Source: a virus
Lineage: Duplodnaviria; Caudoviricetes
Virus record (IMG/VR): IMGVR_UViG_3300022862_000020
Coordinates: 1 to 31,705 of that record
Direction: 5' to 3' (one strand)
DNA length: 31,705 nt
Shown here: positions 1-31,705 of the stretch, one piece after another
Numbering within the stretch: position 1 is the first letter of the stretch
Layout of the letters: every line of letters begins with the position of its first letter
Position numbers and translations under genes: made by a program
The notes under the pieces: generated by a model
What the model was told of the DNA's origin: nothing
Databases searched by the model: none
The model's input: the letters and a program-made list of their open reading frames with translations, nothing else

Positions 1-78
1 GAGAGCCGCCGGCTCGGTGACGAGTTCCTCGAGCTGACGGCCAACGGCGGTTTGGGCGAGCGTTTGCTGACCCTTTAG
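1..78 (+). CDS. 3' end of a host gene (partial), probably a patatin-like phospholipase family protein
   Basis: Frame 1 reads ESRRLGDEFLELTANGGLGERLLTL-stop (TAG 76-78). From memory this resembles the C-terminus of the Pseudomonas patatin-like protein upstream of queD. Only 25 codons are visible. Confidence 0.5.
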   Translation, partial: ESRRLGDEFLELTANGGLGERLLTL

Positions 79-161
79 TCAGCACGGTCGCGCAACGCCG
101 TTATCAAACTGATAAACTCCGCCGCCTGCCTCGCGACCGCTACCTTAAAGAGCCCGAACCT

Positions 162-184
162 GTGGAAATCTTCAAAGATTCCAC
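162..184 (+). other. Putative attL core overlapping the truncated 5' end of queD
   Basis: GTGGAAATCTTCAAAGATTCCAC reads (M)EIFKD, matching the Pseudomonas QueD start MEIFKE(FTFESAHRL) and then diverging. It is also an imperfect inverted repeat (GTGGAAATC...GATTCCAC), as expected for integrase core sites, about 160 bp upstream of the integrase. Confidence 0.6.
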
Positions 185-236
185 GGTTGCCTCCCATCTA
201 AAACCCCGCCGTCTCACCAACACCCACAAAACCCCT

Positions 237-344
237 AGTAACACTGACATGAGCGTACCAGCGTGTACCGCGCAATACCTTCCCAATGCCATCGGGTTAG
301 TACATTATCCAGTACATCAGAATTAGATTTGAGAGGATGTACTA
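237..344. repeat. Short AGTACAT/ATGTACT-type repeats, candidate integrase arm-type sites
   Basis: AGTACAT occurs twice in tandem (299-305, 311-317), inverted ATGTACT at 337-343, and related AGTAACA and GTACC copies at 237-269, between the att core and the int start. Confidence 0.45.
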
Positions 345-1529
345 GTGGCGCTCACGGATACCGCGGCCAGGCAGGCCAAGCCAAGGGAAAAGGCGTACAC
401 GCTGCCCGACTCTCTCGGTCTTTCGCTCTTTGTCGCGCCCAGCGGCATCAAAAGCTGGCACTTTCGATTCACTTGGCTTGGGAAGCAGGTGAGGATTTCG
501 TTCGGAACGTACCCGGATACGGGCCTTAAGGAAGCGCGAGCCCAAAGGGACGAAGCGCGGGAGGACATTGCACGCGGCATTGATCCGCGCGAATCGAGGA
601 AGGATAAAAAAGCAGGACTAATAGAGGCCAACAGCCGGACTTTTCGCAAGATCTACGACGAGTGGCTGGCTTTCAGGAAGGGGAGTATTTCGCCTGGGAC
701 ATACCGGATTATCAGCAACGCCATGGAACTTGATGTCCTGCCGACCTTTGGCGATCGGCAGATCGAATCAATAAAGCGGGCCGATGTCATCGCCCTGATT
801 CGAAAAATCGAAAAACGCGGATCGGTGGCCACTGCCGTGAAGGTTCGCCAGCGCATGGGCCAGGTATTCAGCTATGCCATCGCCATCGGCCTGCTCGACA
901 CCAACCCAACGGCAGAGATGCACGCGGTGACGGAGAAGATCGGCCAGCACAAGCATCACCCCTTCTTGCCGTTCAGCGAACTGCCGAAGACGATGGCGAC
1001 CATCCTGCAGAGTGTCGCGGGCCAGCAGCTCCGGTCCGCGTTCATGCTGATGATCTACACCGCCTCCCGCCCGGGCGAAGTTCGTCACGCAGAATGGTCT
1101 GAGATTGATTTCGACGCCAAGACCTGGACGACGCCGGCGGCCAAGATGAAAATGCGCCGCGACCATGTAGTGCCATTGCCGCGCCAGGCCATAGAACTGC
1201 TCGAGGAAATGCTGCCAGTTACCGGCCATCTGCGATATGTCTTCACCAACCGCAGCGATCCAACCATGCCCATCGGCACCAATTACGCGAACAATGTGAT
1301 GGAGGCGTGCGGCCTCACCGGCAAGCAGTCGCCTCACGGCTTCCGGCATTTGTTCTCGACGGAAATGAACGGCCGCGGATACAACCGCGATTGGATCGAG
1401 CGTCAGCTTGCCCATGCCGATACCAGCTTCATTCGCGACGTGTACAACCATGCCGCGTACCTGGAGCAACGCAGGGAAATGATGCAGGTTTGGGCCGATT
1501 TGGTCACACCAGCGAGCGGATCGACGTAA
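345..1529 (+). CDS. int: Tyrosine recombinase/integrase (P4-like, N-terminal arm-binding domain)
   Basis: 394 aa, GTG start. N-terminus MALTDTAARQAKPREKAYTL..GLSLFV..G.KSW; catalytic R (TASRPGE), HGFR, H (QLAH) and Y (VYNHAAY). Confidence 0.96.
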   Translation: MALTDTAARQAKPREKAYTLPDSLGLSLFVAPSGIKSWHFRFTWLGKQVRISFGTYPDTGLKEARAQRDEAREDIARGIDPRESRKDKKAGLIEANSRTFRKIYDEWLAFRKGSISPGTYRIISNAMELDVLPTFGDRQIESIKRADVIALIRKIEKRGSVATAVKVRQRMGQVFSYAIAIGLLDTNPTAEMHAVTEKIGQHKHHPFLPFSELPKTMATILQSVAGQQLRSAFMLMIYTASRPGEVRHAEWSEIDFDAKTWTTPAAKMKMRRDHVVPLPRQAIELLEEMLPVTGHLRYVFTNRSDPTMPIGTNYANNVMEACGLTGKQSPHGFRHLFSTEMNGRGYNRDWIERQLAHADTSFIRDVYNHAAYLEQRREMMQVWADLVTPASGST

Positions 1530-1598
1530 CGACCGCTCACAACCAAACCCCCTACAGCTCGTCGCCTCACCCTCGCCCAAATTGTCGACCCTCGATTA

Positions 1599-1614
1599 CT
1601 GTATATCCAAACAG
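1599..1614 (+). promoter_or_regulatory. LexA (SOS) box
   Basis: CTGTATATCCAAACAG is CTG-N10-CAG with a TA prefix and is close to the gammaproteobacterial consensus; it ends 19 bp before the GTG at 1634. Confidence 0.8.
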
Positions 1615-1633
1615 CAATACTGAGGCTTTGCCC

Positions 1634-2014
1634 GTGGATCCGCTAGACATTGAAGAAACCGACGATTGGCTGGGCTGCCCTACCCCTCTGGAAATGTACA
1701 AACACTCCTGCCACATGCTGGAGAACGAGGTGCAGGAGCTGACAACCCAGCTTCGCAAGGCGCGCCAGGACATCTTCGGGCTTGTGGAGATGCACGCGAC
1801 CGAGGCCAAGGAGTGCGCCAGGCTTCGGGCTGAGCTTGATAAGGCGAAATGGGCGTGGAATTCCGAGCACCTTCGATATGTCGAACTGATGAATAGGTCG
1901 AATGGTGAGCGCGTTGCAAATAGCACGCTTATCGCCGAGCTGCATCGTCAGCTCAAGGTTTATGAAGGGGATAGGCTCCCCGATGACATAATCCCGAGCC
2001 CCCGCCCAAGGTGA
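1634..2014 (+). CDS. Hypothetical coiled-coil protein, probably SOS-regulated (126 aa)
   Basis: In frame with track ORF 1307..2014. GAGG RBS precedes GTG 1634 (MDPLDIEETDDWLGCPTPLE...). The upstream extension overlaps int and was discarded. Confidence 0.75.
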   Translation: MDPLDIEETDDWLGCPTPLEMYKHSCHMLENEVQELTTQLRKARQDIFGLVEMHATEAKECARLRAELDKAKWAWNSEHLRYVELMNRSNGERVANSTLIAELHRQLKVYEGDRLPDDIIPSPRPR

Positions 2015-2029
2015 TAGAGAGGATCCGAC

Positions 2030-2542
2030 CTATCGCTGATGCAACTCCCTGACATACGCCTGGCAAGCCTTCAGCGCGATCAACCCCCGGTCGCCGTCGT
2101 CGGTGATGGCGACAATTCTTTGAGCATGCGCTGGGTCAAGTTGGGCTCGACGGGTTCCATGAACCATGCCGACGGTGCCGGCGGTGGCAGGCACTGCGTT
2201 ACAACTGGCTGGATCCTCGAGGAGGACTGACAGCCGCAAATCAGCAGTGGCAATGCGATCGCGCAGGCGATCTTGAGTGGTTTGAGCATCGCTCAGTTCC
2301 TTGTAGTGGGATTGTTCGCTGGCCGACAGCCGCTGTTCCAGGTTCAGGCGCTTATCCTGCTCGACGCGGGCCTGGGCGACTGCGGCGCTGCTGATGGCGG
2401 CAAGGTCGGCCTGGTACAAGCCGGCCTGCTCTGCCATCTTCTTGCCCATGCGCCAGTCCTGAACCTTCCATGTCCCGACCACAGCGAGCAGCACGAGCGC
2501 CAGCGCGCCGACGGCCCAGGCCTTCATGCCCACGGGATTCAT
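2030..2542 (-). CDS. Rz: Rz-like inner-membrane spanin
   Basis: N-terminal TM helix, coiled coil, C-terminal DGDRGLIALKACQAYV motif; directly follows the endolysin. Confidence 0.9.
   Translation of the reverse strand: MNPVGMKAWAVGALALVLLAVVGTWKVQDWRMGKKMAEQAGLYQADLAAISSAAVAQARVEQDKRLNLEQRLSASEQSHYKELSDAQTTQDRLRDRIATADLRLSVLLEDPASCNAVPATAGTVGMVHGTRRAQLDPAHAQRIVAITDDGDRGLIALKACQAYVRELHQR
2080..2289 (-). CDS. Rz1: Rz1-like outer-membrane lipoprotein spanin nested in Rz
   Basis: 69 aa in another frame inside Rz; signal peptide with lipobox LICGC and Pro-rich CLPPPAPSAW. Confidence 0.85.
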   Translation of the reverse strand: MLKPLKIACAIALPLLICGCQSSSRIQPVVTQCLPPPAPSAWFMEPVEPNLTQRMLKELSPSPTTATGG

Positions 2543-2964
2543 GGCACATCCTTGAAGAACACGTGATTGCCCAGCCGCAAGGTCTGCGTGGCCTTGGCCG
2601 CCCAGGCCGGAGCCTTCGGCATGGTCGTGGCATAGTAGTGAGTCGCGCCCTTCGTGATATCAGGCTCGGCGCCGGAAATCACTAGGTCGGCCGCCCGCTG
2701 CGCTTGGGCGAACTGCTTCGGAGGGATCGGCTTGGCGCCGCTCAGGTAGGGATAGTTCAGGTCGTTCTTGTTCCAGCAGCTGAACTGGTAGGGCTTCAGG
2801 CAGACGCCGGCATAGCCTTCGCCCCACCACGAGCGGTCCTTGCCGTCGTTCACACGGTTGCGGATGGTGTGGGCCACGGCGATCTGGCCGGCCAAGCCTT
2901 CGCCGCGGGCCTCGCCCCACAAGGTGCGGGCCAGAATGTCGCGGTCCCTTTCGGAAACAGTCAT
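2539..2964 (-). CDS. Endolysin, SleB/Hydrolase_2-type cell wall hydrolase
   Basis: LARTLWGEARGE (catalytic Glu), VAHTIRNRV, QFSCWN, GATHYY, GNHVFF motifs. Confidence 0.9.
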   Translation of the reverse strand: MTVSERDRDILARTLWGEARGEGLAGQIAVAHTIRNRVNDGKDRSWWGEGYAGVCLKPYQFSCWNKNDLNYPYLSGAKPIPPKQFAQAQRAADLVISGAEPDITKGATHYYATTMPKAPAWAAKATQTLRLGNHVFFKDVP

Positions 2965-2981
2965 AAGTTTTCTCCAGACAA

Positions 2982-3006
2982 TAAAAAACCCGCTCGATGG
3001 CGGGTT
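2982..3006 (-). terminator. Intrinsic terminator between tail genes and endolysin
   Basis: Minus strand AACCCGC-CATCGA-GCGGGTT followed by a T-tract. Confidence 0.75.
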
Positions 3007-3023
3007 GCGGTGTGCAGCGCGGG

Positions 3024-3734
3024 TCAGATCGATTCGGCGGCGGCCAGCATCGGCGCGGCGATGATTTCAGGGATGGGCGGCTCTGCAGGCCAGACCGGGG
3101 AGTCGAACCACCCAGGTTGCGTGGTGACCTTGCCCAAGGCGTACTTGTAGACCTTCCAGGCTTTCAGCGGCGCGACCAGGGCGGCCTGCTCTGCCTCTTC
3201 CTCGGGTGTCGCCTCCCCTATTTCGATGCCGTAGCCCAATGTCTCAATGCGATCCTGTATGCGTGAGATCTGTGTGGCAGCCCGGGTATTGCGCTCGGCG
3301 AGCTCTGACTTCACCGTGGAAAGCTGAGCAGCCAGGATCGCAGCGTCCTTCATTTCTTTGGTGACCAGCCTGGACCAGTCGATCACGCCGTCTGTGATCA
3401 GGTCGGATGGATCAGGTTGAGGCGCGACGTAATCCGCCTGCTCGGGCTCGGGGAAAACCACCACCCCGTCGGGCACGTTCAGCAGCGGCGATGGAAAGGC
3501 CTGGGCCTGGCTGTAATTGCTGGGATTGGGGAATAGCAGCGTCAGGGTCAGCTCCCCATTCAGACGCTCGATGTTACCGGGCAACCACTGGGAATGAATG
3601 GCATCAAAAGGCAGCGTGTCGCCCTCCCCAATCGGCGAAAGGTCAAACCGCACGGAATTAAGCGTCAGGACATCCCCCGACTTAACCGCAATCAGGGTGT
3701 CGTCACGGCGTTGAGGGCTGAGAATAATTTTCAT
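3024..3734 (-). CDS. Tail fibre assembly/chaperone-like protein (236 aa)
   Basis: Start MKIILSPQRRDD overlaps the fibre stop (ATGA). C-terminal WKVYKYAL...VWPAEP is typical of tail fibre assembly proteins. Confidence 0.75.
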   Translation of the reverse strand: MKIILSPQRRDDTLIAVKSGDVLTLNSVRFDLSPIGEGDTLPFDAIHSQWLPGNIERLNGELTLTLLFPNPSNYSQAQAFPSPLLNVPDGVVVFPEPEQADYVAPQPDPSDLITDGVIDWSRLVTKEMKDAAILAAQLSTVKSELAERNTRAATQISRIQDRIETLGYGIEIGEATPEEEAEQAALVAPLKAWKVYKYALGKVTTQPGWFDSPVWPAEPPIPEIIAAPMLAAAESI

Positions 3735-4837
3735 GCAAACCACCTCCCTACCGCGATGGCAGAAATGTAAGTGGAGGTTCCACTCGCTCTGGTGAAGTAA
3801 TCCCAGCCGCGTAGCGAAACGCCGGAGGTGGAAGCTGCGCCGCTCGTCCCGCCCCAACTGGCAGCACTCCCCCACTTGAAGGTCCCGCAGGTCACGACCG
3901 GAGCCGCGATAAAAGCCATCGGGAAGACCCAGGACCGGGATCCTTGGAAGATCGCTCCATATGCATCGCTGATGCTCTGGTCGGTCACGGTGATGGACAG
4001 CGTGCAAATCATCGTCCCGTCGGCGAACTTCACATAGGCGCCGTTTGGATTGCTTCCCGCCTCAATGACCGCACCAGTCGGCACGCCGCCCACCTGGGAA
4101 ACCGTGCCGAGCAGGTTCCCAGTGTCGTAGACCTTGCGCCAAGCTGCCCAGGTAGTGATGTCAGTTTTCAGGCGGAAGCCCAGGGCGCCCTGAGGCCCCC
4201 ACCCCATAACGAGCTGTGACTCAACGTTGTTCGTCCTGCGCAGATGGAGTCCCATCGGATAGGAGCCCAGCAGCGGCTGGTTGTGGCCTGGCGGGGTGGC
4301 GATGGACGAGGCAAACATCTGGTTGGCAGTGAAGAAGGTGTCCATGCTGGTGGCGCCGTCGTAACTTGAGCCGGTGGAGCCGAGCCCAAAGTCTGCCACC
4401 TTCAACATCCTGCCCGCCGTGGCGTCGTAGGCATTGGCCGTTTTCACCAGTCCCAGCGCGGTCTGTGCTTCTGCCTGGGTGGTGCCACCAGTGCCGCCCT
4501 TGGTCACTGGCAAAATGTCGTAGTTGCCCGTGGTCCCCAGCGCGGCAAGCTTGGCACCATAGGTGTTCACAATTGCACGCAGTGCGTCAGCAGAATCCTT
4601 TACATAGCCCTGCATCGGCGCCAGCGCGTAGGCGCCCGCGGCGGCGGTTGAGCCTTGGTACGCTGGCTCAATCGACATAACCGTGTTGCTGGCTACGTTG
4701 GTGACTTCATACCACCGACCATCCGGGCCGCGGAATGCATCGCCGACCCGGCAATTCACGATGAAGGCCGTGCCTGTACCTGTTACCGCGTTGGAATTCA
4801 GGGTGACGGAAACCGTCCCCGTTTTGTACCAGGGCAT
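3731..4837 (-). CDS. Tail fibre protein (368 aa)
   Basis: MPWYKTGTVSVT start after an AAAGGA RBS; LPVTKGGTGGTT and GRMLKVADFGLG fibre motifs; C-terminal GSNPNGAYVKFADGTMIC...AVGRW domain. Confidence 0.85.
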   Translation of the reverse strand: MPWYKTGTVSVTLNSNAVTGTGTAFIVNCRVGDAFRGPDGRWYEVTNVASNTVMSIEPAYQGSTAAAGAYALAPMQGYVKDSADALRAIVNTYGAKLAALGTTGNYDILPVTKGGTGGTTQAEAQTALGLVKTANAYDATAGRMLKVADFGLGSTGSSYDGATSMDTFFTANQMFASSIATPPGHNQPLLGSYPMGLHLRRTNNVESQLVMGWGPQGALGFRLKTDITTWAAWRKVYDTGNLLGTVSQVGGVPTGAVIEAGSNPNGAYVKFADGTMICTLSITVTDQSISDAYGAIFQGSRSWVFPMAFIAAPVVTCGTFKWGSAASWGGTSGAASTSGVSLRGWDYFTRASGTSTYISAIAVGRWFA

Positions 4838-4850
4838 AGGAAGTTGTCCT

Positions 4851-5525
4851 TTAGAGTTTTGCGAATACTGCAGGAAGGAAGAAAGCGAATGGGTTGCCAG
4901 AGCCAACTGTCAGCGCGTATAGATTCCCGCCTGAGAAATCCCACCAACAATATAAAGCCCGATTAAATGGGGCATCGTTGAGCATCGGCATGCTGAATGT
5001 ATTGATCAGCATGTACTCTCCGGCTGGAAAATTGAAGTTCACTCGATAATAGTTTCGGGGCTGGCCCTGGCCTGCGGTATCTGTTTTTACGTACGTCCAA
5101 TTCTGGAATGAACGCGTGAACCTCGCATAGGGTGTATCGCTGTCGAATAACAGCTTTGAGCTACCATCCCATATGCGCATCCCGTAATCGGCAAGCGCTG
5201 TAGCGGCGAAACCGCACGCAAAATATGCCCCGTTTGGCTGTAGCGTGTTTTCGTCATATGCACGGACGTAGAACCCGGTCCACGCCCCTGGCGACCCGAT
5301 CACCCGCATCAGGCACAGGCCGGCAATGCCAGTGCTGCCAGCGGGCCTGATAAAAACAAGCGGTGGTTCCTGGCTCGTGATTGTTCGAGGAAAGGAAGTG
5401 ACCGACCCAAGTCCAGATTCTTGCGTTGGCTGGTATGTTCCTTTTGCCAGAACGACAAGACGAGTGAACTCTGAATCAACTGTCACGACGTTGCTGTCGT
5501 TTGTGAACTCTAATCCAAATGCCAT
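4851..5525 (-). CDS. Tail tip-associated protein
   Basis: 224 aa; MAFGLEFTND and DYGMRIWDGSSKLLFDS repeats typical of genes following gpJ. Confidence 0.7.
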   Translation of the reverse strand: MAFGLEFTNDSNVVTVDSEFTRLVVLAKGTYQPTQESGLGSVTSFPRTITSQEPPLVFIRPAGSTGIAGLCLMRVIGSPGAWTGFYVRAYDENTLQPNGAYFACGFAATALADYGMRIWDGSSKLLFDSDTPYARFTRSFQNWTYVKTDTAGQGQPRNYYRVNFNFPAGEYMLINTFSMPMLNDAPFNRALYCWWDFSGGNLYALTVGSGNPFAFFLPAVFAKL

Positions 5526-5848
5526 CAGGAGAACCTTATTACAATTAGGCGCATCGTTGAGCTGGTCGTGCTGCTGTATTGCTCCCTTCCTCGAATATAG
5601 CTATAGACACGTACCGCACCGGCTATGACTTCGGTCTCAAGTTGCATGTCGGTACTTACATTATAGTTTCCAATCGGAACAACAAACGCCGCGCAGTTGC
5701 TTGTGGTTATCCCGGGAATGGATATGGTCTGAAAGTTTGCGGAGTTGGTTCCCGTAACAACTCCGCTATAGACAACACGCATGGTGAGCGACGATGGATC
5801 AAGCGTGATGTTGTTACTTTCATCACGGACTTCAATCCCAAAACTCAT
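5525..5848 (-). CDS. Small tail tip-associated protein
   Basis: 107 aa; MSFGIEVRDE start resembles the neighbouring gene; overlaps the gpJ stop. Confidence 0.7.
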   Translation of the reverse strand: MSFGIEVRDESNNITLDPSSLTMRVVYSGVVTGTNSANFQTISIPGITTSNCAAFVVPIGNYNVSTDMQLETEVIAGAVRVYSYIRGREQYSSTTSSTMRLIVIRFS

Positions 5849-8800
5849 GCTGAGAGATCTCCAAGTTGCACACGCTTAACGCCGTTCTGGTCGTATACCT
5901 TGATGGCGCGGTTGGTCATGGTCAGACGACCACCGCCCGGGGCCGGTCCGTTGAACTCAAGATTGCCGGCTTTATCCAGGCGCCAGCCCTGCACGCCGGC
6001 GACGTAGTTGTCGGATTGCAGCGCCTGTCCGATCTTCAGCATCGTGATGCTGCCATCTTCAATAAACGCTGACCTGAGGAAAACCTGCCCGCCCTGAACC
6101 GCAAACGGAACCGAGATGGCGCCGCCAGCGATGGTGTTGACGATGGCGAAACGGTCAGCACTGACTAGGAACTGGCTTTGCAGGCCTGCCGCCGTGTTCT
6201 CGATGCCCAGGCCAATGCCGGCGGCGACATACTGTCCATTCGCGTTCACCTGCATCTTCACCGACCACATGGTGCTGAGCTTGCCGCTGGTGTCCGCGTA
6301 GGCTTCCGACGTTTGCTGAATGGCCGCTGAGTTGGCGCCCACCTTCACGCTCAACTGATCGATCTTGGTCGCCGTCGACGATTCGCTGGTGGCCACCACC
6401 TGCGACATCTCAGTGATGTTCGCCTCGTTTTTGCCCAGCTTGGCGTCCAAGGTGACCAACTGCCGGGCGAAGGCCTCGTCCTCCGAGGACCTGACACTAC
6501 GCTCAGCAGCAATCGATGCCGTGCTGTTCCAGCCGTCGATGGCGTCGTTAAGGTCGCCCTCCCCGTTGTCATCGCGATACGACGCCCGCAGCGCTTCGAA
6601 GGCCGTGGCCTGGGCGGTAACCACGCCGTCCAGCTCTACAATCTCGGCGGTGTTGGTCGCCACCTGCTGCGCCAGGCCGTTGGCCGTCTCGACCGACTGC
6701 CCGACATCAATCCAATAGGTGGTGTTGGGCGGTGGCGTGTTGATCGGAACCGGGATTTTCGCCTGGTAGATGCGGCCGTCCTCCACCACCATCTGGCCCA
6801 CCTCATAGGGCTCATCCGGCTCGTAGGCCGACAGCCCATCGAGCGCATCGATCTGGGCCTGGAGGCCTGGGATCTTCTCGATTTCACCCCTCAGCTCTTC
6901 GCTGAGTTCGGTTTCGCCAATCTGCCCGGCGATCAGCTCGAGGATTGGCCCAGCCTCCGAACTGGCCTGTCCCAGGACACCGTTGCCGACGGGGTACCAA
7001 GGGCCAATGTTCCCGGTGCGATCCACCAGGCGCGCCCAGAAAAAGAACGACGCACCCGCCAGCAGGCTCTGCATGCTGTAGTCGCTCTGGGGATAAGCCA
7101 GGTCGGCCAGCTTGGTGGCGTTCTCCAGGGCGTTGGTTGGGCCGTACCAGATCTCTGTTCGCTGGGTGTCCTCGGCGCCAGCGGGGAAGCCCCACTTGAG
7201 GCCGATGCCGAACAGCAGCGACGTAGCCGTCAGGAACGATACCGCCGGCGGCAGGCCCTCCTTCCCCTTGAGCTCAGTCAGCACAGAGTTGCGCCAGATC
7301 GACGAGATGTCGAAAGCGCTCACAGCACGGACGCGCGCCACATAGGCACCGGCATAGATGCCGACCACATCCACGTTTGTCGACCCGGTGCGTTGCACCT
7401 TGATCCAATTCCCGCTGTCCTTGCGCCACTCCACGTCGTAGGCAACAGCACCTTCCACGGCGGGCCAGCTTATGGTCATAGTGGCCACGGCCAGCCCCTG
7501 AACAACCGAGGAGGTCGACGCGACTGTCACGCTCGCAGGCGCCGGAACCACGGTGATAGGGATCACGCTGATCGGGCGGTCTTCCAGGCGTGCGCCAGTG
7601 TCGATGAAAGCGAACTTGCTCGGTTCGTACTGCAGCGCACTGATTTCGAAGTCGCCTTCGGTGGTGCGCTTGGTCCGGAGCACCCGATACAGCGGGATCG
7701 CTAGGTCATCCGCATCGAGCGCCCACTGAAGCTGCGCCCGGGGCGCTTCGCTGTAGGCGACGGTCACCGTTACGGCTCGGCCGGCAACACTCTGCACGGT
7801 CCGGCCTTCCGCGCGCCCGCCTGGCAGGTTGATGATCAGGCGATCACCGGCCTTGGCCTGGGTGTCGCGGTCCAGGGTCACAACCCGGCCGGCGGCGGCA
7901 GAAATGCGCCCGCCGATCTCCCGGCCAGCCAGCAGCGAGTCAGCCACTGGGATGATGTGGCCCGGCAGCGGAATCACGCCCTCCATGCCAGTCTTGAAGG
8001 TGACAGTCCGGTCCAGGTTGTTGCTGAGTATCGCCCACTTGCCGCGGCGCTGAGCCTCGGACGCCCGGGTGCAACCGATGGCGCTAAGCTCGGTTGGCCG
8101 GTCGCCATAGCGGCGTTGGAGCGGTAGGTCGGAGAACGGAATGACGTCGGTGTCGTAGTTGTTCGCCGGGTTGTCGTAGCTGACCAATGCCCGGGTATAC
8201 CGGGTCTTCGCCGAGGCGCTGCCGTAGGAGAATTTCCCGTCGATGACGTTCGCCCGGGTGAACACGTAGTCGAAGTCCTGGGCGCGCGGCATGTCGGCCT
8301 GCATGATCAACTGGCCCTGGGCCCAGTAGGTCATGCCGCGGTAGATGCCGGATATGTCCCGCAGCAGCGTCCAGGCGTCGGCCTTGCCCTGCAGGTTCAT
8401 GTCGCACAGGAAGCGCGGCTCGGTCCCACCCAGGCCGTCCGGCACCAGTTGGTCGCAATACTGCGCGATCCGGTACAGCTCCCACTTGTCGACCATGAAG
8501 GCCTTGATGCGCTTGCCCAGGCCGAAACGGTCCTCGGTGCAGATGCCGTACGTGATCCAGGCCGGGTTATTGGTCCAGGCCAGCTTCATGGTGCCGTCCC
8601 AAGTGCCGGTGTAGGTCCTGGCGATGGGGTCGTAGTTGCTCGGGACCTGCCACTTGCGAGCCTTGCACTTCACGGTGACAGCCGGGATGTTGGTGAACTG
8701 CTCGGCGTCGAACTCGATGTACAGCAGCGCGGTATTCGGGTAGCGCAGCTTTGCGTCAATCACCTCGGTGAAGCCGGCAATCAACATGGTGTCGGCGATT

Positions 8801-9411
8801 CTGTTGCTGTTTTGGTTCGGCGTGAGGCGGCGAACGCGGACCTGCCAGCCAGTCGTGGCCTCAGGAAGATCGACACGGATAGACCGCTCGTAGCGTGTGG
8901 TGGTCTTGCCATCCACCGCGCTAGGGAAAACCTGTTGATACGCCCCGCCATCAGTGGACAGGTCAATAGCGAAGTCAATGCGGTAACCGCCGACATTGCC
9001 TGCATCATCTTGGCGCTGCAGGGCCGGCCAGGCGAAGCGCACGCGCACGGCAGAAAGCTGGGTATTGGTGATTGATCGAACCCATGGCGCATCGCTGCGC
9101 AGCTCGATGTTCAGCGAAGTCTCGTTCTCAACCGACGGGATCCCTGGGATATAGGTCTGATCAACTGACCCGCTGCGCCATTCCCACTTCACGTTCGGGA
9201 AGTTGATGTTGCCGCTGGCGTCGTTGATCGGGGTGTTGTCCAGAAAGATGTCGGCCGCCGTGGGAACGCCCTCGAACTCTCCCTCTCCCACAGCAATCAG
9301 CAGCTTGGCAATGTTCGTGGAGCGCAGGTTGTCGCTGGCCTCGGTAGGGGACTTCGGCTTTTTATCTCCGCCCTTCGCGCCGTGAATGTCGTTCTTGCGT
9401 GCTGCGCCCAT
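5845..9411 (-). CDS. J: Central tail fibre / host specificity protein J
   Basis: 1188 aa; GAKGG start, LRYPNTAL, WTNNPAW, FN3-like region, coiled coil, DUF1983-like C-terminus ending RVQLG. Confidence 0.95.
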   Translation of the reverse strand: MGAARKNDIHGAKGGDKKPKSPTEASDNLRSTNIAKLLIAVGEGEFEGVPTAADIFLDNTPINDASGNINFPNVKWEWRSGSVDQTYIPGIPSVENETSLNIELRSDAPWVRSITNTQLSAVRVRFAWPALQRQDDAGNVGGYRIDFAIDLSTDGGAYQQVFPSAVDGKTTTRYERSIRVDLPEATTGWQVRVRRLTPNQNSNRIADTMLIAGFTEVIDAKLRYPNTALLYIEFDAEQFTNIPAVTVKCKARKWQVPSNYDPIARTYTGTWDGTMKLAWTNNPAWITYGICTEDRFGLGKRIKAFMVDKWELYRIAQYCDQLVPDGLGGTEPRFLCDMNLQGKADAWTLLRDISGIYRGMTYWAQGQLIMQADMPRAQDFDYVFTRANVIDGKFSYGSASAKTRYTRALVSYDNPANNYDTDVIPFSDLPLQRRYGDRPTELSAIGCTRASEAQRRGKWAILSNNLDRTVTFKTGMEGVIPLPGHIIPVADSLLAGREIGGRISAAAGRVVTLDRDTQAKAGDRLIINLPGGRAEGRTVQSVAGRAVTVTVAYSEAPRAQLQWALDADDLAIPLYRVLRTKRTTEGDFEISALQYEPSKFAFIDTGARLEDRPISVIPITVVPAPASVTVASTSSVVQGLAVATMTISWPAVEGAVAYDVEWRKDSGNWIKVQRTGSTNVDVVGIYAGAYVARVRAVSAFDISSIWRNSVLTELKGKEGLPPAVSFLTATSLLFGIGLKWGFPAGAEDTQRTEIWYGPTNALENATKLADLAYPQSDYSMQSLLAGASFFFWARLVDRTGNIGPWYPVGNGVLGQASSEAGPILELIAGQIGETELSEELRGEIEKIPGLQAQIDALDGLSAYEPDEPYEVGQMVVEDGRIYQAKIPVPINTPPPNTTYWIDVGQSVETANGLAQQVATNTAEIVELDGVVTAQATAFEALRASYRDDNGEGDLNDAIDGWNSTASIAAERSVRSSEDEAFARQLVTLDAKLGKNEANITEMSQVVATSESSTATKIDQLSVKVGANSAAIQQTSEAYADTSGKLSTMWSVKMQVNANGQYVAAGIGLGIENTAAGLQSQFLVSADRFAIVNTIAGGAISVPFAVQGGQVFLRSAFIEDGSITMLKIGQALQSDNYVAGVQGWRLDKAGNLEFNGPAPGGGRLTMTNRAIKVYDQNGVKRVQLGDLSA

Positions 9412-9426
9412 GCTTTCCTCCAGGCG

Positions 9427-9449
9427 AAAAAAAACCGCCTCATGGGCGG
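9427..9449 (-). terminator. Intrinsic terminator
   Basis: Minus strand CCGCC-CATGA-GGCGG followed by T8. Confidence 0.7.
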
Positions 9450-9468
9450 CCTGCTTGCTGCGGTCGGG

Positions 9469-10059
9469 TTACTGCTTGTCTTCGGCGTAGATGGACGCGG
9501 AAATGATCATCCCGCCCCACCGGCGCTCACCGATGCAGATCGGCACGGGGTTGCCGCTGGCGGTGGTATTCTTGGCGCTGCCGAAGGCGTAGGACGGGGC
9601 GTTCTCGGGACCGGCACTTTGCTTGAGGCCTGATGCCTGGGGGCTGAGCATCTGGATTACGCCGCCGGCGACGAGGGCAATGCCCACTGGTGCCAGAGCC
9701 TGGAATCCAGGGATGAACGATGCAGCAATCAGCACAGCCCCGACAATTGTCTGGAGCAAGCCTGCCCGCTTGCTACCCGAGATAACCGGAACAATCCGAA
9801 CTTCCTCGGCGCCACCTAGGGCGAATTCCTTCTCCGCGACATTCTTCCGGTTGCGAAAGATCGCAAACCGCATGCCCCGTCGCTCCAGATCCTTGATTGC
9901 CACATCGAAGCCTTCGAGCGTGTACTTCAGGGCCTTGAACGCCTCACCGACCGACTTGCTGCCAAGTTCACGGCGGTGGACCCGGCCAAACAACTTGATC
10001 AGCGGCCCCGACAGCAGGATGGTGGTCATTGTTTGATGGCTGCAGCTGATCGCTGACAT
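9469..10059 (-). CDS. I: Tail assembly protein I
   Basis: VRIVPVISGSKRAGLLQTIVGAVLI, SYAF, GNPVPICIGERRWGG: lambda gpI-like. The start could be at MTTILL. Confidence 0.92.
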   Translation of the reverse strand: MSAISCSHQTMTTILLSGPLIKLFGRVHRRELGSKSVGEAFKALKYTLEGFDVAIKDLERRGMRFAIFRNRKNVAEKEFALGGAEEVRIVPVISGSKRAGLLQTIVGAVLIAASFIPGFQALAPVGIALVAGGVIQMLSPQASGLKQSAGPENAPSYAFGSAKNTTASGNPVPICIGERRWGGMIISASIYAEDKQ

Positions 10060-10076
10060 GATTTTCTCCGGGTATG

Positions 10077-10098
10077 AAAAAGCCGCCCGGAGGCGGCT
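10077..10098 (-). terminator. Intrinsic terminator closing the lipoprotein moron
   Basis: Minus strand AGCCGCC-TCCG-GGCGGCT followed by TTTT. Confidence 0.75.
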
Positions 10099-10116
10099 CG
10101 ATGTACTTGATTCGAT

Positions 10117-10464
10117 TTACAGACAGCCTCTCACCGCCTGTTCCATATCGGCCCGCCCATATCCAGGGGCCCAGGCCATGCGCTGGTACAGCTTTACAGC
10201 GCTGCCCTTTGACGTCTTGCGGATGCTTAGCAATTCGTCGGTCATGTTGTTGGTCGCTGCGATGAGTCGGTAGCCATACTCCGTCTCGGACATGGTCACG
10301 TCACTGCGTGCGTCCTGCCATCTCGGGAGGACGCATAGCGCGTAACGCTTCGGGTCCTTCGCCGAGCTGACCGAGATGCTAGGGTCTTTCGACTCCAAGT
10401 CGCCAGGGGAGACGCACCCAGCCAAAACAGACACGCCCAGCACTAGAACAAAAGCTTTAATCAT
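10117..10464 (-). CDS. Small lipoprotein (115 aa)
   Basis: GAGGAGG RBS; MIKAFVLVLGVSVLAGC lipobox; two further Cys. Confidence 0.8.
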   Translation of the reverse strand: MIKAFVLVLGVSVLAGCVSPGDLESKDPSISVSSAKDPKRYALCVLPRWQDARSDVTMSETEYGYRLIAATNNMTDELLSIRKTSKGSAVKLYQRMAWAPGYGRADMEQAVRGCL

Positions 10465-10474
10465 TACCCCCTCC

Positions 10475-11056
10475 TCACTGGAACTGCTCAAAAACGTACC
10501 GGTTATTGGAAGGAGTAGGCTTTGGATAGGCCTCCTGCCAATCACGAGCATAGGATGGGAAGCGCTCTATCGAGGCAATTTTCCAATTATCTGTCGACTT
10601 CCCTCTTTCAAGAGTGTACCGATAACGCTCGCCTGCCTCTTTGGCCTTTCTGTCAGACTCGTCCATCTCCGCACCAGGATCAGCCGGTTCGATGTTCCGG
10701 ATAACGGCACTGACAACGGCACGCGTTTCGGACTCCACATCCACCTTGGCTATCTTCCTTTCGTACGAATCCGTCACGGAGCAGTCAGTTCGAAAATGGA
10801 GAGAATCCGCTGCAAGCTCCCCGAGTTTTTCGTCCTTTGGGCCAATCATCTTCATGTATTCGGCGCAGATCTCACGATCCAGTCGGATTCCAGCATCTTT
10901 CACGGCCCACCAAGATTTCACCGCCGCATCTGGTGAGTTGGCCGCAATTTGTAAGTCCTTAATATCCTTTGTGGCTTTTGCCAGGCCAGCAGGCTTACTT
11001 TCATCTAAACAGCCAGCCAGGGATATGGCTAAAGCCACGCCTACGAACAATCTCAT
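10475..11056 (-). CDS. Lipoprotein of unknown function (193 aa)
   Basis: AGGAG RBS; MRLFVGVALAISLAGC lipobox; SPDAAVKSWW...WKIASI pattern suggests an NTF2-like fold (inference). Confidence 0.8.
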   Translation of the reverse strand: MRLFVGVALAISLAGCLDESKPAGLAKATKDIKDLQIAANSPDAAVKSWWAVKDAGIRLDREICAEYMKMIGPKDEKLGELAADSLHFRTDCSVTDSYERKIAKVDVESETRAVVSAVIRNIEPADPGAEMDESDRKAKEAGERYRYTLERGKSTDNWKIASIERFPSYARDWQEAYPKPTPSNNRYVFEQFQ

Positions 11057-11196
11057 GGGGTCACTCCTGTGGAAGATGGCGACAAGATATCACCCCACAA
11101 GCTGTCTGGGCATCCAGCGTGGACGAAAGCCCAGTAACTGGATTGGATCCGATAGTAGTAGCGTTATGCCGCCTAACTACCGCACAGGAGGCCTGT

Positions 11197-11448
11197 ATGG
11201 CATTCGTTACGGAAGAAACAAAGAAATATATCGTGACCACTGATAAGCCGAAGAATGACCATTGGACACATATCTACGGGATCGGACAAAAAGTGCCTGT
11301 GTCTGGCATTTATCGTTGCTATCACTGCGGTGATGAAATCACTTCAAACGCAGGTGACCCGTTCCCACCGCAAAACAAAAATCAGCACCAATGCCAGGGA
11401 AAGCCCGTGCAATGGGAGCTGATCGTCAGAACACAAACCAAAGCCTGA
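11197..11448 (+). CDS. YjzC-like small zinc-ribbon protein (83 aa)
   Basis: AGGAGG RBS; GQKVPVSGIYRCYHCGDEI...GDPFPP...C...W pattern. Confidence 0.75.
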   Translation: MAFVTEETKKYIVTTDKPKNDHWTHIYGIGQKVPVSGIYRCYHCGDEITSNAGDPFPPQNKNQHQCQGKPVQWELIVRTQTKA

Positions 11449-11542
11449 ACAAGCAAATCCGGAATTCCCCCAGCCCTTTGCCTGCAAACCCAAGGACTGG
11501 GATTGCGCCAATTTCGGCGCGGACAACGCAAGGAAAAGAAAT

Positions 11543-11788
11543 ATGACCAATCTAACTGCAGAGCAGCGCATAAGTGATCTTGAGCTCGTCCTTAAAACTG
11601 TGATCATTTTCAACACGAATGCCATTGCAACGCTGAGCCGGAGAGTCACTGAGGGAAATCCCGCAATTGCTACTGTGCTGGCTGATGATCTGGCCGCCCT
11701 TAAATCGAACACTTACATCAGTATTGATAAGGGCTTATTTGACGGCTATGTCGATAGCCTCATAACCATTATCACTGGGAAGCCTTGA
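11543..11788 (+). CDS. Hypothetical helical protein (81 aa), antisense to the late operon; candidate defence effector
   Basis: AAGGA RBS; AT-rich codon usage; N-terminal heptad AEQRISDLE; its 3' end overlaps the convergent ORF. Confidence 0.7.
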   Translation: MTNLTAEQRISDLELVLKTVIIFNTNAIATLSRRVTEGNPAIATVLADDLAALKSNTYISIDKGLFDGYVDSLITIITGKP

Positions 11789-11948
11789 ATCCAGCGGCGA
11801 TGATCTGGCCCTTCGCATTTTCTTTCATCAAAACTTCCCAGTTTTGAGACAGGGCCGACCGACCATCCTCATGGCGCGCATTGTCGCGGATTACAGCGCC
11901 GACAATGCGCGCCTGCCCATCAGCAGTAACCTCAAAAGGCTGGTTCAT
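11772..11948 (-). CDS. 58-aa protein resembling the gpJ C-terminal (DUF1983-like) region in permuted order
   Basis: CAGGAG RBS, 25 bp after the gpK stop. LSQNWEVLMKENAKGQIIAAG matches gpJ LSTMWSVKMQVNANGQYVAAG at 12/21 positions. Confidence 0.7.
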   Translation of the reverse strand: MNQPFEVTADGQARIVGAVIRDNARHEDGRSALSQNWEVLMKENAKGQIIAAGFKASQ

Positions 11949-11973
11949 ATGGTTCTCCTGCGGCCCTGCCGCT

Positions 11974-12738
11974 TCATGTGGTTGGTTGTGCATCTTTGTG
12001 CCTGAGGATCAGGCGTGCTCTGTCGAGCCATGGGCCACCGAAAACGATAATTTCGCTCGGGCGCCCATACAGGTGGTGCAGCAGAAAAGGCCCGGGGCCG
12101 AAGGTCTCGCCCTCCTCGCCAGGTAGCGAAGGATCGACACCGAGGAATATGCCGGCATGGTTCGGGTGAACCGTCCGCCCCACCTCCATGACGACCATGT
12201 CGCCGCGCTGCGGCTGGTCAACCCGGTAGAATCCGGCGGCTTCGTAGTTGGCCTCGTACAGGCTCGTGTTGTCCTTGCTCTCCCACCAGCCGTCGGCGCG
12301 CTTGAAGGCTTCGAACTCAAGACCCCATTCGCGCTTGTACCAGTCGGCGCAGACCTGCCAGCAGTCCCATGCGCCATGGACGAATGGCCGCTTCAACAGC
12401 GGCGTTTCGCCCTTGGGCACCACCGTCCGCAGGTCGCCCTCCGGCCAGCTCAGGATGTGCCAGGGCAGCTCTGTCGCTTCGCACATCGCCAGGTCGCGCG
12501 GCGATGGCCGGCTGGTGGCGTCAGGGTGGGAGTGAACGACACCGATCACCTCGCCCAGGTCTTCCGCTGCGGCGTATTCCTCGGGATCGATGCGAAATTC
12601 CTCGTTCGGCTCGGTCGCGGTGTTCCTGCATGGTAAGTACTGCTGCTTTCGGCCCACGGCCAGCAGCAGCCCGCAGCACTCCTTCGGGTACTCGGCCGCC
12701 GCGTGCGCCTGGATCGCGCTCAAGATGTGTTTGCGCAT
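11974..12738 (-). CDS. K: Tail assembly protein K (JAB + NlpC/P60)
   Basis: YPKECCG, VVHSHP...S..D JAB motif; DCW and HAGI...LHH NlpC motifs. Confidence 0.95.
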   Translation of the reverse strand: MRKHILSAIQAHAAAEYPKECCGLLLAVGRKQQYLPCRNTATEPNEEFRIDPEEYAAAEDLGEVIGVVHSHPDATSRPSPRDLAMCEATELPWHILSWPEGDLRTVVPKGETPLLKRPFVHGAWDCWQVCADWYKREWGLEFEAFKRADGWWESKDNTSLYEANYEAAGFYRVDQPQRGDMVVMEVGRTVHPNHAGIFLGVDPSLPGEEGETFGPGPFLLHHLYGRPSEIIVFGGPWLDRARLILRHKDAQPTT

Positions 12739-12740
12739 GG

Positions 12741-13490
12741 TCAGCTCCGGGCGATCAGGGAAACAGCAGGGAATCCGCCGTGTGGCAGAGGGTTGCCCTC
12801 ACCGAAGCGCGGGATACAGCCTCGGCCCAAGGTGGAATCGCACTCGTCCAGTTCAGGGTTGTCAGTGACTACACCGTCCTTGGTCACGTAGGGCCCGGTG
12901 TAGCCGCAGTTGGGCCCCCGGTACCCGCCGGTGAGGCACCAGTGACAAAGCGTCGTAGCCTGGCGGCCGATGGACTCGCCGCCCACGTCGCCCGGGCTGG
13001 CAAGTTCCCAGGTAACCGTCTCCCCGTCTTCGTTCGTCTTCTGGTCGATATACCAGACCTCGATCGTCTCCTGGGTTGGGTCTGCCTGCGGGTTGCCGCC
13101 AGGGAAGTTCTCGGCATCAAGGTATGTGCCCAACGTGTGGCGCATGGTTAGCTTGAAATCCACCAAGTCCTCAAATGCGAGGCAAAGAGCAGTAATTCTC
13201 CCATTGACGTTACCCACCGAAAGCGTGGGCCGTACAGCAGTGCCATCGCCATTCGCTTCAAAACCATCGGCCTGCATCGGCCAGGCGCTGTATTCGTTGC
13301 CTTGCCAGTAAATTGGCTTGGCCGGCAGCTCATCGGCCGCGGAGCCGGCGGCAATCAGCTCGGCCGCCGTGTGCGGTATCGCGTGCCCGTGGAAACGCAA
13401 CACGTCCGCGCCGTAGTCCGACCCGTCCAATTCGAAGAGCAGCACTTCGCTGCCGGGCTCGAGGACCTGGATGTCACTGATCAGCGGCAT
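12741..13490 (-). CDS. L: Minor tail protein L
   Basis: C-terminal CHW...YRGPNCGY...DEC...C..RFG...GGFP Fe-S-type motif. Confidence 0.95.
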   Translation of the reverse strand: MPLISDIQVLEPGSEVLLFELDGSDYGADVLRFHGHAIPHTAAELIAAGSAADELPAKPIYWQGNEYSAWPMQADGFEANGDGTAVRPTLSVGNVNGRITALCLAFEDLVDFKLTMRHTLGTYLDAENFPGGNPQADPTQETIEVWYIDQKTNEDGETVTWELASPGDVGGESIGRQATTLCHWCLTGGYRGPNCGYTGPYVTKDGVVTDNPELDECDSTLGRGCIPRFGEGNPLPHGGFPAVSLIARS

Positions 13491-13499
13491 GATTGCCCC

Positions 13500-13838
13500 T
13501 TATGGTTGGAAGGCCCGTTCGAATGTGGCCGTGATCTTGAAAACTCCGCCCCCCACTGGGGTTGGAACGGGATCGACGCAGATGAACAGACCCAGCTCGC
13601 CGAGCGGGGTTGTCCAGAGGAAGGCTTTCGCGCCGGCATGCCGGTCGATGAACGCCATGATCTCCAGAACCCGAGCCTTCGAACCGCTGAAGGTGATCGG
13701 GTAGGAGTCTTCCTTGTTGTTGGGGCCGTCGGCGGCGATTTGCTTGTAGCCGTCGCCGAACTGCGCCGTCCTTACCCTGTAGGTTATCTCTGGCGAGTCG
13801 CCATGCTGGGTGGGCCAGGTAAATGTCTCGATAGCCAT
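13500..13838 (-). CDS. M: Minor tail protein M (distal tail)
   Basis: AQFGDGYKQ, FIDRHAGAKAFLWTTP motifs. Confidence 0.93.
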   Translation of the reverse strand: MAIETFTWPTQHGDSPEITYRVRTAQFGDGYKQIAADGPNNKEDSYPITFSGSKARVLEIMAFIDRHAGAKAFLWTTPLGELGLFICVDPVPTPVGGGVFKITATFERAFQP

Positions 13839-16798
13839 CAGGCCCTCCCATTGACGTTGCGGAAGCTGGTGCCGCCAGCGCGCCAGGAATCAGCGACTGC
13901 TTTTTCCGCCACGGACTGCATCTGCGACTGAAGACTCTTCGACAAGGCCTGCTGGTCGATCTGCATCCCTTCTGAGCTCCGATCTTGGGTGACAACGGTC
14001 ACAGGCGCGTTGATGCTGATCGCGGTGCCAGAGCCACCTCCAGTGAGTGCCCTCACTCCCAATTGGCCGCCGGCCGTGCGGGTCAGCGGCATAATCGCCT
14101 CCTCCCCTGCCTCACCCATAACCCCGATCCCGCCGCCGGCCATGCCGAACGCTGTCGGCTTGCTGACGATAGAGTTGGCAAAGGCAGCGCCGCTGGCGAA
14201 CATCTGCACGCCGCCCGACCAGGCGCCGCCCTTGGCCTGAATGCTTCCCGGGGTGAAGCCCGATAGGTCACCGGAGTACCCGGCCTGGGTTGAGCCGGCA
14301 GACGACGCACCGCCACCTCCAAACCAGGCCCCAAGAGCACTGCCTGCAATGCTGGAGAGCAGGCCGGAAGCAGCCTGCCTGGTCGCGATGCGCGCCATAT
14401 CGGCCAAAATGGACTTGGTGAAATCAGCAAACGAGAATTTCCCGGTCATGGCGAAATTGACGACCGCGTCTTCCATGGAACTGAAGGCATTGGTGAACAG
14501 GTCCCGGGTTTGCCCGGCCACGTTCCGCGCGCTTTCCAGGTAGTTACTGAATGCCGAGGTGGCACCCTTGCGCCAGTCGCCTTGCGCCGCCGACATCTGC
14601 TCATAGTTGCTGAGCACTGTTTCGCTCAGGTCCTTCTCGCTTTTGTTGATGGCGTCCAGCTTGGCCTGGTATTCCTCGGCGCTCATGTTGCGCGCCTGGC
14701 CGGCCTTGTCGCGGGCCAGATCCAAGCGTTGCTGGTTAGCCCGGTCAGCAATCCCGTTCAGTTCGCCGTTGATGGCGTTCTCACGGTCACCCCGGCCCAC
14801 ACCATCCGCTGCACGGCTCCCAGCACGCCGCAGGGCGACGTTCTGCTGGTCGAGGGCATCGGTGTAGGTCTTGATGGCCTGGGCTTGCTTGGCGAGCCGC
14901 CCCTGCTCGTTGGTGGCGATTACTTCGAGCTCGCTGTCAGCCTCCTTCTGTGCCTTGACCATGTTGGCCCGGGCGTCGGCGATCTTCTGGTCCAGCTGAA
15001 TGCGCTGGGCCGCCGATGTGCTGGCCTTGCCCTTGGATGCCTCAAGCGCTGCGATCTCGGCCTCATAGGCTGCTGTGACCTCGTCGCGCTCGTTGCCGAT
15101 CAGGGCTTGGCGCTTGAGCAGATAGTCTTCTTGGGTGACCAGGCCGGCCTTCTGCGCCGCCTCAAGCTCCTTCTGGGCGTTTTTGTACTCGCCAAGGATC
15201 GCCGACAGTTGATTCTTCGAGTCGTTGAACCCGGTCAGGTTGACGGCCGAGGTCGGCGCCTTCGGATCCTTGTTCTTGTCACGGATGTTCTGGATCGTCT
15301 TCTCGACGACGTCAGGCTGCACAAGAGGGTCGTTGGCGTTGGCCTTGCGCAGCGCCTCGACGTCCCGCTTGTACTCCTTGATCAGCTTGTTGCGCTTCTC
15401 CTCGTTGGTGAGGTTGGAATCGCTGATCGCCTTCAGGCGGGTACTCGCGTCGATGCCGTCGCGCTGGATCTGCGCGTTCAGCCCCTGAGCCTTGGCTATG
15501 GCGTCCTGGGTGTTCTTCTGCTGAGTCAGAAACTCAAGCTCGAGCCTGGAATTCTTCAGCTTTTCCTGAGCGTCCGTATCGCTGGGGTCGCCGTTGACCA
15601 TGCTCTGTGCGGCAGCAACGCGCTGCTGAGCTTCTGTTATCCGGCTCGCCAGCGCCTGCTCCCGGCCGATGTCCTTAACCGCGTCTGCGGTTGCAGAGAT
15701 CTCGCCCTTCAGGCTCTTCCATCCCCGCTCCCACACCGAGAGGTTTTCCATCACCTCGCTGCTGCGGTTTTTGATGGTGTCGACGTAGGTGTCGGTCAGC
15801 AGCTTGGCTGCGCCGATCGTGTCGCCCTGAGACTTGAGCGCGACGATCTGCGCGTAGGTGCTGGCCGTGAGGAAGTTGTACTGGTCGTTCAGCTCCTTGG
15901 CTGCTGCAACCGGGTCCTTGCCAATCTTCACGAACTCGGCGATGGTTTCCTCTACCGCCCGACCGGTGGCTTTCTCCATTTCCAGCGCCGCTTCGGTGAT
16001 GCCCTCGAAGCTGCCGCTGGCGATCTTGCCGGTGCCAGCCAGTTTCGCCAATACATCGGCGGCCGCGCCTGTGGTACCCACCGTGGCCGCAACCTGGCGC
16101 GCCATGTTTGACAGGGAGTCGACAGTGGTCCCAGCGGCATTCCCGGTGAGAATCAAGCCCTTTTGGAATTCGACGGCCTCTTCGCTGCCAGCGACATAGG
16201 CATACGTCAGCCCTGCTACGGCCGCTGCTGCCACGGTGAACGGATTGACCAAGCCCAGGATGTAGCCGCCCATGGCCCGCACGGCAGGCCCGATGCCGCC
16301 GAACATATCCTTGAGTTGGCCGCCCTGCTGTAGCAGAACAGTCAGTGGGTTCTGACCGCCCTGCAGCGATACGGCGATGTCGGTGAATTGCGCGGGCACG
16401 CCACGCAGCGCATTGGCTGTCTGCTTGGCGGTGTTGCCGGTTCGGGTCAGGGAGTCATCGAAGCGGCCCAGATTCGTCCGGGACTGATCGATCTTGGCCT
16501 GGTATTCGCTGAAGGTCGAAGCATCCAGCGCACCGAGCTTTTTCTGCTTCGCCAGCTTGTTTTCGAGTTCGTCCAGCCGGCCCAGGGCTTTAACCGTCGG
16601 GTCGATCTCGCCGAGCAGGTCGGAAAGCTCGTCCTTCTGCTTCTTGATCGAGGCAGACGCCTTGTCAGCGCCCTTTGAAACACCCTCGGCGGCCTTCTCG
16701 GCCCTGGCGCCAGCCGCAGTCAGCTTGTCGAGGTCGGAGCTCGCCTGCGCAGCATCGGTCGAATCGACCTTGATGCCGAGTTCAGCAATAGAAGTCAT
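13838..16798 (-). CDS. H: Tail tape measure protein
   Basis: 986 aa, Ala-rich; QFTDIAVSLQGGQNPLTVLLQQGGQLKDMFGG and MGEAGEEAIMPL lambda-type motifs. Confidence 0.95.
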   Translation of the reverse strand: MTSIAELGIKVDSTDAAQASSDLDKLTAAGARAEKAAEGVSKGADKASASIKKQKDELSDLLGEIDPTVKALGRLDELENKLAKQKKLGALDASTFSEYQAKIDQSRTNLGRFDDSLTRTGNTAKQTANALRGVPAQFTDIAVSLQGGQNPLTVLLQQGGQLKDMFGGIGPAVRAMGGYILGLVNPFTVAAAAVAGLTYAYVAGSEEAVEFQKGLILTGNAAGTTVDSLSNMARQVAATVGTTGAAADVLAKLAGTGKIASGSFEGITEAALEMEKATGRAVEETIAEFVKIGKDPVAAAKELNDQYNFLTASTYAQIVALKSQGDTIGAAKLLTDTYVDTIKNRSSEVMENLSVWERGWKSLKGEISATADAVKDIGREQALASRITEAQQRVAAAQSMVNGDPSDTDAQEKLKNSRLELEFLTQQKNTQDAIAKAQGLNAQIQRDGIDASTRLKAISDSNLTNEEKRNKLIKEYKRDVEALRKANANDPLVQPDVVEKTIQNIRDKNKDPKAPTSAVNLTGFNDSKNQLSAILGEYKNAQKELEAAQKAGLVTQEDYLLKRQALIGNERDEVTAAYEAEIAALEASKGKASTSAAQRIQLDQKIADARANMVKAQKEADSELEVIATNEQGRLAKQAQAIKTYTDALDQQNVALRRAGSRAADGVGRGDRENAINGELNGIADRANQQRLDLARDKAGQARNMSAEEYQAKLDAINKSEKDLSETVLSNYEQMSAAQGDWRKGATSAFSNYLESARNVAGQTRDLFTNAFSSMEDAVVNFAMTGKFSFADFTKSILADMARIATRQAASGLLSSIAGSALGAWFGGGGASSAGSTQAGYSGDLSGFTPGSIQAKGGAWSGGVQMFASGAAFANSIVSKPTAFGMAGGGIGVMGEAGEEAIMPLTRTAGGQLGVRALTGGGSGTAISINAPVTVVTQDRSSEGMQIDQQALSKSLQSQMQSVAEKAVADSWRAGGTSFRNVNGRA

Positions 16799-16808
16799 GC
16801 GGGCTCCG

Positions 16809-17123
16809 TTATTTCGATTCGCTCATCACGAGCATGGCTTCTGCTTCCATGACGCGGATGTCGTGGAAGGCCTGGGTGAGTTCGCGCCGCTTTATGCCCA
16901 GCATGCTGGCGACCGGTGGTAGCGCGTTGTAATCCAGGCCAGAGGCCCCGCCCATACCGGTGCGCCACTGAGTCGACATCGCCTCGAAGAGCAGGAACGC
17001 CGACCAGTTGTCTGGCCAGACGTCGTACTCAACGGGTGGGATGTCTGCCAGGGTCATGCCGAAGGCTGCCAAGTCCGCTTCGGACGGCCCCTGCTCGTAC
17101 AGGATGCGGGCGGCGCCGGTCAG
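16809..17123 (-). CDS. Tail assembly chaperone T segment (expressed as GT by -1 frameshift)
   Basis: VWPDNW...TQWR.G..G..GLDY...IRVMEAEA (DUF1799-like); the frame is open across the G stop codon. Confidence 0.85.
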   Translation of the reverse strand: MTGAARILYEQGPSEADLAAFGMTLADIPPVEYDVWPDNWSAFLLFEAMSTQWRTGMGGASGLDYNALPPVASMLGIKRRELTQAFHDIRVMEAEAMLVMSESK

Positions 17124-17503
17124 TTTCCCAGGCGGGCCGGCTGGTAGGCGGACTGGTAGGCCTCCAAGACAGCCTGTGGGGCGCCGACGCAAGTCGTCAC
17201 CAGGGCTGTCAGCGACTCATCAGAAAGCTTGTCGTCAAAGGCCCAACCCGCAACGATGTCCTTGAGCTGGCCAACCTGGATCGCGATCTCGGCAACTGTG
17301 GCTTCCTGCCAGGACAAACCATCCTCCTGGACATGCCGCTGATGCTCTTCGCGCGCGGCGTTCCATTTGTCGAAGTGCGCAGCCAGGGCCAGGCGGTCGA
17401 GGTACTTGAATTCGAATTCCACGTCTTCGGGCTTACCGCCCACGCGTGGAATGGCGACCTTCGCCTTGAAGGTCGGGTTCTGGGAGATCTTGATCTTCGC
17501 CAT
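17120..17503 (-). CDS. Tail assembly chaperone G
   Basis: NPTFKAKVAIP, VEFEFKY, C-terminal ARLGN; lies between the tail tube and tape measure genes. Confidence 0.9.
   Translation of the reverse strand: MAKIKISQNPTFKAKVAIPRVGGKPEDVEFEFKYLDRLALAAHFDKWNAAREEHQRHVQEDGLSWQEATVAEIAIQVGQLKDIVAGWAFDDKLSDESLTALVTTCVGAPQAVLEAYQSAYQPARLGN
17123..17129 (-). other. -1 programmed frameshift slippery site G GGA AAC
   Basis: Minus strand CTG GGA AAC TGA contains an X XXY YYZ heptamer; the -1 frame continues KLTGAARILY into the T ORF. Confidence 0.85.
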
Positions 17504-17506
17504 TGA

Positions 17507-18160
17507 TTACACCGCTGCCGAGTAACGGGTAGGACGACCGGCCAGAGACAGGCTGATGACGCGGGTCATCAGGTTGTTTCGGGACAGGGCCGGGGTCGAG
17601 GTGATGGTGACGTAGGCGTTGTAGAGAATGCTGTCGCCGTTGGGCAGGTTCAGGCGCAGCACGCGGGTCACCTTGTCCTCGTCAGCGCCTTCAACCACCG
17701 CCACATACGGCAGAGCCGGGTCATCGGCAACCGTAACCGACATGCTGATCGGGTTCTTGGTGGTCGGAATCTGGCGGTCATCGTCGTCAGCCAGGAAGCC
17801 GAAGGTCAGGAATTGCTGGTCGCCGCCGCTGGTGGTCACGTCCGTGATTTGCGAGATCTCGACGAAACCGGTCACCTCGCGTACCGAGCCAATGCCGGAG
17901 CCGACCGGGTATGGCTGGAGGTTGGTGGTGTTGATGTTTTCCAGTGCGAAAGTTCCGGCTTCGCTGTCGGAAACCCGGGCGGCACGGTCATTCAGGCGCG
18001 TCCAGCCAGAAGTCACGGCGATGATGTCGCCATCAGTCAGGCCGTGTGCCGCAGCAGTCGCTACGGCTGGATTGGCGTTGCTCAGCGCCGTCACCGGGAT
18101 GGCAGCGCCATAGGTAGCAGCAATTTCCAGGGTGGCGCCGTTGGGGAGTCGAAAGCCCAT
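17507..18160 (-). CDS. Major tail tube protein
   Basis: MGFRLPNG, SGWTRLN, SGGDQQF, IPTTKNP motifs; position upstream of the chaperones. Confidence 0.9.
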   Translation of the reverse strand: MGFRLPNGATLEIAATYGAAIPVTALSNANPAVATAAAHGLTDGDIIAVTSGWTRLNDRAARVSDSEAGTFALENINTTNLQPYPVGSGIGSVREVTGFVEISQITDVTTSGGDQQFLTFGFLADDDDRQIPTTKNPISMSVTVADDPALPYVAVVEGADEDKVTRVLRLNLPNGDSILYNAYVTITSTPALSRNNLMTRVISLSLAGRPTRYSAAV

Positions 18161-18187
18161 GTGTTTTTTCCTCTGTGCAGAAATGAC

Positions 18188-18209
18188 AAAACCCGCTCAA
18201 TGGCGGGTT
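18188..18209 (-). terminator. Intrinsic terminator
   Basis: Minus strand AACCCGC-CATTGA-GCGGGTT-TTGTCATTT. Confidence 0.6.
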
Positions 18210-18231
18210 CCGGGGTTGCCCAACGGGCGGA

Positions 18232-18648
18232 TTAAGTTGTGTCGGCTCGGTACTGGAACGAAGCCGATACCGTGAAGGTGCTGCCTTCCGGGATGCCAGG
18301 GCCAGGCGCTACCGGGGTCATCACCAGTGCTACCAGGCCGGCACGCGGGATGCGCAGGTTCACCGGGAACAGCCCCGCCAGCTCATCGACGATGCTGCTC
18401 GCCTCAGTCCGATACCTGCCGGACGGTGCCACGATGTTGACCTGGAACACGCCGACGTACAGGTGGTGGTCGCCGCTCAGCGTATTGCTGGCAGTCACAG
18501 CAGGCAGCGTGAAGGCCCGCAGGTAGGTCTCGCCGTTGGCCGGTGTGTAGGTCTCGTTCTCGACCACCACCTTCAGTGGCTTTGTCCTAACCTTGGCCCA
18601 GGCCAGCAGGCGCGACTCGAAGGCCGCAGCGATGATGTTATGGCTCAT
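18232..18648 (-). CDS. Tail terminator-like protein
   Basis: 138 aa; VENETYTP..YLRAFTLPA, GVFQVNI; canonical position. Confidence 0.8.
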   Translation of the reverse strand: MSHNIIAAAFESRLLAWAKVRTKPLKVVVENETYTPANGETYLRAFTLPAVTASNTLSGDHHLYVGVFQVNIVAPSGRYRTEASSIVDELAGLFPVNLRIPRAGLVALVMTPVAPGPGIPEGSTFTVSASFQYRADTT

Positions 18649-19082
18649 ACCTGGTTGTTCCTAATGGCTTCTTCAACGATCTGCTGGAAGCGGGCAAGGG
18701 TGATTTGCACCATGCCGGCCGGGGCCTTGGCAGAGTGTCCATATTCAAGCGGTATCGCATATTCGAGATTGTTGATGATGTATGCCGCCTGCCCTGCCCG
18801 AAGATCGCTTGCCGAGGCGATCAGTGAAGCGATGGTGTCCTGGCCCGCGGGATCGACCTCATCGAAGGTGACGCTCTCGATATTGTCGATTGACAGGTGC
18901 CAGTTCCCCTTGAATCGCCCGGTGTCCACCGGCGAAAGGCGGATGACCGAAGTGCCAATCTCGATCACTACCTCACGGAACACGTCGTCAATGGCCTCCT
19001 TGGCCTGCTCAGCGAATGCCGCCAGGCTCTCGACAAAGCTGCCTTGCTGTCCGCCATAGCGGCTGGTCATGTGATTTGCCAT
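18645..19082 (-). CDS. HK97 gp10-like tail completion protein
   Basis: SPVDTGRFKGNW, NNLEYAIPLEYGHS, APAGMV. Confidence 0.88.
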   Translation of the reverse strand: MANHMTSRYGGQQGSFVESLAAFAEQAKEAIDDVFREVVIEIGTSVIRLSPVDTGRFKGNWHLSIDNIESVTFDEVDPAGQDTIASLIASASDLRAGQAAYIINNLEYAIPLEYGHSAKAPAGMVQITLARFQQIVEEAIRNNQV

Positions 19083-19468
19083 TACTTACGCACCTGCAGC
19101 TCGAAGCCAACCGCCAGGCCGGCATAGTTCCAGGGGGATACGGCGATGACCGTGTAAGTGGTGCCGTCGAAGGTGATGCCGTCGTTCTCCTGAGGCGTTG
19201 GCATGTCGACGCCGCTGAGCTGAACAGGCGACACCAGCAACTTCACATCGCCCCGGACTATCAGCGTGCCGTCGATGTACTTGTCGTCGTATTCCTCGCG
19301 GAAGCCTGAGCCGTTCAGCACCAGCTCTCCAGGCGGCTGCGGGTTGTCTGGGTCGTATTCGCCCAATATCTCCCGCCGCAACACCAGCTCCAGGCCTTTG
19401 CCGCCCTTGCTGCGCGGCGCGAGCATGCGTGTGGCCATGGCCTTCGCGCGGTCATAGATATCTGGCAT
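19082..19468 (-). CDS. Head closure/stopper-like protein (128 aa)
   Basis: GEYDP, IDGTLIVRGDVKL, LQVRK; start coupled to the upstream stop. Confidence 0.75.
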   Translation of the reverse strand: MPDIYDRAKAMATRMLAPRSKGGKGLELVLRREILGEYDPDNPQPPGELVLNGSGFREEYDDKYIDGTLIVRGDVKLLVSPVQLSGVDMPTPQENDGITFDGTTYTVIAVSPWNYAGLAVGFELQVRK

Positions 19469-20508
19469 CACTTCCGCCTTATTCTGTAGATGGCCGAGCA
19501 TCGGCAGTTGGCACGCTCACTCCAGCCGGCACCCAGGCTGGAATCGCCCGGATACCGTAATAGAGCCCCGTTTGGGCTCTGGAATGGCTGGTCCTTTTGC
19601 ACTTCCTGGCCACCCATCACGGAATGGGTGTGGCGCACCTTCTTGTCGCCGCGGTCGCGCCAGGTCTTGGTGACCGAGTCACGGTCCAGGCCTTGAGCGA
19701 TCAACTGCTCGTAAACCTGGTCGCGGCCAGCACCGAATGACTCCAGCGCCTCGGCCTTCGCCAGCATCTCGGCATAGGTCTTCATCAGGCGATCAGCGTA
19801 GCGACCGGCGATCTTGTCCACGTCCGCCTGGGCGACAGGCTTTCCGGCTGAGATAGCGCGATTCACGATGCCGTCGAATCGGCGATCACGACGGGTGCGC
19901 TGGAGGTACTTGCGCATCTCGTCTGGATTCCCACCCAGCAACTGCTCGCGGGCATTGATCACAAACTGGGCATAGTTTCCAGGCAGCCCCACAACGCCGC
20001 CGGACCGAGAGCCAGTTTGCGCGCTGACCCGTCCCAGCAAATCCAGGGCCGCTTGCCGCGGGCTTCTGGTAAGCGGGGTTGCTCCAACTTCCACCTGCAC
20101 CGTTGGCGTGCCGACCACCTGCCGACGCGCCCCCATGACCGCTCGGATTGCCTCACGGACGTTCAGGTCGGCGTCCCGGCGAATCTCTTCGGTCTTAGCT
20201 GCCAGCCACTGCTCCGGCTCGGGCCTGCGAGCGTCGAACTCAAACCGACCCAAGTCCTTGGGAATCGCGACGGCCTTGATCTCGAATTTTGCCCCGGCCA
20301 GGTAGGCGTTGCGAATAAGCTCCAAAAACGCAGCCATAGCCCCCATAGCGAGCAGCGCGGCCAGGCCGTTTTCGTCTTCTTCCGCAATTAGTCGCTCAAC
20401 CTCGGAGACTGTTGCCGCACCGACCACCAGCTTGACCTGCGCCAGGTACGCCTGCTGCATCGCAGGCTCCATTCCTTCGATGGCCTGGATGATCTGCGCC
20501 GGGGTCAT
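19468..20508 (-). CDS. MuF/SPP1 gp7-like minor head protein
   Basis: C-terminal KTWRDRGDKKVRHTH...PF...LRYPGD...ERANCRC motif. Confidence 0.85.
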   Translation of the reverse strand: MTPAQIIQAIEGMEPAMQQAYLAQVKLVVGAATVSEVERLIAEEDENGLAALLAMGAMAAFLELIRNAYLAGAKFEIKAVAIPKDLGRFEFDARRPEPEQWLAAKTEEIRRDADLNVREAIRAVMGARRQVVGTPTVQVEVGATPLTRSPRQAALDLLGRVSAQTGSRSGGVVGLPGNYAQFVINAREQLLGGNPDEMRKYLQRTRRDRRFDGIVNRAISAGKPVAQADVDKIAGRYADRLMKTYAEMLAKAEALESFGAGRDQVYEQLIAQGLDRDSVTKTWRDRGDKKVRHTHSVMGGQEVQKDQPFQSPNGALLRYPGDSSLGAGWSERANCRCSAIYRIRRK

Positions 20509-21026
20509 ACCACGAACACTGCAGGCAGCGCGTAGCGAGCTACCAGCACAGGGGCAATCATTTCGTCGATGATGCTGATCACCGGACGAACCGAGCCAGC
20601 GGCGTCTGCGCCCACCGAAACGGCGAATTCAGTTTCCAGCGGGCCGACCTTCTCGCGCTTGACCATCGACGCGGACACGAAGTCAGGGCTCAGGCTGCCC
20701 GGCTCGACCAGTTCGCGCAGGGCGGCTTCGTACGTGGCCTGCTCAACCTCGACGGGTACCTGGTCCGCCGGAATGGCATTGCCTTCGTAGTCATAGGCAC
20801 CGGTCCGCGGCCATTCCCTGGCTTGCCCTCTGCCCTCGGTCTTCATCCCGGGGAACAATGACTGCCACACGCCAGAAGCCAACAGCTTCCGGTAGCGGCC
20901 GTCGATGTAGACCGATGCCCGGATCAGCGCGGCCTGCTTCGCCACGTCATCGCCGGTCCACGCGGCATTCGCGCGCGCAACGTGATAGGCGTCGGCAGCT
21001 GCGACGGTTCCGTAAAAGTCTGGCAT
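20505..21026 (-). CDS. Head-tail adaptor (often labelled DnaT-like)
   Basis: YGTVAAADAYH, ALIRASVYID, Q..EWPR, VKREKVGPLETEF. Confidence 0.8.
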   Translation of the reverse strand: MPDFYGTVAAADAYHVARANAAWTGDDVAKQAALIRASVYIDGRYRKLLASGVWQSLFPGMKTEGRGQAREWPRTGAYDYEGNAIPADQVPVEVEQATYEAALRELVEPGSLSPDFVSASMVKREKVGPLETEFAVSVGADAAGSVRPVISIIDEMIAPVLVARYALPAVFVV

Positions 21027-21076
21027 CGGGATATCTCGAATAGGTGGAGCGGCGTGCGCTCCGGGTTTTGCGGGGG

Positions 21077-21460
21077 TTACTGAGCTGCAGCCAGCTTGGC
21101 TTTAAGGTCTTCCAGGCTGTCTTTCTCGCCAAACTCGACACCCTTCGCCGTAAGCTGCGCGATCACATCAGCGTGCTCTTTGGCGGCCAAGGCTTCGTCC
21201 AGCTTTTTCTGAAGGGTTTCGGTCTTGCTGTTGCCAGCAGCATCGATGCCCAGGTCCTTCAGCTTGGCGAACAGCTCGGCGCGCTCGTCGCTGTCACCAG
21301 CCGGCGCCTTGCCTTCCACGCTCAGGAAGGAGAGGCGCGAGACCCCTTTGTGCCCTTCCGGCGTGAGTTCGACGTCCTTGGTTTCGCCTGGCGCGATGAA
21401 CACGACGCCCATGGCGGTGTGAACGCCTTGCAGCGCCTTGGAGTTGTTGGTCACTTTCAT
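21077..21460 (-). CDS. Hypothetical protein with two HeH/LEM-like repeats
   Basis: LFAKLKDLGIDAAGNSKTETLQKKL and VIAQLTAKGVEFGEKDSLEDLKAKL; strong AGGAGG RBS. Confidence 0.65.
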   Translation of the reverse strand: MKVTNNSKALQGVHTAMGVVFIAPGETKDVELTPEGHKGVSRLSFLSVEGKAPAGDSDERAELFAKLKDLGIDAAGNSKTETLQKKLDEALAAKEHADVIAQLTAKGVEFGEKDSLEDLKAKLAAAQ

Positions 21461-21472
21461 GGCGACCTCCTA

Positions 21473-22435
21473 TCAGGCTACTGGTGGGGTGATTTCATCG
21501 AGGTACGCCACGGCGCCCGGCAGACGAATCTCGGTACCGCCAGTGCGGGCAATGATCCCGGTTTCGAAGCCCATGATGGACTTCTGGCGCGGGGCCAGGA
21601 CGCGGCGTGGCATCGGCAGGTGGAAGCGAACCACTTCCGGGTCCTTGCGGTACGCAACCAGGCGACCACCACCGTCAGCGGAAGCGTTGCGGGCCTCGCG
21701 CAGGGGCGCGATGTCCAGCGGCTGGCCGGTCTCAGCGGTGTAGATGTTGTTCTTCCGAACGTACTCCAGCACCGTAATCATGCCGTCACCAACGCCCAAT
21801 CGCGCCGTGGCGATGTAGCGGAAGGCATCAGGCGGCAGGCGCAAGGTATCAGCCCATTCAACTTCGCCGGTGTTGGTTCGGATCGAGCCCAGCACACCGT
21901 TGATGTCGGCCATGATCTGGTCAACAGTCTTGGCGGACCAGAACGTCGAGCTGCCGGTGCCGGTGGCCGCGGCGTCCACTCGGGAAACGTTGGCGTCATT
22001 GAGCAGGCCGGTCCAGCGCTTCTCGGTGCTGCCCACGAAAGCGATGCTGTTCAGCAGGCGCTCGACCTTGTCGGCAGCGGAATCCGCCTTGGTGCCGCTC
22101 AGGTTGATGCCGTACAGCTGGGCCTGGTTCACTTCTTCCAGGTTCCATTCCCAGCCGGAGCCGATCATGGCGAAGTCGTGCGATGCCTGGTCATGGGTCG
22201 CCGAGTTGAACGGCATGTCGGTGCCAGAGCCCGACAGGAACTTCGCTTCGCCGGCGGTATCGACGGTGAAGAAGGTGGTGCCAATGGCCCACGGTGCGCC
22301 CTCGGTCACGACCGGGATGCTTGCCGCGTAGTTGAACGCCGGGTAGCGGCGCGTGTAGATGCGGGTCTCGATGTTCCGGCCCTGCGCCAGAACGAACGGA
22401 AACGCCGACTGCGCGTCTTCGAAAACTTGAGGCAT
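21473..22435 (-). CDS. Major capsid protein (DUF2184-type)
   Basis: 320 aa from MPQVFEDAQ; GLLND, LVAYRKDPEVVRFHLPMP, RTGGTEIRLPGAVAYLD. Confidence 0.88.
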   Translation of the reverse strand: MPQVFEDAQSAFPFVLAQGRNIETRIYTRRYPAFNYAASIPVVTEGAPWAIGTTFFTVDTAGEAKFLSGSGTDMPFNSATHDQASHDFAMIGSGWEWNLEEVNQAQLYGINLSGTKADSAADKVERLLNSIAFVGSTEKRWTGLLNDANVSRVDAAATGTGSSTFWSAKTVDQIMADINGVLGSIRTNTGEVEWADTLRLPPDAFRYIATARLGVGDGMITVLEYVRKNNIYTAETGQPLDIAPLREARNASADGGGRLVAYRKDPEVVRFHLPMPRRVLAPRQKSIMGFETGIIARTGGTEIRLPGAVAYLDEITPPVA

Positions 22436-22436
22436 G

Positions 22437-22916
22437 TTAAGCGCTCCGATGTTTGAGGGAGATTTCGACGATGTCGCCATTCGCACCCGTGGTGTCGAAG
22501 AAGGCGCCTGGGATCAGCACGGCACCTGCGGCGGCGGTCGTCACGTAGCGGTTGGTGGCGGCGACGTAGTACACGTCATCGCCCGGCACTACAGCGGCGC
22601 CGGCGGTGACGTACATCTGGCCGTCGGTCATGAACGCGCCAGTGAAGTCTTGCGGATAGCCATCGACGAGAGTCGAGCCGGGGGCAACTGGCGGCACCGC
22701 GGCGTTCAGCACGGCCAAGCCGAGGAACAAGGTGCCAGTGGCAGCGATCTTGTGGTCGTTGCCAGCACCCGCCACGCGGAATCCTGGAGCGCCGAACGGG
22801 ATGCCTTCAGCGCTCGAGACGGTTCGGCTGATCTTGTTGCACTTCTCTTCGTTGGCAACCAGGCCGGGCACGCCCTTGGCTGGAGCGTTGGTGTACGTGG
22901 TTTGGTAAGTAGCCAT
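22437..22916 (-). CDS. Capsid decoration/cement protein
   Basis: 159 aa between scaffold and capsid genes; GIPFG, MTDGQMYV, GDDVY motifs. Confidence 0.75.
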   Translation of the reverse strand: MATYQTTYTNAPAKGVPGLVANEEKCNKISRTVSSAEGIPFGAPGFRVAGAGNDHKIAATGTLFLGLAVLNAAVPPVAPGSTLVDGYPQDFTGAFMTDGQMYVTAGAAVVPGDDVYYVAATNRYVTTAAAGAVLIPGAFFDTTGANGDIVEISLKHRSA

Positions 22917-22927
22917 TGCTGTGCTCC

Positions 22928-24058
22928 TTATGCCTTCGGCAGGTGGGCGGTTTGCATGTCGGCAATCATCTGCAGACGCGCTTTTTCCGATTCATCGCCG
23001 ACGGTCTTGCCGTCCTGCTGAATCATGTGTTGGCGGAATGGGTCATTGCCGGGCTGCTTGGCGGCATCCTCGACCAGGATCTCAAAGCGTGCGTCGACAT
23101 ATGCATCCGCCTTGCCGGCAACAGCCGCATCACCCAGCTTGGCGATCACGACGGCCTTGCGGATCTCGGCATCGCTTTTGCCGGTGTAGTCGGCATCGGC
23201 GATGGATTTGGCCTTGGTGATCAGGTCAGCGCGGTCTTTCACGCGCTTGTCGATGTCGGCGTCACTGAGCTGCTTGGCCTTGAGGGCGTCGATCTCGGCG
23301 TCTTTCTTCGCCAGTTCGCCATCCTTCAGCGCCAGCGCAGCGGTGTGCGCGTCGGTCAGGGATTTGATGTTTACCCCGGCATCGTCCAGCTGCTTGGTCA
23401 GCTTGTCGATCGCCTGGGCGCCTTGGTCGGTCGTCTGGACGGACAGGCCATCAACGATGACCGTACGCAGTGTGTCAGCCATGTCATGGCCTCCTTTGGG
23501 GGTGTTTGGTTGGTTGTCACCGATGCGAAGCTGCTCGCCGCCCCGAGCGCGATGCTCAAGGCTGAGGTGATTCATTTTCATGGGGCCCAGGTAGCAGTCG
23601 TACTGCTCGCCGTCTGGGGAAACGCCATCCTGAAACACGACTTCGGCGCCGTAGCCCATGGACAGCTCACGCTTGCCGGCCTCGTAGTCCTCGATGGCTT
23701 TGGCATCCATCAGCACCAGGGGCACCTTGACGAACTGCCCGTCGCGCACGACTTCTCCACCGGTCTGGCCGATGGCGACGTCCTTCCAGTTCTTGGAGGT
23801 GACACCATCGCCGCCCGGGTGGCCGTTGGTCATGGGCCGGTATGCGTAGGAGTGCATCGCGTCCTTGTGAAAGACCGCGCTTTCAGGCCGGTACACACGA
23901 ACGATTGGCTTGTCGCGCAGACCGTGTTCATTGTCGGGATCGATCTCGGTGCCCAGGTAATCCTGAATGCCCGTTCGCGCTACCCGTGCTTCAGCTACCA
24001 GGTAGCCGTCCTCGGTGCGCCGTACACCCGTGATCGGCACGGAGTCGGTGAAGATCAT
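22928..24058 (-). CDS. DUF2213 protein (prohead protease-scaffold)
   Basis: RTEDGYLV...ARTGIQDY, VYRPESAVF, PMTNGHP, ELSMGY, NHLSL...RARGG; coiled-coil C-terminal half. Confidence 0.88.
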   Translation of the reverse strand: MIFTDSVPITGVRRTEDGYLVAEARVARTGIQDYLGTEIDPDNEHGLRDKPIVRVYRPESAVFHKDAMHSYAYRPMTNGHPGGDGVTSKNWKDVAIGQTGGEVVRDGQFVKVPLVLMDAKAIEDYEAGKRELSMGYGAEVVFQDGVSPDGEQYDCYLGPMKMNHLSLEHRARGGEQLRIGDNQPNTPKGGHDMADTLRTVIVDGLSVQTTDQGAQAIDKLTKQLDDAGVNIKSLTDAHTAALALKDGELAKKDAEIDALKAKQLSDADIDKRVKDRADLITKAKSIADADYTGKSDAEIRKAVVIAKLGDAAVAGKADAYVDARFEILVEDAAKQPGNDPFRQHMIQQDGKTVGDESEKARLQMIADMQTAHLPKA

Positions 24059-25851
24059 GGGGCTAGCTCCTCGAAGATCTCAGGGCCCAGCTCAATCGCG
24101 CCACGGTATGGCTCGACCTTGTCGATATCGACGCTGCCGGGATCGTAGGTGAAAGTGATGTGAGGCTGATAATCCGGCCAGTCCCACGAGGCGCCTGCCT
24201 CGACGATGGAAACGTGCCGCCATGACAGCTCGGAGCTGTTGAACAGCAGCACCACAGCGCCTTCACCGAACTTGTCGATCAGCCTTGCACCACCCGGTGC
24301 AATCTTGAGCTGCCCCTTGCCATCGCCCGACCATGACTCGCCGACCTTCATCCAATCAACCGGGTTGCGGCTGTAGGCGACGGTGACGTGTAGGTCAGCA
24401 GCAGGGACAGTTGATTCAAAGCCCTGCGACTTGGCCCACTCGATTATCTCGGCACCGTTGGCGACCTTCCTCGACACGTACAGGGTGCGCGGCGCGGCAT
24501 CGGTGACCAGTTTTTTCGGTGCTGGCGCGGATGCTGCTGATTCGGGCAAGTCCTCACCCTCCTCGCCATCGGGCATCTCGTTGCCGTACTTCTCGATGGC
24601 CGCTTCCAGGCCAGGCATGACGCTCAGCTCCACCAGCAGGTTAACTGCGGTAGCCGACAGGGCCTCTTCAGGGAACAGACCCGAATCCTTGAGAGCCTTG
24701 ATGGTGTCTGCCGTGGTCTTGCCGATGTCGGCCCTTTCCTTCGCCGTGGCCTGCCACAGTGGCGCCCAGACGTAGTGGACTTCCTTCGGCCGACTGCCCA
24801 GGGAGGATCGGATCAGGCACTCGTCCAACAGGCTCATGGCCGGCTTGATCTCAAGCTTCTGGCGTGAGGCGACGTTGTCGTAGTAGTTGCGGGTGTTCTC
24901 TTCGCCGTTGGCGCCCAGGCCCGTGGAGGACTGGCCGAACATGCGCGTGCCGGGGATATCGAACGCCCCCGCCACGCCCTGCTCAGTCTTGGCGATTACC
25001 TCGGGTAGCGTGCTGAAACTGGCCGACTTGGAACTGTGTGTCTCCAGGCCATCGAGGATCAGCGTCCCGTTGATGCCTTTGGCGGTTGCTGCCAGGCGCA
25101 GGCGCTCCAGCAACTGCCGCTCATAGTTCTTGTCCTGCATGCTGGACATGAGGTTGGGGATGTTGATCACATCGATCTTGGCCTCATAGACCAGGCTCAC
25201 TACGTTGGCGACTGTCTCGTCGTAGTGACGTACCGCGGGCATGGCAGCCAGCAGCACCGAGTCACCCCAGCCGAAACCGCAACCCAGCGCCAGCTCAGGG
25301 TCTGGATGCGGCGCGCCAATGAAGATGACCAGGCGGGACGGATGAATCTCGACCTCGCTGCCAGGGAGGCGGTAGGCCTTGGGCTTGCCGAAGCGTTCGC
25401 TTTGGGGGTCCTGCTCGATCTCGGTTGGGCTCAGTTGGCGCCGAGTCATGACGGTCAGGTACTTGATTCCACCCTTCCCCACGCGATCAGGCTTTAGCAC
25501 TGAGGCCGTGTCGCGCTCACCGGTGCCGATGAACACAGCCGCGCCACCGAACAGGCGGGCCTTCAATAGAGCCTCCAGAGTCTTGCCCTTGACGTTCAGG
25601 CGCTCCTCTTCCGCTTCGATCAGCTCGATCTGGGCTTTGTCAGCTTGCCAGTTGCGCCAGTTGCGGCAGGCGTCCACCGCCGGGATGGTCACGCCCTTCT
25701 GGGCCGTCCAGGAGCCACGGAAGGCGTTCAGCAGCTGCTGGTCGTCCATTTCTGGGGGCGCATAGTGCGAGTGTGAAGCCTTGTCGCGCGCAGTACCCAG
25801 TCCTGCGACCAGGTTCTGCAGGCTGTCTTTCAGGTAAGTGAATGCGCTCAT
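24055..25851 (-). CDS. Portal protein (DUF1073-type) fused to a C-terminal Acb1-like 2H phosphoesterase
   Basis: Portal motifs ARLFGGA, IHPSR, GWGDSVL, GAFDIPGTRMFGQS.TGL, NYYD, PLWQ; acidic/Pro linker; then about 146 aa with LHVTVAYSR and YQPHITFTY. Confidence 0.9.
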   Translation of the reverse strand: MSAFTYLKDSLQNLVAGLGTARDKASHSHYAPPEMDDQQLLNAFRGSWTAQKGVTIPAVDACRNWRNWQADKAQIELIEAEEERLNVKGKTLEALLKARLFGGAAVFIGTGERDTASVLKPDRVGKGGIKYLTVMTRRQLSPTEIEQDPQSERFGKPKAYRLPGSEVEIHPSRLVIFIGAPHPDPELALGCGFGWGDSVLLAAMPAVRHYDETVANVVSLVYEAKIDVINIPNLMSSMQDKNYERQLLERLRLAATAKGINGTLILDGLETHSSKSASFSTLPEVIAKTEQGVAGAFDIPGTRMFGQSSTGLGANGEENTRNYYDNVASRQKLEIKPAMSLLDECLIRSSLGSRPKEVHYVWAPLWQATAKERADIGKTTADTIKALKDSGLFPEEALSATAVNLLVELSVMPGLEAAIEKYGNEMPDGEEGEDLPESAASAPAPKKLVTDAAPRTLYVSRKVANGAEIIEWAKSQGFESTVPAADLHVTVAYSRNPVDWMKVGESWSGDGKGQLKIAPGGARLIDKFGEGAVVLLFNSSELSWRHVSIVEAGASWDWPDYQPHITFTYDPGSVDIDKVEPYRGAIELGPEIFEELAP

Positions 25852-27128
25852 TGTTCGCTCACGTTCGCGAGTGTGTAGCTGCCCGCAATCGGGAAGCGCT
25901 GGACAATGAAGTAGCCGAGTGCGTCGACCGGGTCTTCAGTGCCGTCCTTGTTTGGTTCGCCTTTCTCGTCGTAGGCCTGCTGCTCCAGCACCTGGGTGGT
26001 GACCGGGCAGTTGTCGGTGTTCACCAGGTAGCGGCGCTTCTGGTCGATGTTGAGAAACATGGCATTCACGGCCAGCACCCGGTCGCGGACCATGGGGTTG
26101 GACGGGTTGACCATGACCATGAAGCCGGCGGCGCGGAGCAAGCTGTGGTCTGACTCGCTGCCGTTCACGCTCTTGCGGTTCTTGCCGCTGGCGTCCGGGT
26201 AGACCGTGATGCTGTGCCCTGGGAACCGGCGCTTCAGCTCGACGATCATCGCCGGCGTATCGAATAGGCTTGTGGCCTCTTCCAGCAGCATGGGAAGGCC
26301 TTCACGAATGACGTGGATCGTTGCCGCCATCCGGTTGATGTTGAAGTCCATGCCGATGTGCAGCTGCTCGCCCGGGCGAATCGTTGCGTCGGTGTGGTTC
26401 TGCTTGCGGCAGAAGCTCGGGTACACGCTGCCGGACGTCAGGTTGACGAACAGGCCGTCGATGTACGCGTCCACCAGGTTCGCCGGGTAGGACTCGCGCA
26501 GCGACTTGATGTAGTCCTTTGGCAGATTCTTGGCGTTCTGCCGCGTGGAGGCGTGCACGATGCCGTACAGCGGGCGCTGGCTCGGATTGGAAGCAAGCTC
26601 CTTGACGAACTTGCGATACACCCAGTTGAAGCCCTCCGGCGTCGTGGTGACGTCGATGGTGTTCATGTCGCGGCCAGGCCACACCGTGGACATCCGCGCA
26701 ATGATCTTCTTCCAGGCGCTGTCGGCCTTCTTGATCGGCATACAGTCGATTTCGTCGACCAGGGCATGAGCGATGTTGAAGCCCACAATACGGTGCGGGT
26801 GCTCCATGCTCTTGCAGACGATCGTCGATAGGCACCGGCCGCGGTTGTCGCGCAGGTACACGCGCTTCTTGCTCGGCACGATGTCGGCGAACAGGCCGAA
26901 AGCCTCAGCAACCACCGGCATGGTGTCGTAGAAGATGTCGGCGATCTGCGGGTAGGTCGGAGCGAAGTAGCCCTGCGGTATGCCTGGATTCTCCAGTGCG
27001 TTGATGCAGAGCCGCACGCAGCCCACGAACGTCTTGCCGCTACGGTAGCCGCCGACGAACGCTGAAAACTTCTTGGGGTGACTGATGAACTCGAACTGCG
27101 GCCTATTGAGCTTCAGGGTCGCTTGCAT
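25848..27128 (-). CDS. terL: Terminase large subunit
   Basis: GGYRSGKT Walker A, ALVDE Walker B, TTTPEG, IGMDFN nuclease Asp, DALGY. Confidence 0.96.
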   Translation of the reverse strand: MQATLKLNRPQFEFISHPKKFSAFVGGYRSGKTFVGCVRLCINALENPGIPQGYFAPTYPQIADIFYDTMPVVAEAFGLFADIVPSKKRVYLRDNRGRCLSTIVCKSMEHPHRIVGFNIAHALVDEIDCMPIKKADSAWKKIIARMSTVWPGRDMNTIDVTTTPEGFNWVYRKFVKELASNPSQRPLYGIVHASTRQNAKNLPKDYIKSLRESYPANLVDAYIDGLFVNLTSGSVYPSFCRKQNHTDATIRPGEQLHIGMDFNINRMAATIHVIREGLPMLLEEATSLFDTPAMIVELKRRFPGHSITVYPDASGKNRKSVNGSESDHSLLRAAGFMVMVNPSNPMVRDRVLAVNAMFLNIDQKRRYLVNTDNCPVTTQVLEQQAYDEKGEPNKDGTEDPVDALGYFIVQRFPIAGSYTLANVSEQ

Positions 27129-27624
27129 CTTCTACCCCGATGATTACTTGCTTGGGCTCGGGCAGGCCCTTATTCGGGTCTTCCAGTTCGCGCTGTAGCT
27201 TCTGGATGTTCAGTCGCTTTATCTCATCGTCCAGCGACTTGTCTGGCTCTACACGGCGATTGACGTAGGCATCCCCGACTTCCTTCGCCGCCTGCTCGAG
27301 GATCTGCATTGCAAGACCGATGTTTTTCATCGACTCTGCCTTCTCCACGTACCTGCTCATGGCGCGCAGTCGATAGGCGCGATTAGCGATCGGGATGTCT
27401 ACCGTCTCCTCCCTGAACCGCTTGCGAGCATCGTGAAACATCTCCACCCAGCGCTTGGCGAGGGTCTTGCTGCATCGCTTGGTAGGGTCGTGCGATTCCA
27501 CCTGCTGGCGGCTCACTTCGACGTTGAATTCACGCTTGACGGCCTCTGCCACCTGTGAGGGTGTATCGAAGCAGGCCAACGCCTGAACGATGAAGGCCTT
27601 CACCTCGCTGCTCAGGGCTGCCAT
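27103..27624 (-). CDS. terS: Terminase small subunit (DUF2280-type)
   Basis: FIVQALACFDTPSQVAEAVK, HDPTK, IPIANRAYRL; directly upstream of terL. Confidence 0.88.
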   Translation of the reverse strand: MAALSSEVKAFIVQALACFDTPSQVAEAVKREFNVEVSRQQVESHDPTKRCSKTLAKRWVEMFHDARKRFREETVDIPIANRAYRLRAMSRYVEKAESMKNIGLAMQILEQAAKEVGDAYVNRRVEPDKSLDDEIKRLNIQKLQRELEDPNKGLPEPKQVIIGVEDASDPEAQ

Positions 27625-27655
27625 AGGGTTGGGTTCCGTCTATTGCTGTCTATCC

Positions 27656-28279
27656 TCAGGCCAACTTGAGCAGACAGGTTCCGCAGGCCCTCGATACGTT
27701 GAGTTTTCCCACCTCGGCAGGACTATTTGCAGCGTCCACCAGCACCTGGACATCAGGGCTCGCACCATAGCGGCGGACCACACCGACGAACTCCTCAACG
27801 TCGTGTCCGCGCATCTCAAGCTTTGGCAGTCCTTCCTGGGTGAACTTGGGCTGGCCGTATCCATCCTTCGCCTGAGCGATGTGGTAGAGCTCATGCTCAA
27901 CCAGGGCACAGAAATCGGTATCGCTGCACTGAGCGCAGTAATCGGCGGCCAAGGTGATGATGTAGGCCGGCACATCGCCGAACCAATCTCGCATCTGCTG
28001 TTCCATCCTGGCCTTCTGCCAACCACCAGCACGGAACGCTACCTGCTCGGCCTGCCCCAGGACTGTGCGTCCCTGCTTGTTGAAGCTCGACGATGCCCAC
28101 ATCACCTGGATGTCTGCATCCAGTAGGTGGGCATGGTCTGGGTTGTGGATGCTGCCGGTGTCGGCAAGAATCTCGGCCTGTAGCCAGTCCCACACCTCAG
28201 GCGCTGGGGTAAGGCGGATACCGAAGTCGGACAGTTCGGATAACTCAAGCAGTGCTGCTGGAGGTTTTGGCCTGGTCAA
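27656..28279 (-). CDS. Putative phage metallopeptidase
   Basis: HELYH (HExxH) and HDVEEF; probable TTG start at 28279 (MTRPKPP). Confidence 0.8.
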   Translation of the reverse strand: MTRPKPPAALLELSELSDFGIRLTPAPEVWDWLQAEILADTGSIHNPDHAHLLDADIQVMWASSSFNKQGRTVLGQAEQVAFRAGGWQKARMEQQMRDWFGDVPAYIITLAADYCAQCSDTDFCALVEHELYHIAQAKDGYGQPKFTQEGLPKLEMRGHDVEEFVGVVRRYGASPDVQVLVDAANSPAEVGKLNVSRACGTCLLKLA

Positions 28280-28487
28280 TTGGAACCACCCTGATCTCGC
28301 CCCATACAGGGCGGTAGTCGATGTGCTTGCCGTCACTACTGCGCAAAGGCATATCGGCCACTACAGCTATGCCGTCCTTCGTGTCGCAGTAGGTCACACA
28401 GCCAATACGCTCACCGTCCACAAACACTTCGCGTTGCCCTCGGCCATCGTGAGCCCAGTGCACGTGCTCGCCTGATTTATCGCCCAT
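28245..28487 (-). CDS. Hypothetical protein (80 aa)
   Basis: GGAGG RBS; plausible composition; co-directional with the operon. Confidence 0.6.
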   Translation of the reverse strand: MGDKSGEHVHWAHDGRGQREVFVDGERIGCVTYCDTKDGIAVVADMPLRSSDGKHIDYRPVWGEIRVVPIDQAKTSSSTA

Positions 28488-28540
28488 GCTTGCCTCCAGT
28501 GTCGCGACACAATTTGCTGATTCGCGAAACGTGTCGCGGA

Positions 28541-28861
28541 TTACTGTTTCTTGTCGCAGCCCATGCAGTCCTCACAATGCATCGTCCGGCACAGCCAGGC
28601 TCTCACCCTTGCCCACCAGATGACCATGAAGATGTGGCGCAGTCCTGCGAGGGCCAGGGCCATGTGCAGCGTCAGGCCCGCGGTGGTTGGACCGAAGAAG
28701 ACGTTCTGACTGCGGGTCATCACAACGAACCCGCTGATGGCGACCGTCGAATAGATCAGCTTGCCGAGGATGCCGTCTCGCACCCGACCACTGAGGACAC
28801 ACCAGGTCGCCCACAATGCGATCAGGCCGCAGGCGATGGAGTTGATCAGTTCAAGATTCAT
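28541..28861 (-). CDS. Three-TM membrane protein, holin/antiholin-like
   Basis: Three hydrophobic segments; start coupled to the upstream gene (ATGA). Confidence 0.65.
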   Translation of the reverse strand: MNLELINSIACGLIALWATWCVLSGRVRDGILGKLIYSTVAISGFVVMTRSQNVFFGPTTAGLTLHMALALAGLRHIFMVIWWARVRAWLCRTMHCEDCMGCDKKQ

Positions 28862-29196
28862 GGTGGATTGCCTCCCCCGAACCGCTGGCGGATAAGCGCC
28901 CAGAGGTCAGCGGCTTTGATTGCTCGGTTGATGGCGGCCAGAAGTGAACCGCCGAAGGTGCCCAGCAGGAAGCCGATACCGGCAACGATCTTTGGCTCGG
29001 TGACGTTCAGGTAGGCGCTGACCATACTCGTCAGGTACAGCGAGCAGGCCACCCCGGTTATCAAGAACACCATCCAGGCACGCCAGTCGGACAAGTCGTC
29101 CTTGTGCCACCAGCTCGCGACAACGGCACCAATGAGGCCCGCAATAAACAACTCGAACCTGTCGATCTTGTCGAGCAGGCGCTGTAGGTACTCCAT
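28858..29196 (-). CDS. Putative holin (112 aa)
   Basis: GGAG RBS; MEYLQRLLDK start; three TM segments; GFLLGTFGGSL; first gene of the structural operon. Confidence 0.7.
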   Translation of the reverse strand: MEYLQRLLDKIDRFELFIAGLIGAVVASWWHKDDLSDWRAWMVFLITGVACSLYLTSMVSAYLNVTEPKIVAGIGFLLGTFGGSLLAAINRAIKAADLWALIRQRFGGGNPP

Positions 29197-29223
29197 GCGC
29201 TCGACTCCGGCTGTGCATGATTG

Positions 29224-29248
29224 AAGAAAAGGGCCGGTGTGAGCGGCC
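29224..29248 (-). terminator. Intrinsic terminator upstream of the holin
   Basis: Minus strand GGCCG-CTCACAC-CGGCC-CTTTTCTT. Confidence 0.55.
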
Positions 29249-29372
29249 AAACGCTGGGGAGCAGCGGCGAATAGATCAGCCCCGGCGCGCACTCCCAGCT
29301 CGGGGCAATGGGTGTGGCGGGGCTGAAAACTTGAAACCTGGTATCCGTGGGCCTAAAAAGGGCCTCTTAAAT

Positions 29373-29412
29373 ACCACAAATATGTTGTATCACCACAAAA
29401 CTGTTGTATACT
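29373..29412 (+). promoter_or_regulatory. hicAB promoter with two tandem operator-like repeats
   Basis: ACCACAAATATGTTGTAT (29373-29390) and ACCACAAAACTGTTGTAT (29392-29409) overlap TTGTAT-N16-TATACT. Confidence 0.7.
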
Positions 29413-29440
29413 GGACTCATCCAAACAACGAGGCGAGGTG

Positions 29441-29620
29441 ATGAAGTTCAGCGAGTTCAGACGATGGTTGAAGGCCCAAGGGGTGACCTTCGAAGCAGGC
29501 AAAGGAAGCCACTTCAAAGTCACCGCCCCAAACGGCAACAAGACAACCTTCGCGGACCACGGATCCAAGGAAATACCGGAACCGACCCGCAAGGCGATCA
29601 TTAAACAACTGGGGCTCTAA
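29441..29620 (+). CDS. hicA: HicA mRNA interferase toxin
   Basis: 59 aa; GKGSHFK motif, HGSKEI, AIIKQLGL; GAGGTG RBS. Confidence 0.93.
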   Translation: MKFSEFRRWLKAQGVTFEAGKGSHFKVTAPNGNKTTFADHGSKEIPEPTRKAIIKQLGL

Positions 29621-29672
29621 GGGCCCCCTTCGCCATTCTGGAAACTGAACGATCACCTCCAAGGAGTGACCC

Positions 29673-30095
29673 ATGTACGACTTTGCAATTCGATTCGAAC
29701 AGGACGCCACTGGTGTGGCCGTCTTCTGCCGGGACCTGCCAGAGCTGAACAGCTTCGGCGACGACGTCGAGCACGCGATCCGTGAGGCTATGGACGCTAT
29801 CGAGACCACTCTGTCGCTGTATGTCGATCAGCGTCGGGCGATTCCAGCGGCATCCGCGCCCCAGGAAGGCGAGCACGTCGTTCACCTACCCGCGGTGACA
29901 GTGGCGAAGGTCGCCCTGTGGAACGAGCTCATCGCGCGGGATATGCGCAAGGCCGACCTGTGCCGACTGCTGGGTATTGCTCAGACCCAAGGCGATCGCC
30001 TGGTGGACTTCCTTCACACATCGAAGATGGATGCGATCGAGAAAGCCCTGGCCGCGCTCGGCAAACGCATAACGCTCTCTGTCGAGGCGGCCTGA
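29673..30095 (+). CDS. hicB: HicB antitoxin with C-terminal HTH
   Basis: CRDLPELNSFGDDVEHAI, IPAAS, KADLCRLLG...RLVD..HTSKMD; AAGGAG RBS. Confidence 0.93.
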   Translation: MYDFAIRFEQDATGVAVFCRDLPELNSFGDDVEHAIREAMDAIETTLSLYVDQRRAIPAASAPQEGEHVVHLPAVTVAKVALWNELIARDMRKADLCRLLGIAQTQGDRLVDFLHTSKMDAIEKALAALGKRITLSVEAA

Positions 30096-30100
30096 ATAGG

Positions 30101-30239
30101 TGCGGATGGCCGGTGCTGATCTCCGGCTAGAGCTATGTCGCGATATTCTTTTGCCGGGGTTGAAGGTAGACCTATCCAGGCCCTGCTCGCCCTAAATCCC
30201 TGTTAACGCGACACCGCATCAGCCTGCGCATTCATCCGC
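30101..30239 (-). ncRNA. tRNA-like cloverleaf RNA with a 64-nt insert in the anticodon position
   Basis: Four hand-verified stems: GCGGAUG/CAUCCGC, CGCA/UGCG, GUGUCGCG/CGCGACAU, GCCGG/CCGGC. No canonical T-loop or anticodon loop. Confidence 0.6.
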
Positions 30240-30243
30240 ATAA

Positions 30244-30438
30244 TGTAAGGGTCTTTCCCCTCCGTCCGCCGAAGGCTATCACGGCGTCGACGCCCCAATG
30301 CATCGATCTCGCCGCTCAAGTCTCGCTCCCCCCTGCGTCAGATGGTTGGTCGGGGTGCGCGGGCTGCCGGTGTTGTTTCCGTACGTCGCACTGCCGGCTA
30401 TCGACGTCCAGGCCTTCCCGAAGGCTGTCCTGGCTACA
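30244..30438 (-). ncRNA. Candidate ~195-nt structured RNA
   Basis: Multiple stems (UGUAG/UUACA, CCAGG/CCUGG, GCCUUC/GAAGGC, GCCGG/CCGGC, CGCCG/CGGCG, GAGGG/CCCUU); no credible ORF. Confidence 0.45.
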
Positions 30439-30452
30439 GGCAAATATGAGGC

Positions 30453-30504
30453 AATAAAAAACCCGCACAGGGCGGGCTTAAAAATAACCCCGCACTTGGC
30501 GGGG
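30453..30504 (-). terminator. Two tandem intrinsic terminators (tR'-like)
   Basis: Minus strand CCCCGC-CAAGT-GCGGGG-TTATTTTT, then CCCGC-CCTGT-GCGGG-TTTTTTATT. Confidence 0.75.
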
Positions 30505-30516
30505 CTTGGTGAGCTG

Positions 30517-30771
30517 CTAGGCTCGAATCAGACCGGCAATGATGAGGCTGGAGACGAGACCGGCACCGGTAGCGTGAATCGTGTTGAGAAACGCCAAATC
30601 GGTTTTTTTCACCATCTCGTTATCCTCCTTCGTAGTCGAGGCCGCTACGGTCGGCTCTTGCACCTTGAGATACAGCATGTATACAGCCACCAATGCCATG
30701 ATTCCAACGGTGCCGGCTACGACTCCAGCCACAACAACGGATGCCGCTGCTCCAGGGAGAAATTTTGTCAA
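30517..30771 (-). CDS. Small two-TM membrane protein (84 aa)
   Basis: TTG start with a poor RBS; two hydrophobic segments; fills the gap between the putative late promoter and the terminators. Confidence 0.5.
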   Translation of the reverse strand: MTKFLPGAAASVVVAGVVAGTVGIMALVAVYMLYLKVQEPTVAASTTKEDNEMVKKTDLAFLNTIHATGAGLVSSLIIAGLIRA

Positions 30772-30800
30772 TCCGCAACGCGCAAGATCGACAGGATGGA

Positions 30801-30832
30801 TAAATACTCTCTCACTTTCTCACTCATTGCAA
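30801..30832 (-). promoter_or_regulatory. Putative late promoter (pR'-like) with a direct repeat in the spacer
   Basis: Minus strand TTGCAA-TGAGTGAGAAAGTGAGA-GAGTAT(TTA), right after the Q-position gene; AGTGAGAA/AGTGAGAG tandem repeat; the -10 is weak. Confidence 0.5.
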
Positions 30833-30842
30833 TGGCTTTTTG

Positions 30843-31388
30843 CTACGCCGCGCAACTTTCGATCAAACCCTCTGTATCCAGCAGTTCCTGGGCAGCGAGC
30901 AGTGCTTCGTTTACCTGGTTATCGAGCGCCTTACGGATGTTCGAGCGCCACCGGTACCGGGTCGACTCTGGTTTACCGTCATTGTCCCAATTGGTGATGT
31001 CATACCAGGCTGCCGGCAGGACGGTCGCATAGCGCTTGCCCTCGGCGCCGGCCACCTGCGGAATTGCCCAAGTCAGGATCGCACACTCGCGGAACCGCTG
31101 CGGCGCCGGCGACTTCACCGAGTTCAGCAGCTCAAGGATTGCACCATGCTTGCGCTCGTCGTGGGTCGAGTACTTCGCCACCAGCGCCCGCCAGTGCGCC
31201 GGAGTCAGCGTCTTGTGCAGTCGGCCGAAGACCCAACAGTCCATGAGAAACGCAGCCTCTTTGCCGACGATTTCCCCCTTCTGCTTGGCGCACTGGACCT
31301 TGGGCTCGAAATCACAGCCGCCGGCAGAGTTGATGGTCTCAGCGGCCAGGGCCCGGACCACTGCGGAAATCACGTTGCGATAGATCAT
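30843..31388 (-). CDS. Late-gene regulator (Q-position antiterminator-like)
   Basis: 181 aa immediately after ninG and before the late operon; C-terminal KPESTRYRWR HTH-like segment. Function inferred from synteny. Confidence 0.6.
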   Translation of the reverse strand: MIYRNVISAVVRALAAETINSAGGCDFEPKVQCAKQKGEIVGKEAAFLMDCWVFGRLHKTLTPAHWRALVAKYSTHDERKHGAILELLNSVKSPAPQRFRECAILTWAIPQVAGAEGKRYATVLPAAWYDITNWDNDGKPESTRYRWRSNIRKALDNQVNEALLAAQELLDTEGLIESCAA

Positions 31389-31705
31389 GCTGCAGCCCTC
31401 TTGAGTTCTCTGGTCATTGCCCGGTATTTGGCCTTGATGGCCTTCAGATCGTCGATGGTGTGCTTGCGCACGCTCTGGTCAGATTCCAGGGCGTCGACCG
31501 CTTCTTGGCCGATGCGCGCTATCAGGCCGATCCGGTAATCCACGGCGTTGCCGGAGAGGAATCGGTTGTCCTGTTTGCTTTGTGCATGGCAGTTGCGTTC
31601 ATCGAAGCGCAGGTGCGGCGCCGATCCGACACTGCGGTAGTGGCCGGCATCCACGGCGTTGCCGCTCCAATCCAATGGCTTGCCGCTGGAGATGCACAGG
31701 TGGCC
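31385..31705 (-). CDS. ninG: NinG/Rap family endonuclease (partial, 5' end outside the window)
   Basis: CISSG...DAGHYRSVGSAPHLRFDERNCHAQ...N..LSGN..YR..LI.RIG. Confidence 0.9.
   Translation of the reverse strand, partial: GHLCISSGKPLDWSGNAVDAGHYRSVGSAPHLRFDERNCHAQSKQDNRFLSGNAVDYRIGLIARIGQEAVDALESDQSVRKHTIDDLKAIKAKYRAMTRELKRAAA

What the first reader, a model, noticed from the sequence alone, without database searches (positions are those of the whole stretch)
11543..11948. Candidate tail-assembly defence plus self-mimic antidote: 81-aa antisense gene convergent with a permuted mini-gpJ
Seen: the 58-aa ORF 11948..11772 has its own RBS right after gpK, so it lies in the late transcript. Its C-half LSQNWEVLMKENAKGQIIAAG matches this phage's gpJ LSTMWSVKMQVNANGQYVAAG (about 6217-6279) at 12/21 positions. 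Its N-half PFEVTADGQARIVGAVIRD resembles gpJ PFAVQGGQVFLRSAFIED (about 6055-6108), but the two blocks are in reversed order. It overlaps by 17 bp the 3' end of an AT-rich 81-aa gene on the opposite strand. Known (from memory): prophage Tai and Tab systems block tail assembly of superinfecting phages and carry late-expressed counter-defence genes, and Tai acts at the central tail fibre. Inference: the 81-aa protein is made in the lysogen and binds the gpJ C-terminal region, while the mini-J is a decoy protecting the resident phage on induction; antisense overlap may add silencing. No sequence homology to Tai is claimed.
Basis: partly seen in the sequence, partly recalled or inferred. Interest (0 to 1): 0.82.

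Follow-up and report, generated by a model that had tools for sequence, protein, structure and literature searches.

The report
Prophage defence cassettes with tail-tip decoys
Dormant viruses of soil Pseudomonas carry swappable two-gene cassettes in which a small back-to-front gene, likely a weapon against rival viruses' tail tips, is paired with a mini-protein copied from a piece of the virus's own tail-tip protein, which likely acts as a decoy that shields the owner.

Summary
Both genes, the ribosome-binding site, the 17-bp overlap and the C-half match to gpJ (12/21; shuffle p<0.001) are real. The N-half match is at chance level (p=0.66), and the 'permutation' looks like a fusion of two cassettes' mini-genes. 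The pair travels together: 24 of 26 distinct cassettes of the 81-aa family have a convergent mini-gene, and 17 of 24 match the same gpJ segment. The finding is larger than reported. The slot after gpK in Pseudomonas prophages holds many interchangeable cassettes. Of 132 distinct mini-proteins, 15 hit a gpJ profile (0.02 expected) and none hit nine other tail proteins. Each antisense partner family is tied to its own gpJ C-terminal piece or pieces. One partner family, not this one, scores against the known tail-assembly blocker Tab (E about 5e-5). The 81-aa protein itself shows no homology to Tai or Tab. Best reading (0.6): it blocks assembly of incoming gpJ, and the late mini-J is a decoy antidote. 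Defence, binding and lysogenic expression are all inferred. Seven literature searches found no report of target-derived antidotes. New variant of a known kind; interest 0.78.

The parts
11543..11788 (+). 81-aa three-helix protein (family F1), antisense to the late operon; inferred defence protein
   Evidence: family; AF2 pLDDT 91.5, helices 6-36, 40-53, 63-78; pN/pS 0.30
11772..11948 (-). 58-aa mini-protein directly after gpK; inferred decoy antidote
11790..11852 (-). C-block of the mini-protein (residues 33-53), gpJ-like beta-hairpin, outside the overlap with the 81-aa gene
   Evidence: 12/21 to J 1045-1065; conserved across F1 minis; strands 37-43 and 49-56 in the AF2 model
11877..11948 (-). 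N-block of the mini-protein (residues 1-24); stand-alone mini-gene of the F0a cassette in other prophages, likely a leftover here
   Evidence: degenerate or replaced in most F1 cassettes; J likeness not significant
11955..11959 (-). AGGAG ribosome-binding site of the mini-gene
   Evidence: same position in most slots
11469..11530 (+). conserved leader with two inverted repeats directly upstream of the partner gene, shared by cassettes of nearly all families; candidate crossover arm or regulatory leader
   Evidence: (122 of 155 slots); no Rfam match
11132..11162 (+). conserved promoter-like motif upstream of the antisense genes (function not shown)
   Evidence: antisense in 67 of 107 complete slots, sense in 0; not a sigma-70 consensus match
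11197..11448 (+). 83-aa antisense moron gene (phrog_15514), probably co-transcribed with the 81-aa gene; not a fixed part of the cassette
   Evidence: beside the 81-aa gene in 3 of 17 loci
11974..12738 (-). gpK (JAB + NlpC/P60); its 3' end is the fixed upstream border of the slot
5845..9411 (-). gpJ tail-tip protein, 1188 aa; PF09327 at residues 1030-1167; source of the mimicked segments and inferred target
6217..6279 (-). gpJ 1045-1065 (lambda J about 859-879), the segment copied by the C-block

Best explanation
The 81-aa gene and the 58-aa gene form a swappable cassette in a prophage tail operon, in which the mini-protein carries a copy of gpJ residues 1045-1065, the 81-aa protein likely binds that same segment on newly made gpJ of an incoming phage and likely blocks tail assembly, and the mini-protein, likely made only from the late transcript, likely soaks up the 81-aa protein so that the resident phage can build its tail. 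Shown: the anatomy, the gpJ likeness, the pairing, and the recurrence with other partner families and other gpJ pieces. Inferred: expression in the lysogen, anti-phage activity, both binding steps, and any antisense damping. The N-half of the mini-protein is probably what remained of a previous cassette's mini-gene after a crossover inside it.
For: (1) C-block 12/21, 0 of 2000 shuffles; identity to the own J codons is 16/18/8 of 29 by codon position, so the likeness is kept as protein, not as a fresh DNA copy. (2) 24 of 26 distinct F1 cassettes have an RBS-led convergent mini-gene; 17 of 24 match a J-only profile of 1030-1075 at p<=0.01, against 0, 0 and 2 for three other J segments; the pair has moved as a unit to two other places in tail operons (L008, L347). 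(3) 15 of 132 distinct post-gpK minis score >=5 bits on a full-length gpJ profile (0.02 expected, 0 reversed), 13 in J 1024-1162 and 2 in 818-848; 0 on nine other tail-protein profiles and 0 of 660 off-frame translations; the F1 mini profile's top 30 hits among 2577 ORFs are all gpJ. (4) Partner family predicts the J piece: F1 10/15 segment C, FA 6/6 segment A, F0b 5/9 segment F, F3 7/12 E and 6/12 F, F4 6, 3 and 4 of 10 C, D and E, F11 2/2 B and E, F13 2/2 B; FA, F0a and F0b are homologous yet carry different minis. (5) The slot's F8 partner profile scores Tab at E=3-6e-5, 0 of 2000 shuffles. (6) Tab/anti-Tab has the same size and convergent layout (PMC10884400 section 8), and the gpJ C-terminal region is a proven target of Tai and HepS (PMC11364771, PMC13043305).
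Against: No experiment shows defence or binding. The 81-aa protein has no significant likeness to Tab or Tai (p=0.59 and 0.42; profile E=0.035), no PADLOC hit and no fold match; its link to Tab is only through weak F8-F1 scores (E>=0.015). Purifying selection on the F1 J-like block is weak (pN/pS 0.62, against 0.78 for the N-half and 0.30 for the partner; uncorrected, non-independent pairs). 3 of 24 F1 minis do not match the segment, and 3 of 15 also scored on an unrelated control J segment. Pairing of adjacent, overlapping genes is expected from linkage alone. The F2, F5 and F6 minis (0 of 25) and most F8 minis (1 of 4) are not J-like, and neither anti-Tab nor Ati resembles its system's target, so mimicry is not the rule for such antidotes. 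No sigma-70 promoter was found. Many of the 26 cassettes are close relatives.
Confidence: 0.6

Rival explanations
1. The 81-aa protein senses the same gpJ segment but then kills or arrests the cell (abortive infection, HepS-like); the mini-J is a ligand that binds without activating.
For: HepS is switched on by a 32-residue gpJ peptide (PMC13043305, passages); an RxxxxH (HEPN-type, recalled label) family occupies the same slot, 7 of 7.
Against: No RxxxxH in 25 F1 sequences and no clear membrane helix (maximum 19-residue hydropathy 1.42 in the window's protein, one member 1.71); no enzyme fold; a J-like ligand would risk activating a sensor; the HEPN-type family's minis are not J-like.
Confidence: 0.13
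2. The mini-J is a decoy against gpJ-sensing defences of the host or of other prophages; the 81-aa gene is a separate moron, or has another target, and is merely linked.
For: The N-block aligns best to the stretch equivalent to the HepS trigger (own F1111 = lambda F924); linkage alone explains co-occurrence; the mini's own-phage J ranks above the median in 20 of 28 cases.
Against: When cassettes fuse, the block kept is the one that goes with the adjacent partner (F1 keeps the C-block and loses the N-block; L279 keeps the F2 mini with an F2 partner); N-block pN/pS is 0.32 beside F0a partners and 0.78 beside F1; I did not search for C-block minis lacking a partner beyond the slots sampled.
Confidence: 0.12
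3. The mini-ORF is a decaying relic of recombination with gene J that rides along in the 3' region of the 81-aa gene.
For: pN/pS 0.62 in the block; variable length, 41-61 aa; one chromosomal copy (L001) has lost its start.
Against: Third codon positions are at chance (8 of 29) while residues are kept; RBS and open frame in 24 of 26; at least five different J segments were captured, all C-terminal, none from nine other tail genes; sibling minis have pN/pS 0.12-0.32.
Confidence: 0.08
4. The mini-J acts on gpJ itself, as a folding aid for the own tail tip or as a poison of co-infecting phages' trimers, independent of the 81-aa protein.
For: It copies beta-strands of the trimeric fibre and folds as a hairpin in AF2; the window's mini fits its own J better than 99% of other J sequences.
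Against: A folding aid would not vary among five or more segments or be replaced by non-J minis in close relatives; a late-made poison would hit the own tail first; it does not explain the partner-segment association.
Confidence: 0.05

Closest known systems
Tab / anti-Tab (Pseudomonas phage JBD26; PMC10884400)
   Same: 83-aa antisense moron in a late operon, convergent with and overlapping a late-expressed antidote gene placed directly after a structural gene; sibling family F8 of this slot scores against Tab.
   Different: Tab lies between the terminase genes and targets the tape measure protein; anti-Tab is 83 aa and shows no likeness to the tape measure protein (p=0.56); the 81-aa protein is not detectably homologous to Tab.
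Tai / Ati (phi80 and others; PMC11364771)
   Same: Prophage moron antisense to the late operon; escape maps to the gpJ C-terminal region; late-expressed counter-defence gene.
   Different: Tai is 204 aa and tai/ati lie head-to-head; no similarity of Tai or Ati to any partner or mini family, and Ati does not score on the gpJ profile; the Tai escape residue shown is near the very end of J (V1176 of 1183, supplement 1).
HepS (Salmonella Gifsy-1; PMC13043305)
   Same: Binds a short linear segment of the gpJ central straight fibre on the nascent monomer; its trigger (lambda J 902-933) is equivalent to segment E, which F3, F4 and F11 minis copy.
   Different: HEPN tRNA nuclease; self-tolerance comes from a point variant in J, not from an antidote; the 81-aa protein lacks RxxxxH and its mini copies an upstream segment (lambda about 859-879).
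Tha/Ith and TerI/anti-TerI (PMC11087260; 10.1101/2025.02.27.640495)
   Same: Prophage defence against virion proteins with an antisense, lytically expressed inhibitor.
   Different: Firmicute phages, other targets; the words mimic (both papers) and decoy (TerI paper) do not occur in the main texts searched.

Membership tests
Tab / anti-Tab | About 83-aa antisense gene convergent with a late antidote gene | tested here: met
Tab / anti-Tab | Sequence homology of the defence protein to Tab | tested here: inconclusive
   81-aa protein vs Tab p=0.59, family profile E=0.035; no tblastn hit in the phage collection; sibling F8 vs Tab E=3-6e-5 and F8 vs F1 E>=0.015
Tab / anti-Tab | Position between small and large terminase genes | tested here: not met
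   between gpK and gpI
Tab / anti-Tab | Antidote homologous to anti-Tab | tested here: not met
   no mini-family profile scores anti-Tab above 0.5 bits
Tab / anti-Tab | Blocks tail assembly through the tape measure protein; tailless particles | not testable with these tools
   needs infection assays; the mini points to gpJ, and no mini scores on the tape-measure profile
Tai / Ati | Homology to Tai (about 200 aa) | tested here: not met
   only TaiEcA of the 57 listed homologues was compared
Tai / Ati | Non-contiguous operon: defence gene antisense inside the late operon | tested here: met
   but convergent with its partner, whereas tai/ati are head-to-head
Tai / Ati | Escape mutations in the gpJ C-terminal region; tailless particles | not testable with these tools
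   only the indirect pointer of the J-like mini
Tai / Ati | Constitutive expression in the lysogen | tested here: inconclusive
   RNA-library contigs cover the gene but give no strand or level; no sigma-70 consensus; conserved antisense motif
HepS | HEPN domain with RxxxxH | tested here: not met
   0 of 25 F1 sequences; no Pfam or PADLOC hit

The most novel reading that the evidence does not exclude
Lambdoid Pseudomonas prophages keep an exchangeable library of small tail-tip blockers, a hidden Tab-like superfamily, each aimed at a different short epitope of gpJ and each neutralised by an antidote cut from that very epitope; the antidote's sequence therefore names the target, giving a read-out of defence specificity straight from genomes.
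Probability: 0.45. Interest if true: 0.9.

Novelty: new variant of a known kind. Interest (0 to 1): 0.78.

Why it matters
How prophage defences that hit virion proteins spare their own phage is known in three forms in the papers read: an unrelated antidote protein, antisense control, and a tolerant target variant. An antidote copied from the target would be a fourth, and it explains how new defence-antidote pairs can arise cheaply. It also makes the system easy to test: each mini-gene predicts which 20-35 residues of gpJ its partner binds, for at least six partner families with no annotation, in a hotspot occupied in most prophages sampled (121 of 138 slots with a mini-gene had a convergent partner). 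It would extend Tab-like defence beyond JBD26 relatives and map vulnerable steps of tail-tip assembly.

Tried and rejected
Complex prediction, two copies of the 81-aa protein with J 1030-1078: no answer, score 0.00 against a mark of 0.32, partner fold uncertain; not evidence either way; the pair with the mini-protein was not folded (one job only). RNA-library contigs of 4 of 24 listed runs cover parts of the 81-aa gene but also scattered late genes, with no strand or level, and the runs were found with this stretch: uninformative. Fold searches in PDB and BFVD: no match at E<=0.001. Profile search of solved-structure sequences: three hits at E 1-4.4, one being tail needle gp26, as was a PHROG hit at E=0.07: treated as coiled-coil noise. 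ESM Atlas: best 0.86, IraP- and Pid-named clusters, below the 0.9 lead level; nothing for the mini. Pfam, PADLOC: none for either protein; none of 28 partner representatives hit a defence model other than a weak Csx1 stretch. Rfam: none. The leader folds no better than shuffles (z=-0.63) and only 2 of 8 pairs show two-sided changes, so an RNA structure is not established. GenBank phages: no match for two F1 proteins. Anti-Tab as a tape-measure mimic: rejected (p=0.56; best of nine tail genes p=0.012, not significant after nine tests). F2, F5, F6 minis as mimics of other tail proteins within 9 kb: no hit. True circular permutation of one J fragment: rejected in favour of fusion. Earlier findings of the scan: three look-ups, nothing.

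Full report
Setting. The window is a temperate lambdoid phage: integrase at 345-1529 and, on the minus strand, terminase, portal, capsid, tail tube, tape measure, gpM, gpL, gpK, gpI and gpJ. Relatives with names are Pseudomonas. Between gpK and gpI lies a low-GC slot with five small genes; the finding concerns the first two.

Observation. The 58-aa ORF (11948..11772, minus) starts 25 nt after the gpK stop with AGGAG 6 nt upstream, and overlaps the 81-aa ORF (11543..11788, plus) by 17 bp. Its C-block matches gpJ 1045-1065 at 12 of 21; BLASTP gives E=1e-5 and none of 2000 shuffles scores as well against the whole gpJ. The 81-aa gene is 46% GC against 61-64% for K, L, I and J. Over the 29 aligned codons the nucleotide identity to gene J is 16, 18 and 8 by codon position, and only 5 of 13 identical residues share a codon: the likeness is old and kept as protein.

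The pair. Homologues of the 81-aa protein (family F1) are few: 8, 9 representatives of which one is a long repeat protein that I dropped, 17 loci and 9 more, partly redundant. Of the first 17 loci, 14 have an intact gpK next to the gene, one a gpK fragment, one is cut off, and one lies elsewhere. Across all loci held, 54 hits collapse to 26 distinct cassettes, several of them close relatives. In 24 a rule found an RBS-led convergent mini-gene; 17 of 24 match a profile built from gpJ 1030-1075 alone at p<=0.01 and 21 at p<=0.025, 3 do not; three other J segments gave 0, 0 and 2. Of the two left, L064 has a J-like mini with a weak RBS (by eye) and L001 is a decayed chromosomal copy. The C-block is the conserved part; the N-half is replaced or degenerate in most members. 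The pair also occurs before the tape measure gene (L008) and after gpM (L347), so it moves as a unit. pN/pS is 0.30 for the partner, 0.62 for the J-like block and 0.78 for the N-half (17 non-independent pairs, uncorrected): selection on the block is present but weak.

The slot. A pattern for the gpK end fetched 194 loci (160 with long flanks). With the window, 157 of 195 have an RBS-led ORF of 20 aa or more just after gpK, 133 distinct. Of the 132 up to 110 aa, 15 score 5 bits or more on a full-length gpJ profile (composition correction off; 0.02 expected from 50 shuffles each; 0 reversed); 13 fall in J 1024-1162 and 2 in 818-848; the window's own mini scores 4.2, shuffle maximum 0.1. At 3 bits the count is 23, none in the first 800 residues; nine other tail-protein profiles gave 0, and 660 off-frame translations gave 0. 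Independently, 8 of 12 hand-picked minis (9 picked as J-like) hit Pfam PF09327 at E<=0.1 and one passes its cut-off. Of 138 slots with a mini and enough sequence, 121 have a convergent antisense ORF, 109 distinct pairs, which cluster into families (the chance rate for such an ORF was not measured). Family and J piece go together: F1 segment C 10 of 15; FA (six minis I grouped by eye) segment A 6 of 6; F0b segment F 5 of 9; F3 E 7 and F 6 of 12; F4 C 6, D 3, E 4 of 10; F11 B and E 2 of 2; F13 B 2 of 2; F9 B 2 of 3; F0a E only 1 of 9; F2, F5, F6 none of 25; F8 1 of 4. One of three control segments scored 3 F1, 1 F3 and 1 F4 minis, another 1 F3 mini, so single calls are noisy. Reciprocally, the top 30 hits of the F1, F0b, F3 and F11 mini profiles among 2577 ORFs are all gpJ-sized; F0a's are not. 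FA, F0a and F0b partners are homologous (hhalign 94-98%) yet carry different minis.

The permutation. The N-block is the complete mini-gene of F0a cassettes (26-41 aa, pN/pS 0.32). The window's mini is an F0a-type start fused to an F1-type end; L279 shows a like fusion of F5 and F2 minis beside an F2 partner. A leader of about 60-75 nt precedes the partner gene whatever its family (one antisense copy in 122 of 155 slots). Inference: cassettes are swapped by crossovers in the gpK end or inside the old mini-gene on one side and in the leader on the other.

The 81-aa protein. AF2 gives three helices at pLDDT 91.5, with no fold, Pfam or PADLOC match, no RxxxxH and no clear membrane helix. It is not detectably related to Tai or Tab of the reference phages. 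The F8 partner profile, however, scores Tab at E=6e-5 (one of 48 comparisons) and 3e-5 after widening without Tab, with 0 of 2000 shuffles and hhalign 33%, E=4.5e-4 over 66 columns; its next hits among 153 slot proteins are mostly F1 members at E>=0.015. This suggests, without proving, a loose Tab-like superfamily; amphipathic helices can mislead such scores. The mini is modelled with a confident beta-hairpin at 37-56 and an uncertain N-half.

Mechanism. Position and orientation put the mini in the late transcript and the partner on its own strand (inferred; no sigma-70 site was found, but a conserved motif lies antisense in 67 of 107 complete slots and never in sense). That is the layout of Tab/anti-Tab (PMC10884400: passages and section 8; gene map). 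The gpJ C-terminal region is where Tai escapers map (PMC11364771: parts 1-4 of 10 and a search of supplement 1; its figure pages are pictures and its spreadsheet was too large to read) and where HepS binds a 32-residue peptide of the nascent monomer (PMC13043305: passages); own F1111 aligns with lambda F924. A late antidote that copies a gpJ segment is most simply a competitive decoy, which implies that the partner binds that segment. I put blocking of tail assembly with a decoy at 0.6, sensing with cell arrest at 0.13, a decoy against other defences at 0.12, a relic at 0.08 and direct action on gpJ at 0.05. Against the best reading stand the lack of any functional data, the weak selection signal, linkage as a trivial cause of pairing, and the non-J minis of F2, F5, F6 and most F8.

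Novelty. Seven full-text searches (listings and abstract starts) and passage searches in PMC11087260, 10.1101/2025.02.27.640495, 10.1101/2023.04.06.535777, PMC12908700, PMC13434031 and 10.64898/2026.06.04.730250 found no antidote derived from the target protein and no description of this slot; subscription journals are not covered. Anti-Tab and Ati do not resemble their systems' targets. It works like Tab or Tai; it is not shown to be a member of either. Verdict: new variant of a known kind, interest 0.78.

Noticed in passing
window 24055-25851 (-): Portal protein fused at its C-terminus to an Acb1 anti-CBASS domain (PF23474, residues 455-596, E=1e-44).
   Followed up: no
L295:5022-5270, L187:2569-2820, L307:9314-9565 and others (family F8): Partner family in the post-gpK slot that scores against Tab of JBD26 (E=3-6e-5); possible Tab homologues outside JBD26 relatives.
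   Followed up: partly
window 11469-11530 (+): Highly conserved leader with two inverted repeats, often followed by a third over the RBS, upstream of partner genes of nearly all families; no Rfam match, little covariation; three slots also have a sense copy.
   Followed up: partly
L221:8247-8831, L256:8170-8769 and others (family F6): About 195-aa antisense proteins with RxxxxH (7 of 7), phrog_26374, each convergent with a non-J mini-gene: candidate HEPN defence with antidote in the same slot.
   Followed up: partly
L312:5370-5843, L174, L176 (family F7): Antisense aspartic-protease-like proteins in the same slot (weak Pfam hits).
   Followed up: no
L165:8507-8960, L144:1734-2223 (families F2, F5): Two well-conserved cassette types whose 67-89-aa sense genes match no tail protein within 9 kb; source or target unknown; L279 fuses both minis.
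   Followed up: partly
L194:8745-8960, L210:1124-1330 (family F4 minis): J-like N-part followed by a conserved helical heptad stretch that by eye resembles the N-terminal helix of F1 partners.
   Followed up: no
L008:5986-6400; L347:2001-2375: The F1 cassette sits in other tail-operon slots: before the tape measure gene and after gpM.
   Followed up: partly
window 11197-11448 (+), 10475-11056 (-), 10117-10464 (-): Further morons in the slot: an 83-aa CxxC protein (phrog_15514) and two lipoprotein-like genes (one phrog_914); they vary independently of the cassette.
   Followed up: no
L024:2581-3170: A toxin-antitoxin-like gene pair in the K-I slot that looks like HigBA (label recalled, not tested).
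   Followed up: no

Follow-up and report, generated by a model that had tools for sequence, protein, structure and literature searches.

In the 31,705-nucleotide stretch of Caudoviricetes DNA analysed here (the window), the portal gene continues in frame into a domain of the Acb1 family of 2H phosphodiesterases. By itself this fusion is ordinary: it is already catalogued in 1,939 homologues, those of the cultured phages phiPSA1 and Pam3 included, in database names and by Iyer 2017/2022, and its novelty was overrated in an initial annotation of the same DNA. What is new here is that the junction between portal and enzyme carries a motif that tracks the head-protease type, and that the window copy, which has no lid, is under purifying selection by its dN/dS. 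Further cultured carriers are the Rhizobium phages RHEph04/06 and the Sinorhizobium phage HMSP1-Susan. The features are listed in Table 1.

Table 1. Features of the portal-Acb1 fusion and of its neighbouring genes in the window
Feature	Position	Strand	Remarks
DUF2280, terminase small subunit position	27103..27624	-	PF10045; role suggested by gene order
Terminase large subunit	25848..27128	-	PF03237, PF17289
Portal-Acb1 fusion ORF (P0001)	24055..25851	-	598 aa, single stop-free frame
Portal Asp9-Ser10, N-terminal	25822..25827	-	candidate propeptide cut site
PF06381 portal domain, aa 38-385	24697..25740	-	Pfam E 1.2e-90
Disordered acidic/Pro linker, aa 425-450	24502..24579	-	pLDDT under 50; variable between relatives
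Asp451-Ala452 junction	24496..24501	-	candidate release site for the DUF2213 protease
Acb1-family 2H phosphodiesterase domain, aa 452-598	24058..24498	-	16.1 kDa; without C-terminal Trp lid
First HxT motif, H488-V-T490	24382..24390	-	FBB1 H44, T46
Second HxT motif, H564-I-T566	24154..24162	-	FBB1 H114, T116
DUF2213 head maturation protease/scaffold	22928..24058	-	PF09979 E 4e-45; PHROG_530 head maturation protease E 2.8e-103
Cement protein	22437..22916	-	PF22758
Major capsid protein	21473..22435	-	PF09950

As the initial annotation had proposed, the 2H domain and the portal form one polypeptide, encoded within the head gene module, and the acidic/Pro linker that it had described lies between them. 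In the window copy, this linker carries an in-frame TTG behind AGGAGG. Profile, fold and position after the terminase all identify the first part as a PF06381/HI1409-type portal: TIGR01555 matched with 249 bits versus 196, the PHROG_146 portal profile spans aa 6-593 of the fusion ORF, and the Pam3 portal (8HDS) was the top Foldseek match (E 4e-34). Asp9 near its N-terminus is invariant in 53/53 aligned portals. A frameshift or mis-joined ORF was ruled out by the single stop-free frame and by the recurrence of the architecture across 1,939 proteins as well as in cultured phages. An internal translation start freeing the Acb1-family domain was also rejected, since a strong-SD start occurs there in 1/58 relatives versus 0-4/58 in control windows. 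The stop codon of the fusion overlaps the start codon of the DUF2213 protease gene (ATGA), and none of 10 orphan ORFs was matched by PADLOC.

Profile, sequence and fold agree in supporting the assignment of the second part to the Acb1 family. Its Pfam match to PF23474 (Acb1) covers aa 455-596 (E 1.3e-44, 151.9 bits against a cut-off of 27), and it shares 33% identity with the Acb1 of Erwinia phage FBB1 (E 1e-19). Structure prediction and a Foldseek comparison, which the initial annotation had suggested as a check, yielded a domain model (pLDDT 95) with Acb1 7T26/7T27 at rank 1 (TM 0.71/0.76); in the structural comparison 7T27 again scored highest (130 aligned, rmsd 2.0, Z 16.1), with PDE-9 (Z 14.1) and the LigT-type 4QAK (Z 10.5; LigT TM 0.56) behind it. 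The LigT profiles PF02834 and PF13563 gave no match to the fusion protein at E 0.001. A closer similarity to LigT-like enzymes, named earlier as an argument against Acb1, was thus excluded, and an RNA-repair LigT/2'-5' RNA ligase was rejected as the best match. The HxT/HxT catalytic tetrad aligns with that of FBB1, and both motifs are intact exactly where they had been placed. Also kept are the equivalents of base-stacking Y12 and F107 and of adenine-contact E141 (Y458, W556 and E594). Around W74 an insertion shifts the alignment, so that the column maps to I/V/M/L, with F528 close by. Among 282 unique homologues, H44, T46 and H114 are each conserved in 281 and T/S116 in 282, with Y12 and E142 in 276 and 222, respectively. 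The domain was therefore confirmed, but the span first given to it (24055..24495) leaves the conserved Asp-Ala at which it begins just outside.

The lid of T4 Acb1 comprises residues 145-152, with W147. The fusion protein ends four residues past E594 and consequently lacks this Trp lid, so that by sequence it classes as a lidless Acb1-family variant distinct from the canonical, characterised T4/FBB1 enzymes. A C-terminal lid was found in 69/100 PF06381-fused representatives, and natural lidded/lidless pairs exist at 86-90% identity. Across 29 lidless relatives the median dN/dS was 0.083 (range 0.055-0.151; portal, 0.065), and both HxT/S motifs are kept in 52/52 short-tailed domains; the ratio of about 0.08 points to purifying selection on the lidless copy. 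Because the lid is absent, the substrate range may be narrower, and anti-CBASS activity is less certain than the initial annotation had it. It has been reported that T4 Acb1 without its lid did not trigger Panoptes, which was read as lost catalysis, that specificity is set by the core and not by the lid, and that lidless PDE-9 still degraded 3'3'-cGAMP (10.1101/2025.08.21.671373). We consider it likely that the window domain cleaves some cyclic oligonucleotide, though, with the lid lost, its activity would be weaker or narrower than that of T4 Acb1.

Portals occur with or without the Acb1-type cassette, which swaps from one portal to another. The portal stands without an Acb1-family domain in 4/15 genome loci, the same portals bear alternative cargoes (ADP-ribosyltransferase, PBECR and InPase), and the same domain is also fused to DUF2213, S78 and XkdF proteases. 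A Roseobacter phage DSS3P8 match labelled 'prohead protease' turned out to be a free-standing 150-aa 2H protein with no fusion.

To describe the junction, 142 representatives (50% clustering) were grouped by carrier protein. D-[A/S] was present in 95/100 PF06381 carriers, the remaining five having N-A (2) or Asp with V, G or M after it (3), versus 11, 5 and 3 of 100 in upstream control windows; DUF2213-fused carriers had it in 3/4. K-[A/S] took its place in HK97-portal carriers (4/5), XkdF/ChaB carriers (10/11) and the Mu portal (1/1). When loci were compared (75% clusters), the junction residue was D in 28/28 of one set versus K in 9/9 of the other. In the K loci, K-[A/S] also marks the capsid delta boundary (8/8) and the portal N-terminus (8/9). 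Against a cut, the residue following Asp is not constant at the remaining candidate sites, where D-[A/S] occurs in only 11/28 portal N-termini, 14/25 proteases and 8/20 capsid windows, which makes it a short, loosely defined motif. A domain tree built without the motif shows about 10 changes of head system and about 9 of the motif; the wider tree is weakly supported, and the 13 loci of HK97 type fall into a single clade (support 0.978). The motif is mostly absent from free-standing domains with their own Met.

The junction carries the same motif as the presumed processing sites of other head proteins, processing itself being deduced from where capsid models start. The mature capsid model of T1, whose head module is that of the window (PF06381/DUF2213/PF09950), starts at residue 27, following Asp26 (D26/A27), and Asp7-Ala8 of the window major capsid protein aligns with this position. 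The PB1 capsid has Asp64-Ser65, the E217/Pa193 capsids are modelled from 66, and the mature HK97 capsid chain starts at Ser104, after Lys103; the window protease itself has Asp5-Ser6 near its N-terminus. Absent cryo-EM density may reflect disorder or cleavage, both named by the E217 and Pa193 authors. Since the junction motifs match mature capsid starts, we reasoned that the DUF2213 head protease quite probably cuts at Asp451-Ala452 and frees the 16 kDa enzyme. K-[A/S] is a candidate site for XkdF and Mu-type proteases. Our literature search, limited in reach, found nothing on DUF2213 cleavage specificity. Neither the Pam3 supplements nor the readable Pa193 supplements contained peptide-level virion data; the Pam3 portal is MS-positive at most at the protein level, and the search turned up no peptide map of it.

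We propose that the portal gene bears an Acb1-family enzyme on a disordered linker, that the adjoining DUF2213 protease would cut it loose inside the prohead, and that the free enzyme would stay in the head, enter the next cell with ejection and degrade cyclic di- or trinucleotide immune signals; the portal would serve as an address tag for up to 12 enzyme copies per head. We give this scheme as a whole, the best explanation at hand, an even chance, and if the cut takes place, retention in the head and ejection are slightly favoured. Packaging and delivery of the portal-fused 2H are plausible. The portal C-terminal crown/barrel points to the capsid interior, and T4 IPI and Alt set a precedent for head proteins that are protease-processed and then ejected (PMC9026906). 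Against delivery, a CBASS is activated late in T4 infection, by the prohead protease (10.64898/2026.03.04.709575), at a stage where a dose of 12 injected copies may be of little consequence.

The initial annotation had tied 12 enzymes to the portal ring. For the mature head this is probably wrong, because the junction resembles a site for the head protease and because the domain is absent from the virion portal model of Pam3 (8HDS), which covers 442 of 621 aa and does not appear among the listed matches of the domain model. In favour of tethering, the motif region of the domain is predicted with fair confidence, so that Asp-Ala might be a mere N-terminal domain edge, and a flexible tether could explain the missing density. 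Permanent tethering is nevertheless decidedly improbable, as the Asp-to-Lys switch repeatedly tracks the head-protease system, free-standing forms mostly lack the motif, and the enzyme would be left in an empty head outside the cell. Another possibility, minor but real, is that the enzyme acts in the head-building cell. Co-translated with the portal from the late operon, it would degrade the CBASS signals that head morphogenesis elicits, while still on unassembled portal or once it has been cut off and has left the prohead; the cut would mainly clear the portal channel. The late activation of a CBASS by the T4 prohead protease, the position of the fusion directly before the protease gene and the protease fusions of the domain elsewhere speak for it, and it fits the junction motif too. 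However, the portal is a low-copy protein whose tail faces the prohead interior and not cytoplasmic signals, more enzyme would be expected from a free late gene, and the other portal cargoes look like ejected proteins.

Whether cut or not, the domain could act on another 2H substrate (RNA 2',3'-cyclic ends, RNase activity or some unknown signal) or be a low-turnover signal binder. The missing lid is consistent with this, as are weak LigT/2'-5' ligase profile matches of some homologues, two structural groups of phage 2H enzymes that cleaved none of the 18 signals in a panel, and the naming of an RNase as the first option for portal-fused 2H by Iyer 2017 (PMC5512222). We regard it as improbable, because the nearest folds are Acb1 and then PDE-9, both cGAMP-cleaving, with LigT well below, the Y12, F/Y107 and E141 equivalents are retained, specificity resides in the core, and a profile scan of 38 window ORFs found no RNA ligase. 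Decay into a functionless remnant could be read from the lost lid and from the 4/15 loci without the domain, but the dN/dS values of the lidless relatives and the HxT/S motifs retained in the short-tailed domains led us to reject it as extremely improbable.

Characterised Acb1 enzymes are free proteins produced during infection; should the copies borne by portals be released and ejected, nucleotide-signal immunity would be disarmed from the moment of entry. This delivery was predicted in 2017/2022, and our literature search found no test of it; the junction motif makes it addressable by single-residue experiments. The motif also suggests the specificity of DUF2213, a very common unnamed protease family (T1, PB1-like, Pam3), and makes processed cargo recognisable from sequence. 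The lidded/lidless natural pairs provide a ready system for studying the lid's trade of breadth versus Panoptes detection. On a broader reading, unlikely as it stands, portals would offer anti-defence enzymes a general loading site: cassettes of the Acb1 type would hop between unrelated head systems, each time gaining the site of the resident protease (Asp for DUF2213, Lys for HK97/XkdF), a counted enzyme dose ejected with the genome would pre-empt nucleotide immunity, and repeated lid loss would tune the enzyme toward CBASS signals, sparing the Panoptes decoy signal. If true, this would make the enzyme an anti-CBASS agent delivered by the virion, and DUF2213 would be defined as a head protease specific for Asp.

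Among known systems, the domain resembles Acb1 of T4 (gp57B) and FBB1 (7T26/7T27; Hobbs 2022, PMC9117128) in its 2H fold, HxT/HxT tetrad and Y12, F/Y107 and E141 equivalents. Unlike these, it is fused behind a portal in the head operon of a temperate-type, Pseudomonas-like phage, has no C-terminal lid or W147 equivalent and possesses an extra Trp-bearing loop; the word 'portal' is absent from the text and 9 supplement files of Hobbs 2022. 2H PDE-9 of Burkholderia phage BCSR5 (9Q2Y/9Q2G) belongs to the same structural group and has a modular lid (10.1101/2025.08.21.671373), but it is free-standing, with an N-terminal lid and 17-20% identity. The same architecture is seen in polyvalent head proteins whose 2H domains are fused to a portal or MuF (Iyer 2017, PMC5512222; Iyer 2022, PMC9503650). 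The available passages of these papers already propose packaging, injection and the countering of nucleotide signalling; the release site, the protease-class link and lid variation do not occur in them and are added here. The portal gp3 of cyanophage Pam3 (8HDS; PMC9942802) matches the fusion over its full length (E 8e-165), has the same Thr-Asp-Ala junction and likewise sits in a head module with a DUF2213 protease. In contrast to the window copy, the Pam3 domain keeps a Trp lid-like tail and has Ser in its second motif (HIS); the available passages of the Pam3 paper leave the extra domain undiscussed. Finally, T4 IPI and Alt (PMC9026906) are anti-defence cargoes sent to the prohead, processed by gp21, the head protease, and delivered with the DNA, as is predicted for the window version. 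The T4 proteins use a short targeting propeptide, are present in hundreds of copies and are cut after Glu, whereas the window fusion would use the portal as carrier, with at most 12 copies and a predicted cut after Asp.

The window, which holds an integrase, lysis genes and lambda-like tail and head genes, is of the temperate phage type; among named relatives, Pseudomonas prophages and phages stand closest. The portal and Acb1 profiles matched the same 598-aa frame, which bore out the initial annotation of a portal and an Acb1-like 2H domain in one ORF; the two HxT motifs were also intact at the positions it had claimed.

Positions of the fusion, its parts and other genes of the window
Feature	Position	Strand	Remarks
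Portal-Acb1 fusion ORF	24055-25851	(-)	598 aa, no internal stop
PF06381 portal	aa 38-385 of fusion		E 1.2e-90
PF23474 Acb1	aa 455-596 of fusion		E 1.3e-44
HxT motifs of fusion	24382-24390, 24154-24162		
Integrase	345-1529		
Lysis enzyme	2539-2964	(-)	Cell wall Hydrolase_2 (PF07486); adjoins Rz gene at tail end
ORF, 193 aa	10475-11056	(-)	Amid tail-tip genes; without Pfam, PHROG or PADLOC match; candidate accessory gene
MuF-type head morphogenesis gene	19468-20508	(-)	After capsid and adaptor genes; in Pam3 and T1 after portal
DUF2213 protease	22928-24058	(-)	Met near aa 193 after GGAGG-like stretch, just past protease domain, may start nested scaffold protein; several Asp-Ala/Asp-Gly motifs downstream of it
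PhageMetallopep (PF18894) gene	27656-28336	(-)	Directly ahead of terminase genes; PHROG_513 label for family is 'transposase'
Two holin genes	28541-29292		Apart from lysis enzyme
ORF, 244 aa	30298-31032	(+)	Opposite late-gene strand; without Pfam, PHROG or PADLOC match; overlaps next entry; possible moron or shadow ORF
PHROG_3412 match	30843-31388	(-)	

This fusion belongs to a kind that was already known and had been predicted in print. Of 2,963 candidates 328-1,047 aa long, 1,939 match the domain, and all 120 matches listed carry both PF06381 and PF23474, many under the name 'anti-CBASS protein Acb1 family protein'; the annotation, too, had mentioned such fusions in domain databases. That label is attached to whole 600-aa portals (homologues P0011, P0021 and similar). 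When clustered at 50%, the representatives found with a profile numbered 3,885. Phages in culture that carry the fusion include phiPSA1, psageB2, psageK9 and MR15 (90% domain identity), Rhizobium RHEph04-06, HMSP1-Susan, Erebus and Pam3, whose portal in the PDB is the same fusion (E 8e-165). Iyer 2017 described MuF and portal fusions of 2H domains, for which RNase or signal-degrading roles were suggested (PMC5512222), and Iyer 2022 took such fusions to suggest packaging and injection against oligonucleotide signalling (PMC9503650). A bioRxiv 2H survey has 13 multidomain 2H proteins in its supplements, which may include portal fusions. Among the matches listed in a full-text literature search that covered few subscription papers, neither an experimental test of portal-2H fusions nor a release site was described.

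AlphaFold2 gave a disordered linker (aa 425-450 of the fusion) and a confident model of the 2H domain (pLDDT 95). The best structural match was FBB1 Acb1 (Z 16.1, rmsd 2.0, 130 aligned), followed by PDE-9, a phage 2H enzyme (Z 14.1), and then LigT-type enzymes (Z 10.5), so the proposed likeness to Acb1 held in structure as well. The domain is 33% identical to FBB1 Acb1 and keeps its tetrad and the Y12, Y108 (T4 F107) and E142 (T4 E141) positions. Around W74 the alignment is displaced by an insertion; the column there falls on I/V/M/L, and F528 lies close by. Unlike FBB1 and T4 Acb1, the domain has only four residues after E594 and thus neither W147 nor the lid, the C-terminal segment in which W147 lies. 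Acb1 is reported not to cleave cA4 (PMC9117128), and a type III CRISPR role would therefore be limited.

Among 282 unique homologues, a Trp lies 3-10 residues past the E141 equivalent in 138, and the tail is as short as the window's in 111; diverse PF06381 representatives had the Trp in 69/100, a short tail in 6 and another ending in 21, with 4 unscored. Some relatives with a lid (loci L038, L042, L047 and L048) are 86-90% identical to the window, and short tails recur in separate tree branches. According to the Doherty preprint (10.1101/2025.08.21.671373), lidless T4 Acb1 failed to trigger Panoptes, a defence with a decoy signal, while PDE-9 without its lid lost its weaker substrate but went on degrading 3'3'-cGAMP over an hour. 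By analogy, these results suggest that the window's copy may be slower or narrower in its substrates; that it evades Panoptes is speculation.

The portal lacks the Acb1 domain in 4 of 15 genome loci. Portals of the domain-less L005, L007 and L008 are 95-97% identical to that of domain-bearing L006, whereas L002 and L006 share 93% identity in the domain versus 61% in the portal, and L002 and the window 69% versus 87%. These sequence comparisons indicate that the domain is an optional, swappable cassette. In a census of 142 of the top 150 representatives (8 already seen were omitted), the carriers were PF06381 portals (100), HK97-type portals (5), XkdF protease or ChaB (11), DUF2213 (4), S78 protease (1) and Mu portal (1), with no carrier found in 20; every recognisable one was a head protein or ChaB. 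Extra cargo was seen on the Acb1-bearing head proteins P0108, P0268, P0275, P0343, P0353, P0362, P0380, P0383 and P0272, comprising PBECR3, Zeta toxin, ADP-ribosyltransferase, Nudix and pyridine nucleotide oxidoreductase. The gap between fusion and protease genes ranges from -3 to over 3,000 bases across relatives, and L004 carries additional genes there (4821-6452), which points to an accessory-gene hot spot.

Asp451-Ala452 precedes the Acb1 domain. Across 178 portal-fused sequences the junction dipeptide was DA in 176, DS in 1 and NA in 1, compared with 11/178 and 50/178 motif occurrences in upstream control windows; at 80% clustering the counts were 25/25 versus 4 and 3. PF06381 representatives had D-[A/S] in 95/100 and K-[A/S] in 0/100, while K-[A/S] was found in 4/5 HK97 portals (the fifth has R-A), 10/11 XkdF/ChaB carriers and 1/1 Mu portal. 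A locus survey (170/172 ORFs parsed, some contigs duplicated) gave D-[A/S] in 147/147 PF06381-type and K-[A/S] in 13/13 HK97-type loci, or 28/28 and 9/9 at 75% clustering. The K loci repeat their motif at the capsid delta boundary (8/8) and portal N-terminus (8/9), and in L102 an S78 protease and HK97 capsid adjoin the fusion. HK97-type loci form a single clade, but a tree of 124 domains, excluding the motif and 20 carrier-less proteins, shows ~10 changes of head system and ~9 of the motif, under a relaxed motif rule and with modest support. The residue after Asp varies elsewhere, with D-[A/S] in 14/25 proteases, 8/20 capsid windows (imprecise offset) and only 11/28 portal N-termini, although Asp9 of the latter is invariant in the portal alignment. 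By eye and uncounted, a second Asp or Lys motif was seen past the lid in several fusions that carry additional C-terminal domains.

Described structures place the portal C-terminus, as crown and barrel, within the capsid (PMC9942802, PMC11456595, PMC11945409), and the head protease works inside the capsid, where this C-terminus lies. Residues 529-765 of the Pa193 portal are reported without density (PMC11456595); the Pam3 portal structure 8HDS models 442/621 residues and was absent from the matches listed in the structure search with the domain model. In T4, gp21 cleaves IPI and Alt, which are ejected (PMC9026906). By computed mass, cutting at Asp451 would leave a 47.9-kDa portal, provided that Asp9 is cut too, and release a 16.1-kDa enzyme. 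An internal translation start as the source of free domain was tested and rejected. We propose that the portal would serve as an address carrying up to 12 enzymes into the prohead interior, that the DUF2213 protease would free them, and that they would be ejected with the DNA and then cut cyclic oligonucleotide signals; as a whole, this prediction has about an even chance of being right.

The main rival, that the enzyme acts late in the producing cell, gains from a report that CBASS is set off by the T4 head protease (10.64898/2026.03.04.709575), and we consider it possible but unlikely. A different substrate for the 2H enzyme, whose nearest structural match is Acb1, seems improbable. The annotation had tied 12 enzymes to the portal ring; portal addressing of up to 12 per head is kept in our proposal, while a permanent tether is quite improbable, with the D/K junction motif tracking the head system. 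Decay of the lidless copy is highly improbable, since the coding sequences point to conservation of lidless domains: in pairwise comparisons with the window, dN/dS had a median of 0.083 (range, 0.055-0.151; 29 relatives, not independent), compared with 0.065 for the portal, and both HxT/S motifs are kept in 52/52 short-tailed domains. The candidate release site of our proposed portal-delivered enzyme, together with the lid variation, makes the fusion directly testable.

Known head systems offer indirect signs of cleavage position through where capsid models begin. The mature HK97 capsid chain begins at Ser104, after Lys103. T1, whose three head families match those of the window, has a capsid model beginning at residue 27 (PMC11945409), and its residue 26 is an Asp aligned with Asp7 of the window's capsid. 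The PB1 capsid has Asp64-Ser65, and the models of the E217 and Pa193 capsids start at residue 66, which the E217 authors allow to reflect either cleavage or disorder (PMC10329688, PMC11456595). In phage PB1 (L100, 4112-11366), the sequence Ala-Met-Asp-Ser is shared by the portal (at 76), the protease (at 400) and the capsid (at 64), and Asp-Asp-Ala motifs lie ahead of the tail of its PF06381 portal, which is an InPase; PB1-like portals bear this enzyme in place of the Acb1 domain.
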